Part shown: positions 1 through 56,985 of the stretch, in pieces | How positions within the stretch are numbered: the first letter of the stretch is position 1 | Layout: each line of letters opens with the position of its first letter | Origin: a virus | Taxonomy: Duplodnaviria; Caudoviricetes | Strand: one strand, 5' to 3' | DNA: 56,985 nt | Virus record (IMG/VR): IMGVR_UViG_3300033153_003349 | Span: 1-56,985 of that record | Position numbers and translations under genes: made by a program | Notes under the pieces: model-generated | Told to the model about the DNA's origin: nothing | The model's database searches: none | What the model saw: only the letters and a program-made list of their open reading frames with translations

Positions 1-276
1 AGGGATATAAGCAACATGAGCCTTACCTATAAAAGGTAACATATGATGCTCACACATAGAGTACAATTCTATATCCCTTAACACAATCATTTGGTCGTAC
101 TTCTCTGCATCAAAAGTTGTTAAAATATCTCCTGGGTCTACATCATATCCAGAATAAATTTCTCTCCAACTTCTTATTACTCTCCCTGGAGTTTCAACTA
201 AACCTTCTCTCCCAGGAGAAGGGTCAATATATTCAATAATATCTTTAATTCGGCTTTCCAAGTGACTCCTCCTCAT
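1..276 (-). CDS. folE: GTP cyclohydrolase I (5' part; runs off the left edge)
   Basis: Not in the ORF track. Manual translation gives [33 protein letters not shown]...[32 protein letters not shown], with the diagnostic REGLxETPxRV and [20 protein letters not shown] motifs. An alternative TTG start at 261 follows AGGAGG. Confidence 0.95.
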
Positions 277-617
277 TTTTCTTGCTTTGCTTCATAGCGA
301 AACGAAAAACAACAACAGCCAATGAAACTATTCCTGTTAAAAACCCTAACGTAATTTTCTTTTAAAACTTTTATGATACCTTCTTTAATTTTTGTTCCAT
401 CGTGCATTGTGATATCTATAAAAGCAGTATGTTCTTTAAGTTGTGTGATCATTTCTACCATTATAACTCCTTCAACTATACCTTCTGGAGCACCAGGAAA
501 TTTTTGCATATCAACCGATTGACAAATAGTTACTATATCAAAACGTTTCGTGTCAATAATAAAAGGGTCTGACATTCGGTCTTTTTTGGGGAACAACAAC
601 TTAAAGAATTTTCTCAC
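273..617 (-). CDS. Hypothetical protein (114 aa)
   Basis: GTG start with GGAGG upstream; the stop overlaps the folE ATG (ATGA). Confidence 0.6.
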
Positions 618-774
618 CCTTAAACCTCCAATATTTTTCGATAACTTTTATGATACTGTCAATACATTTAGTTCGATTGTCACGTTTAAGACCAGGGCGA
701 TTAAGATTATCAGTACTCAAAACTTCAAGTGCTTCTAAAATACCTTTTCTTACTTTAGGTATATCAACAATCAT
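601..774 (-). CDS. Small hypothetical protein (57 aa, MIVDIPKVRKGILEALEV...)
   Basis: Below the ORF-track cutoff. Its ATG overlaps the queE TGA (ATGA) and it fills the gap to the next gene. Confidence 0.55.
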   Translation of the reverse strand: MIVDIPKVRKGILEALEVLSTDNLNRPGLKRDNRTKCIDSIIKVIEKYWRFKGEKIL

Positions 775-1499
775 TTTTCTACTTCTCCCTCAGGCCAAAC
801 GTATTTGTGTATCTGTAGATTCAAAGATGTCGCATTTCTGTACTGGTCGGCCATAATCCACTCTGCTAAAACTTTCATATCCATTTCCCCATACACAGGA
901 CTGACAGCAAAATGTATGACATCTGAATAAGAACCTAATATCTTTCCTACATTATTGATAAACCTATCTCGTACAACAACCATCTCATCCCAGTCATCTT
1001 TATTCGCAATAACAAATTTAACGATTAACTTCTTATCCAAAGGCTGTAAATTCCGAATAGAGTTCATTATATCTACAGGGTCAAGCATCATATCTCGCAT
1101 ACCCGAACCTTTTAATTTGAAATCGAAAACCCAATAATCTACTTCCATAGGTTCAAACACTTTAATCGAACCGCTTGTCTCTATGGCTATAGTGTACTGT
1201 CCTTTGGGACGGGAATCTCTCAATTGTTTAATCAGTCCTGCTAAACCCCTTTGCTGAAGTAAAGGCTCCCCTCCCGTTATCACAATATTATTTAACTTGT
1301 GTCCATGTATACTATTAACGATATGGTCTACATATTGAAGTTTCCCCGTTTTCCCTTCTAAAGCATAGGGGGTATCACACCAATCGCATCGTAAATGACA
1401 CCCTGCTAATCGAATGAACAATGTAGGCATACCTTGAATAATACCTATCTCTCCATTAAGTGTAGGAAAGATACTATAAATATTTAATTTGAGTTCCAT
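771..1499 (-). CDS. queE: 7-carboxy-7-deazaguanine synthase (radical SAM)
   Basis: IFPTLNGE, FIRLAGCHLRCDWCDT (CxxxCxxC), ITGGEPLLQ, IETSG, C-terminal LQIHKYVW; neighbours folE, queD and queC. Confidence 0.93.
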   Translation of the reverse strand: MELKLNIYSIFPTLNGEIGIIQGMPTLFIRLAGCHLRCDWCDTPYALEGKTGKLQYVDHIVNSIHGHKLNNIVITGGEPLLQQRGLAGLIKQLRDSRPKGQYTIAIETSGSIKVFEPMEVDYWVFDFKLKGSGMRDMMLDPVDIMNSIRNLQPLDKKLIVKFVIANKDDWDEMVVVRDRFINNVGKILGSYSDVIHFAVSPVYGEMDMKVLAEWIMADQYRNATSLNLQIHKYVWPEGEVEK

Positions 1500-1819
1500 A
1501 CTAACCCCTTATTCGCTAAAAAAGAATGAACGTCAACAACCCTTACTTCAACTTCTGTGTCAGATGTTTTATGTAGAAGAAATAAAGCTGACTCTAATTC
1601 AGGAAACAATTCTTGAACTCCTAACCTAACAGATTCATTAATAATTTTCATATTATTAACAGCTTCATTATATTGTTTTATGAGCTCATGATACATCTCT
1701 CTAGCTTTATTCACTTCTTTCTCTGCTGAAGCCTGATTTTCCAACAACTCTATAAAAGAATCTAATAGGTCAAAAAATTCTGGATTATCCTTTTTATTCA
1801 CTATAGGAGTTTTTGTCAT
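1484..1819 (-). CDS. Hypothetical helical protein (111 aa)
   Basis: Overlaps both neighbours in the operon; coiled-coil-like middle. Confidence 0.65.
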   Translation of the reverse strand: MTKTPIVNKKDNPEFFDLLDSFIELLENQASAEKEVNKAREMYHELIKQYNEAVNNMKIINESVRLGVQELFPELESALFLLHKTSDTEVEVRVVDVHSFLANKGLVWNSN

Positions 1820-2307
1820 CTAGGCACCACCAACTCTGCATAACTGTTACTGGTTTCCCAAACCCTTATTTTAATAAGTCCGTCACCGATAGCACTCTTC
1901 AAAATCTTACGGACAAGGAAAACACACATATTCTCAGCAGTAGTAGACCAGAATATCTGACCAGTACCTGGTACTCCTACAGGAGTATCATCAAGAATCT
2001 CTATCCTACGAGTATGAATATCTTCCATTTCAAAAGCTGCTTTAGCATCTTCATCTTGTAAAATATGCTCCGCAGAATTAAGATTATGATGGTCTATAAA
2101 CTGATTTAAAATACTCCCCACGTGAGTTTTAATATCACCGAAATCTATTATAATCCCAGGATAGGCTTGATAATCTAGCGGAGGACCAAAAGTAACTTCT
2201 ATTACTGCGTTGTGCCCATGCTCTCTACCACACTTCCCGTTATAGTTCGGTAATATATGACCATAACTTACTTCAAATTTCTTTGTTACTGTTACCTGTT
2301 CTCTCAT
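1816..2307 (-). CDS. queD: 6-carboxy-5,6,7,8-tetrahydropterin synthase (PTPS/QueD)
   Basis: FEVSYGHILPNYNGKCGREHGHN, IIDFGDIK, DHHNLN, TTAENM, VWETSNSYA. The likely start is the ATG at 2307 after AGGAG; the ORF track extends it to 2349. Confidence 0.92.
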   Translation of the reverse strand: MREQVTVTKKFEVSYGHILPNYNGKCGREHGHNAVIEVTFGPPLDYQAYPGIIIDFGDIKTHVGSILNQFIDHHNLNSAEHILQDEDAKAAFEMEDIHTRRIEILDDTPVGVPGTGQIFWSTTAENMCVFLVRKILKSAIGDGLIKIRVWETSNSYAELVVPR

Positions 2308-2320
2308 GATAATACTCCTT

Positions 2321-3253
2321 TTAAGTTTCTGTTGTGTATAATGCTTCATAGGCTGCTTTAACCAACCCAGGTTTTCCTACATAATATAATGAAGGAGTAA
2401 AGGCATCCATTATTAAATAAGCTCTGCCTTCAGCTGCTTTAGTCTTAGCATTCAATAATACCTTTGACATATATCCTAAAATAGCCCTACGAGAAGACTC
2501 AGGGTCATCTGTTAAATTAGTTATAAGTCTAGCTATCACTTCCCATTTTTTCATAGCTATTAATGCCCTACATAATTCTATTACTGAATTTTGTTCCTCT
2601 GCTACCCTCCTTGCCATTTCCACAGCATCGTCTTTATTCAAACCTATTGTTTTTTCTAACATTGTCAAAGCTGCCCGTGGGGAACCTAAAGAATCACTAG
2701 CAATAATATCTAATACTTCAGGAAACGGTCTTGACCTCTCCTTACGAGAAATAGTTTTAACAAGCATTTTAATTTCATCTTCATTTAAAAAATCTACTAC
2801 ATAAGTGACACACCTATTCCTGGTTGTTTCTAACAGCTTCTCAGGATTGGTAGTAGCCAATATAAAATAAACATGAGACGGTGCTGATTCTAATGTCTTA
2901 AGTAAAGCATTTTCAGCCTCTGTAGTAAGCATATGACATTCGTCTAAAAACCAAACCCGTACATCTCCAGAAATAGGCTTCATGCCTACATTCCTTCTGA
3001 TTTTACGTATAGCCTCTATACCTCTGTCATCTGCCGTATCCATCTCAATAAAATCACGGTCACCGCAACCTAACTCATCTTTAACTATCTTAGCCAGAGT
3101 AGTCTTACCGCAACCACTTGGTCCTGTAAACAAAAACGATTGAGGAATTTCTGCTCTATCCCTTGTGAATATCTTCTGTAAAGATTTAATAGTAGCAGTA
3201 TTCCCTATCATATCTTCAAAATCTATAGGTCTGTATTTGTTATATAATGACAC
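2321..3253 (-). CDS. dnaX: DNA polymerase III gamma/tau-like clamp-loader AAA+ ATPase
   Basis: SLYNKYRP.FEDMIGN, Walker A GPSGCGKTT, LDECHML, NALLKTLE, FILATTNPEKL, NRC; GTG start after AGGAGG. Confidence 0.88.
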   Translation of the reverse strand: MSLYNKYRPIDFEDMIGNTATIKSLQKIFTRDRAEIPQSFLFTGPSGCGKTTLAKIVKDELGCGDRDFIEMDTADDRGIEAIRKIRRNVGMKPISGDVRVWFLDECHMLTTEAENALLKTLESAPSHVYFILATTNPEKLLETTRNRCVTYVVDFLNEDEIKMLVKTISRKERSRPFPEVLDIIASDSLGSPRAALTMLEKTIGLNKDDAVEMARRVAEEQNSVIELCRALIAMKKWEVIARLITNLTDDPESSRRAILGYMSKVLLNAKTKAAEGRAYLIMDAFTPSLYYVGKPGLVKAAYEALYTTET

Positions 3254-3276
3254 TTAGCCTCCTTTTGTATAGAAAT

Positions 3277-3305
3277 AATTTAATAAATTATAATTTAAGA
3301 AACAA
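3277..3305 (-). promoter_or_regulatory. Putative sigma70-type promoter TTGTTT-17-TAAATT upstream of dnaX, overlapped by a TTAATAAATTA motif (3280-3290)
   Basis: Exact 17-nt spacer in the AT-rich queC-dnaX gap; same architecture as four other intergenic sites. Confidence 0.5.
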
Positions 3306-3308
3306 CAC

Positions 3309-4043
3309 TTATTTTAACTCAAGAAATTCTTTGTAGCCGTTTGCTCTTATCTTACAGGCTGGACAACTCCCGCAACCATACCCCCAATCATGTCTTTTGG
3401 TTCTATCCCCTACATAACAAGTATGAGTATCTTCTATAATATCTTGAAGATAACCTAAATCATCAGCAAGTTTAAATGTCTGTGCTTTGGATAAATACAT
3501 TAGAGGAGTTTTAATAATAAAATTTGAAGAATCAAGACCTTCTCTAATTGTATGTGTCATTGCAGACACAACATTTTTTCTACAATCAGGATAACCAGAA
3601 TAATCAGTCTCACATACTCCTGTATATACAATATCTATTCCATTCAATCTTGCTATCGTTCCTGCTATCAGATAAAAGAATAAATTCCTGCCTGGAACAA
3701 AAGATACAGGAAGATTTGGAAATATAGGGTGACTACCTTCTATGTCCGCTGAAGGTTCTGTTAATCCAGACGGCACTTGTGAAAGAAAATCGAAAGGAAC
3801 CTCAAGAATAGGTATGCTGAACTTCTGTGCCCACATATCTACCATTTCTTTTTCTACCTTATGTCTTTGTCCATAATCAACAAATATTAAAAATCTTACA
3901 ATCGTTTCTTTCATAGCTACTAACAACGTGGTAACAGAATCCTGTCCACCGCTTATTAAAACAACTGATTCTCTCATCTTATCATATTCTCCTTCTTCTG
4001 GTCTATCGTCTACAGGCCACATAAAATTATCTTCAATTCCCAT
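3309..4043 (-). CDS. queC: 7-cyano-7-deazaguanine (preQ0) synthase
   Basis: SGGQDS PP-loop, DYGQRH, FVPGRN, ETDYSGYPDCR, TPLMYLSKA, THTCY, GCGSCPACKIR. Confidence 0.96.
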   Translation of the reverse strand: MGIEDNFMWPVDDRPEEGEYDKMRESVVLISGGQDSVTTLLVAMKETIVRFLIFVDYGQRHKVEKEMVDMWAQKFSIPILEVPFDFLSQVPSGLTEPSADIEGSHPIFPNLPVSFVPGRNLFFYLIAGTIARLNGIDIVYTGVCETDYSGYPDCRKNVVSAMTHTIREGLDSSNFIIKTPLMYLSKAQTFKLADDLGYLQDIIEDTHTCYVGDRTKRHDWGYGCGSCPACKIRANGYKEFLELK

Positions 4044-4044
4044 C

Positions 4045-4653
4045 TCATTTCTCCTCCTTGGTTCTGCTTCCGTTTTTCTTTAATTTAATCACGTTATCTA
4101 CATTCCCTATAAATGCAGTTACGTGAGTAACCATTACTAATTGTAACCTCAATTTGAGACAGACTTTCTCAAGAATTTTTTGCGTACTCTCCTGTAGGTT
4201 CCGACTCAAGTTCTTAAAGGGTTCATCGAAAAAAAGTATCGGTGCTGACTTATCTTTATTGAGACTCCAAAGAGATAAGCGTAAGGCAAACGAAACAACA
4301 TCAACAACTCCTCCCCCTACAGAATTCATAGGTTCAAGATACATCTCTCCTCTCCTCAAATATATATAAGCCTCACTCTGGTTTCTCTTTGTTTGAAAAT
4401 CTATCTCTACAGTATAAGGGTCATCGAATATAGCAGACAAACAAAGATTAGATATTTCAGTGATATGTAATATCATTTCATTTTGTACTAACGTGGCTGC
4501 TTCTTGTAGAATATACTGCGCCTCATATAAATTTTCAATCTTATTCTCCCCATGAAGAATATTTTTTTTCATTTCTCTTAATTTTTGTTTAGAAAAATCT
4601 CTTTTAACTATGAGACTATCATATCTAGTAAATAACGATTCTATTTCTGTCAT
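4045..4653 (-). CDS. Rad50/SbcC (gp46-like) C-terminal half: short coiled coil plus ABC signature, Walker B and H-loop
   Basis: SVGGGVVDVVSFALRLSL (signature region), ILFFDEPFKNL (Walker B/D-loop), VMVTH (H-loop); no Walker A. Confidence 0.85.
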   Translation of the reverse strand: MTEIESLFTRYDSLIVKRDFSKQKLREMKKNILHGENKIENLYEAQYILQEAATLVQNEMILHITEISNLCLSAIFDDPYTVEIDFQTKRNQSEAYIYLRRGEMYLEPMNSVGGGVVDVVSFALRLSLWSLNKDKSAPILFFDEPFKNLSRNLQESTQKILEKVCLKLRLQLVMVTHVTAFIGNVDNVIKLKKNGSRTKEEK

Positions 4654-4901
4654 TGCTTCTTCTCTATCTTCTCTAATTGAAGTTCAATTAAATCTAAATC
4701 CTTATCAATAGAATCTTCAAGAGAAATAATTTCTTTATCATATTTTTTCATTTTCAATCTTACATCATCAAGACCTCTGCAATTAAACTTCTCTTTAAGA
4801 GTTATATTCAATTGCTTAAGCTGCCCTTCAATGCTATCTCTCTCAGATTTAGCTTTACTGACTCGTTCTCTTACTCCAAATAACTTATCTTCATAGCTCA
4901 T
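4650..4901 (-). CDS. Small coiled-coil protein (83 aa), possibly a detached Rad50 arm segment
   Basis: GGAGG RBS, heptad pattern, ATGA overlap with the Rad50 C-half. Confidence 0.7.
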   Translation of the reverse strand: MSYEDKLFGVRERVSKAKSERDSIEGQLKQLNITLKEKFNCRGLDDVRLKMKKYDKEIISLEDSIDKDLDLIELQLEKIEKKQ

Positions 4902-4902
4902 A

Positions 4903-5808
4903 CTAACCTCCTACTGTTTTTATGACATCATCTATCTCTTCTTTAACTTCTTCTTTCACATCATTCTGTTTAATTATATTAGCTAATACAATATCATAAT
5001 CTATAGACACATCAATATCTGCATCAAATTTATCTACAAATTTTTCCATTCGTTCTGTATGTTCATGTTCCTGTTCTAATGCTTCAGTAGTCCATTCAGC
5101 TTCAACATCTATTTGATGTGATGACAACTCTTGTGTTTCCGTATCGTAAAGCCAGATAAGAGAATGTAATTTATGCTCACCGTAATCTGTTCTCATAATA
5201 GGCCCAGTATTCAAAATTACAGGCTTCTGTTTACTATCAACAAAAGGAGTATGAATATCCGAACAAACTATTAAGTCCATATCTGGATACATCTTACGTA
5301 TTTCTTTAGCAGAGAAGGCTGTTTGATGCCACGGAGGAGGCTGATTTTCGTATACAGGGGCGTGCATTATAGCTATGTTATTGATATCCTTAAGACGCTT
5401 TGATTCTTTCTGTGCTTCTTGTATCTCTCCCTTCCAAGGGATAGGGTATATAGTGGTATAATATTTAGGAAAAAATTTAGCCTCACTGAATATCTCTATC
5501 TTACCAGCAGCAGCTAACACATTAAGAGGAGATGATTCAATAAACTTCATATTATTTCCTGGAAGGTCATGATTCCCAGGAACAACTTTCATAAAAGGAA
5601 TCCATTTCATCAACCACGCATAATAATAATTAGAATTTCTTACTGTGTCAAACAAATCTCCTGCACAAAAAATTTCTGCATCATGTTCCATAGAGAAAGA
5701 ATTAAGAAAATCAAGTTTACTTGCTTGTATCTCTAACCAATCTCCTCCCCTAGACCTGGGAGCTTTCTCTCCTAAATGTACATCACCTATAAAAATAAGT
5801 TTACTCAT
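4903..5808 (-). CDS. Mre11/SbcD (gp47-like) metallophosphoesterase nuclease
   Basis: GDVH, AGDLFD, PGNHD, IMH, SDIH motifs; flanked by the two Rad50 halves. Confidence 0.9.
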   Translation of the reverse strand: MSKLIFIGDVHLGEKAPRSRGGDWLEIQASKLDFLNSFSMEHDAEIFCAGDLFDTVRNSNYYYAWLMKWIPFMKVVPGNHDLPGNNMKFIESSPLNVLAAAGKIEIFSEAKFFPKYYTTIYPIPWKGEIQEAQKESKRLKDINNIAIMHAPVYENQPPPWHQTAFSAKEIRKMYPDMDLIVCSDIHTPFVDSKQKPVILNTGPIMRTDYGEHKLHSLIWLYDTETQELSSHQIDVEAEWTTEALEQEHEHTERMEKFVDKFDADIDVSIDYDIVLANIIKQNDVKEEVKEEIDDVIKTVGG

Positions 5809-6868
5809 GATTATGTCCTTTCCTTATCCGTGATTTACATACAGGACAAAACCTCAATTTACTAAAAATTTCATCATAATTTTCTTGAGACTCTTTTAAT
5901 TCTTTTGCAGCTGAACGTTTCTCCTGTTGTAAAGCTATTAACTTTTTCTTCAGTATTGAAAGGTCTGCTTCTTCTTGACGCAAGACTTTAACTTTTTCAA
6001 TACTTTCTTCTATTGGTTTAATAGACTTTGTTTGAGCTATAACATCTGAAAGATACTTAAACTGTTTACTATAATCAGACAATTGTACAGCTAAATATTT
6101 CATCTGCTGTTGCTCTTCATAAAGCCTGTTTTTTTCTGTCACATTTTTATACAAAGCAGTTAAGACATCATCTAATTTATCTATATCTTCATAAACATCT
6201 ATATCTTCAAGTAAACATTCTACATCTTCAAAAATATTCGCAAGTTGTATTGACTTGTTTACTATTTTATTTTTCTTCTCATAATTAATCTTTAGCTCAC
6301 CAATAGAATCTTCAATATCTCCTAACCCTTGAAATGTTTTTAATTGACCTTTAAATTGGTCCTTTTCTTTCTCATAAAAAACAATTGAAGATTTTGTTTC
6401 TCTAACTCGTGAGTTTATCTCTTTAACATATTCATCTATACGAGACAAATCAACAATCTTGTTTAAAAACTTCGCCCTATCTCCTGGTTTCATAGATAAT
6501 AAAAACGGTGAGTCCATCTGCTTTTGGATGTTAATATCTTGGATGGACAAGATGGAGGTTAGAACTTCTGGAACACCTTGCCCGAAAGACGAGATTTCCT
6601 CACCGTTTATTATATATAAATTTTCTTTGTCACTTTTTAACCTAGTGATTTCATGTTCACCAACTGTAGCAGTAACAGACGTTGTTCCTCCCCATGAACT
6701 CCTGTAAGAATCGCCTGATGGCTTATTAAAAAACAACCAATACAACGCTCGTAAAACAGAGGACTTACCTGTGTCACTTTGTCCTACTATAACATTAATC
6801 CCATCTTCAAATTCTAATGTAGTTCGTTTGTGGGATTCAAAGTTTTTAATCGTTAGCTTATCAATCAT
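5801..6868 (-). CDS. Rad50/SbcC (gp46-like) N-terminal half: Walker A, coiled coil, terminal Zn-hook
   Basis: IDKLTIKNFESH, GQSDTGKSS, Q-loop QKQMD, long coiled coil, CPVC about 11 residues before the stop. Confidence 0.88.
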   Translation of the reverse strand: MIDKLTIKNFESHKRTTLEFEDGINVIVGQSDTGKSSVLRALYWLFFNKPSGDSYRSSWGGTTSVTATVGEHEITRLKSDKENLYIINGEEISSFGQGVPEVLTSILSIQDINIQKQMDSPFLLSMKPGDRAKFLNKIVDLSRIDEYVKEINSRVRETKSSIVFYEKEKDQFKGQLKTFQGLGDIEDSIGELKINYEKKNKIVNKSIQLANIFEDVECLLEDIDVYEDIDKLDDVLTALYKNVTEKNRLYEEQQQMKYLAVQLSDYSKQFKYLSDVIAQTKSIKPIEESIEKVKVLRQEEADLSILKKKLIALQQEKRSAAKELKESQENYDEIFSKLRFCPVCKSRIRKGHNHE

Positions 6869-7430
6869 CTATCCACTCTCCTGTTCTAAACGGAATGTGA
6901 TTCCACCAGTTTAATAAATTTTCAAAATTCATGACAGCATAATGGATAGATGTATTTCCTGCATCTCTGAGCATCATTACCCTGCCTTTGTTCTGTCCAA
7001 ATGTACGTACAGCTTTCCCGTAATCACTCCAAGGAAATATAACAAAGGTTTCTTTCCTATTCCTTCTGACAATAAGCATAACAGACTGACGTTTAGCGTA
7101 TCTCTTTTCACCTTCTGCTTTCTCTAACCATTTGAACACTACCGACAAAGATTTGTAATCAACAAAACTTAACAACTCAATATCTTTTGTGTACCCCCGC
7201 TTAAGCTCAAGTAAAAAGTAATCAATAAAAGGTTTTCCATCATCATCTATGAATGTTAAATCTCCATAGCTCCCTGCCGTAGACTTGCCTGACTTTTGTC
7301 GTTGGGTAGCCCTACCTCCTGATTGAGAAGTCCTCCAAAATATATCATCTCTCAAATCTTCTGTCCACCAAAGAGATAATTGTTTTGAAATCTCTCTCTC
7401 GAACTCACCACCTTTTAAACTCTTCCCCAT
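6861..7430 (-). CDS. PD-(D/E)XK Holliday junction resolvase-like nuclease
   Basis: KGGEFEREI, SGGRA...GDL, LLELKRGY, typical of phage Hjc-like resolvases; recombination gene context. Confidence 0.75.
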   Translation of the reverse strand: MGKSLKGGEFEREISKQLSLWWTEDLRDDIFWRTSQSGGRATQRQKSGKSTAGSYGDLTFIDDDGKPFIDYFLLELKRGYTKDIELLSFVDYKSLSVVFKWLEKAEGEKRYAKRQSVMLIVRRNRKETFVIFPWSDYGKAVRTFGQNKGRVMMLRDAGNTSIHYAVMNFENLLNWWNHIPFRTGEWIDD

Positions 7431-7694
7431 TTAACTTCTCCCAAAATTTATGTCAGTACGTTCATCCTTACGAACTATCTTGATGTTGTCACCTTTAACT
7501 CTTAAACTATACCGCTTATCGTCACGAGTTTTAATATCAATAAATCCGTTCTTAAGAGATTTGACTTCTCCATAACCGCAATTCATCTCAAATTCTTTTG
7601 TTCGAATTGTTATCCAGGCAGGTTCTTCAGCACACAAAATTGTAACTCTACTATCTTTGAATTCTACTAGCATATTGGCCTCCTTATTGTTCAA
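7431..7694 (-). CDS. Hypothetical protein (87 aa; possibly starts at the second Met)
   Basis: Fills the recA-resolvase gap; AGGAGG precedes the internal ATG (MLVEF). Confidence 0.6.
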   Translation of the reverse strand: MNNKEANMLVEFKDSRVTILCAEEPAWITIRTKEFEMNCGYGEVKSLKNGFIDIKTRDDKRYSLRVKGDNIKIVRKDERTDINFGRS

Positions 7695-8787
7695 ATCTTT
7701 TCTTTCTATCTAATTTAAGGTCACCCTCAATTTCTCTCCACAATTTCTGACAAAAACGTTTTACTTTTCGTTCAAGATTATTTTCTTCTATATGTTCTAT
7801 GAGCTTTGCTCTTGTCATTTCTACATCTAATCCGAGAGCTTTGATTGTTCTCCCTGTTTTCTTCCAATACTTATCTAGCACAAGAAAATCAATCATAGAA
7901 CCTATATCATCTATCCCTAAATCATTATAAATATTAAATTCAAAACTTCGCTTCTTTCCTGTGTATTTATTTTTCGTTATCTTTGCTCTGACACTACTAC
8001 CTACAACCCGCTTCCACTTTTCATTTTTAATCCCTCCCAGAAAAGCTAACCAGATTATTATAGAACAATAGAAATCAAGAGCTGCCCCTCCTGTCCTATA
8101 CTTCTTAGGCTCAAATGGGCCTGCCCCTATCTTATCTCTTGTCTGAGAAATTATTACTAATAAATTACCTGACTCCTCAAATTCTCGTTTAGTCTTACGA
8201 AAAAATTCACTCATGTACTTAGCTTTTTCAGCCTTGTAACTAGCCCCCAGGTCAGCTTCTTTCCCTGCATCTACCGCTTTCAAAAATTTATCCTGACGAG
8301 CAATCTCTTCATCAGAAGTTAAAGCATCCAAGGAATCTAAAATATATATAAAAGGTTTACCTACTTTGAGTAACCGATTTACATTAGTTATTAAATTTTG
8401 AACTGTGTTAGAATATACAGCTTCTTCATCTAAATAATATGGCGGGCGTATTCTTTCACTACCTACTTCCCCAAATAGATATTCCATATCAAAAGAATTA
8501 GCGGCTTCCACATCATCATAGATAAGTTCATAATCATTATAATTCTCAATATTTGCTACTGTAGCTAATACTGTCAAAGCTAAAATTGTTTTTCCTGTGT
8601 GACTATCTCCGACTATATTGACTACAGTTCCTGGTTTAAATGCTCCTCTACCATTATCCGTGCAAGCTATGTCAAACATAGATACACCAGAGGGAATAGG
8701 GGTCCAACCAGTGGACCCCTTTGTTTGAGATTTCTCTTTCATAACTTCCCTTATTTCCTTAATCAAGTTCGTCGAACGCATTACCAC
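7684..8787 (-). CDS. RecA/UvsX-like recombinase
   Basis: IPSG..FDIA, Walker A GDSHTGKT, YDDVE, ILDSLDAL, ISQTRDKIG, TGGAALDFYCS, KNK. Confidence 0.9.
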   Translation of the reverse strand: MVMRSTNLIKEIREVMKEKSQTKGSTGWTPIPSGVSMFDIACTDNGRGAFKPGTVVNIVGDSHTGKTILALTVLATVANIENYNDYELIYDDVEAANSFDMEYLFGEVGSERIRPPYYLDEEAVYSNTVQNLITNVNRLLKVGKPFIYILDSLDALTSDEEIARQDKFLKAVDAGKEADLGASYKAEKAKYMSEFFRKTKREFEESGNLLVIISQTRDKIGAGPFEPKKYRTGGAALDFYCSIIIWLAFLGGIKNEKWKRVVGSSVRAKITKNKYTGKKRSFEFNIYNDLGIDDIGSMIDFLVLDKYWKKTGRTIKALGLDVEMTRAKLIEHIEENNLERKVKRFCQKLWREIEGDLKLDRKKRFEQ

Positions 8788-9895
8788 ATTCTACCCAAAA
8801 TTCACAATCAGGACAAGCATTAGGGAAAGACTCAAAGTCTTTCGCAAACTCTCCATCTTCAGGACATTCAGGATGAGAAAGCAAAGATTTTCCTTTTTTA
8901 TCTTTCTTAGGTTCATCTTCTTTCTCTTTCCTGTTACGTCTGGACGACCTATCCCTCTTGGGAGGTTTCTCTTCTTCTTCAGTCTCTTCTTCTTCTTCTT
9001 TCTCCTCAGGTTCTTCTTCTTTCTCTTTCCTGTTCCTTCTTGAACTCCTGTCTCTCTTCGGTGGTTTCTCTTCTTTCTCCTCAGGCTCATCCTCAGGTTC
9101 TTCTTCTTTCTCTTCTTCTTTCACCTTATCAGCTGTCTCCCCACGCTTACGAGGGTCACGTTTCCTTTTCCGTGACTCAGGCTCTTCTTCTTCATCTTCA
9201 ATCTCATGAAAAACCTTTTCTATCTGCTCATAAGATAATATCTCAAGTAAGGCATCAAGGTCATACACATCATCAAGAATTTCTTCGTCTATATCATCTC
9301 TTTCTTTGAAGTCTATTCTATCAGCAACGAAATAAGGATTACCATCAAATTTCTCTTCTTTAAATCTAACCGTAACAGTATATCCTTCTTCCAATTCAGG
9401 AAAAGCAGCAAATTCTTCATCTACTATATCTAATTCATCTGAAAGCACTTTACCAAAACTTGCTTTAGAATAATCAAACAAATAGATAGTGTCATCACCT
9501 TTAAGCATAACATTAAACAACTGTTTTGCCTGAGCTTTCAACTTACCTACAATAATCTTATTTTTCTTATATTCTTTGGCAAGCTCATCCCGTTCTTCAC
9601 AAATAGGACACTTTTTCCCTATCGACCGTGGGCAAACAATATCCTGTTTCTTGACACCCATGTACCTGTGTAAGCCATACTCCCTATCCCACCAAAGTTC
9701 ACCCTTCTCTGCATCAGGGTGGTTATTAACTTGGACTTCATACATTAAGAAATCCAATTCCTTTGTTCCTGCTTCGATATCAAGTATCTTAATACCTTTA
9801 GGAAGGATAAGATGACTAGCAAATCCTGAACCTCTCGCATCTTTCTGTGCTTTCTGACGTATGCGATCTCTCATTGAGCTGCGTTTTTTACTCAT
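8759..9895 (-). CDS. gp32-like single-stranded DNA-binding protein with a long charged tail and a C-terminal Cys cluster
   Basis: H...VCP....KCPICE core, acidic/basic low-complexity tail, position between UvsY-like and RecA genes. Confidence 0.72.
   Translation of the reverse strand: MSKKRSSMRDRIRQKAQKDARGSGFASHLILPKGIKILDIEAGTKELDFLMYEVQVNNHPDAEKGELWWDREYGLHRYMGVKKQDIVCPRSIGKKCPICEERDELAKEYKKNKIIVGKLKAQAKQLFNVMLKGDDTIYLFDYSKASFGKVLSDELDIVDEEFAAFPELEEGYTVTVRFKEEKFDGNPYFVADRIDFKERDDIDEEILDDVYDLDALLEILSYEQIEKVFHEIEDEEEEPESRKRKRDPRKRGETADKVKEEEKEEEPEDEPEEKEEKPPKRDRSSRRNRKEKEEEPEEKEEEEETEEEEKPPKRDRSSRRNRKEKEDEPKKDKKGKSLLSHPECPEDGEFAKDFESFPNACPDCEFWVECGNAFDELD
8918..9073 (-). repeat. Two copies (8918-8974, 9017-9073) encoding the identical peptide EEKPPKRDRSSRRNRKEKE
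   Basis: Direct comparison of the two 57-nt copies: identical protein, 7 synonymous codon differences. Confidence 0.9.
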
Positions 9896-10410
9896 TATTC
9901 ATCTCTCTTTCTGCGTGTTCTACGCTTGATTTTTTCTTTCACTCTATCATCTTTTTCTTTTTGAAGGTCATTCCTAGAGCCTAATGTTTCATCACTCTCT
10001 GGAGCAGCAAAATATTTTTGTCCGTGGAGTTTAACTAGATGGGACAAAGCATCTTTCCTTTGTTCAAAAGCCCGTAAAGCAACTTTCAACATTTCTACAC
10101 TTTCCTGTACTGTCCGTACTTCCCCCTCAGCCTCTCGATATTCTGGATGTGTTATAATGACACTCTCAATAACCTTTTCAGTTATCTTAACACCCTTGCC
10201 TATATACTCAACAGGTGTAGCTCTTACGGACAACCCCAAATCAGCCATCACTATATCTTTATTCCTTACAACGTGAGCCAATTCTATTTTTTGTCTTTCT
10301 AATTCCTCAGCATACTTTAAGAAAAGCTGAGGTTGATTAAGCCATTCAACATCAAGCATATCGGGGTCAATTTTTATTTCTTCCCGAAAATCAAACGAAT
10401 CTTTTCCCAT
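9895..10410 (-). CDS. UvsY-like recombination mediator
   Basis: IKIDPDMLDVEWLNQP, KITEKVIESVI..HPEY, AFEQRKDAL; helical, adjacent to SSB and RecA. Confidence 0.6.
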   Translation of the reverse strand: MGKDSFDFREEIKIDPDMLDVEWLNQPQLFLKYAEELERQKIELAHVVRNKDIVMADLGLSVRATPVEYIGKGVKITEKVIESVIITHPEYREAEGEVRTVQESVEMLKVALRAFEQRKDALSHLVKLHGQKYFAAPESDETLGSRNDLQKEKDDRVKEKIKRRTRRKRDE

Positions 10411-10712
10411 AAAGTTCTCCCTTTAATTTTAGGTAACAATTCAAATATATACGGCTCATCTAAACAAATAATTTGATTATCCGTTATACGTACTCTTAAA
10501 CCTTTCATTACTTTTTCTATTTCATCAATAAACTTTTGTTTCCCTTTCTGAAAAATTCCTGAATTATATATTGTCCTTATTAAAACAATACGAGTACCAT
10601 CTTCATTATAAGTCATAACTTCCATATTGCGTGCAAAAACTTCGTCAGTAATAACCTTCTGTAATAATTGATTAGTCACAATAAGCATCTTTGGTTCTTC
10701 TGGCATGGGCAC
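10374..10712 (-). CDS. Hypothetical protein (112 aa)
   Basis: AAGGAG RBS; first gene after the promoter at 10742-10770. Confidence 0.65.
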   Translation of the reverse strand: MPMPEEPKMLIVTNQLLQKVITDEVFARNMEVMTYNEDGTRIVLIRTIYNSGIFQKGKQKFIDEIEKVMKGLRVRITDNQIICLDEPYIFELLPKIKGRTLWEKIRLIFGKK

Positions 10713-10741
10713 TCCTTTATTTAATAAATTATATTTAGATA

Positions 10742-10770
10742 AATATACACTTAATTATTTTAACAAACAA
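10742..10770 (-). promoter_or_regulatory. Putative sigma70-type promoter TTGTTT-17-TATATT, flanked by TTAATAAATT(A/T) motifs (10721-10731, 10778-10788)
   Basis: Exact 17-nt spacer, intergenic, heads the recombination operon. Confidence 0.6.
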
Positions 10771-10793
10771 GCATCATTTAATAAATTTTTAAA

Positions 10794-12323
10794 TTAAAAA
10801 CTATCAGTAAAAGCCCTCCCCGCAGGTAAGAACTGAAGCACAGTCACATATTTTGTCAAGGAACTAGCCCCTTCTCTGACTAATATTACATTCCAACGCA
10901 TCACAGATTTCTCTTTTTCTTTCTCTGTTTGATTAATCCCTAACATAGCTGTCACATGACTGTACTTCCTTTTATCCTCTGAAAAATTAGACCTATCTAA
11001 TAACTGTTTATCATAACTTTCTGCATTGGTTTGTGTTCCTGCTATTACTAATGAATCCCAGTCTTGCGAGAATCGTCTAGTACCCATCCAAGAAGCATTA
11101 ATACCATCTCTCAACTGTCCTCCTGTAGGCGGTACATGGTCCATAATATCTATATAATCTATCACAATTATCTCAGGAATAAAATTTTCAGTATCTTTCC
11201 AATGCTGTAACTTCGATTCCATTTCATTAAGAGTTAAAGTCCCATTGGAATAATGTTCTACTTTGAATTTCTTTCCTCTTGTCAATTTGTTATTCCAAAA
11301 CTTCATTTTATCGTATGCTTCCATCCAACCTATCTCTGGGACATCTACATCTTCATACCAATACGTAGGTTTAAAATTTTCAAAATCTTTATTCTTTCTA
11401 CATACATCACAAGTTTGATACCCCATTTCTTTTGCTTGCTTGTACTCAAATAATGTTCCTGCATCTTCGTCATCTATTATGTCTACATCATTAATCTTAC
11501 AAGCTAACTTACAAAAATTCTGTTGGTTAGCAATACAATCTATGATAGGTTTCTTCTGTTGTCCTGTATACTGAAGGTCATAGTTTCCTCTTGTAAAATA
11601 TACACCCATACGCCTTATAAATTGTTCTCTGGTTAAATCCCCTGCCTCAAAGTAAGCTACATTATTTCCCTGCCTCCACCCTGTAAAAGCCATGTTCATC
11701 AAGTGCCAAGTCTTTCCCGATTTCTCAGCTCCCATTACTCCTACAAACCCCCCTTTAATCAAATGAGGATTAACCATTCTACCATAGGCTCCTGGGAATC
11801 TTATTAAAGGTTCTGTTACAGACTCAAAAGCTCTACGTACAGCATCAGGGTCATTAAATATATCTCTCCGTGCTTCCACTTCTTTTTGTTTATGTTTAAA
11901 TTCGTTTACTATCTTTTCACAATTCTCTTGCTTGTCATTATCTAAAGCAACTTTTAAATCATCTCTTAATTGTTCAATCTCTCGTCTATGGAAGTAATCA
12001 AACGATTCCTTAACTACATAATCCACATTTATATTATCAAATTTTTCGTATTCTTTTTCATAGCTATATAACAAATCACCGACAAGCTCTACACGGTCAT
12101 CATCTTCACCTAATTTCTTAGCCCATCTATCATAATATAAAAGAATGTCAGCTTTCGGTGCTTCTTTATATAGCTTGTAATGTTCCATGCACCAACCTAC
12201 TACTACCTTTGAAAAACTATCCTGTATAAAACTAGATTTATACCTGGGTCTAATTCTTTTTATAAAAGAAGTGTTCCTTATCATAGAAAGTGTTAATCTT
12301 CGTTCAATATACTCGTTCTGCAT
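10794..12323 (-). CDS. DnaB-like replicative helicase
   Basis: Walker A GAEKSGKT, YFEAGD, IVIDYIDIM, GTQTN, SEDKRKYSHVTAMLGINQ; near primase. Confidence 0.82.
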   Translation of the reverse strand: MQNEYIERRLTLSMIRNTSFIKRIRPRYKSSFIQDSFSKVVVGWCMEHYKLYKEAPKADILLYYDRWAKKLGEDDDRVELVGDLLYSYEKEYEKFDNINVDYVVKESFDYFHRREIEQLRDDLKVALDNDKQENCEKIVNEFKHKQKEVEARRDIFNDPDAVRRAFESVTEPLIRFPGAYGRMVNPHLIKGGFVGVMGAEKSGKTWHLMNMAFTGWRQGNNVAYFEAGDLTREQFIRRMGVYFTRGNYDLQYTGQQKKPIIDCIANQQNFCKLACKINDVDIIDDEDAGTLFEYKQAKEMGYQTCDVCRKNKDFENFKPTYWYEDVDVPEIGWMEAYDKMKFWNNKLTRGKKFKVEHYSNGTLTLNEMESKLQHWKDTENFIPEIIVIDYIDIMDHVPPTGGQLRDGINASWMGTRRFSQDWDSLVIAGTQTNAESYDKQLLDRSNFSEDKRKYSHVTAMLGINQTEKEKEKSVMRWNVILVREGASSLTKYVTVLQFLPAGRAFTDSF

Positions 12324-12408
12324 ATTAGCCTATTTTCCTTTATTTTAGAGTAAAAACGACCGCATATAAGCGATGAGGAGAGCATCTCATTACAGGAGCT
12401 ATGCCCTG

Positions 12409-13164
12409 CTATGTCTTGTTTAAATCCACTTTTGTCTGTTTCTCGTAATGCTTTAGAAACCTCTTGAAGATAGTCTTACCTGGATACATTAAAGATGCAG
12501 TTAATTTTCCCCATCCTTTATACTCAGAAAAGACAAAATCTATATACATATCAAGGAATGTAAAATAATTCGGACATAAATTATAATCAATTAAATCTTT
12601 TTTCTCTTTATAAAATTCTCTTATTTTCTGAATAAGTATTACTATGCGAGAAGTGTCTTCAATATCTATACCCCTACAGGCATCAAGATTACCTTGAACA
12701 TATATAACTTTTTGTTGCATAGATACTGATAACTTTTCTATGGCTTGTCGTTTCCTTACTTCGTATTTCATAGGAGGAGGCTTATGAAAATAAAGAAAGA
12801 ACCAAGAATTATCGTAATAAGGGTCATAAATCAATTTATGCAATGCCCCTAAATTAGTTTTGTCCATAGGATAATAATCAGGATTAAAGACAAGAGAAAG
12901 ATGGTCTATACCTTTCATAATATCTTTATCAGTTAGAGGCTTAGTAATTAATCTTATATCTACATCATTCCATTCACACCAAGTGTAAAATTTCTCCCCA
13001 AAATACTTGTGCATCTGACCCTTACGCATAGCACTAAAATATTTGAGAGCTTTCTTGTATGTCTGCTTCTTTGAGTTCTTGTGTTTCGTTACATAAGGAA
13101 ATTTATTCCAGTACTCAACTAAATTACTTTTAAGAAGAATACTCAAACCTAATCCATTTACCAT
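12409..13164 (-). CDS. Hypothetical replication-region protein (251 aa; possible initiator or helicase loader)
   Basis: Basic, aromatic-rich ORF directly upstream of the helicase; function inferred from position only. Confidence 0.55.
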   Translation of the reverse strand: MVNGLGLSILLKSNLVEYWNKFPYVTKHKNSKKQTYKKALKYFSAMRKGQMHKYFGEKFYTWCEWNDVDIRLITKPLTDKDIMKGIDHLSLVFNPDYYPMDKTNLGALHKLIYDPYYDNSWFFLYFHKPPPMKYEVRKRQAIEKLSVSMQQKVIYVQGNLDACRGIDIEDTSRIVILIQKIREFYKEKKDLIDYNLCPNYFTFLDMYIDFVFSEYKGWGKLTASLMYPGKTIFKRFLKHYEKQTKVDLNKT

Positions 13165-13430
13165 GTTATACGCCCCACCATCCTTAAGGCTTTTTCAATA
13201 GATAATCTTTGGTCTTTCTTTCTGATGTCTCTTTCTCCTGACTCATACATACTAATATAAGCCTGTGGTACACCAGACCTCTTTGCTAATTTCGTTTGAG
13301 TCCAATTTCTCATTGCTCTCGCAACAATTAATGTGACCTGTCCTATTGGTCCACTCATACAATCCTCACTTTCTTCATACAATTCGGACAATAAGTCCAT
13401 TGAATATGTTTGTCTGTTAATATCCCGCAC
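13158..13430 (-). CDS. XRE/Cro-family helix-turn-helix regulator
   Basis: ARAMRNWTQTKLAKRSGVPQAYISMYESGER. Confidence 0.85.
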   Translation of the reverse strand: MRDINRQTYSMDLLSELYEESEDCMSGPIGQVTLIVARAMRNWTQTKLAKRSGVPQAYISMYESGERDIRKKDQRLSIEKALRMVGRITW

Positions 13431-13621
13431 TCCGAAACAAGCTCATCCTTATCAATTAAATCTTGATGAGTACCCCATTCTGGAGTACTATACTCACAAA
13501 ATCTGTTAAGCAATAAATGATTAACTACAGTTTTTGCAACTATCATTTCATGAGATTCTGTTTTAAAATTCTTTGTTAAAAAATCCTGTATATCTTTAGG
13601 AAAAATCATACTATCCTCCAC
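13355..13621 (-). CDS. Hypothetical protein with a possible Zn-ribbon C-terminus
   Basis: SECG...WTYCPNCMKKV. Confidence 0.55.
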   Translation of the reverse strand: MEDSMIFPKDIQDFLTKNFKTESHEMIVAKTVVNHLLLNRFCEYSTPEWGTHQDLIDKDELVSECGILTDKHIQWTYCPNCMKKVRIV

Positions 13622-14520
13622 TCCTTCATTAACATTCTTGCTTGGTTAGATGTTAAATCAGCAGGGTCACCCTTGTGTTCTGCATCACGTATAACCCCTG
13701 TTTTCTTCCCAAACCCTAACAAAGTTTTATATAATATGTCAGCCATTTCCTGTGCATATATATCATTGTTATCGAAGTAAACATATACTTCATCGAAAGA
13801 CAACATCATCTTTAATTGTGCATGAGTAAATTTAGTTCCATAGGTAGCTACTGCTCCCATCCCTAACCGCCACACATCTGTTACTCCCTCAACAACAATT
13901 ATCTTACTCCCAGGAACATTATCAAATCCGTAAAGAGTATCTTTTAAATCCATTACGGATTCTTCATTTGGAAGAGAGTAATACCTGAGTTTCTTTTGTT
14001 TGGTTATATCCCTGCCCTGTAGATTTACTAACTTCCCTTTGCTCATAATAGGAACGATAATTCTATTCTTCCACATATCATCTGCTAAGTGAGAAGAACC
14101 TAATATACCGTAAACAAACTCTATTTCATCAGGGTCAAAGAACCTTTGTAAAAGATAAGTTTTATGTCTATCAGTTATCTTACCTACATGGTCTGGGATA
14201 GTAATAAATTTAGCTTTCCTTATTTCATCTGTCAAAGAAGAAGGTAAAAAATCTGTCTCATATGAATAGACAACTGGCATTAACTGACCACGTGACAACC
14301 CTGCTAACAACTCCAACGTATCAAAAAACTTATGTCCTCCGCAATGCCAACAACTAAATGACTTCTTCTTAGGATTCATACCTAGATGATAATTATCCGA
14401 TTTACAGTACGGACATTCTCTAATCTGAACCCAACCCTTAGATGAATGATGATGCTGTGTTGTTTGGTCTATATTATAATCCTTACAAAAGCGAAGTATA
14501 TCAAACATTAAACCTTCCAA
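13606..14520 (-). CDS. DNA primase (Zn-binding domain plus TOPRIM)
   Basis: ECPYC...FSCWHCG, RIIVPI, QGR, VVEGVTDV, YFDNND, GDPAD. Confidence 0.88.
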   Translation of the reverse strand: MEGLMFDILRFCKDYNIDQTTQHHHSSKGWVQIRECPYCKSDNYHLGMNPKKKSFSCWHCGGHKFFDTLELLAGLSRGQLMPVVYSYETDFLPSSLTDEIRKAKFITIPDHVGKITDRHKTYLLQRFFDPDEIEFVYGILGSSHLADDMWKNRIIVPIMSKGKLVNLQGRDITKQKKLRYYSLPNEESVMDLKDTLYGFDNVPGSKIIVVEGVTDVWRLGMGAVATYGTKFTHAQLKMMLSFDEVYVYFDNNDIYAQEMADILYKTLLGFGKKTGVIRDAEHKGDPADLTSNQARMLMKEWRIV

Positions 14521-14711
14521 TCTGTAGTGGTTGTTAATTTAACGGAAGTGGCTATCTTTCTTTTCTCCCTATGGGTAAATACATTCACCCACTCTGCTGT
14601 AAATTGATTTATAGTTATCCCATGCTTTTCCCACATATCTTGTACAAACTTTTGGACCTCCTTATGTACAACCATTTCTTTTACTTGTGTTTCTTCATCA
14701 TACTCTTGCAC
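14508..14711 (-). CDS. Hypothetical protein (67 aa)
   Basis: Fills the gap in a tightly packed operon. Confidence 0.5.
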   Translation of the reverse strand: MQEYDEETQVKEMVVHKEVQKFVQDMWEKHGITINQFTAEWVNVFTHREKRKIATSVKLTTTTDWKV

Positions 14712-14712
14712 C

Positions 14713-15051
14713 CTAACCGTCCAATCTTCCGCTTATATACCCACCGCTTAAATATTGGTATCTCCACTGACTACCATTCTTATAAATGATTACTTTAATC
14801 TTTCCTCCTCCTGACTTAAAACTTACTTCATATTCTATCCAAGGGAAGTAAGATTTATACTCATTGGACTGCCACCCCCAAGCATTGTAAGAATAATCAT
14901 TAGTAATATACTTCCAACCGTCTGTCCTGTAAGCTATCTGAATCTTGTTTACTGCTCCCTGCAAAATATCTACTTCATATGAGTAAACATCTTGGGCCTG
15001 AACTCTACTAACAACAGCTAAGAACAATATAAAAAGAACTAATTTTTTCAT
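14713..15051 (-). CDS. Exported protein with a Sec signal peptide (112 aa)
   Basis: MKKLVLFILFLAVVSRVQA|QD; aromatic beta-rich mature part; AGGAGG RBS. Confidence 0.7.
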   Translation of the reverse strand: MKKLVLFILFLAVVSRVQAQDVYSYEVDILQGAVNKIQIAYRTDGWKYITNDYSYNAWGWQSNEYKSYFPWIEYEVSFKSGGGKIKVIIYKNGSQWRYQYLSGGYISGRLDG

Positions 15052-16556
15052 GATACCTCCTTAAGTAAGTTAGTCAACATATCAAATTCTTCGGAGGGTA
15101 AACCTCCGTCAATAATATTATCAACAATCGCCTGTTTCTTTTTTAACAATTCAAGTATAGGTTCTTCAATTGTATCTTTACCTAATATATAATATACACT
15201 GACTTGTCTCTCTTGTGAAATCCTATGCGCTCTATCACTGCCTTGTACGTGCAATGCTGGATTCCAACCTAACTCTAAATGAGCTACATAAGCTGAGGCT
15301 GTCAATGTTATCCCCACTCCTGCTGCTTTGAGCTGCCCTATAAACAAAGGATATTTATTATTAGTTTGAAATTCCTTCTCTACCTCTCTTCTTTCAGAAG
15401 CACTAACAGAACCGTCTATCACAAGACAACGACCTTTAAAATGCTCAGCTAAAGTAATAATAAATTCTGTATGGATAGCAAAGACTATTAACTTCTCACC
15501 AGAAGCAAGGAAATCCTCTATCCATTGTATTACATAAGGCAACTTCCCTTTGAATATAATCTGTTTTAAATACTCTATCTGAGCTAATGCTTGGGCTCTC
15601 GATGCTCTCGTCAATCTCTTGCTCTTGGTAGGTTTGTTCTTCTTAATCCAATTGAGAAAATCGGATTTAGCAAAGTCGTAATCACTTCTTGTCGTGATGT
15701 CCATAGGAATTTCTGTGACTACCTTATCGGGGAGTTCTTTGAGCACTTCTTTTTTCCTTCTACGAACCATTAAGTTATTAACTAAGATATGATGTAACTC
15801 GTCTGTTCTAGCAGACCCAGTCATATCCCAACCAAACTTCCCATGCTTTAAGTCACAATATCTTTTAGCAAAGTACCAACGATTTTTAAACAACCCAGGG
15901 TATAACATATTGATTGTTGTCCAAATCTCTATAGGTCTATTCTCAATAGGTGTTCCACTCAATGCAAGAATATTAGAGATGCCTTTACTCAAATGAACCG
16001 TAGCTTTAGTTCTCTCAGAAGTATTATTCTTTATATAATGACTCTCATCTAAAATAAGTGTACTCCAGTTATACTCTTCAAGACGTTTGCCCCATCCTTC
16101 TTTTGATAAAACCTTCTTAATGACCTTTCTCTTATTCTTTCTGGTAACAATTGTGATTATCTTCCATCCCTGCGCTAAAGCTCTTATGAGTGCATCTCCC
16201 CTAGCCAACCTCTTTTTAGTATCAGCGATAACATCGTAATTAATAATAACTACTTCAGCATAAATGTCTGTGATTTCTCTACCGCTTATCACTTGTACCT
16301 GGATGTTATCCCCTAACCACTCATGTATTTTTTCTTCCCACATATACTTAACTGTTACTGGGCAAATAATAAGTACAGGGTAATGAGTATCATCCATAGA
16401 AAGGAAAGCTAATGACTGTATAGTCTTACCTAGACCCATATCGTCAGCCAATAGAACTCTCTTTTCAAACAGGTAAGCCTTTCTCAAGAACTGTCTCTGG
16501 AAAGGCATTAACCTGTTATATATATCCCTTGGTACAAGTGCGCTGGTGTTCTGCAT
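15048..16556 (-). CDS. SNF2-family helicase/translocase (HARP/SMARCAL1-like)
   Basis: LADDMGLGKTIQ, ILDESHYIKN, LSGTPIENRP, RRRKKEVLKELPDK, AAGVGITLT, WNPALHVQGSDRAHRISQ. Confidence 0.93.
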   Translation of the reverse strand: MQNTSALVPRDIYNRLMPFQRQFLRKAYLFEKRVLLADDMGLGKTIQSLAFLSMDDTHYPVLIICPVTVKYMWEEKIHEWLGDNIQVQVISGREITDIYAEVVIINYDVIADTKKRLARGDALIRALAQGWKIITIVTRKNKRKVIKKVLSKEGWGKRLEEYNWSTLILDESHYIKNNTSERTKATVHLSKGISNILALSGTPIENRPIEIWTTINMLYPGLFKNRWYFAKRYCDLKHGKFGWDMTGSARTDELHHILVNNLMVRRRKKEVLKELPDKVVTEIPMDITTRSDYDFAKSDFLNWIKKNKPTKSKRLTRASRAQALAQIEYLKQIIFKGKLPYVIQWIEDFLASGEKLIVFAIHTEFIITLAEHFKGRCLVIDGSVSASERREVEKEFQTNNKYPLFIGQLKAAGVGITLTASAYVAHLELGWNPALHVQGSDRAHRISQERQVSVYYILGKDTIEEPILELLKKKQAIVDNIIDGGLPSEEFDMLTNLLKEVS

Positions 16557-17593
16557 TAGTTTAAGATGTTCAAAGATGCGTCAAATGCTTTTTGTCGCAA
16601 CGTTGAAGAACCACTCCTTTGGTTTATAATTAGATGTTCAAACCTATCTTCCCTGTCACCTCTGATAGTCTTGTAATGGTCTACATATTCTGTGACAGCA
16701 TTGTAGGCTCCGTACAAAGTTCCTTTGGTAGCTTTAACTTCATTAATCGTTTCCGAAGTCTCAAATATATCTACCAATTGTTTCCTGGTGTTCTCCGTTC
16801 TAGCAGGAGCTACCATAGCCTCAGTGTCACCGCCCTTTGCTACAGGGTCAGGCAGGACAAGTTTAAAGTACTTATTAATAAGACTAGCATTCATTTTAAA
16901 GCCCGCCATCTCACCGAAATATTCTTTAGCGTGTCGGTAGTACTCAGAAGTAATCTTCAATACCCTGCGAGCTTCTGACACTCTTTCTTGTGCGTTTTTA
17001 GTATGACGTACTTTTACTAATGAACTCCCGCTAAATCCTAAAGCGAACCTGAGAGTATTATGACAAACTACCCGTATAGGGGTTAAAGCTATTGTGATAG
17101 GAGATGTGCCATCATGCGAATTAGTAAAGAGAAGGAACTTTTCAATTGGGTCTCCCTTTACCTTTACATAATCAGGCATCTTACCCATCACCCACATAAT
17201 CCTGCCGTCACTAATTACTCCCGCACTTTCATAAATCATAGAACCTTCCGTTACAATCTCTTCAAAGATATTGAAAGCATTATCGTTCTGATAAGGTTCG
17301 TATCTGTCTCCTACCACTCCCAAATGCTGTTCGGTATCAGTACGGATTGTTTCAAAGGTTCTCGGAACTCTCATGTATCTTTTCTTGATAGCTCCGTCTG
17401 CTCTAATCAAGTTCCTGTGCATATACAAAGGCTTCTTGACTACTTCGTAATCCAGTCCAGACATTTCCAGAAGTTCTTCTTTGTCCATCAGTCTTCCAAA
17501 GTTAATACCTAATCCATGCCAAGCGGGTTGGTATTCAGAATGAACAAAAGCTGCCTTTCCTGTTTTCTCATTTACTGCTAGGTCGTGTGACAT
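16556..17593 (-). CDS. DUF932-family phage/plasmid protein
   Basis: PAWHGLG, LGVVGDRYEPYQN, ESAG, NSHDGT, TPIRVVCHNTL, VRHT, GTLYGAYNAVTEYVDH. Confidence 0.88.
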   Translation of the reverse strand: MSHDLAVNEKTGKAAFVHSEYQPAWHGLGINFGRLMDKEELLEMSGLDYEVVKKPLYMHRNLIRADGAIKKRYMRVPRTFETIRTDTEQHLGVVGDRYEPYQNDNAFNIFEEIVTEGSMIYESAGVISDGRIMWVMGKMPDYVKVKGDPIEKFLLFTNSHDGTSPITIALTPIRVVCHNTLRFALGFSGSSLVKVRHTKNAQERVSEARRVLKITSEYYRHAKEYFGEMAGFKMNASLINKYFKLVLPDPVAKGGDTEAMVAPARTENTRKQLVDIFETSETINEVKATKGTLYGAYNAVTEYVDHYKTIRGDREDRFEHLIINQRSGSSTLRQKAFDASLNILN

Positions 17594-17645
17594 ATGGCCT
17601 CCTTATTTAGTTAATTGTTTTGGGTCTAGCCCTTTATCTATAACT

Positions 17646-17674
17646 AATATAACTAATAATTTATTAAAAAGCAA
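17646..17674 (-). promoter_or_regulatory. Putative sigma70-type promoter TTGCTT-17-TATATT for the DUF932/replication operon
   Basis: Exact 17-nt spacer; the motif lies in the spacer (17657-17667) and upstream (17682-17692); AAGGAGG RBS downstream. Confidence 0.65.
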
Positions 17675-17708
17675 CTATTAATTAATAAATTATAATTAAA
17701 TTTTACTC

Positions 17709-17738
17709 AAAAAGAAAGGGCATAATCACTACGCCCTT
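17709..17738 (-). terminator. Intrinsic terminator (AAGGGCGTA-gtgat-TATGCCCTT-TCTTTTT)
   Basis: 9-bp stem with one G-U pair and a U-rich tail on the minus strand. Confidence 0.65.
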
Positions 17739-17824
17739 CCTAATTTATAACCCAATCTCAATACCCGCTAAGGTACTGTAATATAAGGAATAAAGAAAAG
17801 GCATACAAGAATGATTTTTAAAGG

Positions 17825-17865
17825 AAAATAAAAAAGGGTTCAGTCGTCTAATTCTGAACCCTTTT
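17825..17865 (-). terminator. Intrinsic terminator, possibly bidirectional (AAAAGGGTTCAG / CTGAACCCTTTT)
   Basis: Perfect 12-bp inverted repeat (17832-17843 / 17854-17865) with a U-tail. Confidence 0.8.
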
Positions 17866-17932
17866 GAATCTTACATAAAATAACTCACATTATTGTGATA
17901 TTAATATACTTTTTACACTCCGTTGAAGAGAT

Positions 17933-18313
17933 TTAAAGTCCCTCCAGCGGTTTACCTTCCATGGCTATTGTGGTTTTAATTAGTATAATTTTCTTACTGT
18001 TAAAGTTGTCAGTAGGCGGGTCACTCGTACTTCTCATCACTAAGTAATGTATTGTCGCCTTGTCCTGACTCGTAGCAAACGGATAATCTTCATATTTGTC
18101 CGCTTTCGCTATGCTTTGCTCAATCGACATTACATCTAATTGAACAGCTGGACTCTGCTCCAGAACCATTTCTAAAGTTATGCTCTGTTCTTGGTCCGTG
18201 ATTACTGCACCCAATGTGGGCTCACCTCCTATCTCATTCCCTGTTCGGTAGCTTCCTGCAAAGACTACCAAAAAGGAAAATAAAATAAAGGCGAATAACA
18301 TTAATTTTTTCAT
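17933..18313 (-). CDS. Exported protein with a signal peptide (126 aa), stand-alone transcription unit
   Basis: MKKLMLFAFILFSFLVVFA; AAGGAGG RBS; own promoter and downstream terminators. Confidence 0.7.
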   Translation of the reverse strand: MKKLMLFAFILFSFLVVFAGSYRTGNEIGGEPTLGAVITDQEQSITLEMVLEQSPAVQLDVMSIEQSIAKADKYEDYPFATSQDKATIHYLVMRSTSDPPTDNFNSKKIILIKTTIAMEGKPLEGL

Positions 18314-18377
18314 AGGCTATGCCTCCTTTGGTTAGTGGTTAATAACTGGTTACTTAATTCGGTAACTCGATAAAATA

Positions 18378-18406
18378 AAGTTAATAAATTATTAATTAAG
18401 ATGCAA
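18378..18406 (-). promoter_or_regulatory. Putative sigma70-type promoter TTGCAT-17-TAACTT overlapped by TTAATAAATTA (18381-18391)
   Basis: 17-nt spacer; same architecture as the other early promoters. Confidence 0.5.
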
Positions 18407-18441
18407 GTCTTTTTTTGCTTCATAGGAAAATAGTTTATACA

Positions 18442-18972
18442 TCAACTCCCTCTATACAAGCCTAATGCTCTGGCTACCTTCGTTTTTTCGTACTCCACTC
18501 TCCCCTTCTCCCTTACAGCCCGTTCTTTATTATACTTTGCGCCCTGGTTAGCTAGGCTGTCGGCTAACTCATTGTATCTGTTACCGCTATGTGCCTTAAC
18601 CCATTTGAACGTAACATCATGCTCCTGTGTAAGCTGATATATTTGTTTTATAAGGTCTAGGTTCTTGATACCTTTATTAATACCTACTCTCCAGTTATGT
18701 CTCTTCCATTCCCTAACCCATTTGCTCATAGAGTTTACTACATACTTACTATCAGAGACTATCGTGACCTGATACTTTTTGCCCTCATGTGAAATCGCCT
18801 GCAAAAACTTCAACACCGCTGTAAACTCCATTCTGTTATTGGTGGATGTTAAAGCTCCTCCGTATTGTATCAATTGTATAGCTCCTAATGAAACAAATCC
18901 CCAACCCCCATTCCCAGGATTAGGTACACAACTGCCATCAGTGTAAACTCTTATAGTTTTGGATTCTGCCAT
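18442..18972 (-). CDS. rnhA: Ribonuclease HI
   Basis: VYTDGSCVPNPGNGGWG, STNNRMEF, SDSKYV, KNLDL, FKWVKAHSGNRYNELADSLA. Confidence 0.95.
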   Translation of the reverse strand: MAESKTIRVYTDGSCVPNPGNGGWGFVSLGAIQLIQYGGALTSTNNRMEFTAVLKFLQAISHEGKKYQVTIVSDSKYVVNSMSKWVREWKRHNWRVGINKGIKNLDLIKQIYQLTQEHDVTFKWVKAHSGNRYNELADSLANQGAKYNKERAVREKGRVEYEKTKVARALGLYRGS

Positions 18973-19019
18973 AGACTCCTTACTCGCTTTGCTCGTTTAA
19001 TTACTTTTTTTAATTGCAT

Positions 19020-19297
19020 GAAAGATATGTGAGAAAGGTATCTTAACTCCCCCTATGATTAACATATGAAAGAGATAGATACCTGAAACAAAACTTATGA
19101 AATGACTGTTTCATTTTGGTGTAGCTATTAATATCTCGTTATGAGATACAACTTCTTCTGGTCGCTACTTTTAAATCTGACCTTGCCGTTATTGAAGAAC
19201 CCCGTTTTTACGGCATGACTCTATTGCTTATAAAACGACAGTACGTAAAATTCAGCAAATCTCTGAGCTTAGTACTGATACGGTTTGTCTCGTATCG
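19020..19297 (-). ncRNA. Candidate structured RNA/leader (or structured DNA element) upstream of rnhA
   Basis: ORF-free region tiled by consecutive stems, starting about 6 nt downstream of a TATAAT box; no known family recognised. Confidence 0.45.
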
Positions 19298-19302
19298 CAT
19301 AA

Positions 19303-19331
19303 ATTATACAAATAAAAAAGGACAAAAGCAA
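19303..19331 (-). promoter_or_regulatory. Sigma70-type promoter TTGCTT-17-TATAAT
   Basis: Perfect -10, 17-nt spacer; overlaps the late-operon terminator. Confidence 0.7.
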
Positions 19332-19353
19332 GCAAAATTTTGCCTCTGTCCTT
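19311..19353 (-). terminator. Intrinsic terminator ending the structural operon
   Basis: AAGGACAGAGG...CTTTTGTCCTT stem followed by TTTTATTT, about 30 nt after the last tail gene. Confidence 0.7.
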
Positions 19354-19385
19354 GACATATTGGGGGAGTAAGAAGTGGATTTATG

Positions 19386-20429
19386 TTACGATTCTATCTC
19401 AACTAAGACAGCAATATCATATGCAGAGATTTCATCTATACCTCCTGCATCTGAAATGAGTTCTATCTTAACACCTATTTTATTATTAGCAACAAATCCA
19501 AAAGGATTAGTTAAAGTGAATCCTCCTTTATCTACTCCTGCTCCTGAATCTAAATTAACTGTTAAGACCATAGTTTTGTCAGCCCCATTTAATAACATAG
19601 TTACTTTTAAATCACTGTTAGCAGGAGGTCCAACAGCAGAAGCACTAAATTGTACTGATACCCCAGTGACATTTCCTGCTCTAAACATTCTATACCCTAA
19701 AGTATTATCAGCCCCATCTACTGTCTGTGCTATCTCTGAGGCATCTCCTCCAGAATCAGCTGTAAGAGCAGCATTATGCCCAAAGTGTAAATGTGACCTT
19801 GCTCCTTTAGCATTTAACGTTTGGAGATTAACTATGTCCAAATCATCAGAAGGGTCTTTCACTCTTGCTCTTCCTGCACTATCCCTTTTCATTATAGCAA
19901 AGCCAGTATCAGCACTAGTAGCATTAATTACTTCAAGCCTTGTAGGATTAATCCACCCATACGTTGCTATATTATCACCAGAGATAGGAGCTTCAACATT
20001 TGCTCTCCCATTAGCATCTCTAATGAGTAATTTATTTGCTGAATTAGCAGAAGTAGCATCATCTAATTTAGTTTTATCAGATGTAGACATAAAACCAGGA
20101 TTGGTTATACTGGCTTCTCCATGAACTCCTGTTCCTACAGAACCTACGTGACCTACAGGAGCAAAAGCTGAAGGTAAATTACCTCCAACTGTTTTAGCAT
20201 CTAAATCCCATTGAGTAGATAATAATGCTTCCCACGTTCCTGGAGTAGATGTGTGTTTCTCAAACATTGCATTCCCAGCATTCCAACGTATAGTTCCTAC
20301 TGGAGGATAATTAGTATCTGTGAACAAAGTAAAATCCATTACAGCTAAAGCATCAACCCTTGCTTGGACTTCATCCCATACTGAATCATAATCTAAAACA
20401 CCGTCTGGTTTTAACCAATTATTAGCCAT
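19386..20429 (-). CDS. Tail fibre / receptor-binding-like protein (347 aa)
   Basis: Last tail gene; GFMSTSDKTKLD and repeated RDANGRA/RDSAGRA fibre motifs; beta-sandwich-like C-terminus. Confidence 0.65.
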   Translation of the reverse strand: MANNWLKPDGVLDYDSVWDEVQARVDALAVMDFTLFTDTNYPPVGTIRWNAGNAMFEKHTSTPGTWEALLSTQWDLDAKTVGGNLPSAFAPVGHVGSVGTGVHGEASITNPGFMSTSDKTKLDDATSANSANKLLIRDANGRANVEAPISGDNIATYGWINPTRLEVINATSADTGFAIMKRDSAGRARVKDPSDDLDIVNLQTLNAKGARSHLHFGHNAALTADSGGDASEIAQTVDGADNTLGYRMFRAGNVTGVSVQFSASAVGPPANSDLKVTMLLNGADKTMVLTVNLDSGAGVDKGGFTLTNPFGFVANNKIGVKIELISDAGGIDEISAYDIAVLVEIES

Positions 20430-20430
20430 A

Positions 20431-23400
20431 CTAAACTCCTTTTATAAAATAAGTAAAAGCCCCACCATCGTCTACTATCTCCCAAGTGGCTGGGGCTATA
20501 TCTAACATATGTACCATAAAGCCTGTCGGGTTTGGTATATCTTTATAATCAGCTAACATTGTCGCACCTGGATATTCAGTACCTTCAACTGTTAATGTAA
20601 TAATATCAATATCAAGAAAGTCTGCCATAGGAATCCATACACCAGCCCATACATAATCCTCATCAGTCGTTACAGTTAATGTAGTACTACCATCCACACT
20701 AGAATAAGTTTTAGCTGCTGAATGTTCATCAGTAAAGAAACGGTAATAACAAGTAAGATTGGATGGCAAGGTTCCTGTATATGGCTTATCATAGTTAGCT
20801 AAAATGTTTGCATCACTAACTCCTAATCCTGGCCATATTCTAAATTCAACAGTAATGAGGTCCATTAAGACATCAACATTAGCATTATCATCTTCCCTGT
20901 CCATCTTTTTGCCTAAGATTAAATCCCCTCCACCTCCAGGGTCACCAATAGATACATCTCCAATAATACCTCCTGGTTGTCCATTAACATAAAACAAACC
21001 ATCACCAGAACCACTGTCGGCTTTCCAAGCAATATGAACTAACTCTCCAACAGGCACTTCTTGACTTCCTTGCTCAGAAGAAAAGTTTGTTCCTCCACCA
21101 TCATTCCAATAAAATGTAGGATATAATTTTCCTCCAGAAATAATAACTCCTAAACCAAATACATAATCTTGTGCAAGAAGATACCACTTAGCACTAACAC
21201 CACCTGTTGGTATCTTTGGAATGATACCTATCCATTCAACTGTGTAATCTGTAGCATCAATAAGGTCAAAAGAAACATGAGGACCACCACTCCTGTCTGC
21301 AAAACAATTAGACGACTTAACCAATGACAAAGCACTAACAGGATTGGCAAAATCACTTTCGTCAAGTAGCTGATTCATATTATCAATATATCCTGAATCA
21401 AGTTTTTCTTGTACGAAAAGACGAGCTTTCCAATCTTGTACTTGAACAATTTGTTTGTCGTTAGCTAAATCAATAGTGAGCTTATATCGAACATATCTAA
21501 AATTTGATGTGAATATAGATTGTGTATTATCGTATGTAGTCCACACAGAATTATCAGGACTTGTTTCTATTTTTGGTGTTACTGTATATGTTCCTGTCCC
21601 AGTTATTAACATAGTATTAAATTCAAAAGATATAGTAGCTGCTTCAACAATTGCTTGATAATCTATTTGTTCCTGATAATATACTGCATCTGCTGTGACC
21701 TTAGAAGGTGTCAAGAAATGACTATATCCTGCTGTTGATTTAGCATCTGTATTAGCCCAATCGAATCCAGCAGGTTCAAATACTCCATCCCAACTTGTTT
21801 GTTCATACTGTAAACGAGACCCAAACAAAAGAATATTATCACCGTCTGCTACTGTTGTTTTCCTATACAGATTTGTCCACACTCCGACATAAGCAGAAGT
21901 TATTGTAATTCCTGTCCCACCTTTAAAGTCTGACTCATGTAAATCTAATAATTGAAAATTAGGTGGTTGATTTACTTCTACGATTACACTTTTTTCAGTT
22001 CCCTCATTACCTACTAAATCAACAGGAACAATCCAATATGTTTTTTCTCCTCCGTCTAACTCAAATATATTAGAAAATGTGGTAGAACTAAACCCTATCT
22101 CCGTGGCGGACACAAAAACATCACCACGTAATACTTTATAACCTAATGTTTCAATAGTTCCCGTACCATCCTCTGTCCATTGTAACAATACATTATTGTC
22201 AAGAACAGTAGCTTTCACTGTAAGAATCGAAGCCAGATTTATAGGAACATCTACAATAGACTCAATACCTTCTATCCCTGCATCATCTACAGCCCTAACC
22301 CACCAATATCTATCTTGAGCTTTTTCTATTCGTTTAGAGTACGCAGTAGTATTAACTGATGTCTTTAAGTTCAATGCACTAAATGTATCTGTATCGCTTG
22401 AAAAGATTTCGTAATAATTTACTTTAAAAGTGTTGTTTATAAGTGACCAAGTTAAAGTCATAGTAGCTTTATCTATTGTAGCTTTCAATCCACTTATACC
22501 AGAAAAGTTAATTTCTATCACAGTAGAAGCCATATTACTACTTTCAATATTGGAAGTATCTATAGCTTTAATCCCAAATGTATAATGTCCAGGAGGATTT
22601 AACAAACCTAAATCTGTTTCATTAGCTTTTCCTCTCCAAAGAAAATCTAAATTATCCCAACCTAAGCCAGGAGGATTCCCTGGGTCGTATGCAGGACTAA
22701 CTCTTATTTCATATTCATCTCTGTCTGCATCTAAAATATGAGTCCATCTTCCTTTAAGTTTATTGTCCTCCATAAATACAGAAAAATTCTCAACATCGCT
22801 TGGAGGATATTCTTTACCTATTACATATACAGTGGTTGCATCAGACCATGCAGAAGGTTTATTGTAAATAGATATACTTCTTACCTGGACTTCTACTCTA
22901 TCTTCAGGACTTACATCTGTTAATCTTATAAATGTATTATCAGGAGTTGTCTTAACATATTTATAGGTTAGCCCAGAAGAATATATTGATTTATATCTTA
23001 ACTCTACAGCACCGACTATAACGCCTGACCTATTTAAACTATATACTACCGTTACGCTTGCCTTGAAACTGCCGTCTATGTCTTTTATCAGAGTTGCAGA
23101 GTTACTATTAACAGCAATAAGCACAGGCACAGGAGGAACTAGGTTTGTCAAATCTAACGGACTAGTAGTTCCAGGGTCATACTCAGGTATAGGGTCAGTA
23201 TGCGAATCCAATATAGAAGGAGCTTCATCTACCAAAGTTAATGTAGCACTTAAGTTCTGATGATATTCTATTTGTGTTACTTTACAACGGACATCTACAG
23301 AACCATAGACACCAAAGATAAACAAATCACCTATATTAATTTTAGCTACATCAATAGTAGCAGTAAATTCAGTAATATTTATTCCTGGTGCTAATGTTAC

Positions 23401-25779
23401 TTCAGAGGATAACTGTTCATTCTCTTCTGTCCTTATTGTCACTCCGTATGTCTCTAATCCATCATTACCTAACTCTTCATCAGAAGTGATAGTAACTTGT
23501 CCTCCTCCTATATCATTAATAGCTTTTATTCTTCCAGGCTTCATACCTACAAGAATAGTATCATGAGAAAGAGTGACTAAATCTCCTCTGTTGCAAGTAA
23601 GGTTTTCAAAATCTAAATCTATTGTAAATACTTCAGGGCGTAAGAGCATAGAGGCTAAATGATATCTTCCTTCTCTGTAAGCCTGCTCATGTGATGTAAC
23701 TCCTTTAGTTTCAAGGTCGTTTATAATGACAGCTTTTTCTAAGCCATCTGAACCGTCTGCATTATATTCATCATTATAAGCAACAATATCATCCTCTTCC
23801 CATTTTAAAGGATTGATATATTTAACTCTTAAAGCATGAGGAACATCTCCAAAGTTTTTAACAGAACTAAAGTTGACAGAGTTTCTTTGAGTTAACATCT
23901 GTATAGGGGTTTGCCCTGCTAAATCTCTGACTATAGTAAACAAGCCCTCTACAATATTCCAACTAGCAAAACCAGTTGTAGCTACAGAGCGCATACGCTC
24001 AAACATTGTCTCCTGTTGTAACTCTACCCAGTTGTATTCTATTCCTTGCTCATCACACCATGCTCCCCAATCATATATAGCTTGTAAATCTAATCTATTA
24101 TCAGGTATAGGAAATTCATTCTGTATGCCTGTTAATACATCAAGAAATATCCATGCAGGATTAGCCGTTAACTTATAAGCGAATGTTGAAGGAGTATCTA
24201 AATATCGTAAATAACTTTTAGTGATTATATTGACATTATCTAAACTTCCTGATAATTGGTCAGTAGCCAATATCTTATAAGACATAAGTAAAACATTATC
24301 AAGAAGGAAAGGAGGATTCTGTTCAAAGGAACGTAAGAATATCCATTTAAAATCAGTATAAATTCTATACCAAGAAGGAATACTCTGTTCAGTCCAAGTA
24401 CCTATACGATAAATTAATACATCATATTGTTCTCCTGGAGTCTGAGAAGTATCTGCTATATTAAATTCTATGTGTTCTTGAAACGGGTCTTTAGTATTAT
24501 CCCAAAATGTTTTCTTGGTTACAAATTCCCAGGTTCCTTCTGAACTAACCAATGTTCCTATAGGAGCTATATACACATAAACTTCAACTCCCATGTAACT
24601 CGTTGGCCCTTCTTTCGATAATTGATTAAGCCCTGTATAGAAAGCAAACTCAACTCTTACATTAGGCACTCCGTACTGAGTAGACCTAACAGCCCATGAC
24701 TCTATAGGTACACCCGCATCTACTTGTGGCCACCATAAATCAGTAGGCACAGGGTCACCTGGGTCAAATAAAGCAACTGTTGAAAACATTGTTCTTCCAT
24801 CAAGTGTTACTGAATCTCTGTTCTCACTGTTACTTGCTGAATTACTAAACTCTTCTGAAAAGTTTTCTTGTTTGACAATATTCTTATAAAGGTCAATACT
24901 TTCCATAAATCCTATTTCTATTTCCCAGGAGTTATAAAGAGTAATAGCTGAGTTACCTATCTTTATTGTTTGGCTATCCCATTGAGAAGTAATATCAAGA
25001 ATAGTATCATCATTATATATCTTAACAACTGTAAGCACACCCTCTTCATCCGAAACCATCTTAATGGATTTTACATCTGTAGAACCACTAAGTCCCATAA
25101 TCCATTGACCGATCTCTAAAGAAGCATACCCAAGGCATAACAACCCTACAATGAATTGTCCGTAAGATTTATCTTCCATCCCCATAACCCATTTACCGTC
25201 TATAATCTCAACACTAGATAACCCAAAATCAGTATAAGACTGAGCAGCTAGGGGAGGAGCAAAGCGATATTCCCCATAAACTTTAGGAATTGGTTTGTAT
25301 GGTGTAGCTACATTTTTCTGTCCTGAAAATGTAGGTTTAGTAGATACATCATCAGTAGTAGGAATCTGAGGAGGAAACAAAACACTGACTAACATATTTC
25401 CTGCAATACCTACAACCGCAGTTATGACTCCCTGTGCAACAAGACTATTAGTCCAGAGTATTCCTGTTGCTCCTGCTAAAAAACCAGCGGTAGCTATGGC
25501 TCCTGCCAATACTACTAGCTGAGCAACCATAGACAAAACTTCTTTACCACTACCTCCATCACCCCCGCCTTCAGGAATACGATATATATTAATTAAATCA
25601 CCAGGTTTAACAGCGTAGTCCCAATCGAGAAGTTCAAAACTATTTAATGTTATCTTGTAAACATTCTGGTCAACTCCAGTTAAAAACTGACCCAGATTAG
25701 TTCCCTCAGTCAATACCGCACGAAAAACTTCAGAGGAAAATAAGTTTGGTTTTGCAATTACTTGAACATTATCCGACAT
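20431..25779 (-). CDS. Tail tip / host-specificity protein (lambda gpJ-like) with a fused gpI-like N-terminus, FN3 repeats and a C-terminal LamG-like domain
   Basis: GDLINIYRIPEGG plus hydrophobic segment, KNVATPYKPIPKVYG, TANPAWIFLDVLTG, PHALRVKYINP, RGDLVTLSHD, FN3-like W..Y repeats, YTVEW...HIAW...FYVNG. Confidence 0.85.
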   Translation of the reverse strand: MSDNVQVIAKPNLFSSEVFRAVLTEGTNLGQFLTGVDQNVYKITLNSFELLDWDYAVKPGDLINIYRIPEGGGDGGSGKEVLSMVAQLVVLAGAIATAGFLAGATGILWTNSLVAQGVITAVVGIAGNMLVSVLFPPQIPTTDDVSTKPTFSGQKNVATPYKPIPKVYGEYRFAPPLAAQSYTDFGLSSVEIIDGKWVMGMEDKSYGQFIVGLLCLGYASLEIGQWIMGLSGSTDVKSIKMVSDEEGVLTVVKIYNDDTILDITSQWDSQTIKIGNSAITLYNSWEIEIGFMESIDLYKNIVKQENFSEEFSNSASNSENRDSVTLDGRTMFSTVALFDPGDPVPTDLWWPQVDAGVPIESWAVRSTQYGVPNVRVEFAFYTGLNQLSKEGPTSYMGVEVYVYIAPIGTLVSSEGTWEFVTKKTFWDNTKDPFQEHIEFNIADTSQTPGEQYDVLIYRIGTWTEQSIPSWYRIYTDFKWIFLRSFEQNPPFLLDNVLLMSYKILATDQLSGSLDNVNIITKSYLRYLDTPSTFAYKLTANPAWIFLDVLTGIQNEFPIPDNRLDLQAIYDWGAWCDEQGIEYNWVELQQETMFERMRSVATTGFASWNIVEGLFTIVRDLAGQTPIQMLTQRNSVNFSSVKNFGDVPHALRVKYINPLKWEEDDIVAYNDEYNADGSDGLEKAVIINDLETKGVTSHEQAYREGRYHLASMLLRPEVFTIDLDFENLTCNRGDLVTLSHDTILVGMKPGRIKAINDIGGGQVTITSDEELGNDGLETYGVTIRTEENEQLSSEVTLAPGINITEFTATIDVAKINIGDLFIFGVYGSVDVRCKVTQIEYHQNLSATLTLVDEAPSILDSHTDPIPEYDPGTTSPLDLTNLVPPVPVLIAVNSNSATLIKDIDGSFKASVTVVYSLNRSGVIVGAVELRYKSIYSSGLTYKYVKTTPDNTFIRLTDVSPEDRVEVQVRSISIYNKPSAWSDATTVYVIGKEYPPSDVENFSVFMEDNKLKGRWTHILDADRDEYEIRVSPAYDPGNPPGLGWDNLDFLWRGKANETDLGLLNPPGHYTFGIKAIDTSNIESSNMASTVIEINFSGISGLKATIDKATMTLTWSLINNTFKVNYYEIFSSDTDTFSALNLKTSVNTTAYSKRIEKAQDRYWWVRAVDDAGIEGIESIVDVPINLASILTVKATVLDNNVLLQWTEDGTGTIETLGYKVLRGDVFVSATEIGFSSTTFSNIFELDGGEKTYWIVPVDLVGNEGTEKSVIVEVNQPPNFQLLDLHESDFKGGTGITITSAYVGVWTNLYRKTTVADGDNILLFGSRLQYEQTSWDGVFEPAGFDWANTDAKSTAGYSHFLTPSKVTADAVYYQEQIDYQAIVEAATISFEFNTMLITGTGTYTVTPKIETSPDNSVWTTYDNTQSIFTSNFRYVRYKLTIDLANDKQIVQVQDWKARLFVQEKLDSGYIDNMNQLLDESDFANPVSALSLVKSSNCFADRSGGPHVSFDLIDATDYTVEWIGIIPKIPTGGVSAKWYLLAQDYVFGLGVIISGGKLYPTFYWNDGGGTNFSSEQGSQEVPVGELVHIAWKADSGSGDGLFYVNGQPGGIIGDVSIGDPGGGGDLILGKKMDREDDNANVDVLMDLITVEFRIWPGLGVSDANILANYDKPYTGTLPSNLTCYYRFFTDEHSAAKTYSSVDGSTTLTVTTDEDYVWAGVWIPMADFLDIDIITLTVEGTEYPGATMLADYKDIPNPTGFMVHMLDIAPATWEIVDDGGAFTYFIKGV

Positions 25780-26158
25780 AACGATAGAATCCTTCAGTTC
25801 TCTTATTCCATTTTATTGATTTATATCGTTCCAAACATGAGTCTTTACCTTTCACTGTATGTATCATAAATTCCGAATCTATAATAAGCCCTACATGAGC
25901 AGCCATATTTCTTACTTGGAATACTATACAATCACCTAGTTTAGGTTGTGTAACTTTCTCCCAATACCTGTGCATATTAACATAGAATAACTTTTCAATA
26001 GTTAAGCTATCTTTATCATCACCATAATCTCCTACATAAGGATGAAGGATATGTAATTCTTTTGAAAGAATTAGTTTAACTAACCCCCAACAATCAGCTC
26101 CTTTTAAGGATTCCCCGTGGTGGACAAAAGGTATGCCAATATACTTTTCAATATTCAT
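25769..26158 (-). CDS. NlpC/P60 tail assembly protein (gpK-like)
   Basis: YIGIPF, GADCWGLV, HVGL, MIH. Confidence 0.88.
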   Translation of the reverse strand: MNIEKYIGIPFVHHGESLKGADCWGLVKLILSKELHILHPYVGDYGDDKDSLTIEKLFYVNMHRYWEKVTQPKLGDCIVFQVRNMAAHVGLIIDSEFMIHTVKGKDSCLERYKSIKWNKRTEGFYRYVG

Positions 26159-26817
26159 TACGGCAATTCTTTAGTATACTGTCCAAATGAGCCTAACGTA
26201 TCTATTTCATAATGAGCATCAAATTCTTTTACAAGTACAGCCGTTGCTAAAGGGTCAGCCCCTGCAAACTCACCGCTTGTATTTCCTGTATCTCTGTACA
26301 GTTTAAAATCAAGCATTCCACTAACCCCTGTAAATACCGATAAATCAATTTCAGGGAAAGTAGCTATTTGATTCAAACTACCTGATACATAAGGAAAGAC
26401 ATTTGCAGTAATAGGTGATAACACCCAAGCTGTGGCAGTGGCACTCCCTTGAGGTTGTATTCTATACCCAATTAAAAAATTGGGTAAATTGTCCGCAGTT
26501 TGTTCGTAATGTAAATGAGGATGAAGAGGGCTACCTACCCTAGTAGCATGAGCTAATTGAGCAATATGATGGGCAGCATTAATATTATCATAATCTGCAT
26601 CGGAAGCAAACGTATAACCTAAATCATCATAGTCATAAGCTACCTTTGTTTGTGCTGGGTTTAAAGCTTCAGCATTAGCAGGGAATTTTAAATCTTCAAA
26701 AACAGTAGCCTCTCCTCTGAGGATAAATTCTCCATTTTCGTTAAGTTCTATGTACCTTTTCACAGTTCTAAGTACACGACCTATCTTAATCGTTTTTTCA
26801 TGAATTTTTTCTAACAT
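26158..26817 (-). CDS. Putative virion/receptor-binding protein (219 aa)
   Basis: Inserted in the tail-tip cluster; VFEDLKFPA, HPHLHY, beta-rich. Confidence 0.55.
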   Translation of the reverse strand: MLEKIHEKTIKIGRVLRTVKRYIELNENGEFILRGEATVFEDLKFPANAEALNPAQTKVAYDYDDLGYTFASDADYDNINAAHHIAQLAHATRVGSPLHPHLHYEQTADNLPNFLIGYRIQPQGSATATAWVLSPITANVFPYVSGSLNQIATFPEIDLSVFTGVSGMLDFKLYRDTGNTSGEFAGADPLATAVLVKEFDAHYEIDTLGSFGQYTKELP

Positions 26818-26830
26818 CTTTTCTCCTTTT

Positions 26831-27328
26831 TTATGATATTAATCCTGGTGCTGTTTGTCTATCGAATACATCTTTAGTTGCTTTTTGAGTTAGGTAGTTA
26901 TCTTCATAACCTAACTGTGCTGTCATAGTCAATCTATCGTATGTTACACTTTTTATTTTAAACCCACCTATAGTTATTTCTGATGCTACAATATAATCTA
27001 ATGTGTCAGGGTCAATAGATTTCCTAACAATCTCCAAAGTAACATCAGGAGATTTAGATAAATTTCGGATTATATTTGTTATCTGTTGGTCAACAACATC
27101 TATAGACAATTTAGTCATGGGTGATGTTTCTTCTTCTTCCCCTGGTAACTCAACTTTAAAAGGATAACCTAAATAAGTATCACCGTTGTAATCTAAATCA
27201 GTATTATCATTAACAAAGAACAAAGGATTATCAAAAGAATCGTCATCAATAGTAAGCAATGACAAAAAAATTTCTCCTGTCTCTTGTGATAATAATGCTT
27301 TTAATCCGTCAGCGGATAATACCCTCAT
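26831..27328 (-). CDS. Minor tail protein (DUF1833/gpL-like)
   Basis: SQETGEIFLSLLTI, YLGYPFKVELP, terminal TAPGL; canonical position. Confidence 0.78.
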   Translation of the reverse strand: MRVLSADGLKALLSQETGEIFLSLLTIDDDSFDNPLFFVNDNTDLDYNGDTYLGYPFKVELPGEEEETSPMTKLSIDVVDQQITNIIRNLSKSPDVTLEIVRKSIDPDTLDYIVASEITIGGFKIKSVTYDRLTMTAQLGYEDNYLTQKATKDVFDRQTAPGLIS

Positions 27329-27666
27329 GGCATCTCCTCTATTATAAACGTTATTCTATATGACACAGGCGTTATAGGCTTGACGTCAGGAGTATTCTTA
27401 AACCGTACAGCATTAGTAAAGTAAGCCCAATCAAATGTAAGAGAACCTCCCTGTAACGTATTAAGATAAAAATCATTAAACACATCTAATATAGCCACTG
27501 TGGGAACAATAATAGAACAAGACCAATCACTAGTTCCCGCACTAAACCTACGTCTTACTTTAGCTGGACCAATATCCATCTTACTCCGAATACTCTGAGT
27601 CTGAAGCTTTGTACTATGATTACTTATTAAAGGATATTGGGGAAGTGTTACTGGCCAAGTTGACAT
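27325..27666 (-). CDS. Distal tail protein (gpM/Dit-like)
   Basis: WPVTLPQYP, RSKMDIGPAKVRRRF, TLQGGSLTFDW; directly after the tape measure. Confidence 0.8.
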   Translation of the reverse strand: MSTWPVTLPQYPLISNHSTKLQTQSIRSKMDIGPAKVRRRFSAGTSDWSCSIIVPTVAILDVFNDFYLNTLQGGSLTFDWAYFTNAVRFKNTPDVKPITPVSYRITFIIEEMP

Positions 27667-30032
27667 TATCTGACCCCTCTTCTTGAATTATAATTTGTTT
27701 TCATTGTTCTATCCATCGAACCATCAGACATAGCTGCTTTCATCTCACTGCGTATCAAAACTTGAATCTGTCTTTGTCCGTCTGGACCTGTAGACTCAGT
27801 GACTTCTGGAGGTTCTCCTCCTGTCCTTTGGTCGATAATATTAATAACCGTACCACCTATAGACTTTCCTTTAGGAATGACTTGTTCACCTTTTTGTAGT
27901 ATAGCTCTGTACTCATCTGCAAATAAACCATCATGCAATCTGGGTATGCTTCTTTGCCTAAATGAATGTCCTGAACCTTGATGCCCTACTCCGTACCCTG
28001 CGGAAGCGTTTGTTGAATAATGTCTAGTTGCGGAGTCACTAACATTAGTATTATATGAACCATCTACTGTTGGTCCTCCAGGAAATAACCCATTAATAAT
28101 TTTTTGTACAATCATTATTCTTATCATAGATTGCAAAATTTCCTCAAGAACTTTAGTAGCTATCTCCCCTATACCTTCCCAACCTTTAGCAGCAGACATA
28201 AACAAATCAGTAAATCCTTGTTCTACTGAACTTAGAATAACTTGAGTCACTTCCGCCCATCTATCATTTATATCTCTTGTTTTTTCTGCAAACTTTTCTG
28301 CTCCTGCTGTTATCCCATCCCACATTGTTTGGTTGGTTCCCGTCATGCGTTCTAATTTATTCTGTATCTCATCGTAGTCTTTTAAAGCCATAGCTAATTT
28401 ATGATTATATAAAGCACCTTCTTCATTAACCCCGTCTAATAAAGTATTCCATTGTTTCCCTTGGATAAGAATTTCTAATCCTCTATTAGATATACCTGAA
28501 TATTCATTTTTTAATTGTTTAACTCTGACTGTAGCTTCCTTGGTTTTATCATTTAACTCTTCCATCATTCGTTGAAGATCAGTTTTCTTTCCTTTTTTCC
28601 CCATACCACGTTCAGGAGCTTTGCCTGTAGAAAGGTCTCCAAATTCTAATTTGAAAGCTTTTATCTTTTTAAGTGTTTCATCAAATTTTTTCTTTAACTC
28701 TTCAAGACCGCCTCTAAAATCAGTAAAATCTCCTTCCTCAAGACCAGCAAGTTCAATTATAGCATCTTTCACATTTCCTATTTCATCAATTACTCCTCCC
28801 ATAGTATTCTTCATAAGAGACATAGGATTAAGATTAGAAGCTGTTCCAAATAAATTCCACAGTTTAACTATAGGACTATTATTACCAAATTTTACTTTTA
28901 ATAATTGATAGGCTTCTTCTTTCATATCAGCTAATTTTTCTGACATAGTTTGGACAGCCAATGCAGCCATAATAGGTGCAGGGCCAAGAACAATAGAAGC
29001 TATAAGACCTACCGCTTTCACTTCAGGAGGTAATTTATTATAAACTTCTATCATAGGCTTAATTCCATAATTATAAATAGCCATTAATAAAGGACTAAAT
29101 AAATCAATAATAGAAGCTGCTCCAAGAATTATATCAAACAAATTTGCTGCTAATTGCTGAACAAATTTTGTTGTAAAATTAGCAAGGCTATCCATATTAG
29201 ATTCAAAGAATTGCATAAAAACTGTTAACCCTGCTTTCAATCCTGAAAAAAGGTCACCTTCCATTACAGCCCTTTGAAATCTCCACCACCTATCTTTCAT
29301 CATCTCCATGACACCAAACCAGGTACTCATCATAGCTTTAGAAGTTCCTCCGAATCTTTCAGCTAATTCTTCAAAGATAGCATTAAGACCTTCCGTGGCT
29401 GTGATTCCTGTTCGGTTCATATTCTTTAAGGCTTCACCTGTTAATCCTAATTTCTTTTTTAAGATATCATAGATAGGTACACCATGCTCTGCTAACTGCC
29501 TCATCTCTTCACCAGCAATCTTCCCTTTAGATGCCATCTGTCCTAACGCTCTTGATATCCCCTGGAATGTTTGTACGGAACCACCTAAAGCAGAAACAGT
29601 ATCAAGTATAGCTTCCATTTGTTTCTCAGTAGGCTTTAAACCCATTGCTGTTAATTTCCTATACTGATTAACTGCCTCCTCTGTATTTATAGGCATATTC
29701 TTTGCCCACATATCTAATCGATCAAAAGTAGCTTGACCCTTAGCCATGTCTCTTTCAAGACTCATCATTGATATTCTTAATTTCTCTACGGATTCAGCAG
29801 TGTGGAGAAAATCTTTAGCTATTCTGCCTACCATTCTGCCTGCCCTAAAAGCAAGAAAACCCATAGCTCCTGCCATTAACATAGAAGAAGATTTAACTTT
29901 CTTACTTGTCTTAGTCACAGTTTTCCCAAATTTTTCAACTTCTTTCCCTGCCTGTTTAAAGCCCATAACAAGTTGATTATTTTGAGAAGTAATCTTAACA
30001 GCTATGCCACCAATTACATATTCACCAGCCAT
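27666..30032 (-). CDS. Tape measure protein (788 aa)
   Basis: ALGQMASKGKIAGEEMRQLAEHGVPIY tape-measure domain, hydrophobic middle, C-terminal LHDGL..DE..AILQKGE.VIP. Confidence 0.92.
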   Translation of the reverse strand: MAGEYVIGGIAVKITSQNNQLVMGFKQAGKEVEKFGKTVTKTSKKVKSSSMLMAGAMGFLAFRAGRMVGRIAKDFLHTAESVEKLRISMMSLERDMAKGQATFDRLDMWAKNMPINTEEAVNQYRKLTAMGLKPTEKQMEAILDTVSALGGSVQTFQGISRALGQMASKGKIAGEEMRQLAEHGVPIYDILKKKLGLTGEALKNMNRTGITATEGLNAIFEELAERFGGTSKAMMSTWFGVMEMMKDRWWRFQRAVMEGDLFSGLKAGLTVFMQFFESNMDSLANFTTKFVQQLAANLFDIILGAASIIDLFSPLLMAIYNYGIKPMIEVYNKLPPEVKAVGLIASIVLGPAPIMAALAVQTMSEKLADMKEEAYQLLKVKFGNNSPIVKLWNLFGTASNLNPMSLMKNTMGGVIDEIGNVKDAIIELAGLEEGDFTDFRGGLEELKKKFDETLKKIKAFKLEFGDLSTGKAPERGMGKKGKKTDLQRMMEELNDKTKEATVRVKQLKNEYSGISNRGLEILIQGKQWNTLLDGVNEEGALYNHKLAMALKDYDEIQNKLERMTGTNQTMWDGITAGAEKFAEKTRDINDRWAEVTQVILSSVEQGFTDLFMSAAKGWEGIGEIATKVLEEILQSMIRIMIVQKIINGLFPGGPTVDGSYNTNVSDSATRHYSTNASAGYGVGHQGSGHSFRQRSIPRLHDGLFADEYRAILQKGEQVIPKGKSIGGTVINIIDQRTGGEPPEVTESTGPDGQRQIQVLIRSEMKAAMSDGSMDRTMKTNYNSRRGVR

Positions 30033-30331
30033 TATTTTCTCCTGGTTAAAGCTCTGTGCATATCAGTAATGATTTGCTTTAAGTATTCAGTACTTCTTTT
30101 CTTTTTCTTTGGTTTAGCGTTGGGAACAAAATCTCGTAAATCAAAACGAGGCATAAACTTAACAGGGTCAATCTTAGCTTTTTTACCCCCAGCAGAAACA
30201 GCAATAACATGAGCTAACATACCAAAACGAATATCTTGTCTAACAGTACCGAATGGTTCAGTAAGATAATACATTTCCCATTCCGCCATTTCCGTTGCCG
30301 ACATTCTGTTCAACATATCTTCTCTCGTCAT
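30032..30331 (-). CDS. Tail assembly chaperone, gpT-like part (reached by -1 frameshift)
   Basis: MSATEMAEWEMYYLTEPFG; its frame stays open upstream to the slippery site (KKLISGSKIFQYRLALALGMT...). Confidence 0.8.
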   Translation of the reverse strand: MTREDMLNRMSATEMAEWEMYYLTEPFGTVRQDIRFGMLAHVIAVSAGGKKAKIDPVKFMPRFDLRDFVPNAKPKKKKRSTEYLKQIITDMHRALTRRK

Positions 30332-30378
30332 TCCTAATGCGAGAGCAAGACGATACTGAAAAATCTTACTCCCGCTTA

Positions 30379-30789
30379 TCAGTTTTTTGCTGTGTTCTCT
30401 TTTGCTTTCTCACCTATACCATTCAATATTGAAGCAACTTCCCAGATTTCATTAACTGCTGTTCCAGCTTTCCGTTCTAATTTTTCTTGGTCTGTATCTC
30501 TGAATAATCTAACACCTTGTTCATCAACAACACAAAGAATCATTAGACGTACTCTTGCTCCTGAGATATCACTTTTAGAATCAACTACCTTACCCTCTTC
30601 ATCTTTAATAGTTTCTGTATGGTCTAGCATATGTTGTTCAAAAGCATCTTTCTCTTTAGCTGTTAAAGTTCTGACTCTAACAGCTTTTCCTCCCCATGCC
30701 TCAACATTAACAACGTCATATTTTAAATCATCAATATTAAATATGTCGCTCTTAGACATGAATTTCTGTGGTGATTTTTCTTTAGTCAT
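30379..30789 (-). CDS. Tail assembly chaperone gpG-like
   Basis: VNVEAWGG..VRVRTLTAKEKDAFE, LCVVDEQG.RLF, ends ...AKN at the slippery site. Confidence 0.85.
   Translation of the reverse strand: MTKEKSPQKFMSKSDIFNIDDLKYDVVNVEAWGGKAVRVRTLTAKEKDAFEQHMLDHTETIKDEEGKVVDSKSDISGARVRLMILCVVDEQGVRLFRDTDQEKLERKAGTAVNEIWEVASILNGIGEKAKENTAKN
30382..30388 (-). other. Programmed -1 ribosomal frameshift site A AAA AAC
   Basis: X XXY YYZ heptamer immediately before the gpG TGA; the -1 frame runs into the gpT ORF. Confidence 0.82.
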
Positions 30790-30813
30790 TTTGTACGCTC
30801 CTCAACGTTTAAA

Positions 30814-31497
30814 TTAACCTGTTTGGTCAAACGAGCTTGACCCACTTACTTTCAATGTGACATCAGCTACTACTTTATCAGCAGTAGGAACATTCGGGGG
30901 AATATCTGTCACGATAGCATCAAATTTCCAAGTAGTCGGATTAGCTACATCATCTGGTAAAACAATCTTCCACCGTTTAGGAGATAAGTCTCTTTCAAAC
31001 TTTCTCTTAATAGCAGAATATCCGATGTAACCAAAATTCATTTGGAAAGAAGCCTCTCCACCGTCTTTAAGACCAGAGATAAATTCACGATAAAAATCTG
31101 TACTACCCATGTGAGTAGTATCTACGGTTTCTTTAGTAGGACTTACAGGAACGATGTCATTAATTTCTCCGAGTTCTGCCCAGATTTCATCTTCGTCCAC
31201 TAATGTAATTTCCCCACCAGATACCCAATCACCATAAAGAGTTGAATCAATAGCTACATCTCCTGGAGTAAGAATTTCAAAAGTAGTCGATGTCGCATTG
31301 GCTACTTTGTATAAATTACCATTTAACTCTACCATACCTACAACGTCTTCAATGTAGATAATCATATCATCTACAATGTCGCCTATATCATCAACTCCAA
31401 TCACACATTGTGCTGCTTTAGTAGCACTCGTGATTAAATTTAATCCATAGGTGTCATAGTATAGTTTGGTTCCGATTCCCAAAAAAGCATTAGACAT
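30814..31497 (-). CDS. Major tail tube protein with an inserted FCCH-like domain
   Basis: GIGTKL...WAELGEI, ETVDTTH, REFISGLKDGGEASF, WKIVLPD, VTLKVSG; ~76-aa insertion near the N-terminus. Confidence 0.87.
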   Translation of the reverse strand: MSNAFLGIGTKLYYDTYGLNLITSATKAAQCVIGVDDIGDIVDDMIIYIEDVVGMVELNGNLYKVANATSTTFEILTPGDVAIDSTLYGDWVSGGEITLVDEDEIWAELGEINDIVPVSPTKETVDTTHMGSTDFYREFISGLKDGGEASFQMNFGYIGYSAIKRKFERDLSPKRWKIVLPDDVANPTTWKFDAIVTDIPPNVPTADKVVADVTLKVSGSSSFDQTG

Positions 31498-31511
31498 AAA
31501 AGCCTCCTTAA

Positions 31512-31910
31512 TTATTTAGGTTGAATTTGTATTAAAAAATTAATTGTAAATTGTGACCGTTTATCATCATCTTGACTTAATACGAATGGACCAGAAAACT
31601 TCTGTATTCCTACCACGTGCCATTCTTTAGCCTGTGCATCAGTAAAATCAAAATTAACATTCTTATCTAGTAACTCAACAAGATTCGTACATTTTAAATA
31701 CCCTATAGTATAATCAAAGTCTCTTACATAAACTTGAGCAGTAGGATATTCGTATTCATATAACCTTTCAGACATTTTAGAAGGAGCAGTATCATGAATA
31801 ACAATAATATTATGTGGGCTAGGAGGAGCAGAACTAATAAATAAATCAGTTCCGAATACTCCCATAGCAGCATCTTCTATTATTTTTTGAAACACCGCAG
31901 ATACTCTCAT
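31512..31910 (-). CDS. Tail terminator / minor capsid-type neck protein
   Basis: FGTDLFIS..PPSP, YPTAQVYVR, DDKRSQFTINF; position before the tail tube. Confidence 0.72.
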   Translation of the reverse strand: MRVSAVFQKIIEDAAMGVFGTDLFISSAPPSPHNIIVIHDTAPSKMSERLYEYEYPTAQVYVRDFDYTIGYLKCTNLVELLDKNVNFDFTDAQAKEWHVVGIQKFSGPFVLSQDDDKRSQFTINFLIQIQPK

Positions 31911-32449
31911 TAACTTAAAGCCTTTCTTCCTGAAGCTACCATAAGTCTAACTACATCATCAGCTAAATTTAATGTTGGGTCTTGAAGGTAATGAGGTTTC
32001 CTCCCCCCAGGATGATGATAAGTTAATGTTTCATGTTGGTCTGCTGCATACTCCGCACTATAGGCAATAACAAAACCAAAGTTACCTTTGGTTAACATGG
32101 ACAAATCACCTTTAGCTACTTCCCTATTCTGGCTAGTATTCTCAGCAGTACGAGCAACTTTAGCTTCAAAAGCTGCATCACCTTTAGCCCTAAATACTGT
32201 TTGTCTTGATGCTTGTCTTGTTATAAACGACCTACGTGGACCCATAAAGACTATAAACCCAGAAGCTCTTAAATTTCCTGTCTTAAGTGGCACTTCCTGG
32301 GCTGATTTCCTTAAAATAAGCAACCCACCTTGTAACATACCCTTTGCAGTATGATTCTCCACATCAGCCAATTTCCTCTGTAGATGCTTAACCGCTTGGG
32401 CTATGCCTTTTATCTCTATGTTTATCATCGGATTGCTCATTACACCCAC
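31910..32449 (-). CDS. HK97 gp10-like tail completion/neck protein
   Basis: SAQEVPLKTGNLRASG, YSAEYAADQHE, KPHYLQDP. Confidence 0.75.
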   Translation of the reverse strand: MGVMSNPMINIEIKGIAQAVKHLQRKLADVENHTAKGMLQGGLLILRKSAQEVPLKTGNLRASGFIVFMGPRRSFITRQASRQTVFRAKGDAAFEAKVARTAENTSQNREVAKGDLSMLTKGNFGFVIAYSAEYAADQHETLTYHHPGGRKPHYLQDPTLNLADDVVRLMVASGRKALS

Positions 32450-32778
32450 GCCTTATAAAAAACTGTAACACCTCTGATGCTATCACCTCTTAAAACATCT
32501 AAAATCTTTTCTGCTCCTTCAACTTGTCTTGGGTCTGTTTCTTTAGATACTCCTTCAAAAAGATACCCTTCGTTTTTAAGTTCAGAAGTAGACCAGATTT
32601 GTGCTTTAGAAGTAATATTCGATTGCATTTCTGAATCTAATAAAACAGTACTCTGTCTCCAATGTCCTTTTATTATGACAGGCTCACTTGGAACTATTTG
32701 ATTGTATCCATCTTTAGCATCTGGAGGCCAGTAAGTTAAATCTACGTATCGTCTAGTGACTTCTCTTAATAAGCTCAT
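32440..32778 (-). CDS. Head closure protein
   Basis: TYWPP..DGYNQ...P.IIKGHW; position. Confidence 0.68.
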   Translation of the reverse strand: MSLLREVTRRYVDLTYWPPDAKDGYNQIVPSEPVIIKGHWRQSTVLLDSEMQSNITSKAQIWSTSELKNEGYLFEGVSKETDPRQVEGAEKILDVLRGDSIRGVTVFYKAWV

Positions 32779-33149
32779 AATACCTCAATAGACATTTGAG
32801 TTCTTTTACCACTTAACTTCTTTAAAATACCTGAAGGGTCAAGAAGGATTGCTTGCTGTCCATATTCAGTCTGTTCTAACCCTTTCCCTATCACACTATA
32901 ATACTTTTCTTTGATATCTTCTATCTGGATTTCACCTGCCCTGCGATTTTTAATAGTCGCAAAATGACAGGTTAACCAAATCCCAATTTCGGACAAGAGG
33001 CTATCACTGATTCCTATGTCGAGGAGGTACTGCTCTATGAGAGCTAAACTGGTAGCCTCAAAGTTTTTAAATTCTTTTTGGTCGATGTCTCCATCGTAAG
33101 TATCTTGTACCCTCTGAATAGGAATAGCAACAGCCATCTTGTCCTCCAT
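32775..33149 (-). CDS. Head-tail adaptor
   Basis: WLTCHFA, GLEQTEYGQQAILLDPSG; position. Confidence 0.72.
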   Translation of the reverse strand: MEDKMAVAIPIQRVQDTYDGDIDQKEFKNFEATSLALIEQYLLDIGISDSLLSEIGIWLTCHFATIKNRRAGEIQIEDIKEKYYSVIGKGLEQTEYGQQAILLDPSGILKKLSGKRTQMSIEVL

Positions 33150-33167
33150 GGAATTTGGAGATAAGGA

Positions 33168-33488
33168 TTATTTGTCCTCATCTCCAGGTTTTGTTTCATC
33201 ACCTTTTTCTTCTTCTTCAGTGATTTCTTCACCTTCGGTTTCATCTTCTTTTCCGACAAACCCTTTGGATTTAGCTGCTGCTTTGGCGGCTACTGTTTTG
33301 GCTTTCTCTTGCTCTTGCTCATACTCAAGAGGAACAACTCTTCCTTCAACTACAAGCTCAGCAACATCAGCTTTCTTGCCTACATAAAAAATTTCACCAG
33401 CTACTGCACGACCTTTTTTCCCACCAGGTGTTGTATATAAATGAACCCCAGCTTTAAGGCGATAACCATATTTTCTATCACGTGCCAT
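33168..33488 (-). CDS. Small head-associated protein with an acidic tail (106 aa)
   Basis: GAGGAG RBS; directly after the capsid gene. Confidence 0.65.
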   Translation of the reverse strand: MARDRKYGYRLKAGVHLYTTPGGKKGRAVAGEIFYVGKKADVAELVVEGRVVPLEYEQEQEKAKTVAAKAAAKSKGFVGKEDETEGEEITEEEEKGDETKPGDEDK

Positions 33489-33512
33489 AAAAAACTCCTC
33501 AACTGTTAAATG

Positions 33513-34502
33513 TTATGCTGCGGACCAATCGAAAATCGGACAAATACCGTTTCCGTCTACTTTCAAACGAGGAACCATAGAACCGATAACCTTGAACCGT
33601 GTTTCCATACCACCAACCTCATCCCACTGAATATTAACAACATCAGAAGCAATTGCAATATCTACAGTTTGACGACTCATCTCAACAACAGACAAATGGT
33701 CATTGGTAATTTGAGAAGAAGGCTTAATAGCAGCGATTTCCTCATTATCAAGAATACGTTTTAACAAAGTTCTTTCGGACTCAGCTTTATAATCCTCACG
33801 GAGAGACTTCATCCAATTTAAAGGTACATAAAAACTGTAAGGTCCATCGGATTCAAGCAAATCTGCCTGAGCTAAAACGGCCTGTACATCAGTAAGAATC
33901 TGAGCGGCAGTTGCAGTTCCGTCCCAAGCACCACCAGCAAGAGTGCCAGTAACTCGTGAAGGGAATGTGAAATAGCCGTAGATTAAACGACCAGAAACAT
34001 TCAGACTAACACCATTAAACAACATATTTTCAATGGCTTGGAAAACCTTTTTACTTGCTGCCTCTGATTGCAGGGTATCAAGAGAAGTTCCATGATTCCT
34101 TGCAGCCATAATGCGTCTGATGTCGTAACGAAAATCTTTGTAGATTAACGGAACAGGAACACCATCAAGGTCAAAGGTCAGAGTATCTTCTCTCGCTTGC
34201 GAGGAAGGACTCATACTAATTGTAGCAGGGGTTATATCATTAATTCTTTCCCACTCTGCCATCACAACACCAATATTGCCCAGGTTGTATGTGAGGCTCC
34301 TGGAGATTAAATCCTCTACAGCATTCAAAGTAACTTTCCGCAATTCAACAAGAGTACGGTCAAGGAGCAACCATTCATCTTTCCGAAGCAAAGAGTTAGT
34401 TCTCATACCCACAGAATCTAATTCCATATTGTTCACCAGCAAACGTCTCATCACGCTTTGGCTGAAGAAGTTACCTGTTAAAGGCGCATATAATTCGTTC
34501 AT
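33513..34502 (-). CDS. Major capsid protein, HK97 fold (Linocin M18/encapsulin-like type)
   Basis: NSLLRKDEWLLLD, VPVPLIYKDF...R, ENMLFNG, IYGY, GPY; follows the protease and decoration genes. Confidence 0.85.
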   Translation of the reverse strand: MNELYAPLTGNFFSQSVMRRLLVNNMELDSVGMRTNSLLRKDEWLLLDRTLVELRKVTLNAVEDLISRSLTYNLGNIGVVMAEWERINDITPATISMSPSSQAREDTLTFDLDGVPVPLIYKDFRYDIRRIMAARNHGTSLDTLQSEAASKKVFQAIENMLFNGVSLNVSGRLIYGYFTFPSRVTGTLAGGAWDGTATAAQILTDVQAVLAQADLLESDGPYSFYVPLNWMKSLREDYKAESERTLLKRILDNEEIAAIKPSSQITNDHLSVVEMSRQTVDIAIASDVVNIQWDEVGGMETRFKVIGSMVPRLKVDGNGICPIFDWSAA

Positions 34503-34512
34503 CTTCTCCTCC

Positions 34513-34941
34513 TTACAGGATTTCTACAACAATGCGAGCTTCAGCACTTGTTGTGGTTACGGCTTCTTTAGCAATAGCTACAGCAACATCAGAACCTACA
34601 GCTTTCAAGAAACCTCCAGTGGTGAAAGAAAGAATAGCACCAATGGCGATTGTTTGTGATTGTGCTAAAATAGCACTAACTTCGTCACCTTGGCGGAAAA
34701 CACCATAATGCACATTTTCTTCAGGCTCGTAAGCGTGATCAATATCATCACCCAACATACCATTTTCCAAAGCGAAAGACTTAGCATAAACAGTAGCTAC
34801 AGAAGCAATCAAAGCCCCTGTACTATCTTCCACAACACCTATCCCAGGAAGAATGGTGACGGCAGCTTTTGCAGGCAATTCCTTGTGAATCGGAATACCT
34901 TTAATGGTGACGGTTTCATAAGTTGTCTTTGACATCGTCAA
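34513..34941 (-). CDS. Head decoration protein
   Basis: Small beta-rich protein between DUF2213 and the capsid gene (ILPG, FALEN, IDHAY, GDEV.A.LA, VAIAKEAV). Confidence 0.72.
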   Translation of the reverse strand: MTMSKTTYETVTIKGIPIHKELPAKAAVTILPGIGVVEDSTGALIASVATVYAKSFALENGMLGDDIDHAYEPEENVHYGVFRQGDEVSAILAQSQTIAIGAILSFTTGGFLKAVGSDVAVAIAKEAVTTTSAEARIVVEIL

Positions 34942-34947
34942 CCTCCA

Positions 34948-36438
34948 TTAATTTTTGTTAATATCAGCTTTAATGACACTTGGGGGGGCAGGCATATCTT
35001 CCGTGTTGTTATCCACGTTCGCCATTGGTCCGCCAAAGCCAAAAAAGTTTTGATCTGGGGAGATGCCTGAGTCCTGCAACATTTTCTCAAGAATGTTGAC
35101 TTCTAATGCTTCCAACACTTCTTTAGAAAACTGGTTGTTAGGTACAAGCGTTAATTGTGCGACTAACTGAGTCTTTCTCTCATTAGTCTTGTTTGCCTCA
35201 AGAACCTTAGACACAGTTTCGGAAACTGTATCGCTGACGATTTTAGCAACATCGTTAGCAGTCAAAGGCTTTACTTCTGAATCATCTGCTTTTGCAGGCT
35301 CAGCTTTCGCAGGCTCAGCTTCAGCATTTACTTCAGGAGTAACAGGCGGGGTAGAATCAGCTTGATTAGCTTTGGGTGGCTCCTCTGTGGAGGCAGGAGC
35401 AACTTCCATCTTATCCAGCTGTTCTTCATTCAACGACATAAGCCATTCTCTGTCACCTTCGACAAATTTTGTACTTTCGCAGTTGATTAGCAAATCCACT
35501 TTTTCTTTCATGGGTTCGCCTCCTTTTTGGTTAATGGTTAAAGGTTCGTATGTTACGACCTTCTTAACTTCAGTTTTATCACTTCCTAAATCTACTTTAT
35601 CATCAGCACTAATCTGATAAGATACTCTAAAGAACTTACCATCTACTTTATAAAGTACATAACTATTATACACATCTGCAAGCCAAAAATCGAAAGTTTC
35701 CACATTCTCTAGTTTAGCCACAGAATCATATAAAAGAGAAGTAATCTGATCGAAACTTAATTCATTAACGAAAGGCTGTTCCCTTAAATCATTCGTAGCA
35801 GGAACAACTATTTCTTCTTTGGAAATTACATCTTTCAATTTGTCCAAAAGTGACTTCTTCACATCATTACCCTCCTTTACATTTGTACGTGGAGCACCAC
35901 ATCCATCCTCTATACTACACGCCCCTTTAGCAAAAGGCAATAAAGCAAGGTGGTCTGGTACCATATTTCTTTGTATTCCTTTATACGTCTTTCCTTGTTC
36001 AGTTCCTCCTACAGCTTCTATCTGACTGAAGTACCCAGTAGAAACTTCAAGATTGTTATCATCTAACTTTGCCCGTATCTGCGTAAAAACTTCATCGTCT
36101 GAATCTAGCTTTTCTTTTTCAATCCAAAGATTACCTTTTAATTTCTTACCTTCTATTTTAGCATCAAAAAAGAATCCTGCAGAGTCATTAATAATCCCTG
36201 GTTTTTTAGCAGAGATATGGTCACCATTTATATTAACAGGGTGACCTATAGGCAGGGGTATTCCGTTCCAGGAATCAACCCATCTACCGAACTCTTCTTC
36301 AAGAGCAAGCCATCCATTAACAACTTGTTCCTGTAAAGCCACAACTGGAATAAGATAGTAATCAAGACCATTCATAGAATCAGTCTTAAAATCCCCCATT
36401 CCTACTTGTGAGTTTCTAAAAATTAATTGATTAATCAT
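34948..36438 (-). CDS. DUF2213 prohead protease/scaffold
   Basis: SWNGIPLPIGHP, LEVSTGY, QRNMVPDHLALLP..KGACS..DGCG; low-complexity scaffold-like C-terminus. Confidence 0.82.
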   Translation of the reverse strand: MINQLIFRNSQVGMGDFKTDSMNGLDYYLIPVVALQEQVVNGWLALEEEFGRWVDSWNGIPLPIGHPVNINGDHISAKKPGIINDSAGFFFDAKIEGKKLKGNLWIEKEKLDSDDEVFTQIRAKLDDNNLEVSTGYFSQIEAVGGTEQGKTYKGIQRNMVPDHLALLPFAKGACSIEDGCGAPRTNVKEGNDVKKSLLDKLKDVISKEEIVVPATNDLREQPFVNELSFDQITSLLYDSVAKLENVETFDFWLADVYNSYVLYKVDGKFFRVSYQISADDKVDLGSDKTEVKKVVTYEPLTINQKGGEPMKEKVDLLINCESTKFVEGDREWLMSLNEEQLDKMEVAPASTEEPPKANQADSTPPVTPEVNAEAEPAKAEPAKADDSEVKPLTANDVAKIVSDTVSETVSKVLEANKTNERKTQLVAQLTLVPNNQFSKEVLEALEVNILEKMLQDSGISPDQNFFGFGGPMANVDNNTEDMPAPPSVIKADINKN

Positions 36439-37336
36439 AAGATTCTCCTAAAATTTGTTTCGCTTCTCTATCATACGGTAACCATGCACACCTACAATTT
36501 GGATGTACAGGAATCACTCCTCTTGCTTCTGCTATAGTAAAGATGGGTTTATTATCTCGTATCTTCTGACACACAGGACATACACCAAACCCTGCCGTAG
36601 TAAATTCAACATCTAATTCTACATCATAAACTCCAAAAGATTCAAAGTTATTAAGAGTAGCTTCAGCATGAGCTCTTATGATTTCTGTCCTTGCTAAAAC
36701 TCTTGATCTTGTCAACCCAATAGCATCAACTCTATTTACTAAATTCCTTGCTATCAATGCAGGACTATGCCCTCTTGCCATTCCATCTGTTAAAGTTCTT
36801 GCAATTTGTTGTGACATAGCAGAAGTAACCCCCCGCAACTCTTCAAAGGTTCTCGTATATAACAAACCTAATCTATCAATATGTATAGGAAATCTTATAA
36901 GGTCTTCAAACATAGGTAAAACAACTGTGGAGGCTACAACACCCCCCAACAATGAAGTGGCAGACCTAAGACCTCTTTCATATCCTTTCGATATATAAGC
37001 GTCTGCCCACCAGTCACCCCCTATAACAGCCTGAGGATTTAGTGTTGTTAATTCAAATATTCCTAATCGAATTTGTTCTTCTAGCCAAATAATAAAAGCA
37101 GCAACCTTTTCAGGGTCATTTAAGAATTGGAATTGTCTAGGTACTAAATCTTGTTGAATAAAAGGATTCGTTCTAGGTAACAAGCCGAAAACATCTTGAG
37201 TAGTAATAGCAAATATAATACGTTTCTTTAACCACAAGAACCGTCTATTCATTTCTAGAACAAATTGATTCCGTATAGTTAAAGTACGGGTAGGGTCACC
37301 CTTCTTTATTATAGCATTAACTTGAATCTGTTCCAT
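36431..37336 (-). CDS. Head morphogenesis protein (Mu gpF/SPP1 gp7-like)
   Basis: DPTRTLT, LARTEIIRAH, VCPVC, IPVHPNCRC. Confidence 0.9.
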   Translation of the reverse strand: MEQIQVNAIIKKGDPTRTLTIRNQFVLEMNRRFLWLKKRIIFAITTQDVFGLLPRTNPFIQQDLVPRQFQFLNDPEKVAAFIIWLEEQIRLGIFELTTLNPQAVIGGDWWADAYISKGYERGLRSATSLLGGVVASTVVLPMFEDLIRFPIHIDRLGLLYTRTFEELRGVTSAMSQQIARTLTDGMARGHSPALIARNLVNRVDAIGLTRSRVLARTEIIRAHAEATLNNFESFGVYDVELDVEFTTAGFGVCPVCQKIRDNKPIFTIAEARGVIPVHPNCRCAWLPYDREAKQILGESYD

Positions 37337-38868
37337 TATCTTTTGCCTTGCCTTGCTCTTACTACTTCACTGACAGGATTATTTCTATCCTCTACTGGGA
37401 GTGTTCCTTGGTCTAACTCCATTTTCTTTAAATCAGCTTCCATTTGCTTTTCTTCTTTTTCAAGTTCTTTGGCTCTTTCTTCTCTTTCCTTTTCAATCTT
37501 TTTCATTATATCAGGAGTAACACCTAAAAACTCAGTAAGAAAAACATTGGGAGGAAGAATATCTTCAGAGCCTTCTGCTCTTGAATAATTAGCGAGTGAC
37601 TCTGTTTGTATTCTGACTAAATTTGCTTTGTCTTTCGCACTAGGTAAATATATATCAGGCCATTCGACTACATATGCTACATCAGGAACAATTTCATATT
37701 CTTGTAAATGATTAACAAATGCTTTTAATATCCATGGGTCTGCAAAATCTTCTCGTCTTTCATCAACAGCACTTCTCCAATTTTTATCATCTTGTTCTGA
37801 AGAAGCCTCTCCTCCTCCGCTACCCGTCAATAACCTTATTGGCATCTTTGTTGTTCCTGCTACTATACTTAATAATACTTGATAATGGTCTGCTGGAGAA
37901 GATAACTGAGGAGTTATACTATCAACACTAATTCCTTGTAACTTTAAATACCGTCTGAGTCCGTGCATAAACTCATCAATTTCTACACCCATTTGAGCAC
38001 GCTTTTCATCAGTTAATTCTGCATCTGCATCAGCATTAAAAGCTAAACCAAAGAAAGCTCCTTGCCAATACATCTCCGCAGAACCTCCAACTACTTTCTG
38101 TATATCAAGAAAACGATTAAATATTGCTTGCAAAGCAGGGATACCAAATATATCATCTTCAAGTAATCCTTCTGCTACATGGAGAACTCTTGAAGCATGA
38201 ACTAATGCTTTTGCTGGAAGATTTGATTTTCTAGGAATACCCCCAGGTATGGCTGCTATATCTGTGGTACTAAAAGTTATCTCATAAATTTCAGGCTTGC
38301 CGTAGTTGTCACTTCGTTTATCTGTATTATACGCTTTAATCTCTGCATGGTTCTGACCTCTTGGAAGTAAGTATAGTAACTTAGCTTTTTTAGTAAGAGG
38401 TTTTTTCAAAGAACCTGTATCTTCAGTTACATCATTAAAGCCCATATATAATGCAGCATACTCACCTATACGACTTAATTTATCAACTCTATTAAAGTAA
38501 GAATAAATTTTTTGTTCCTCAACTAGAGTTGTCCATGCCTCATTAAATTTATTACTTTCTTCAAATTTCTTTTCTTTTTCATACACAAGAGGTTTATCTC
38601 TCCAAGTAGCATCTGGGTAAGCATCTATAACTCTTGAAGCTAAATCCCCTCTTTTATAAAGGTCATAAAAATATTCATAAATTAACCTAGTAGGGTACCC
38701 AAGTGATTCATAATAATTTCGTTTACCATCAAACCCCATAAGACCTGAATCCATCATAGCTCTTAAATCCATACGAGGAATTAATGTAGATTCATTAGCT
38801 GCCATAGCCTTCATAGTTAATGAATCTTTTACATCTCTTGGGTTTATTACTCTTGTTTTCATTACCAA
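37336..38868 (-). CDS. Portal protein (DUF1073-like)
   Basis: YKRGDLASRVIDAYPDATWR, YGKPEIY, VHASRVLH, GGSAEMYW, PIRLLTG; follows the terminase. Confidence 0.87.
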   Translation of the reverse strand: MVMKTRVINPRDVKDSLTMKAMAANESTLIPRMDLRAMMDSGLMGFDGKRNYYESLGYPTRLIYEYFYDLYKRGDLASRVIDAYPDATWRDKPLVYEKEKKFEESNKFNEAWTTLVEEQKIYSYFNRVDKLSRIGEYAALYMGFNDVTEDTGSLKKPLTKKAKLLYLLPRGQNHAEIKAYNTDKRSDNYGKPEIYEITFSTTDIAAIPGGIPRKSNLPAKALVHASRVLHVAEGLLEDDIFGIPALQAIFNRFLDIQKVVGGSAEMYWQGAFFGLAFNADADAELTDEKRAQMGVEIDEFMHGLRRYLKLQGISVDSITPQLSSPADHYQVLLSIVAGTTKMPIRLLTGSGGGEASSEQDDKNWRSAVDERREDFADPWILKAFVNHLQEYEIVPDVAYVVEWPDIYLPSAKDKANLVRIQTESLANYSRAEGSEDILPPNVFLTEFLGVTPDIMKKIEKEREERAKELEKEEKQMEADLKKMELDQGTLPVEDRNNPVSEVVRARQGKR

Positions 38869-40358
38869 GTACCTGCTTTCTTAGTTTTGAATAATCCGTT
38901 AAAAGCACCTATAAAAGCAACAACTATATCATCATGGACAGTTTCTGGAAAGTCCTCAATCTCTTTTAAGAATTGATAGTTCCATTTGCCTTCAATAATT
39001 TTTATGTTATTTGCTTTAGCTTGGGCTGCCACAGGTCTAACCATCGCCTCAGTCTTTGTTATCTTTGGCTTTGCTTTTGCGTTATACCCTAATAATTTTC
39101 TGATTAAATGTTGCACTTCGGTTTTCCCACTAGCTGCTGGTTCTTGCTCTAAATGAATATGGGTTCTTTGTGTATCTTGTTTGGCTGTATTTAAAATCCT
39201 GGTTTCAACTATTCCTGGGTTCTCCCTAAAACGTACCATGTCATGTACGTACAAAAACCCATCATAATCTATACTCATCTTAATGCCTACTGTCCAGTCA
39301 GGGTCAGGATTCTTTTCACTCTTTGCTGTGGCTGCTCTATCCCAAAACCTTACTGTCTTTTTCATCCTTGCAGGAAGCGCAGGAAGGATTTCAAACATAT
39401 CCTTTTTAAAATACATACCCGCACTTGGTCTGACATTCCAGTTACCTTTGCGTAACCGCATGAAGTCAATATAACCTAAAGAATTAAGATTAGCAACATA
39501 AGATGGGTCTTTTTCGATTAACTTTTTATTGTCTTCCAGACGAGCATGAATGAATGTTATTGTCTTTACGTTCTGGTCGATAGCTTCTTGGAATGTAACT
39601 TCGTAGCTCTTAGAGTATAGTTCTAAATAATCATTCCATATATCTAATAGCTCATCCATTGTGTTATACTGATTCCATTCGCCTTTATCTACAATCATAA
39701 AACGAACAATCCCACAACGTTCTTTGATTACATACCCATCTGTTTCTTTATTATCGGGAGTATCATATATCCACCAGTCAATTAGCTCTCTTACAAACGA
39801 ATCAGGGTCAGGATTACAAGTAGCCCGTACCAACCCACGGACACCAGACATAGACCTGTTTCTTGAAAGTAAATAAGTAAACTGGGTTTTAGTAAAATGT
39901 GTTAATTCATCAAATCCGATGTAAGCATAAGCCCCGCCCTGGTGGTCAAGTTTATTCTTCTCATGCTCTAAATGTGAAAAGGTTATTTTTGCTATAACCT
40001 TTTCTTGTTTTTCATCTGTATGAAATCTCCACTGCAAATCCGAAACTCGCATCTCAGCATTATCAAAATTAGAATACATTTCAATAGCACCGTCCCACAA
40101 ACCTCCTGGAGTCTTAATCTGCTTAGAAGTACGTCTAAATATGATAGCATCAAAACTAGGAATACCTACATAAGCTAAAGGAATAAACTCAAGACCCCAA
40201 GATTTACCTCCTCCTGCCTCACCTCCATATATAACTATGTCGGCAAGAGAAGCCACGAACTCTGTCTGTGGACCTTCCTGGGGTTCTATTATCTCAACAT
40301 CTTCCCCATAGTCCTGGACGTCAGTTTCATATTGTATTACTTGGGCAGCGACACTCAT
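38862..40358 (-). CDS. Terminase large subunit
   Basis: PQEGPQ, YGGEAGGGKS, FDELTHF, RATCNPD, FWDRAAT, DPDWTVG, EQEPAASGK, HDDIV. Confidence 0.95.
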   Translation of the reverse strand: MSVAAQVIQYETDVQDYGEDVEIIEPQEGPQTEFVASLADIVIYGGEAGGGKSWGLEFIPLAYVGIPSFDAIIFRRTSKQIKTPGGLWDGAIEMYSNFDNAEMRVSDLQWRFHTDEKQEKVIAKITFSHLEHEKNKLDHQGGAYAYIGFDELTHFTKTQFTYLLSRNRSMSGVRGLVRATCNPDPDSFVRELIDWWIYDTPDNKETDGYVIKERCGIVRFMIVDKGEWNQYNTMDELLDIWNDYLELYSKSYEVTFQEAIDQNVKTITFIHARLEDNKKLIEKDPSYVANLNSLGYIDFMRLRKGNWNVRPSAGMYFKKDMFEILPALPARMKKTVRFWDRAATAKSEKNPDPDWTVGIKMSIDYDGFLYVHDMVRFRENPGIVETRILNTAKQDTQRTHIHLEQEPAASGKTEVQHLIRKLLGYNAKAKPKITKTEAMVRPVAAQAKANNIKIIEGKWNYQFLKEIEDFPETVHDDIVVAFIGAFNGLFKTKKAGTW

Positions 40359-41009
40359 TTAGACTTTATTCCTTTTTCTTTTATGTCCTGATTCTTCCCG
40401 TTCTACAAAATCATCAAGTTCTTTTGGTTCTTTTGTTATTTTCTTTGCTCCGAAGTATTTGTCAAGACCTTTAACAACGGCATCAACAAATCCTTGTTTA
40501 TATTTATCGGATAAAAGTAAATCACGATCTAAAGGATTAGACAAAAACCCCATCTCTATCAAAATGGAAGGCATCTTTGTATCACTCAAAACAGTAAAAT
40601 TAGCTTCACGGATTTTACTCCATTTACTTTCTCGGTCTGCTTCTGTTTTATAAACTTCATAAATTTTGGGGAAAATTGCTTCCGCTAACTTCTTTCCTTT
40701 TTCAGAACCGAAGTAATGGAATATATGACAACCGTGAGGACGCTCTGTAACGTATGAATCGCAATGTAACGATATAAAGATGTCCGTATCGTATCCATTT
40801 GCAACAGAAGCTCTATCACCTAGCTGCAAAGTACGGTCATGTAGTCGGGTAGTTCTCGCTATATACCCTTTTTCTCTTAAACCGACATCAAGAGCCTTTA
40901 AATAGTCTAAGGTGATATCTTTTTCTTTTGCTCCTCGGTGAACAGTTCCTGGGTCATCTCCCCCATGTCCTGCGTCAATAGTAATGCTGCTGTCTTTTCT
41001 GTCTGTCAT
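40359..41009 (-). CDS. N-acetylmuramoyl-L-alanine amidase (Amidase_3) endolysin
   Basis: IDAGHGGDDPG, EK, R...AN, FISLHCD, VL..TKMPSILIEMGFLSN. Confidence 0.95.
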   Translation of the reverse strand: MTDRKDSSITIDAGHGGDDPGTVHRGAKEKDITLDYLKALDVGLREKGYIARTTRLHDRTLQLGDRASVANGYDTDIFISLHCDSYVTERPHGCHIFHYFGSEKGKKLAEAIFPKIYEVYKTEADRESKWSKIREANFTVLSDTKMPSILIEMGFLSNPLDRDLLLSDKYKQGFVDAVVKGLDKYFGAKKITKEPKELDDFVEREESGHKRKRNKV

Positions 41010-41012
41010 GAT

Positions 41013-41366
41013 TTATGCCTCCGAATTGTTTGTTTTACGCCTTGCTCGTTTATCACTTGTTCTTGTGTACAAAAGCCAGAAAGAAAGAATTAACTGAGCT
41101 ATCATAATAACAATTATGTTCCTCCCCATTCCTGACATATCCTGTCTAAACTCTGTATTAAGTCTCACAGCCGTAACTAACCCATCTTTGTCTCCTATAC
41201 CAGTAAACATAACTAAATCAAATTTATCATTTAATTTATCAAGTTTAGCATTCAAGGCTTTATGTGATAAATCATTTCTCTCTATAAACTTGTCCATATG
41301 AACAGGCTTATTTGTCTGTCCTGATAAAATTCCTGCAAATAATATTACTGCTAATATCCACTTCAT
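41013..41366 (-). CDS. Membrane protein (N-terminal signal/TM, coiled coil, C-terminal TM); lysis-associated
   Basis: Hydrophobic ends, basic tail; immediately upstream of the endolysin. Confidence 0.6.
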   Translation of the reverse strand: MKWILAVILFAGILSGQTNKPVHMDKFIERNDLSHKALNAKLDKLNDKFDLVMFTGIGDKDGLVTAVRLNTEFRQDMSGMGRNIIVIMIAQLILSFWLLYTRTSDKRARRKTNNSEA

Positions 41367-41368
41367 AA

Positions 41369-41938
41369 TTACCCCTTCCTTGATGGGAGAAATTTAAAAA
41401 TCCCTACCCCAATAATAATAAGAACCACTAACCCGATTAAACCATTAAGGAGACTTTCCCAAACAGTTTCTTGATTCTCTTTGTATATTCTATTCTCTGC
41501 CTCAAGTTCTTTTATATATCTTTTATCCTCAGCAGAGCTGACTTCTACAGAACCATCAATAATCGTAGATGTATCTTTCAAAAAGGTAGTTAATGGGTCC
41601 ATCCTTAAAAATTGTGAAAATTTACCTCTGGAATAATAATTATGAGAAACAACACCGACAACGCCATAAGGAATATCAATAGTATGTCTCATCACACTTT
41701 CCCATGTTAATCCTGTTCCTACTTCTTTTTTAGTAGTATCACTGACAAAAAAAGTATCTTGTGGTAAATATTTAATTTCTATGGTATGCACCGTGTCCAC
41801 TGGTGTACTACGAATCCTGTCCAATTCTAATTCAGCGTGCTGGAGGTCTTTCTCTAACTGTACGTATTCCACAGTAGATATACAAGAACGACCACAACCC
41901 CCAAGCAGCAATAAAAGAAATACCCAATACCACCTCAT
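41369..41938 (-). CDS. Lipoprotein with a C-terminal TM helix (unimolecular spanin-like topology)
   Basis: MRWYWVFLLLLLGG|C lipobox; C-terminal LLNGLIGLVVLIIIGVGIF followed by a basic tail; in the lysis cassette. Confidence 0.62.
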   Translation of the reverse strand: MRWYWVFLLLLLGGCGRSCISTVEYVQLEKDLQHAELELDRIRSTPVDTVHTIEIKYLPQDTFFVSDTTKKEVGTGLTWESVMRHTIDIPYGVVGVVSHNYYSRGKFSQFLRMDPLTTFLKDTSTIIDGSVEVSSAEDKRYIKELEAENRIYKENQETVWESLLNGLIGLVVLIIIGVGIFKFLPSRKG

Positions 41939-42282
41939 CTTAATCCTCCAATCTTATCCAATACAGCCCCTATAAATTTGTTCACCAAATCTTTCCCTCC
42001 AAATTTATATATAGCTTCTGAAACTGAATAGATAATAATAAATTGTAAAATCCAATCCTGATAACCTTCTATAGTTTTAAATGATGCCTCATTAAATTCT
42101 ACAAACAACCCAGATATGCCTATTCCAGAAAGTAAAGAAATCATACGCATAGTAAATATATACCATGGCCTTCTCGTTTTTCCTTTTCTGTTTGTAGTAA
42201 TAACTCCCATAAAAGAAGATAAAATCAATCCTGCAATTAAACTTTCATAAATTGGGTATGCTTCCCATAATCTTTCAAACAT
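41935..42282 (-). CDS. Holin-like membrane protein (about 3 TM)
   Basis: Three hydrophobic segments, 115 aa, in the lysis cassette. Confidence 0.55.
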   Translation of the reverse strand: MFERLWEAYPIYESLIAGLILSSFMGVITTNRKGKTRRPWYIFTMRMISLLSGIGISGLFVEFNEASFKTIEGYQDWILQFIIIYSVSEAIYKFGGKDLVNKFIGAVLDKIGGLR

Positions 42283-42664
42283 TTTTAATTTTCCTTTCTA
42301 TCCACTTGTATATTCTGATTATAGCTTCATAAACTCTAACAAATATACTATGTTTTAGGTACCATTTAAAGGATTTAATTTCTTCTTGCCAAAATAACGA
42401 ATGAATCACATCAAATCCTATCAAGTGCATAATTAGATAATGCCATATAAAATCCCAATCATTTGTCTCGTAACCATACAAGCATAGGACACTCATACCA
42501 GCTATCCATTTAATTATCTTTGCTTGAATTCTTAAATTCTTTATCCAATCATAATCTGCTAAAGGAGCCATCATTCTTGAATATCGAGAATCATGAAAAG
42601 CTAATCCGATAATAAAAACAGCAGCTACATAATATCTATATATAATCAAGTATTCCATCAACAA
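42275..42664 (-). CDS. Membrane protein (129 aa)
   Basis: Several hydrophobic/aromatic segments; overlaps both neighbours. Confidence 0.6.
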   Translation of the reverse strand: MLMEYLIIYRYYVAAVFIIGLAFHDSRYSRMMAPLADYDWIKNLRIQAKIIKWIAGMSVLCLYGYETNDWDFIWHYLIMHLIGFDVIHSLFWQEEIKSFKWYLKHSIFVRVYEAIIRIYKWIERKIKNV

Positions 42665-45600
42665 ATCCCTTCATCTTCTATAGTAATCACTTCCGCTGTA
42701 TCTTCCACAACAATTATCTCTGGGACAAAAATCTTTACTTCCATACAAATAGAATTAAAATTTCCTAAGATAAGGAACGTTCCATTCAATGTACCTACAC
42801 CCTCCAACAATCCTGATAACTGTCCTATAGATTTAGCATCACTAGTTAGTGTTCCTGCCCCTGAAAAACTTGAAGACAAACCACCAACACCTACCAGCCC
42901 AGCAAGTAATTCTCCTGCACCAACTAAATCGGATGATAAAACCCCAACAGATTTTAAATCACCAGTAAGAGTACCCACCCCTGCTAATACAGTTGATAAA
43001 ATGCCTTCAACAGAACTATCTGATAATGTCCCAGTAAGATTACCTATCCCTTCCATAAGCACTGATAACAATCCAGTAGATTTTACATTACCAGTCAGTG
43101 TTCCCACACCTGCCATAATAACAGCTAAACCACCAGACCCATCGACAAGTATCCCAGTCAATCCTCCTACACCATCAAGACTTGATATTAATATCCCTAT
43201 ACTTTTTAAATCACCAGTAAATGTTCCTACACCATCAATAGTAATAGACAATTCACCTACACCATCTAAACTACCTGTTAACTCACCTATTCCATTTATA
43301 GTAGCTAATAATCTACCTATACCTTTCAAATCTCCTGTGTAAGTTCCAACTCCATTAGCAGTAAGAGACAATACTCCAACAGATTTAGCATCACCTGTCA
43401 GTGTTCCGATTCCTGCCATTATTGTTGATAGAGCATCTTCAGCATCATTATATAAAGTACCTGTTAAATCACCAAGACCTATTAAAGTAGATAACAATTC
43501 ACCTAATCCTTTAAGGTCTCCAGTGTAAGCTCCTACACCATCTGTACTCATAGATAATGCACCCACACTTTTAACATCACCAATCAATGCCCCTATACCA
43601 TTAGCAGTAAGAGACAATACGCCTACTGATTTAGCATCGCCAGTTAATCCTCCAATACCAGCCATTACAGTAGATAAAGCATCTATGAAAATATATTCAT
43701 AAGCACCTATATCCCAATTATCTCCCTGTGGTCTAGATACCCCATCAATATCATCATCAAATAAACCAGATAAATCTACTCCATTATTAACTGGAGGACT
43801 CTCAGCATCATTTGGTTTATGACTAGAATTTAAGTCGGGGTCAATTTCATAACCATTAGCACCTGGAGTAGGAGCATTAGCAACGTCTGCATCAAACCAA
43901 ATATTATAATCTACATTCTCAGTCCATGCACCAGTTACATTCAACATCGGAGCATCAGTTGTAGTGCATACTACTATATTATTCTTAAAATTAAGAGTGC
44001 ATCCAGACAAACTTGTATCAAATACCGTTACGTTGCCTTGTATCTGACTACCCGCAAGAATTGTATTATTATAAATATTTATAGTTGTATTTGCCTGACA
44101 AGTTTTAAATTTGATTAATGCTTTAACATAATCGTGACCATTAATTACATTATTATATACACTCCAAGTTCCAGACGCATCTTCTAAAAATACGCCTTGT
44201 GAATCAACTGGGTCGGTATTATCTAAATCAAAATAATTATATCTTATAATGCCATTACCACCAGCAGTTCCTTGATTTCTTTGAAAAGCATCGTTATGAC
44301 CAGAACCACTATTTAATATTCTAATGGTGGAATACTCTAAGATAATATTAGTATTCGCCTGAACTTGCATACCATCAGTTTGATTACTACTATTGGTAAC
44401 TGTTGTAAAATCGTAATATCTGATTGTGATATTGGTATTATCAAATATTCTCATTCCAATAGTCTCAGAGTCGTGGTATTTGATATGGTCAATAGTTACA
44501 TTGTCGGTATGTTCACATCGTACTGCATAGGTGGTAGGGTCTGTAACAGTCATACGAGACACTGTGACATAATCTGGTCCGGGATCAAGATCAATACCAT
44601 AATCCCTTGTACCTTCACCATCAATGATCACTTCTCCATCGTGGTCTTGGTCTATTCCTTTTTTAATTGTAATTAGGTTCCCTGCTGTACCACTGGCTGT
44701 TGGGGTCAGAGTTTCTAAGTAAGTTTTTGAAGTACTACCTCCTGAAATATAGACTGTATCGGCAGGAGATACAGAACCCCAATTTATATCAGCGAAAGAT
44801 TCCCATGCGTTAATCCATGAGGTTCCAGCGTTTGTTCCTGTTGCACCATTATCTACATACCAATTTGTTCCTGCGCTTTCAAAAACACCAGTTAAAGAAC
44901 CAACACCATCAGTAAGTAAAGACAACACACCAACAGATTTAGCATCACCAGTTAATGAACCAATCCCAGCCATAGTAGTTGATAAGTTTCCTGCTACTCC
45001 TGTTCCTAAAGTTCCTGATAATCCCCCTGTTCCTGCCATTGTAGTTGATAATATGCCTACGGATTTAGCATCACCAGTTAAGGAACCAACCCCTGCCATA
45101 GTTGTAGAGAGAGCATCATCACCACCTAAATCCTCAATAGAACCAAAAGTAATAAACCCAGCCGTATTAAAAAAGTTGTCGTGGTTTGCAGAAACCCAAT
45201 CCGCATTTCTATCTATACTATGAATTCTAAATTCAGCAATTTCTATATCGGAACAATTACTGGAACTGCTTTGTCCTGTGGCTAAATACCATACATCATT
45301 TGATATACTATTAGCATCTGTGTTTGTGCCGTCTGCAACACCATCCATATAATATTTTAATTCGTCTGTTCCAGTACCTTCTCTAACAGCAACCGCATGA
45401 TGATAATTTATTGAATCAGGCCAGAGAGAATCTGCTGGTCTATCATCACCACTATATACACCCCAATAAGTATTAGCATCATCTAACTTGAGGTTAAAAC
45501 TTGGTGAGTATTGTCCATTCCCAAAAATACCTTCCCAAGTATTACCATTATCAGATATACGTTTTACCAATGCTTCAAAAGTATAATTTCCCGTTCCAAT

Positions 45601-47370
45601 CCCATGAGCAACTGTTGATGCTGACCTTTGAATATCGTTCCCATCAAAATAAGAATACCTGCCTATTGGTCCACCAATTTGATTATTTTGTGCATCACCC
45701 AAAGTAACTGTTGTGAAGTTAATTCCATTAGAAGTTCTATCATTCCAATCTCTAAAAGCTATTACTGTCTCATGGTATTGGTCGTAAGCATTATATTGAC
45801 CATAGGTTGAATCTACCGCTGGTTTTGTAGCTCCGACTTTCCCCCACCACATATATATAATCGTATCAACAGTTGAAGAAACTGCTGGTATTTTAACAGC
45901 TATTTCAAGAATACCATTAGCAGGAGTATTATCAGGAACACACGCCCGTATATCAACAGGAATTTCAGTTGTTCCTGCTGAATCAGATGTAAACCTAATA
46001 TCATTACCACCACTAATCATAGACCTTGTACCATCGGCATCCAATGGTCCATTTACTTGTGTTAATACGGAATCATAATCTTCATCAAATACTAAGGTCC
46101 AATTAGACAGATTAGAACCTATATCATCACTCTCAATAGTTATAGGAATCTTAAATAACCAACCAGTAGGAAAAGAAGCCCCATCACCCAAAGTGCCTGT
46201 TAAAGAACCAACTCCTGCCATTGTGGTTGATAAAACTCCAACAGACTTTACATCACCTGTTAAAGAACCAATTCCTGCCATTGTGGTTGATAAGGCATCA
46301 TCACCGTCTAAATCCTCAATTGTACTAAAAGTTAAAAACCCAGCTATATTAAAAAAGGATTTGTAGTTAGCATTTTGCCAAGAAGCACTTCGGTCTGTTA
46401 GATGAATCCTTGCCTCTGAAATGCTAACATCTCCACCATATTTCCCAGTCGTATTCCTGCCTGACCCTAAGTGCATTTGAAGGTCATCTCTTACGGTATT
46501 GCTATTACTATCAGTACCATCAGCAGACCCATCATGATAAAATAAAATTTCATCATCCCCTGTACCTATTCTTGTTGCAAATTGATGATGATAATTTGCA
46601 TCAAAAGGCCAATACCAACCCGACTGCAAATTGGATGTATTAATATTTATACCAGAGGACTGAGAGTTTATCTCCTGAAACACACCTATTCCACCGTATG
46701 ACTGCCCCATCCAGCCCTGATATGTTTCCCCTGTATCTGTATCTCCTAAAAGAACACCCTCAACTGAAAAATTGCCCGTTCCTATACTTTGAAACGAAAA
46801 ATCCTCTGTTGTTCTTTGAACATCACTCACTGTAAATACACTTTGACGACCAAGTGGTCCACCAGTTTGTGCTATTAATGGTGTCCCATAATAATCATCA
46901 TCAAAATCAACACCATAACTTGTTCTATCAACCCAAGTACGCATATCCATAACCATAATATGGTCAGCATCATACGCATTGTATTGACCATAGGTAGCAT
47001 CAACAGCAGGTTTTGTAGCCCCTGCCTTACCCCACCAAAAGTATATAACTGTATCTACTGTACTGGAAACAAAAGGAACTTTGGCTGCTATCTCAAGTTC
47101 CCCATTAGCTGGTGTGTTATCTATCACTGCTGTTCGTATATCAACAGGAATTTCGGTATTGCCATCCGTATCGGTACTCATACGAATATCATTACCGCCA
47201 TTAATCATGGAACGGGTTCCATCGGCATCCAATGGACCATCGACCTGTGTAAATACAGAATTAAATGCTTGGTCAAATACTAATGTCCAATCAGTTAAAT
47301 CGGCAGATACATCAGTACTTTCAATAGTTATAGAAAGTCTATGCTTATACCCATCAGCAAGGAGGCCCAA
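42658..47370 (-). CDS. Large virion appendage protein: two DUF2341-like + LamG modules, a right-handed beta-helix, ~21 20-aa spacer repeats
   Basis: Two homologous modules (GGNDIR..D..G.TEIPVDIR...K.P.VSSTVDT.IY.WWG); TNWYVDNGATGTNAGTSW...RPQGDNWDIGAYEY beta-helix; LSTTMAG.GSLTGD.KSVG repeats. Confidence 0.8.
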   Translation of the reverse strand: MGLLADGYKHRLSITIESTDVSADLTDWTLVFDQAFNSVFTQVDGPLDADGTRSMINGGNDIRMSTDTDGNTEIPVDIRTAVIDNTPANGELEIAAKVPFVSSTVDTVIYFWWGKAGATKPAVDATYGQYNAYDADHIMVMDMRTWVDRTSYGVDFDDDYYGTPLIAQTGGPLGRQSVFTVSDVQRTTEDFSFQSIGTGNFSVEGVLLGDTDTGETYQGWMGQSYGGIGVFQEINSQSSGININTSNLQSGWYWPFDANYHHQFATRIGTGDDEILFYHDGSADGTDSNSNTVRDDLQMHLGSGRNTTGKYGGDVSISEARIHLTDRSASWQNANYKSFFNIAGFLTFSTIEDLDGDDALSTTMAGIGSLTGDVKSVGVLSTTMAGVGSLTGTLGDGASFPTGWLFKIPITIESDDIGSNLSNWTLVFDEDYDSVLTQVNGPLDADGTRSMISGGNDIRFTSDSAGTTEIPVDIRACVPDNTPANGILEIAVKIPAVSSTVDTIIYMWWGKVGATKPAVDSTYGQYNAYDQYHETVIAFRDWNDRTSNGINFTTVTLGDAQNNQIGGPIGRYSYFDGNDIQRSASTVAHGIGTGNYTFEALVKRISDNGNTWEGIFGNGQYSPSFNLKLDDANTYWGVYSGDDRPADSLWPDSINYHHAVAVREGTGTDELKYYMDGVADGTNTDANSISNDVWYLATGQSSSSNCSDIEIAEFRIHSIDRNADWVSANHDNFFNTAGFITFGSIEDLGGDDALSTTMAGVGSLTGDAKSVGILSTTMAGTGGLSGTLGTGVAGNLSTTMAGIGSLTGDAKSVGVLSLLTDGVGSLTGVFESAGTNWYVDNGATGTNAGTSWINAWESFADINWGSVSPADTVYISGGSTSKTYLETLTPTASGTAGNLITIKKGIDQDHDGEVIIDGEGTRDYGIDLDPGPDYVTVSRMTVTDPTTYAVRCEHTDNVTIDHIKYHDSETIGMRIFDNTNITIRYYDFTTVTNSSNQTDGMQVQANTNIILEYSTIRILNSGSGHNDAFQRNQGTAGGNGIIRYNYFDLDNTDPVDSQGVFLEDASGTWSVYNNVINGHDYVKALIKFKTCQANTTINIYNNTILAGSQIQGNVTVFDTSLSGCTLNFKNNIVVCTTTDAPMLNVTGAWTENVDYNIWFDADVANAPTPGANGYEIDPDLNSSHKPNDAESPPVNNGVDLSGLFDDDIDGVSRPQGDNWDIGAYEYIFIDALSTVMAGIGGLTGDAKSVGVLSLTANGIGALIGDVKSVGALSMSTDGVGAYTGDLKGLGELLSTLIGLGDLTGTLYNDAEDALSTIMAGIGTLTGDAKSVGVLSLTANGVGTYTGDLKGIGRLLATINGIGELTGSLDGVGELSITIDGVGTFTGDLKSIGILISSLDGVGGLTGILVDGSGGLAVIMAGVGTLTGNVKSTGLLSVLMEGIGNLTGTLSDSSVEGILSTVLAGVGTLTGDLKSVGVLSSDLVGAGELLAGLVGVGGLSSSFSGAGTLTSDAKSIGQLSGLLEGVGTLNGTFLILGNFNSICMEVKIFVPEIIVVEDTAEVITIEDEGIC
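42770..46300 (-). repeat. ~60-nt (20-aa) degenerate repeats in three blocks: ~15 copies at 42770-43680, 4 at 44880-45120, 2 at 46185-46300
   Basis: Consensus LSTTMAG(I/V)G(S/T)LTGD(A/V/L)KSVG(V/I) read from the translation; block limits approximate. Confidence 0.85.
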
Positions 47371-47374
47371 TTAT

Positions 47375-47858
47375 TTATCCACCCATTTGCATAATAATAT
47401 CTGATGTCTCATCCAACTGTCTTGTGGTAAGAACCTTCGTGGTAGGATTTTGCTCAAATGTAAAACCCACAATGACATCTTTCCCTGTATCTGGTTCATT
47501 AGGAATATAAGTTCTTACAACCCCAGACAGTGTTTTATAATCAGCAGCTACAATGGAAAACCCCTGATTCGGGAACATAGAAATTAATTCTTCCCTAACT
47601 TCAGTTAAAAAGATATTCTGGTCTGTCTTTAATGTTGAAACAGGGATATTATCTTTATAAAATGATTCTTCTGTTCCCGTAGGGTCAGTGACATAGAAAT
47701 ATACATTCCTATGAACAGCCGTATCATTCGCTACATCCAAGATATTCTGAGCATACACCTCAGTACCATTAGGAAGTGGAGATTGATCCATAGCAACAGG
47801 TGGACCTACTAAACTATGGTTTGCTTGCTAAATCCACAAGCAGTTCTGATTTAGTCAT
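47375..47858 (-). pseudogene. Hypothetical virion-region gene apparently interrupted by a +1 frameshift near codon 14 (in-frame remainder 47375-47791)
   Basis: The ATG at 47858 has a GGAGG RBS and reads MTKSELLVDLASKP*; the +1 frame continues HSLVGPPVAMDQSP... The annotated ATG at 47791 has no good RBS. Confidence 0.5.
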
Positions 47859-47861
47859 TTT

Positions 47862-48323
47862 TTAATCCTCCGTAAATACACAAGCATCAGCAGCAAATGT
47901 AGGAGTGACCCCACTACCAACTACAAGGTCAGGACAAGTCCCAGAATAAAATATCTTTCCTGCCCCAGACAAGAGATACCCTGCTGATATATGGGTAATA
48001 GTGGCTCCTGTTCCTCCTGTACCTAATGGGAACGCTAAAGATGCTGTATTTTTGCCAGTAGCAGGTGAAACGCCAGAACTAATAGTCCATTTTGTATCAT
48101 CCCTTACAACTGCTAAACGAGTATAACCAACATACTCTCCAGTGGTTACTTCATTTGTTTCCTGGTCTCCTGCCTCTCCAGGGTCAGATGTATGTAACGC
48201 TATGAAAATATCCCCATCTACTGTACTACCAACCAAACCAGTAGCATCACCAATTAACGGAAGAGGAATGTTGTTAAGAATTAAATCCAACATCTGTTCT
48301 TGAAAAACTCTACCTTTTGACAT
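47862..48323 (-). CDS. Small beta-rich virion/fibre subunit (153 aa)
   Basis: IFIALHTSDPGEAG.Q..NEV...Y.R..V, N...LAFP..TG, ITH, V.SGVTPTF.A; a motif set common in phage fibre-associated proteins. Confidence 0.7.
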   Translation of the reverse strand: MSKGRVFQEQMLDLILNNIPLPLIGDATGLVGSTVDGDIFIALHTSDPGEAGDQETNEVTTGEYVGYTRLAVVRDDTKWTISSGVSPATGKNTASLAFPLGTGGTGATITHISAGYLLSGAGKIFYSGTCPDLVVGSGVTPTFAADACVFTED

Positions 48324-48335
48324 TTTATATCTCCT

Positions 48336-48608
48336 TTATGAAATTAAATAATCTATTAATAGTTTAACTAACACACCAGCACCAGTACCGAAAGCAACAG
48401 GGAGTAAATCAAGTCCTGCCTGCTTAAACGTCTGTCCTGTTTTCTTTTTATTCATGAGCTGGTAAAATTTGTACATTACACCAAGCCCGAAAGCACCAAC
48501 CGCAGAATTATACATGGGTGCGCCAAGAAAATTAGCTACTACGACAATTAATAAAGCCACGATAAAATGATAAACTATAACCCTTTGTTCTTTTAAAAAT
48601 TCTAACAT
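48336..48608 (-). CDS. Small membrane protein (about 3 TM)
   Basis: Hydrophobic segments; GAAGGG RBS. Confidence 0.62.
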   Translation of the reverse strand: MLEFLKEQRVIVYHFIVALLIVVVANFLGAPMYNSAVGAFGLGVMYKFYQLMNKKKTGQTFKQAGLDLLPVAFGTGAGVLVKLLIDYLIS

Positions 48609-48623
48609 TTTAAACCCCTTCTT

Positions 48624-48956
48624 TTAAAGTATAAAAAATATTCCAATTAACATTCCAATACCTATCCCTATAAATCCTAAAAACATATCCCACTTATCAA
48701 ATTTACCTTCAGAAGTAAAGAACGCTGACGGAAACCATCCCCAATCCTTAATCCTTTCTGTATCGGAATAAAGCACTTTGTACCTGTCCCATATTTCATA
48801 AAGAAAAGGAGACATCACAACTATAGCAAGTAAAATAACAAGTGCAATTTTTGGGTAAAACGTAACCCAAAACCAAAGCAGGATCATTACTAGTGGTCCC
48901 AATAAATGAACATAAGCTGACTTGTTCGGAAAAATCTTTTTCCATAATTCTTTCAT
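48624..48956 (-). CDS. Small membrane protein (about 3 TM)
   Basis: Hydrophobic segments; AGGAG RBS. Confidence 0.62.
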   Translation of the reverse strand: MKELWKKIFPNKSAYVHLLGPLVMILLWFWVTFYPKIALVILLAIVVMSPFLYEIWDRYKVLYSDTERIKDWGWFPSAFFTSEGKFDKWDMFLGFIGIGIGMLIGIFFIL

Positions 48957-48977
48957 TTTAACTCTCCTTAGTTAGTA

Positions 48978-51761
48978 TTATTTGCCTATCATAAATATAG
49001 ATAAAGTAACATCTCTCAATATTAAATTTCTTGAATTTGTAGTTGTGGTTCTTGCCCACAATTCCACTGTATCACCAATAGCCAAATCAACTATTCCAGA
49101 AGCATGCATAGAACCAACATCTGCTACTGTTCCTATTGCCCTTTCTGTGTGAACATTCGTTTTTCCCGTTGCTCCATCATTTACAAATAATTGTATTTCA
49201 AAAGTTGTAGACACAGTGCCAGTCACAACCATAGATACATTCACCATATATTTACCAGCAACAAGTATTGTTAAATGATCATTAGTATGATCGGGTGTTA
49301 CCCCCTCTGATAACCCATCAGTATCAAAATACAAAAATTGATACCAAATATCCTTTGTACTCAATACAGTAGAAGAACCATTTTCAAGAACAGTTAATTC
49401 ACCATAACAAAGGTTTAATGCTTTAATATTTTCATGTATATATTTACCACCAACGGAACTTGTAACACCATTAAAAAGTAATTTAGAAACCTCCCCCTCA
49501 TAAACAATACCATCGTAAACGATATTAACTAAATGTTGTCCACTCAATAACTCCGTACCCCAAAAATTAAGATATTCATCTGGAACTAAATCATTAAAGA
49601 ATGAAAGTTTGCCAGATGGTATATTAAACTGAATAAAATATAAATGATCCACACCACTCATTGTATATGAATGATAAAGGACATCATCAACATAGAGCTT
49701 AAAATCATTTCCTTTTTTATCTAATGTTAATTTTACTTCTGAACCAACATCTATTCCTGTTGCTACAATTGATGATGCAAGAGAATCTGTTTCTAATTCT
49801 AATTCCCCTGAATATTTCAATCTATAACTTATAAATTCATTAAAAGGATCACTTGAAAAAACAATGTAAGAACTATTTAAACCACCAACACTTAAATCAA
49901 TAAAATAACCACCATTAAAATTTATAAATTCTTTTCCCGATGTTACTGGTGTGATATCATAACCAGAAGCATCAATATTAAATTCTAATGTGTTCTCAAA
50001 TACAGCTTCCCTGACATCTTGCTTATCAGAATTTAAAGCAAATAGTTCACCTTCCTGAACATCAACTATTGGGAAATTATCAACCAACGTAACAGCTTTA
50101 TCAATCTTAGAATCTATCTTTTCATTTACAGTAGTCGTATCATCATAAGCAACTAAATCACCTGTTGTTTTGATATTTTTATGTTCTGCAAAATAATCTG
50201 CTCTATACCACGCACTTAATTGAGGTGCTGGTTGTTGCTCCATTACAACACCTTCTACTGAGATAAATTTAAAAAGATTATCTCCTATTACAGCAGAGTC
50301 ACCAGATTCTTGTTCATAAGTGCAGTTAAGCCAATCACCCATCAAATAAAACACATCTCCTGCTGTTCCTTTAACATCAATACCTTGAGGGTCAGTAGGG
50401 GCTTCACCTGTTAAATCATCTGTGTGGATTAATACATCATCTTGATAAACAGTAAAAACTTCTCCTGTTTTTCTGAGTTCTATTTTAACAATACTCTCAT
50501 TAATATAAGAACCTATAACAACATCAGTAACATTATGAGTAGAATAAACAATTTGATTATTATATGTACGAATCCAAATAAAATAATTTAACCCAAAAAC
50601 AATATCTGTGAATGCTAAAGTTCCTATTTTTTGTATATCATTTAATCTCATCTTTATTGTTGACGACCAATTAGTTACTCCCGCTAAAGTTGTTACTCGA
50701 TATGTTGTATGGTTGTCTCCTTCAACCAATTCCAACATTACCGCATCTTCTTGAATTACTTCTCTGACATCCTGCTTATCAGAATTTAAAGCATACAACT
50801 CACCTTCTTCCACACCAGAAGTAGGGAAATTATCAACTAAGTTTACTTTAGCTAATGCTTTGATATTTTTATAAGTAATTGATTTTATATATAAGGAATA
50901 ATCTCCTGCCCAAATAAAACTATCATAGCCTGCAAGATCATTATAAACAACCCCATTTAAATCTATTTGAGTAATTGGGTTATTATCAATATTATCAATA
51001 TTAATTAAATCATCTAAAAATATTACAGGAGAACCAGACCCCGTAGTAAACCTAAGTTCATTTAACTTATGGTGACTGACATCAAGAGTAGCAGTATGTT
51101 TTAATACCCCATCCACATAAATTTTAACTTCCAACCCTATTTTCACAAACGACAATAAAAATTCCTGATCTTCTGGATAAGCCCCACTTTCAACAACCAA
51201 ATCACCATTATCAATTATTTTACCCTGTCCTCCAACATTTATATAATAGATACCCCCAAGACCATCACCAAATGTTATTTTAAAAGATTGAGTAAACCCA
51301 AGATAAGCTGGCATATAAAGTTTAACACTAAATGTGGCATTAATTTGATCTGGAGAATCTGTGTGGGAAAACCGAGCTTCTTGATCTGAATCTAAAGAAA
51401 ATATTTTAACATATTCAATATCTGTAACTTCTTTTACATTCTGTTTATCAGAATTAAGAGCATACAACTCCCCCTCTTGAACATCAACAACTGGGAAATT
51501 ATCAACCAACTTAACTTTGGCTGGTAAATCTATAGATGTAAAGGTTATAGTAACATACTGAGTACCATCCCATACATACCTCTTAGTCATATTACCAGCA
51601 TCTACATCAGACTGTAATTGGATAGCCTGTCCTTTTACTCTACTATCAATAGGAATATCATTTAAAGTATTTAAAATAGTGTCAGCATCTAAAGGTGAAT
51701 CCCCAGCAGCATATAACCCCGCTTGTATTGGGGTGGCCTTATCTCTAAAATCATTTACCAT
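48978..51761 (-). CDS. Modular fibre/receptor-binding-like protein (927 aa): three lectin-like cassettes and a C1q/TNF-like C-terminal domain
   Basis: Three LVDNFP..VQEGELYALNSDKQ linkers, each followed by a divergent beta-sandwich ending (Y/H)(K/E)NIK; C-terminal DHLTILVAGKYMVNVS...IVDLAIGDTVELW. Confidence 0.75.
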   Translation of the reverse strand: MVNDFRDKATPIQAGLYAAGDSPLDADTILNTLNDIPIDSRVKGQAIQLQSDVDAGNMTKRYVWDGTQYVTITFTSIDLPAKVKLVDNFPVVDVQEGELYALNSDKQNVKEVTDIEYVKIFSLDSDQEARFSHTDSPDQINATFSVKLYMPAYLGFTQSFKITFGDGLGGIYYINVGGQGKIIDNGDLVVESGAYPEDQEFLLSFVKIGLEVKIYVDGVLKHTATLDVSHHKLNELRFTTGSGSPVIFLDDLINIDNIDNNPITQIDLNGVVYNDLAGYDSFIWAGDYSLYIKSITYKNIKALAKVNLVDNFPTSGVEEGELYALNSDKQDVREVIQEDAVMLELVEGDNHTTYRVTTLAGVTNWSSTIKMRLNDIQKIGTLAFTDIVFGLNYFIWIRTYNNQIVYSTHNVTDVVIGSYINESIVKIELRKTGEVFTVYQDDVLIHTDDLTGEAPTDPQGIDVKGTAGDVFYLMGDWLNCTYEQESGDSAVIGDNLFKFISVEGVVMEQQPAPQLSAWYRADYFAEHKNIKTTGDLVAYDDTTTVNEKIDSKIDKAVTLVDNFPIVDVQEGELFALNSDKQDVREAVFENTLEFNIDASGYDITPVTSGKEFINFNGGYFIDLSVGGLNSSYIVFSSDPFNEFISYRLKYSGELELETDSLASSIVATGIDVGSEVKLTLDKKGNDFKLYVDDVLYHSYTMSGVDHLYFIQFNIPSGKLSFFNDLVPDEYLNFWGTELLSGQHLVNIVYDGIVYEGEVSKLLFNGVTSSVGGKYIHENIKALNLCYGELTVLENGSSTVLSTKDIWYQFLYFDTDGLSEGVTPDHTNDHLTILVAGKYMVNVSMVVTGTVSTTFEIQLFVNDGATGKTNVHTERAIGTVADVGSMHASGIVDLAIGDTVELWARTTTTNSRNLILRDVTLSIFMIGK
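50007..51509 (-). repeat. Three 81-nt dispersed repeats (50007-50087, 50760-50840, 51429-51509)
   Basis: Clear DNA-level similarity (e.g. GGGAAATTATCAAC, TTATCAGAATT); they encode the 27-aa linker. Confidence 0.85.
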
Positions 51762-51764
51762 GAT

Positions 51765-52430
51765 TTACCTTTCAAAAGTATAAGTTAAAGGTTCACTTAT
51801 TTTATCTGTTGATTGGTACACATAACAAAGAATACTATCAATAGTTTCTTCATATAATGTAAAAGCAGCCAACGCACTTACTTCATTTAAAATAATATCA
51901 TTTAATTCCCCAAGAGCTTTCTCAAAAGCATAATAAACATATTGTGGAGTTCCTGCCGTATCATAAGAAACAACTCTTGTTTCATGGGGAGCTAATTGTT
52001 TAGCAAAAGCAGCTTCCAGTTCTGCCCCAGTCAATGTAGCAGCTTCATCTAATCCCCAATAATATATCCGCAAAGAACTGACTGCTACATCTATAGCAAT
52101 TAAATCCCTCACGAAAAACTCTACCTGGTCTGTTAATTGCAGATTGGTACCTGTTGCAGTATCATAAACTGCTACAATAGTAAAATACCTATATTCAGGA
52201 ATCCCTTGCTCAGATAAAGCTAAATCATCATTGGATAAAGAAACCTTTACAACAGATGCAGGAGTGATAGAAACTCCCTCTCTATTATTTATTATATTCC
52301 CATCTTTATCAACCAAAGACCATATAATAGATTTTGGCACAAGTTCTACTCCATCATCATCTTTAAAAGTTGATTGGAAAGTTATGGAACTTCTTTCATT
52401 AACAATGATATTTGTAGTAGCTACTGTCAT
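51765..52430 (-). CDS. Putative virion structural protein (N-terminal beta-sandwich, BppU-like)
   Basis: VNERSSITFQSTFKDDDG..P.SI.WSL pattern; context. Confidence 0.55.
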   Translation of the reverse strand: MTVATTNIIVNERSSITFQSTFKDDDGVELVPKSIIWSLVDKDGNIINNREGVSITPASVVKVSLSNDDLALSEQGIPEYRYFTIVAVYDTATGTNLQLTDQVEFFVRDLIAIDVAVSSLRIYYWGLDEAATLTGAELEAAFAKQLAPHETRVVSYDTAGTPQYVYYAFEKALGELNDIILNEVSALAAFTLYEETIDSILCYVYQSTDKISEPLTYTFER

Positions 52431-52432
52431 AA

Positions 52433-52714
52433 TTAACTCCCACGTATATTTCTATATTTTATTAATATTGACACACCAGGAATCTTTTCTTCTACTTCAA
52501 CTCCTAGTTTTGTTTTTATAGTTTGTATCAAATCATTTATACAATTAATTTCCATACTACCATAATTTGCTATCTCTATTGCTAATTCTGGTTGAAAAAC
52601 TGTAGTACATATAAATCCTTTCTTAATCAGCTCTACTATTAAAGCACCCCAAGAATCACCCCAAGAGTTCCCCCAAGAATTTCCCCATGCGCTACCCATT
52701 ATGCAGGATTCCAA
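52433..52714 (-). CDS. Small protein with SWG repeats (probable start MGSAWG at 52699)
   Basis: AWGNSWGNSWGDSWG; the TAATG overlap with the upstream stop supports the second Met. Confidence 0.6.
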   Translation of the reverse strand: MESCIMGSAWGNSWGNSWGDSWGALIVELIKKGFICTTVFQPELAIEIANYGSMEINCINDLIQTIKTKLGVEVEEKIPGVSILIKYRNIRGS

Positions 52715-53193
52715 GGAGTAAGGTCAGAACCATCGCCTGTAAGGTCTTGTCCTCTGACTTTAATAATATTAGCATCAACAACGCCTCCTCCTTCAGCAGT
52801 CAGGATAGTTGCTTGTATAGGAACATAAAAACGAACCCGCACAGTATAATCTCCCAGGGTATCAACGAATGGGTCGAGCGTTGTATCGCCATCAACGAGC
52901 AATGCCCCACCGATTATATTAAGAATATGGTCAGCCTCCTGAGGGCGTACCCGCCAGCCGTTACGCAGATAAGCGTACAACGGAGCTATTTCCCCAGGAG
53001 CAGTATCATCTCCTCCAATGACCCGATAAAGAAAACCAAACTTATTCAATCTGATAGCACCAATATCTAAAGCATCTGACTGCCAATCCTCTTTAGCATC
53101 ACTGTAAAGGTCTACACGCACATCAAGAGTAGTAACTCCAGCGTTGCAAATGATAAGTTTGTTAACTGTATCAAATGTAACCTTGACAGCCAT
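52699..53193 (-). CDS. Putative virion protein (164 aa), related to the N-terminus of 53667-55244
   Basis: LYSDAKEDW...LNKFGF...YLRNGWR. Confidence 0.7.
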   Translation of the reverse strand: MAVKVTFDTVNKLIICNAGVTTLDVRVDLYSDAKEDWQSDALDIGAIRLNKFGFLYRVIGGDDTAPGEIAPLYAYLRNGWRVRPQEADHILNIIGGALLVDGDTTLDPFVDTLGDYTVRVRFYVPIQATILTAEGGGVVDANIIKVRGQDLTGDGSDLTPWNPA

Positions 53194-53648
53194 TAGTTAC
53201 TCCGCTTTGCTTCTTCTTCTTTAGCTTTCAAATCTTTTACTTTTTTCTTAGCCTTCTTTTCTGATTGAAGAATGTCGTTGGCCTTCTGTGCTAATGTTTC
53301 AGGAGTATCACCTTTTTCAACGACAACTGTGACCCGTCTCATTAATTGACTGTGTTCTTGGTAAATACTCCACAATCTTTTAACAATTTGAATTTTAGGA
53401 TTTACTGCCCCTATATCCCAGCCATCGGCCCAATTCTCTACATTCTCCGCACCTTCCATAGCAAGAATCATTTTAGCGATTTCCCAATGCTTCTTTTCGG
53501 CTTTTGCTCCACCACCTCTTTCATTCTGGCAACGAAACATAGCATATCTAATATCATGCCTTTTTTGAGAATCATCTTTGGATAGAGAATCCTTTAACTT
53601 ATCAAAGTCTCCCCGTTCCCAATGGTCAATACTTTTAATCTTTTGCAT
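53193..53648 (-). CDS. Hypothetical charged protein (151 aa)
   Basis: AAGGA RBS; helical and basic, unlike its beta-rich neighbours. Confidence 0.65.
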   Translation of the reverse strand: MQKIKSIDHWERGDFDKLKDSLSKDDSQKRHDIRYAMFRCQNERGGGAKAEKKHWEIAKMILAMEGAENVENWADGWDIGAVNPKIQIVKRLWSIYQEHSQLMRRVTVVVEKGDTPETLAQKANDILQSEKKAKKKVKDLKAKEEEAKRSN

Positions 53649-53666
53649 TATATATCCTTTCCTTGA

Positions 53667-55244
53667 TTAAGGATTAGAAAAGTTAAGTTCGTCTGGAGCA
53701 TTCAACGGGAAATTAAGTCCAGTGTTTTCAGTTATAGTAAATTCTCCTTCAACCCACTCAGCACCGTCAAGACCCATACCGACAAGAATAATAATTGCAT
53801 CAGTTCCAGGTGTTCTTCCTCCCTGAATGTTTCCTGCGTAATCAAAGGTAAAAGCTATTGTTCCAGTAGCAATCGCTCCAGTAATATCAGCATCCCCATC
53901 ATCTTTAACAAGGAGAGCCGTGGCACTATCAAATGCGTTTCCGTTTGCATCTTTAAAGTACATCCAATATTTAGCATTAGTATCATCTATAAGAGCCTGA
54001 TTAAATACCATGTTCCCCGCAGATATGAACGGATAGGTTCTTAACGTAGAAGTAATAGGAACATCTTCAGAATCAAGACCTCCTCCATCTACTGTAATAT
54101 CATGTAGCTTTATCTTGTCCGTAAAATTTGGGTCGAAGTCATCAAAGCAAACTCCATCCCATCCATGAAGGTCTGTACCAATAAAATAAGAAAGACGAAC
54201 AGCAACATTCCCATTTACCACCCCATACCCAAGAGTTTCACCATCATCATTAATATCATTAGTCTGTCTGTTCTTATTTTGAGTAAAAGCATAATTTTGT
54301 TCGGTATCAGCTTTATTTGTTGGATTAGAAACAACTGCTCTATTAAAAGCATAATAACCAGTACCAACTTGTCTTTCTCCTTCATAAGCTACAAATGTTC
54401 CTGTTCCACCTTCATTTGTATAATCAATAACTCCTGCTGCATCAAGAGTACCAGGAACAGAACATCTAAACCAACGGTCAGCCTCGTCTTGGCCCACCTC
54501 ATCTTGTGTATAAGATTTTTCTGCTGCGGATTCAAAAGTATGTCCTATATAATATTGAAGCTCCATTGATTGAAAAGGCTCATTCGCTCCTTCCACATAA
54601 GTATCATCGTAAGTAGGATTCATTGAGTTATCAGTCGAATTAGCCAAAGGCAAACGATATGCAATATATGTTAATGCTGAATACCCCTGCTCTTTAAGTA
54701 TATCATATTCATCATAAGTCTTTAACTCCTCACGAAGGAAAGCCTTATTATAAGTACGGAAATCATTAACACCTTCATCGTTAATCTGAATAGCCTCGTT
54801 TAGCTGTCCAGTAGAACCGAAGGGAACAGCCGTTTCAGTAAAACCAGCTGCCGTGGTATAATACCCTTGGTCAACGTCATCATCATCAAATGTGCCTAAC
54901 GAAATGAAACAAGCCCATTCATCAAGGTCTACTTCTTGCCACCCTGCATCACGAAGTAAATCTCTTGTTGTTGCGTCAGCCCAAGTCCAACTATTCCTAA
55001 TTACATACTTTGCTTCATAAATAGGTTTAATTGGGAACCGATACCTGTTCAAGAATAAACCAGAATCAAGTCTCCACTCCTCTTTACTAAATGAATACAT
55101 AGCTTGTAAGGCTACCCCCGAAGCAGAGCGTGGGGCTGTATCTGTCAAATTCCCTGCTGCTATCAACTGCATTGTTTTTGAACCAGGAACAAATACTACT
55201 TCTACTCCTTGATTCAACTGGTCAGGATCAACTATTTTTGGCAT
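53667..55244 (-). CDS. Putative virion structural protein (525 aa)
   Basis: Acidic, G/T/D-rich; MPKIVDPDQLNQG...MYSFSKEEW; ends ...NFSNP. Confidence 0.7.
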   Translation of the reverse strand: MPKIVDPDQLNQGVEVVFVPGSKTMQLIAAGNLTDTAPRSASGVALQAMYSFSKEEWRLDSGLFLNRYRFPIKPIYEAKYVIRNSWTWADATTRDLLRDAGWQEVDLDEWACFISLGTFDDDDVDQGYYTTAAGFTETAVPFGSTGQLNEAIQINDEGVNDFRTYNKAFLREELKTYDEYDILKEQGYSALTYIAYRLPLANSTDNSMNPTYDDTYVEGANEPFQSMELQYYIGHTFESAAEKSYTQDEVGQDEADRWFRCSVPGTLDAAGVIDYTNEGGTGTFVAYEGERQVGTGYYAFNRAVVSNPTNKADTEQNYAFTQNKNRQTNDINDDGETLGYGVVNGNVAVRLSYFIGTDLHGWDGVCFDDFDPNFTDKIKLHDITVDGGGLDSEDVPITSTLRTYPFISAGNMVFNQALIDDTNAKYWMYFKDANGNAFDSATALLVKDDGDADITGAIATGTIAFTFDYAGNIQGGRTPGTDAIIILVGMGLDGAEWVEGEFTITENTGLNFPLNAPDELNFSNP

Positions 55245-55261
55245 TTTCTATCTCCTTAATA

Positions 55262-56851
55262 TTATGGATTACTATATGTTGGGTCTGCTACTAAAGCTCC
55301 TGGTACTGATTTATCTCCTATTAATAATGTATAAGAATAATAACTACCTATTTCTGGGTCATAATCAAGATGAATAAACAATAAGTCAACAACAACACCT
55401 ACTTCAGCAGAACCAAAACTATATAGCACATCTCCACTTGAATTATCTACACGATACATCTCTGACCTATCAGATACTTTTATAATTGAAACTGCTGTAT
55501 TTGTCGGCAATCCTGTAATAGTTAATGACGATGGTGATAATAATGTAATTAGCCCAGGGTTCTCATTTTTATATTGAGCATTAGATGTTCCACTATTTCC
55601 TACCTCTATTGTATTAGCTTGAGTATTTTCTATATCATAACTACTTATTCCATCTGTACCAGAAAATGTAATATCATACAAAGTAATATCTATATCTGCT
55701 GAAACTGAAATCCCATTATCTGTGGGACTAATAATATCTCCGTACTTGACATTGAATGTAGCACTAGATACGGTAAATACATCTGAACTTGCTAGAATAC
55801 TTTTCCATCTTTCAATTTTAAACGTATTACAAGTAATCACTCCATGGTTAACAAATTGTGTACTAATAGATTCAAAATTTGCTCCCGTTAACGTAGGCCA
55901 CTTAATTGTTCCTACATCATTGAATGACCCTCCATAAACTTGTAATTTATCTATATTAGCATCATCAAAGTCAACAGTACATAAATTAGTAGAACCTAAA
56001 TCATATATTTCAACTCCAGCTAATCCATCACTACCAGACAAAGTTCCAGCTACATAATTAGTGGTTGTACTTGTGTGACCTACTACATTCCACTTATACA
56101 GGGTAGACAACCTATTTGAGTTAGTTCCATCTCCTAAATAACTAGCTTCAAAAAATACCTTAGAATTAGTGTCTACAAAGTCAACGTGCAGAGTACCAGC
56201 AGAAGAACCCCATATAATTCCTGTACGAACTACATATACATCAGGAAGTAATTCAACAAACAAGCCGTATCTATTTGAAAGAGTAGCATCCCAATCAGCT
56301 AGCTCCTTACAACCAATTGCATCAGAAACACCCGATGTGATAGAATATTCATCAAACATAAATAAATTATCAAACCAGACATTTTCTTTAATAGCCTTGG
56401 ATGTTGTTTTGAACTGTACTCCCATGTATCTATGAATAGATGGGTCATAAGTCCCAGAAGATGCTTGAGCCGTTGCTCCTTCATGTACTGTATATACTTG
56501 AAACCCATTATAGGCTATATTACTTGTATCATAACCCCCAACGTAAAAAGTCTTTGAATTCCCGTTTATATCTTCAAGGATGATTCTTACACCGCCGTTT
56601 ACTCTTGAATCAAATGCACCCGCTACAAACCCAAGAAAACCAAAATGCTTGTCCGTTACATCAACACCGCCTGCTCCACCTTGGTCATACTGTGCTACTG
56701 AGGAAGTAGTGTTGGATACTTTTAATTTAAGGGAACCAGGAGTACCCCCGCCTTCAGCATAAAGGTCAGTATCTAGTAAACCAGTACCGCCGTCCATTCC
56801 ATCGGAATCACAATCAAATATTTTAGTTACGCCTGTAGGAGCAATAGCCAT
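55262..56851 (-). CDS. Putative virion structural protein (529 aa; carbohydrate-binding-like N-terminus, beta-helix-like middle)
   Basis: S/T/G/D-rich beta pattern; ends ...TYSNP, like the next gene. Confidence 0.65.
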   Translation of the reverse strand: MAIAPTGVTKIFDCDSDGMDGGTGLLDTDLYAEGGGTPGSLKLKVSNTTSSVAQYDQGGAGGVDVTDKHFGFLGFVAGAFDSRVNGGVRIILEDINGNSKTFYVGGYDTSNIAYNGFQVYTVHEGATAQASSGTYDPSIHRYMGVQFKTTSKAIKENVWFDNLFMFDEYSITSGVSDAIGCKELADWDATLSNRYGLFVELLPDVYVVRTGIIWGSSAGTLHVDFVDTNSKVFFEASYLGDGTNSNRLSTLYKWNVVGHTSTTTNYVAGTLSGSDGLAGVEIYDLGSTNLCTVDFDDANIDKLQVYGGSFNDVGTIKWPTLTGANFESISTQFVNHGVITCNTFKIERWKSILASSDVFTVSSATFNVKYGDIISPTDNGISVSADIDITLYDITFSGTDGISSYDIENTQANTIEVGNSGTSNAQYKNENPGLITLLSPSSLTITGLPTNTAVSIIKVSDRSEMYRVDNSSGDVLYSFGSAEVGVVVDLLFIHLDYDPEIGSYYSYTLLIGDKSVPGALVADPTYSNP

Positions 56852-56856
56852 TTCAT

Positions 56857-56985
56857 TTACCTGTTACGTTCATATAAAGCGATTATAGTTGCTGTATCTG
56901 AAAACATATCTTCTATAGGTATTGTCACCCAAATCTCATCTAATCTTGAAGTTAGCCAATCAAGCATAGGGGAGTAAATCTGACC
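56857..56985 (-). CDS. 3' end of a gene entering from the right edge
   Basis: Open frame GQIYSPMLDWLTSRLDEIW...LYERNR*, stopping 5 nt before the next ATG. Confidence 0.5.
   Translation of the reverse strand, partial: GQIYSPMLDWLTSRLDEIWVTIPIEDMFSDTATIIALYERNR

Follow-up and report, generated by a model that had tools for sequence, protein, structure and literature searches.

Models of Mre11-Rad50 have ATP-driven movements of the heads reach the zinc hook via a continuous antiparallel coiled coil. What becomes of such an arm when the ATPase is encoded in pieces? The question is raised by a four-gene cluster in a viral DNA sequence of 56,985 nucleotides (IMG/VR record IMGVR_UViG_3300033153_003349; hereafter, the window), an uncultured viral contig that is an estimated 78% complete. 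The initial annotation described the cluster as a Rad50/SbcC ATPase cut at the apex of its arm, with the Mre11/SbcD gene between the halves and an 83-aa protein providing the missing descending strand.

An ABC-ATPase in pieces around a nuclease gene

All four ORFs are present on the minus strand of the window, as are the features listed below, and the tight packing seen initially, with two overlaps and a 1-nt gap with GGAGG, is confirmed. The N-half of the ATPase (5801..6868; 355 aa) comprises an ABC-ATPase N-lobe, an arm of approximately 196 aa, a CPVC zinc hook, and a tail of 11 residues. Its gene overlaps that of an Mre11/SbcD-type nuclease (4903..5808; 301 aa, helical and conserved in its C-terminal region) by 8 nt. 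A single nucleotide separates the nuclease stop from the ATG of the 83-aa ORF (4650..4901), with GGAGG 7 nt 5' of that ATG, and an ATGA overlap joins the small ORF to the C-half gene (4045..4653; 202 aa), whose product has an N-terminal helix of approximately 50 aa followed by the ABC C-lobe.

The N-half matches the domain profiles AAA_23 (5.1e-12) and AAA_15 (8.5e-11) and the phage profiles phrog_16465 (1.1e-33) and phrog_77 (SbcC-like, 3e-20); its best solved relative by sequence profile is the Rad50 chain 3aux_A (4.1e-15). Scores against curated whole-protein models are below the cut-offs (65.4 versus 700 bits for Rad50 PRK03918 and 29.7 versus 40 for SMC_N), as expected when only pieces of the chain are present. 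In the AF2 model (pLDDT 84.9), the N-lobe superposes on Rad50 1f2t_A with a Z-score of 11.6 (rmsd 2.9 over 115 residues). Within Walker A (GxxxxGKS, residues 29-36; 6761..6784), G29, G34, K35, and S/T36 are invariant in all 62 aligned relatives, as is the Q-loop residue Q117. The arm (residues 141-337; 5858..6448) is an amphipathic helix with an unbroken a/d hydrophobic seam, and it ends at the CPVC motif (residues 341-344; 5837..5848), of which both cysteine columns are invariant (62/62) and P342 is at least 90% conserved. The family context is C-P-x-C-G-x-x-hydrophobic followed by the end of the chain, with a median tail of 7 aa. In having CPxCG and, at +7, a hydrophobic residue, it matches the hook of archaeal and bacterial Rad50/SbcC, such as that of P. 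furiosus Rad50. From its sequence, CPVC is a canonical CPxCG zinc hook placed at a chain end, with predicted zinc binding. The initial picture of an N-half with Walker A, Q-loop, and an arm of approximately 200 aa (196), cut just past the hook, is thus borne out.

The C-half provides the remaining ATPase motifs. It matches phrog_15167 ("ATPase", 9.5e-21; profile length 211), and its best solved relative is again Rad50 3aux_A (4.7e-7). The signature glycines (residues 113-115; 4309..4317) are present in 59/62 (G113), 60/62 (G114), and 62/62 (G115) relatives, within S-V-G-G-G here and [A/S]-S-G-G-G in most others. Walker B (hhhhDEPF, residues 139-146; 4216..4239) has D143, E144, P145, and F146 invariant in 62/62, and the H-loop residue H177 (4123..4125) is a histidine in 52/62. 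The nuclease matches Metallophos (2e-10) and phrog_100 (SbcD-like, 2.5e-15), and all 8 of its PDB matches are Mre11/SbcD proteins (best 1.4e-4). It contains Mre11 motifs I-V (D9/H11; G50 D51; G78 H80 D81; H149; D184 H186), with D9, G50, D51, G78, H80, H149, and H186 invariant among 62 sequences and H11, D81, G183, and D184 at least 90% conserved. Motif conservation therefore upholds the assignment of a nuclease between the halves and of a C-half with signature, Walker B, and H-loop.

The split is conserved among phages

An unusual layout on an incomplete, uncultured contig might simply reflect an assembly or sequencing artefact, or a once-intact rad50 in decay, and the layout is the only point that favours such a reading. 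The relatives refute it. Among 61 related viral loci (a non-redundant set), 58 have the order N-half, nuclease, small ORF, C-half, for which the initial annotation proposed a synteny search, and the other 3 have nuclease, small ORF, N-half, C-half; the nuclease gene lies within the cluster in all 61 loci used. Such recurrence, at approximately 25-35% identity, is far beyond chance or error. The chain is cut 4 to 23 residues downstream of the hook in all 62 relatives, at approximately 25% identity. For unsaturated pairs of relatives, dN/dS is 0.11-0.26 for the N-half, 0.025-0.32 for the small ORF, and 0.085-0.12 for the C-half, so that every piece is under purifying selection in relatives, contrary to the relaxed selection that a decaying gene would show. 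Together with the conserved order, this selection means that the split is not damage. A sequencing frameshift had already been discounted on the ground that a whole gene separates the pieces, and the split also occurs in independently sequenced cultured phages: 0305phi8-36 (gp8, gp7, gp5), vB_BboS-125 (gp32, gp34, gp35), and phBC6A51 (BC1852, BC1854, BC1855). Tunturi_5 has the same layout (gp181, gp180, gp179); here, the family HMMs matched only the N-half and the nuclease.

Stand-alone C-halves make up a family with 4662 representatives after clustering at 50% identity (E<=1e-3); of the best 150, 143 have lengths of 180-235 aa. A scan of prokaryote genomes with the C-half profile, using one search pattern, gave 3 loci only, and no match to the window was obtained among 50,697 phage records with the C-half (tblastn) or the surrounding 6 kb (blastn). 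Existing labels of the pieces are "exonuclease", "hypothetical protein", "ATPase", and "chromosome segregation ATPase". In the main texts of the open-access literature searched, we found no description of a split Rad50/SbcC.

The arm is longer than its candidate return strand

If the three polypeptides together replace a single chain, the arm should find an antiparallel partner among the products of the cluster. From D145 to the hook, the arm in the window measures 196 residues. The candidate return strand amounts to at most approximately 125, consisting of approximately 78 helical residues of the small protein and approximately 45-50 of the C-half N-terminal helix. Across 62 relatives, the arm ranges from 141 to 274 residues and falls into classes approximately 43 aa apart (141-149, 182-197, 223-237, and 274 aa). 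The variation resides in the middle of the arm (residues ~222-285 of the N-half), and the changes occurred by modules of approximately 43 aa inside the N-half in at least ~5 independent events. The small protein, by contrast, has 70-99 aa (sd 4.5) and the C-half helix an sd of 3.4, and neither length co-varies with that of the arm (r=0.04, p=0.73; 62 relatives). The cultured Bacillus phages extend this trend: their N-halves of 471 and 518 aa have the hook near the C-terminal end (CPLC at residue 505 of the 518-aa protein), corresponding to arms of approximately 310-355 aa after subtraction of a head of approximately 150 aa, and their small proteins have 77-78 aa. The size of the small protein is thus constant beside N-halves of 295 to 518 aa. 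Since the lengths fall short and do not co-vary, part of the arm has no one-to-one partner among the cluster products, and the initial proposal that the 83-aa protein is the missing descending strand is not supported in that form.

No fusion of the small protein with the C-half or of the N-half with the small protein was present among the best 150 C-half representatives. Searches for longer forms with the N-half and small-protein alignments likewise scored no fusion, which is weak evidence. Such an absence of fused forms would be odd if the pieces were simply contiguous. The only top-150 representative with an N-terminal extension, P0075, was considered as a fusion of small protein and C-half and rejected because its N-terminus is hydrophobic (membrane-like by eye) and has no match to the small-protein HMM. 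In 11 loci, additional small ORFs separate the small gene from that of the C-half; the idea that they encode further arm pieces was dropped because they show no homology to the small protein.

An alternative is that the arm pairs with itself, via a second N-half or by folding back, with the 83-aa protein acting as an accessory clamp near the hook, an adaptor, or a regulator, and not as a strand remnant. We consider this unlikely but deserving of serious attention. The recurrent module changes in the N-half only, uncompensated elsewhere, fit well, because only in a self-paired arm does a change in a single gene extend both strands; the constant small protein and the lack of fused small-protein and C-half forms also favour it. 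Fold-back was considered because all length variation sits mid-arm. However, the AF2 model of the N-half, which is a monomer model only, is extended. The arm sequence has a 3.5/7-residue periodicity without a conserved Pro/Gly break, and the modelled arm kinks at residues 179-181, 227-228, and 282-283; since single helices of 155-161 aa can be superposed colinearly on residues 180-340 (rmsd 9-12.5), the model suggests an arm that is not folded back. For a parallel, in-register N-half:N-half coil, a g-e' charge test of the mid-arm, itself a weak test, gave 24 attractive versus 39 repulsive pairs and hence no support. Also at odds with self-pairing are the context of the hook, which is that of an apex hook, the dependence of the small-protein binding score on the N-half (see below), and the order in the Bacillus/Tunturi clade (vB_BboS-125, phBC6A51, and Tunturi_5), where N-half, small protein, and C-half are encoded colinearly with a single chain.

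The small protein probably belongs to the ATPase arm

The 83-aa ORF is conserved, as the initial annotation required. An HMM built from 60 other small ORFs, leaving out that of the window, has it as the sole match among the 217 ORFs of the window (E 3.7e-12), and 82 of 83 loci have a homolog (61 of the loci contributed to the HMM). The description as a pure coiled coil was right as to helicity, but the protein has two helices (residues 3-39 and 44-82) with a conserved 4-residue loop (40-43) between them in the AF2 model (pLDDT 95.4). In this model, residues 1-83 are colinear with single coiled-coil helices of 74-81 aa, i.e., extended. In contrast, the structural neighbours of the Atlas model include RND adaptor and CorA proteins, which we take to be helical hairpins, and suggest a hairpin for the small protein. 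Comparison with PDB sequences yielded generic coiled coils only, a Foldseek search returned nothing at E<=0.001, and VIA structure comparison (Z<=6.5) was uninformative about the family.

In four-chain predictions, the small protein obtained a binding score of 0.40 (runs 0.41, 0.40, and 0.38), compared with 0.01 for the best of 3 controls; replacing the N-half alone also gave 0.01. Contacts are shared between runs to at least 92%, with a partner pLDDT of 79 or more. In the calibration, 116 of the 157 solved complexes pass the mark for binding, as do 2 of the 215 mismatches, and passing scores of 0.60 or below comprise 18 of the 157 solved complexes and both passing mismatches; a pass in this weak class is wrong more frequently than it is right, except where binding was likely a priori. 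Moreover, our runs used their own alignments and four chains, unlike the calibration set. The multi-chain fold thus gives weak support for N-half-dependent binding of the small protein; it covers binding, not placement on the arm. All in all, the 83-aa protein probably serves the ATPase arm as its third piece or as a subunit.

Could the small protein instead derive from the nuclease? It might be the split-off C-terminal helix-loop-helix of Mre11/SbcD, linking the nuclease to the coiled-coil base, an origin we consider improbable, more so than self-pairing of the arm. Its gene directly follows that of the nuclease (gap of 25 nt or less, or overlap) in 34 of 61 loci and stays with the nuclease, not with the C-half, in several broken clusters (L018, L024, L038, and L081-L083). 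The two-helix architecture is compatible, and there is a precedent in the proposal that Lamassu LmuC arose from the SbcD C-terminal domain (PMC12663957). Against this, the nuclease retains a conserved helical C-terminal region of its own, and comparison of the small-protein and nuclease profiles returned no match (probability 0.1). The small gene is flanked by the two ATPase halves, and removed from the nuclease gene, in vB_BboS-125, phBC6A51, and Tunturi_5, and 0305phi8-36 keeps it even though its nuclease is fused to the N-half. Finally, the binding score was lost on replacement of the N-half despite the nuclease and C-half being kept.

Comparison with known systems

T4 gp46/gp47, like other phage Mre11-Rad50 (SbcCD-like) recombination nucleases, resembles the cluster in the make-up of its ABC-ATPase (Walker A, Q-loop, arm, CPxC hook, signature, Walker B, and H-loop) and in the Mre11-type nuclease gene that adjoins it within a module for replication and recombination. 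The family HMM of the nuclease matches gp47 (1.5e-14). The family ATPase HMMs do not reach gp46, and neither of the small T4 genes 46.1 and 46.2 is related to the small protein. T4 gp46 is one chain of 560 aa with CPTC mid-chain at residue 288, whereas in the window the chain stops past the hook and the remainder consists of the 83-aa and 202-aa proteins. The closest solved relatives of both halves are archaeal and bacterial Rad50/SbcC proteins (3aux_A, 1f2t_A/B, 1ii8_A/B, 3qf7_A, and 6s6v_C), with N-lobe fold matches at Z 10-11.6. In these, the arm is a symmetric antiparallel coil within one polypeptide; the window instead has three polypeptides, with a return strand in separate and shorter pieces, and in its family the arm changes length in the N-half alone.

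Mre11-Rad50 fusion proteins of the Mimivirus R555 type have been described (Yoshida et al. 2011, PMC3175470). One such fusion belongs to the split family: gp8 of Bacillus phage 0305phi8-36 joins the nuclease to an N-half that ends in CPTC, and it is followed by gp7 (small protein) and gp5 (C-half). In the published analysis, the P-loop segment of 0305phi8-36 was noted as "missing", and the separate C-half gene was not identified (PMC3175470). Ralstonia phage RP13 ORF136, on the other hand, combines a nuclease with a complete single-chain Rad50 (CPSC at residue 611 of 925). The nuclease in the window is unfused.

Lamassu offers a further likeness, since LmuB/LmuC pair an SbcC-derived SMC-like ATPase with a small separate partner (PMC12663957). 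The cluster could thus be a phage-borne defence or exclusion system built on an SMC-like ABC-ATPase such as LmuB or a related protein, which we judge very improbable. The PADLOC LmuB profile PDLC03859 does match the halves colinearly (N-half 4.7e-13, positions 5-341; C-half 2.8e-8, positions 439-597), and the approximately 98 profile positions in the gap correspond roughly to the length of the small protein. Such similarity is expected, because the LmuB family is itself derived from SbcC (PMC12663957). PADLOC gave no LmuA or LmuC match, and the likeness is confined to the LmuB profile. The partner here is an Mre11-type phosphoesterase with all catalytic motifs and no PADLOC match, the best solved and NCBIfam relatives are Rad50 proteins, and the neighbouring genes encode a UvsX-like recombinase, a PDDEXK resolvase, a clamp loader, a helicase, and a primase. 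LmuB (PMC12663957) is a single chain that acts with toxic effectors in host defence, unlike the cluster with its intact Mre11 nuclease in a phage replication module.

A probable phage Mre11-Rad50 with a partial return strand

We therefore favour, with some reserve, the explanation that the cluster encodes the phage's own Mre11-Rad50 (SbcCD, T4 gp46/gp47-type) nuclease for recombination and end processing, in which Rad50 consists of three polypeptides and the return strand is partial. The genes sit in the phage replication and recombination module, and translational coupling would deliver the pieces together. The N-lobe and C-lobe would reassemble in trans into one ABC head. Rad50 head halves expressed separately reportedly do so (Hopfner, in 2000), and the PDB pairs 1f2t_A/B and 1ii8_A/B are among the structure matches of both halves. 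The C-half helix may pair with the base of the arm, where the C-terminal helices of the nuclease would also dock; the small protein may run antiparallel along the N-half arm, serving as a stretch of return strand that has become detached, and two hooks would share one zinc. Approximately 70 arm residues in the window, and more in long-armed relatives, would then lack a one-to-one partner and might be covered by additional small-protein copies or by the other arm of an M2R2 complex. Only the N-half would change in arm length, through modules of approximately 43-47 aa gained or lost in its middle. Of the multi-component complex in trans that was first proposed, the parts that stand are the conserved and selected split, the genes travelling together, the kinship of both halves with Rad50, and the weak binding score of the small protein; a full return strand does not. 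The position of the small gene 5' of the N-half gene in 3/61 loci, and its company with the nuclease gene in several broken clusters, speak against our explanation, as do the mismatched lengths, the lack of fused forms, the hairpin suggested by the Atlas model, and the g-e' charge test.

A broader proposition, that Rad50 works without the need for a continuous two-stranded intramolecular arm and in this large phage family has a modular single-chain arm (modules of approximately 43-47 aa, with a canonical zinc hook at the end) whose return strand is partial and supplied in trans by a detachable 80-aa subunit and the C-half helix, is in our view possible, yet still tentative. The annotation of the family can be corrected in any case: the pieces are filed under generic labels, and the C-lobe was taken as absent in one published analysis. 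As a natural split family, these proteins offer ready-made separation-of-function variants, with a cut past the hook, a short detached return strand, and an arm that changes stepwise. If the proposition is true, evolution could adjust the length of the arm through gain or loss of modules in a single gene, and natural variants of 3, 4, 5, and 6 modules would allow a direct test of whether the arm acts as a spacer that tethers the hook or as a rod that transmits force.

The window encodes Rad50 as three chains

The cluster at 4045-6868 consists of 4 ORFs on the minus strand, which carries every gene of the window: a 355-aa N-half (5801-6868), a 301-aa nuclease (4903-5808), an 83-aa small ORF (4650-4901), and a 202-aa C-half (4045-4653). 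The initial annotation's observation of a split Rad50 with a nuclease encoded between its halves is thus confirmed, as are the junctions it described: the N-half and nuclease genes overlap by 8 nt, the small ORF and C-half genes share an ATGA overlap, and a 1-nt gap separates the nuclease from the small ORF, with GGAGG 7 nt upstream of the small ORF ATG.

The N-half matches AAA_23 (5.1e-12), phrog_16465 (1.1e-33), and phrog_77 "SbcC-like" (3e-20). The C-half has no Pfam match and is recovered by phrog_15167 "ATPase" (9.5e-21), a profile only 211 positions long; stand-alone C-halves therefore already constitute a family of their own. For both profiles, the best solved relative is the Rad50 chain 3aux_A (N-half, 4.1e-15; C-half, 4.7e-7), and separate-chain PDB pairs such as 1f2t_A/B are among the Rad50 matches of the halves. 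The 301-aa protein matches calcineurin-like phosphoesterase (2e-10) and phrog_100 "SbcD-like" (2.5e-15), and its PDB matches are Mre11/SbcD in 8/8 cases. Alignments of 62 non-redundant relatives show that the N-half keeps Walker A (G29, G34, and K35), the Q-loop (Q117), and the hook cysteines (C341 and C344), the C-half keeps the signature (G113-G115) and Walker B (D143 E144), with H177 present in 52/62, and the nuclease keeps Mre11 motifs I-V. The cluster thus comprises 3 conserved ATPase pieces and a nuclease with all catalytic motifs intact.

The record itself is a linear uncultured virus of 56,985 bases with a completeness estimate of 78%; from its tape measure, major tail, portal, and terminase genes we read it as a siphovirus-like tailed phage. 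Neighbouring the cluster are minus-strand genes for a PDDEXK_15/RusA-like nuclease (6861-7430), a UvsX/RecA-like recombinase (7684-8787), and a clamp loader (2321-3253), together with helicase and primase genes; these form a replication and recombination module. The Mre11-type partner and this setting fit a recombination nuclease and argue against the cluster being a defence system, a reading raised by an LmuB profile that is colinear with both ATPase halves. The PDDEXK_15/RusA-like gene shares 8 nt (6861-6868) with the beginning of the N-half gene, so that this resolvase-like gene appears translationally coupled to the cluster. QueE-like (771-1499), QueD-like (1816-2349), and QueC (3309-4043) genes, all on the minus strand, also flank the cluster; the phage probably synthesises a 7-deazaguanine precursor, possibly for use in DNA modification. 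Elsewhere, 4 large minus-strand ORFs of 1570, 927, 525, and 529 aa (42658-47370, 48978-51761, 53667-55244, and 55262-56851) have no PHROG match at 1e-5.

The split is conserved and under purifying selection

From an IMG/VR scan with the C-half profile we retained the best 80 of 93 relatives, giving 83 loci (some redundant) together with 2 found earlier and the window. HMMs matched the N-half in 73, the nuclease in 79, and a small-ORF homolog in 82 of these loci, the last count being partly circular since 61 of these sequences went into the small-ORF HMM. With a leave-one-out HMM built from the 60 other small ORFs, the sole match among 217 window ORFs of at least 40 aa was 4650-4901 (E 3.7e-12), supporting conservation of the small ORF. 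Across 61 non-redundant related loci with all 4 genes, the order N-half, nuclease, small, C-half recurs in 58, while 3 have nuclease, small, N-half, C-half; 25/61 are tight blocks (all gaps ≤60 nt), and the small gene abuts or overlaps the C-half gene in 51/61. In 3 IMG/VR contigs of ~128-135 kb (L081-L083) with the rarer order, in which the nuclease and small genes come first, the two ATPase halves sit side by side but remain unfused.

Because the nearest relatives of the window are at most ~41% identical to it, dN/dS was taken from relatives instead. Most of the 12 pairs were saturated; where dS was <1, the ratio was 0.11-0.26 (N-half), 0.025-0.32 (small protein), and 0.085-0.12 (C-half). 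In relatives, the 3 ATPase pieces are under purifying rather than relaxed selection, and a broken gene is excluded, upholding the earlier dismissal of a sequencing frameshift. A HMMER search of 1.84 billion cluster representatives returned 4662 relatives of the C-half (E≤1e-3), 847 of them at E≤1e-30, and the C-half is 180-235 aa long in 143 of the best 150 representatives.

Cultured phages carry the split

In Bacillus phage 0305phi8-36 (L084:3972-8008, NC_009760.1), gp8 joins the nuclease to an N-half with CPTC at its end, gp7 is a small helical protein to which the small-protein HMM has no match, and gp5, annotated "ATPase", is the C-half (C-half HMM 5.3e-23). Between gp7 and gp5 lies the 238-aa gp6. 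Yoshida et al. (PMC3175470) called a P-loop segment "missing" in this phage; that segment is the separate gene gp5, so that the C-half gene went unnoticed there. The split is likewise carried by gp32, gp34, and gp35 of Bacillus phage vB_BboS-125, by BC1852, BC1854, and BC1855 of Bacillus prophage phBC6A51, and, as a layout in which the family HMMs match the N-half and nuclease only, by gp181, gp180, and gp179 of Tunturiibacter phage Tunturi_5. In all 3 the genes run N-half, small, C-half, the succession that the parts would have in a single chain. In vB_BboS-125, a 326-aa Mre11/SbcD-type ORF (L085:8247-9227, NC_048735.1; nuclease HMM 5.9e-19) lies between gp36 and gp37 without an annotated CDS. 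In the cultured Bacillus phages, one N-half has 471 aa and another 518 aa, with CPLC at residue 505 of the longer; once a head of ~150 aa is subtracted, arms of roughly 310-355 aa remain, and the accompanying small proteins are 77-78 aa.

Unlike the 3 chains of the window Rad50, T4 gp46 is a single 560-aa chain with CPTC at residue 288, and Ralstonia phage RP13 ORF136 fuses nuclease and Rad50 in one chain, with CPSC at 611 of 925. Neither gp46 nor the C-lobe portion of the ORF136 Rad50 is matched by the family ATPase HMMs. T4 does have 2 small genes, 46.1 and 46.2 (L087:2982-3432), between nuclease gene 47 and ATPase gene 46, but their products are non-helical and show no relationship to the window small protein.

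Arm length varies stepwise and independently of the small protein

Arm length, taken in 62 sequences as the distance between the D145-equivalent position and the first cysteine of the hook, falls into classes of 141-149 aa (14/62 loci), 182-197 aa (33/62; 196 in the window), 223-237 aa (14/62), and 274 aa (1/62), with a mean step of ~43 aa. In these sequences, neither the small protein, at 70-99 aa (sd 4.5), nor the part of the C-half that precedes Q57, at 47-70 aa (sd 3.4), tracks arm length (Pearson r=0.04, p=0.73), and in the window ~70 arm residues are left over beyond the small protein and C-half helix. These two therefore cannot be a residue-for-residue return strand, and the proposal that the 83-aa protein supplies the missing descending strand lacks support in that form.

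The variation lies entirely mid-arm (window residues ~222-285), every class keeping the proximal ~75 aa and distal ~55 aa. A head-domain-only tree requires at least 16 length-class changes versus a minimum possible 3, and branches with good support demand no fewer than 5, 3, and 5 changes in the 3 main classes. Within the close relatives L081-L083, one arm module has been gained (229 versus 274 aa). Hydrophobic residues recur along the arm with a 3.5/7-residue period, uninterrupted by any conserved Pro/Gly break, and an extra autocorrelation peak at lag 44-47 indicates tandem modules. This is an extended amphipathic arm of stepwise length, with a canonical hook at the chain end.

Structure prediction weakly supports small-protein binding that needs the N-half

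An AF2 model of the N-half (62-row alignment; mean pLDDT 84.9) has an N-lobe matching Rad50, SMC, and RecF heads (Z 10-13.8) and arm helices at 141-178, 182-226, 229-281, and 284-337. Residues 180-340 superpose colinearly on individual long helices of 155-161 aa (2v71_B, rmsd 9.0 over 160; 9ff9_A, 10.6 over 161; 2efr_A, 12.5 over 155), and the modelled arm is therefore extended with small kinks, not folded back. A rival reading has the arm pairing with itself and the small protein as an accessory subunit. The AF2 small-protein model (pLDDT 95.4; helices 3-39 and 44-82, loop 40-43) is colinear over its whole length with single 74-81-aa coiled-coil helices (rmsd 4.6-8), and is thus an extended, kinked strand, whereas structural neighbours of its Atlas model include an RND adaptor and CorA, which we take to be helical hairpins; monomer models cannot decide between these shapes.

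We also folded all 4 chains, each with a 62-row alignment, scoring the small protein as partner. The verdict was "weak support", with a score of 0.40 (runs 0.41, 0.40, and 0.38) against 0.01 for the best of 3 controls: replacing the small protein gave 0.00 and 0.00, and replacing the N-half alone gave 0.01. Runs shared at least 92% of contacts, and partner pLDDT was 79 or more. Among solved complexes 116/157 passed the mark, as did 2/215 mismatched pairs; those passing at scores ≤0.60 were only 18/157 of the solved complexes and both of the mismatches. These counts are only rough here as the calibration used single-chain pairs and other alignments. The small protein could alternatively be an adaptor split off from the Mre11 C terminus, in the way proposed for the origin of LmuC (PMC12663957); however, a profile comparison between the small protein and the nuclease found nothing, and the score collapsed once the N-half alone was replaced. 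The four-chain fold offers modest evidence for the small protein being a subunit whose site needs the N-half, not only the nuclease or C-half. Of the initial interpretation, subunit binding thus stands with weak support, without the whole return strand.

A split Rad50 may assemble in trans

Engineered Rad50 head halves reassemble in trans, and the N-lobe and C-lobe would most likely do the same here. The C-half helix would pair with the arm base, the small protein on the N-half arm would be a detached part of the return strand, and 2 hooks would have one zinc in common. The uncovered part of the arm may bind further small-protein copies or pair with the other arm; a g-e' charge test, weak as a test, gave no support for in-register parallel arm pairing (24 attractive versus 39 repulsive pairs). 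According to Burmann et al. (2017, PMC5344682), SMC arms, and "probably also" Rad50, are under periodic length constraints; the stepwise arm of the window family fits this idea, but in one strand only. A natural Rad50/SbcC split is apparently undescribed in print, no description having been found in full-text searches of the main articles of non-subscription journals. The Rad50 split is real and widespread.

Follow-up and report, generated by a model that had tools for sequence, protein, structure and literature searches.

ColE1 RNA II, transcribed from its own promoter, is a folded RNA of a few hundred nucleotides that encodes no protein; it contains a G tract, and RNase HI is involved in its action. 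Structured leaders and 5'-terminal stabilisers of messenger RNA are represented by the 5' hairpin of ompA, the rncO leader of rnc and the leader of lambda N. In phage T7 the joint between gene 1 and gene 1.1 is occupied by the promoters phi1.1A and phi1.1B, the RNase III site R1.1 and the primary origin.

Only a few antiterminators made of RNA alone are known, namely put, EAR and conAn2, according to one report (PMC8191782). It describes conAn2 regions as intergenic, 260-600 bp long and little conserved, and attributes to them stem-loops and a short tract rich in GC. In another report (PMC9378689), put RNAs measure about 70 nt and form two stem-loops; their position is either immediately after PL or about 270 nt past the PR start site. 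According to a study on T7-ori plasmids (PMC8373140), every T7 origin needs a promoter, and replication of the plasmids required inactivation of RNase HI.

The locus compared here with these systems is a gap between genes in the DNA (56,985 nt, from IMG/VR) of an uncultured phage, the whole of which was analysed and is called the window. The reading preferred by us, with a probability of roughly 0.55, is that the gap consists of a terminator, a promoter and a cis-acting structured 5' untranslated region, and marks the transcriptional joint at which the structural (late) genes end and those for replication/recombination begin. It would thus be a fairly ordinary module boundary, with no sign of a replication origin.

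The gap resembles the T7 gene 1/gene 1.1 region in that both are intergenic joints at or close to replication functions, with promoters that drive a folded leader into the genes that follow. The differences are that no gene of the window was recognised as coding for a phage RNA polymerase and that the promoter, which looks sigma-70-like, is followed by no AT-rich segment; moreover, when the gap was compared by blastn with 50,697 phage records, none of them matched. The leaders of ompA, rncO and lambda N show the same succession of terminator, promoter, long folded leader and gene; in them, as here, the very 5' end forms a hairpin, and another, long and bulged, precedes the ribosome-binding site. 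However, rncO is cut by the enzyme encoded downstream of it, whereas RNase HI does not cut double-stranded RNA, and therefore self-regulation of the rncO type is not expected. No Rfam match to rncO or to any other leader was obtained, and the long hairpin (H6 below) stays clear of the ribosome-binding site.

The gap, its terminator and its promoter motif

A count of ORF-free stretches in the window gave the gap at 18973-19385 (413 nt) as the largest, followed by one of 339 nt, so that both its size and its position between late (structural) and replication genes agree with the preliminary description of this DNA. All window-tiling ORFs of at least 90 aa are on the minus strand, and only 2374 nt of the 56985 are non-coding. 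Upstream of the gap the genes of endolysin, large terminase, portal, capsid, tape measure and tail are found; downstream follow RNase H, DUF932, SNF2 helicase, primase, an HTH regulator and a DnaB-like helicase, as well as a UvsX-like recombinase, RusA, SbcCD, QueC and the clamp loader. The gap holds no small protein gene with a ribosome-binding site (its ORFs do not exceed 46 aa), and no tRNA or tmRNA was found. One DNA sequencing run (share 0.06) yielded a 194-nt contig over 18006-18199 and a poor 38-nt piece; it leaves the gap uncovered and is uninformative on expression or habitat. Among RNA runs none was listed as containing this DNA. The elements of the joint and its neighbours, in the direction of transcription, are as follows.

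20431-25779, minus strand: Phage-tail_3-bearing neighbour upstream of the tail-fibre-like ORF (profile match)
19386-20429, minus strand: last gene of the structural module, a tail-fibre-like ORF of 347 aa, stop codon TAA at 19388-19386, weak PHROG hits only
19318-19353, minus strand: stem-loop of an intrinsic terminator with 14 pairs and an 8-nt loop, T-run at 19317-19308 (terminator scan)
19326-19331, minus strand: -35-like TTGCTT (3 of 6 letters of TTGACA) within the terminator's 3' arm, separated from the -10 by 17 nt
19299-19308, minus strand: shared 10-mer TATAATTTAT (10-mer count), opened by a perfect -10 TATAAT at 19308-19303
18976-18981, minus strand: Shine-Dalgarno AAGGAG, 3 nt ahead of the RNase H ATG (read from the sequence)
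18442-18972, minus strand: RNase HI gene of 176 aa, which opens the replication/recombination module (PF00075, E 3.6e-40; phrog_531, E 1.3e-50)

The terminator begins 33 nt past the TAA of the tail-fibre-like ORF; 5 of its 14 pairs are G-C and its tail is TTTTATTTGT. An intrinsic (Rho-independent) terminator is recognised as a G+C-containing stem-loop with a U-run directly behind it, located after a stop codon and on the strand that is transcribed, and this element has all of these features. Its fold of -19.1 kcal/mol (z -4.71) ranks 1st of 5694 among the GC-corrected 51-nt local folds of the minus strand, which makes it the strongest intrinsic terminator of the window, and its T-run abuts the TATAAT. 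Within the leader the terminator scan detected no terminator-like site. The terminator at 19353-19318 is absent from the preliminary description.

What had earlier been called a consensus promoter deserves that name only in part. The arrangement TTGCTT-17-TATAAT is present at 19331-19303 (minus strand) and the -10 is perfect (6/6) with a spacer of 17 nt, but the -35 matches at 3/6 and a sigma-70 consensus scan does not list the site, although the promoter rules of the host may differ. The looser pattern TTGnnn-N16-18-TATAAT occurs three times per strand in the 56985 nt, one of the occurrences being at this gap. From this arrangement we infer promoter activity and predict a transcription start near 19296/19295.

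The 10-mer TATAATTTAT, for which 1.00 copies are expected, occurs five times and always on the minus strand; none of 100 shuffles reaches five. Intergenic gaps of the replication module account for 4/5 of the copies. Extended to the 13-mer TATAATTTATTAA, the word has three exact copies against 0.00 expected; each of them is again on the minus strand and within a gap. At the gap 18973-19385 the first 10 nt equal the motif and the final three of the 13-mer are GCG, not TAA. The sister copies stand 8-88 nt from their genes.

18381-18393, minus strand: copy AATAATTTATTAA with one mismatch, 67 nt upstream of a 126-aa ORF
17682-17694, minus strand: exact TATAATTTATTAA, preceded by two terminators, 88 nt ahead of the DUF932 gene
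10721-10733, minus strand: exact TATAATTTATTAA, 8 nt before the GTG of ORF 10374-10712
3280-3292, minus strand: exact TATAATTTATTAA, 26 nt upstream of the clamp-loader gene

One copy of the 10-mer lies inside a coding region (12585-12576). The motif family, TATAATTTAT(TAA), was defined in this analysis, and the site at 19308-19299 belongs to it by standing on the coding strand, in an intergenic position and upstream of a gene. That a promoter directs transcription into RNase H is plausible, and the case is strengthened by this family, which the preliminary description lacked; the shared motif could instead be the binding site of a regulator.

Folding of the leader

From the predicted start up to the ribosome-binding site of RNase H the leader would measure about 324 nt, several times the 8-88 nt of the other motif copies. 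On the transcribed strand it folds with a z of -2.55 and none of 100 shuffles is as good. The opposite strand gives -1.27, and as single-stranded DNA the two strands give -1.16 and -1.73. Against the rest of the genome the values are less impressive: 24 random windows of the same strand have a mean z of -0.37 (sd 1.27), one of them being at or below -2.55; the GC-corrected MFE ranks 220th of 567 windows, or 38th of 378 with the pair span limited to 50 nt; the mean paired probability is 0.50, with 233 of 378 windows equally or more paired and a paired fraction below the median.

Inverted repeats tell a different story. Counted as distinct perfect stems of at least 6 nt with loops of 3-40 nt, a measure picked after the earlier list of stems had been seen and in which several stems share arms, they number 14 in the leader against 2.92 +/- 1.63 in 500 shuffles, of which none reaches 14. 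Over 567 windows of the genome the count is 3.06 +/- 1.90, and 14 is matched only by the overlapping window at 19001. The element had been described as densely base-paired; this is true of its perfect short inverted repeats, which are extreme (14 vs about 3), and does not extend to the energy measures, which are modest or ordinary. Direct repeats in the leader are not enriched (5 vs 4.38 expected), for which reason repeated operators were dropped as an explanation. GATAC/AGATAC words as iterons were dropped likewise, since AGATAC is over-represented genome-wide (68 vs 34 expected) and the sequences and spacings of the stems differ. As the stems are unlike in sequence and in spacing, folding of the strand fits better than repeated protein-binding sites.

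All the stems listed in the preliminary description were found in their places. They are given here from the predicted 5' end onwards, except for H5 (ATGAAA/TTTCAT), the pair probability of which is 0.02.

19277-19296, minus strand: H1, GATACG/CGTATC, hairpin of 6 bp (loop 8 nt) where the transcript is predicted to begin (probability 0.98, present in the MFE)
19239-19277, minus strand: H2, CAGTAC/GTACTG enclosing TCAG/CTGA, abutting H1 (probability 0.43-0.52)
19184-19215, minus strand: H3, TGCCGT/ACGGCA (probability 0.81; z of the piece -1.33)
19121-19168, minus strand: H4, outer GTAGC/GCTAC around an inner 7-bp GUAUCUC/GAGAUAU at 19149-19131 (local folding)
19036-19084, minus strand: H6, AGGTATCT/AGATACCT, bulged hairpin of 19 pairs (8+7+4), -19.4 kcal/mol, z -4.04, probability 0.91

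According to the folding model only some of these hairpins appear to stand out or to fold reliably: H6 and the inner H4 stand out, and H1 folds with the high probability given above. H2 belongs to the local fold and is missing from the global MFE, and the piece of H1 and H2 taken alone has a z of -1.19, with 28 of 200 shuffles as good. In H4 the inner stem has a pair probability of 0.99 and the outer one of 0.32; the piece containing H4 reaches a z of -3.93, yet ranks only 483rd of 5693 genome windows. H6 ranks 96th of 5691 at W=76 and is within the 8 best distinct loci at W=61. On the plus strand it is weaker (-13.9 kcal/mol, z -3.49), and its advantage on the transcribed strand is due to G-U pairs. 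Its 3' arm contains a Shine-Dalgarno-like GGGGGAG, which pairs with CUCUUUC by means of three G-U pairs. The end of H6 is 63 nt ahead of the RNase H start codon, and the ribosome-binding site is outside it. The stem AAGATA/TATCTT, which had been proposed to compete with H6, is likewise in place, but its pair probability is 0.00.

The earlier remark that the element could not be assigned to a known RNA family agrees with Rfam 15, of which no family has a match at gathering score anywhere in the window; a permissive search of 18800-19500 returned five sub-threshold matches of 16-17 bits, against gathering scores of 45-100, with a best E-value of 1.2. A riboswitch or another known leader was therefore dropped as a candidate. 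Relatives of the neighbouring genes are distant. Scans of viral contigs gave four loci only for RNase H (32-41% identity), none for the tail-fibre gene, none for DUF932 and a best value of 44% for the large terminase; tblastn against phages gave at best 38.6% for DUF932 and 41.9% for the terminase. For RNase H, 80 loci were kept from metagenome contigs (best 47%) and 67 loci from GTDB genome contigs (best 46%). Blastn of the gap against 155 fetched loci found as its best hit 23 nt with E 0.018, and no usable relative was found in the databases searched.

Spacer, antiterminator or origin as possible readings

It may be asked whether the stems have any function of their own. The terminator and the promoter could be real and the approximately 280 nt a mere spacer, for instance a decayed lost gene or a palindrome-rich insert, whose repeats are historical by-products. 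The ordinary energy ranks, the finding of the same z in one of 24 random windows, the low probability or non-significant z of 3/6 proposed stems and a GC content equal to the genome average (0.352 vs 0.362) speak for this, as does the fact that the four other motif copies manage with just 8-88 nt. Nevertheless, the density of perfect inverted repeats is at the top of 567 windows while direct repeats are not in excess, H6 is among the strongest local folds of its strand and strand-specific, and 280 idle nucleotides would be unusual in a window with so little non-coding DNA (2374 nt in 56985); such a spacer is considered rather unlikely. At the other end, the leader could represent a new family of specific regulatory RNA that acts in cis, such as a processive antiterminator like put of HK022 or conAn2 of pLS20, in which case polymerase from this promoter would read through the two strong terminators 1.4-1.6 kb downstream. 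Two intrinsic terminators are indeed present there, in the gap 17594-17932. As the two reports describe them, put and conAn2 share with this locus promoter-proximal stem-loop RNA, a long one-directional array of genes, internal terminators and a comparable size: H1 and H2 abut each other in 58 nt at the predicted 5' end, as put has two promoter-proximal stem-loops in about 70 nt (PMC9378689), and the gap of 413 nt with its stems and G5 tract recalls conAn2 (PMC8191782). However, a put-type layout requires two stem-loops of about 70 nt at an early promoter, and here the 5' stem-loops are without statistical support, H1 and H2 together folding no better than shuffles (z -1.19, 28/200) and H2 having a probability of only about 0.5 (0.43-0.52). 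Moreover, no ConAn1-like partner gene stands in front, the upstream gene being tail-fibre-like, and each later gap or unit has a copy of the promoter motif of its own, so that read-through is not obviously needed. An RNA of this kind is judged very unlikely, and the wider claim, by which the 324-nt leader would be a phage RNA of a new kind that acts in cis, either a processive antiterminator or a processing platform which times the replication module, with hairpin density as its signature, is distinctly unlikely.

The preliminary description proposed, as one of two possibilities, an RNA-primed origin of ColE1 or T4 type, and the gap could be read as a transcription-activated or R-loop origin (T7-, T4- or ColE1-like), where the transcript opens or primes the DNA and the adjacent RNase HI processes it. 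A promoter is placed at the head of the replication module beside RNase H, inverted repeats are dense, the transcript contains one G5 tract, and each T7 origin requires a promoter, according to PMC8373140. Like ColE1 RNA II, the predicted RNA is folded, promoter-driven and a few hundred nucleotides long, with a G tract and with RNase HI nearby. The likeness does not reach the features that define such origins. The ColE1 type calls for a G-rich preprimer segment which pairs with a C-rich template downstream, but the leader is not G-rich (GC skew +0.07, under the strand mean of +0.227), has a single G5 run where 30 occur on this strand, and its C-tract partner is upstream of the promoter and therefore outside this transcript. 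The complementarity of ACTCCCCC and GGGGGAGT, which the preliminary description had pointed out, is at chance level, as at least 8 nt is reached in 112 of 1000 shuffles. In addition, RNA I/RNA II and the other Rfam families are unmatched, and the transcript enters a translated gene with a strong ribosome-binding site. The T7/T4 type calls for an AT-rich unwinding region adjoining the promoter, and no such block exists in the gap, where the lowest GC over 100 nt is 0.29; the AT-richest spots of the window, at 10711-10810 (GC 0.14) and 17611-17710 (GC 0.17), are elsewhere in the replication module. Iterons are absent, direct repeats being near their expected number, the gap as single-stranded DNA folds no better than shuffles, and the cumulative GC skew, which had been named as a check of origin position, has no inflection, although skew says little where all genes are on one strand. 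In the T7-ori plasmids (PMC8373140) RNase HI had to be inactivated, which argues that the enzyme removes such R-loops and does not help them. No such element stands at RNase H genes elsewhere: of 136 other loci with enough upstream sequence, only one has an ORF-free stretch of at least 300 nt before the gene. That locus is unrelated, being a high-GC contig overlapped by a 251-aa antisense ORF, for which reasons it is not comparable and was set aside. With no AT-rich block, no G-rich skew and a G-tract complement at chance, the origin is without support and is taken as the most improbable of the readings considered.

Proposed working of the joint and its meaning

In the preferred reading of terminator, promoter and structured leader, the very strong intrinsic terminator would end the transcript of the tail genes, and its T-run would lead directly into the -10 of a putative phage-specific promoter family, TATAATTTAT(TAA), which probably stands at the start of four or more further transcription units in the replication module. 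Transcription starting near 19296 would then produce an untranslated leader of about 324 nt ahead of RNase HI, composed of a 5'-terminal H1 and a chain of short hairpins, among which H6, some 60 nt before the start codon, would be the sole thermodynamically outstanding one. The functions proposed for the leader are all putative. It may act in cis on its own mRNA; H1 may shield the 5' end from decay, and H6 may be processed, or bound by a protein, and in this way control how strongly or when the first genes of the replication module are expressed.

An R-loop origin would have been a striking outcome, and it is unsupported. A new cis-acting leader of the antiterminator type would, if true, be of real interest, and nothing here demonstrates one. 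The leader of RNase H is the most inverted-repeat-dense stretch of this genome, several times longer than the other distances from motif to gene. If the preferred reading is true, the gap would represent ordinary phage wiring, in which the late transcript is stopped and transcription restarts into the replication genes, and the self-defined promoter word TATAATTTATTAA would show how an orphan phage that otherwise resists annotation is divided into transcription units.

Gene setting of the gap

The virus record is linear (56,985 nt, estimated completeness 78%) and its minus strand carries all ORFs of at least 90 aa that tile the window. As the preliminary description had stated, the gap at 18973-19385 is the largest non-coding one (413 nt without an ORF; the runner-up has 339 nt), and its assignment to a late/early boundary is correct, since structural genes lie upstream of it and RNase HI and other replication genes downstream. 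The features in the direction of transcription are:

behind the tail-fibre-like ORF: siphovirus-type structural block (endolysin, large terminase by tblastn, portal, head morphogenesis protein, capsid, tape measure, 1782-aa tail protein)
19386-20429, minus: tail-fibre-like ORF (347 aa), upstream of the gap
19353-19318, minus: intrinsic terminator, 14-pair stem-loop with T-run (tail TTTTATTTGT), starting 33 nt past the tail-fibre TAA
19308-19303, minus: perfect -10 TATAAT, closing the terminator T-run
18981-18976, minus: ribosome-binding site AAGGAG, with the RNase HI ATG at 18972
18442-18972, minus: RNase HI, downstream of the gap (PF00075, E 3.6e-40; phrog_531, E 1.3e-50)
after RNase HI: DUF932, SNF2 helicase, primase, HTH regulator, DnaB-like helicase, UvsX-like recombinase, RusA, SbcCD, QueC, clamp loader, QueD, QueE

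QueE-, QueD- and QueC-like genes (771-1499, 1816-2349 and 3309-4043) stand among the replication genes (771-4043), which suggests that a 7-deazaguanine precursor is made by the phage, possibly for DNA modification. Among the 76-nt local folds of the strand, the strongest one (18215-18300, minus; -33.5 kcal/mol, z -5.15) is situated inside the 5' coding part of a 126-aa ORF (17933-18313) with a signal-peptide-like N-terminus. Just upstream of the tape-measure gene, a slippery heptamer A_AAA_AAC in the zero frame (30388-30382, minus) is placed directly 5' of the UGA of a 136-aa ORF (30379-30789), a 13-pair hairpin follows 6 nt beyond (-21.5 kcal/mol, z -3.14), and the -1 frame is open from 30388 through a 99-aa ORF to 30032; by its appearance the site (30339-30388, minus) looks like a classic tail-assembly-chaperone G/GT frameshift. 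Among the head genes, close behind that for the capsid, an 11-pair hairpin (33141-33191, minus) lies across the stop codon of ORF 33168-33488, and the most stable 328-nt window of the strand starts at 32901 (-110.8 kcal/mol). The block upstream of the lysis/packaging genes (42658-56851) is functionally dark: six of the nine proteins scanned, all large or mid-sized (1570, 927, 529, 525, 221 and 164 aa), lacked any PHROG match at E <= 1e-5. Across the whole window the hexamer AGATAC is found 68 times, where shuffles predict 34.

Terminator, putative promoter and a shared word

The terminator, absent from the preliminary description, outranks every other 51-nt fold of the strand after GC correction (-19.1 kcal/mol, z -4.71, rank 1 of 5694). 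The promoter had been called consensus, which holds for the perfect TATAAT and the 17-nt spacer but not for the -35-like TTGCTT within the terminator 3' arm, which agrees with TTGACA at 3 of 6 positions only and for this reason was missed by a sigma-70 consensus scan. Sequences of the form TTGnnn-N16-18-TATAAT are rare, each strand of the window having three. We infer a probable transcription start near 19296; the leader from this predicted start to the ribosome-binding site and ATG is ~324 nt long and contains neither an ORF with a ribosome-binding site nor a terminator-like site.

When all 14 gaps of the window were compared for shared words, the -10 at 19308 was found to open a word common to other gaps. 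The 13-mer TATAATTTATTAA has three exact copies (3292-3280, 10733-10721 and 17694-17682; 0.00 expected from 100 shuffles) and a one-mismatch copy at 18393-18381, and 19308-19299 reproduces its first 10 nt, TATAATTTAT, exactly. This 10-mer occurs five times against 1.00 expected, always on the minus strand, four times in gaps and once within a coding region (12585-12576). All copies of the word are within the replication module and share no -35; the four other gap copies precede the start codon that follows them by 8, 26, 67 and 88 nt, distances several times shorter than the RNase HI leader. Because of this word family promoter function is better supported than by the hexamers alone, and the site at 19308 is thus one member of a group of promoter-like elements of early or middle type.

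Folding of the leader

All stems of the preliminary description are present in the sequence, and on the minus strand they were evaluated as hairpins H1 to H6:

19277-19296: H1, pair probability 0.98; piece of H1 and H2, z -1.19
19239-19277: H2, probability ~0.5
19184-19215: H3, probability 0.81, z -1.33
19121-19168: H4, inner stem 0.99 (its piece z -3.93, yet rank 483 of 5693), outer stem 0.32
19097-19114: H5, probability 0.02
19084-19036: H6, probability 0.91, -19.4 kcal/mol, z -4.04, rank 96 of 5691

The stem AAGATA/TATCTT, supposed to compete with H6, has a probability of 0.00. On the transcribed strand H6 gains 5.5 kcal/mol through three G-U pairs (CUCUUUC with GGGGGAG), the only strand-specific signal. 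The transcribed-strand RNA of 18973-19300 folds with -71.6 kcal/mol (z -2.55), and the opposite-strand RNA (z -1.27) and single-stranded DNA (z -1.16 and -1.73) were also computed. The expected advantage over shuffles stood in part: none of 100 shuffles was as good, but one of 24 random 328-nt windows of the same strand (mean z -0.37, sd 1.27) reached -2.55 or lower.

Likewise, the term "densely base-paired" suits the number of short perfect inverted repeats, which is extreme, but not the fold energy and pairing, which are modest or ordinary within the genome: the GC-corrected MFE ranks 220 of 567 windows, local folding (pair span up to 50 nt) ranks 38 of 378, and 233 of 378 windows are equally or more paired (mean paired probability 0.50). 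The leader region holds 14 distinct perfect stems of at least 6 nt whose loops span 3-40 nt, a count that is suggestive, not decisive, because the statistic was picked after the stem list had been seen and several stems have common arms; 500 shuffles gave 2.92 +/- 1.63 (none reached 14) and 567 genome windows 3.06 +/- 1.90, where only the overlapping window at 19001 reached 14 and the best unrelated ones had 9. Direct repeats are not in excess there (5 vs 4.38). It is unlikely that the stems are a functionless spacer, a reading favoured by the ordinary ranks and opposed by the repeat count.

Origin, regulatory RNA or cis-acting leader

An R-loop origin with its own RNase H had been proposed, and it is very improbable that the gap is an R-loop or transcription-activated replication origin: it has no AT-rich block, a low G skew and a C-tract partner outside the transcript. 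GC content of the leader is 0.352 (genome 0.362) and no 100-nt window of the gap falls below 0.29; the window is richest in AT at 10711-10810 (0.14 GC) and 17611-17710 (0.17 GC), two spots that belong to the replication module and each contain the promoter word. The leader has a GC skew of +0.07, below the +0.227 of the strand, and cumulative skew has no inflection in the window, a measure that says little because all genes are on one strand. G5 runs are common (30 on the strand), an 8-nt complement arose in 112 of 1000 shuffles, and ACTCCCCC, the partner claimed for GGGGGAGT, lies upstream of the promoter and therefore outside the leader transcript. In one study, replication of a T7-ori plasmid required RNase HI inactivation (PMC8373140), and RNase H adjacency is therefore no argument for priming. 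Nor is a long ORF-free stretch typical in front of RNase H: among 136 other loci (of 151) that offered an upstream ORF and 450 nt or more of upstream sequence, the median ORF-free distance before RNase H is 61 nt, and at least 300 nt was found in one only, L004, rejected as not comparable since its contig is high in GC and a 251-aa antisense ORF overlaps it.

The second-largest gap, 17594-17932 (339 nt), folds better than 18973-19385 (z -4.21, GC-corrected residual -25) and comprises two intrinsic terminators (~17870-17830 and 17741-17713). Behind them comes a near-palindromic stretch of 17% GC content, in which each of the two strands shows the promoter word. Should the module possess an AT-rich origin or unwinding element, 10711-10810 or this second gap would be a better candidate than 18973-19385.

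That the leader is a new specific regulatory RNA, for instance an antiterminator resembling put or conAn2, is also improbable. The comparison with antiterminators is based on the two strong terminators 1.4-1.6 kb downstream of the gap promoter and on published descriptions of put RNAs as promoter-proximal, ~70 nt long and made of two stem-loops (PMC9378689), and of conAn2 regions as intergenic and 260-600 bp long (PMC8191782). No Rfam family reached the gathering score (a permissive search gave 16-17-bit noise), and no tRNA or tmRNA was found. The preliminary interpretation is supported in part, for a promoter and a structured transcript of no assigned RNA family but not for the R-loop origin. 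DNA similar to the gap is absent from 50,697 phage records and from the 155 collected loci, and searches of viral, metagenome and GTDB contigs with RNase H, tail fibre, DUF932 and terminase yielded no close phage relative (best protein identities 38-47%). Among sequencing runs, no RNA run containing the stretch was found.

The most likely reading, with a probability of about 0.55, is a terminator, a promoter and a long leader acting in cis on the RNase HI mRNA. The terminator would end the late transcript, the abutting promoter would restart transcription into the replication module, and the leader would act in cis on the mRNA of that module. H1 is located at the predicted 5' end of the transcript, and a 5'-end hairpin is in the classic stabilising position (ompA type). 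H6 is bulged, comprises 19 pairs and lies 63 nt ahead of the start codon; its dimensions may fit an RNase III or protein-binding site, presumably comparable to the T7 R1.1 site, the lambda N leader and rncO. The stretch 18973-19385 is a new orphan example of a joint of a sort already known.
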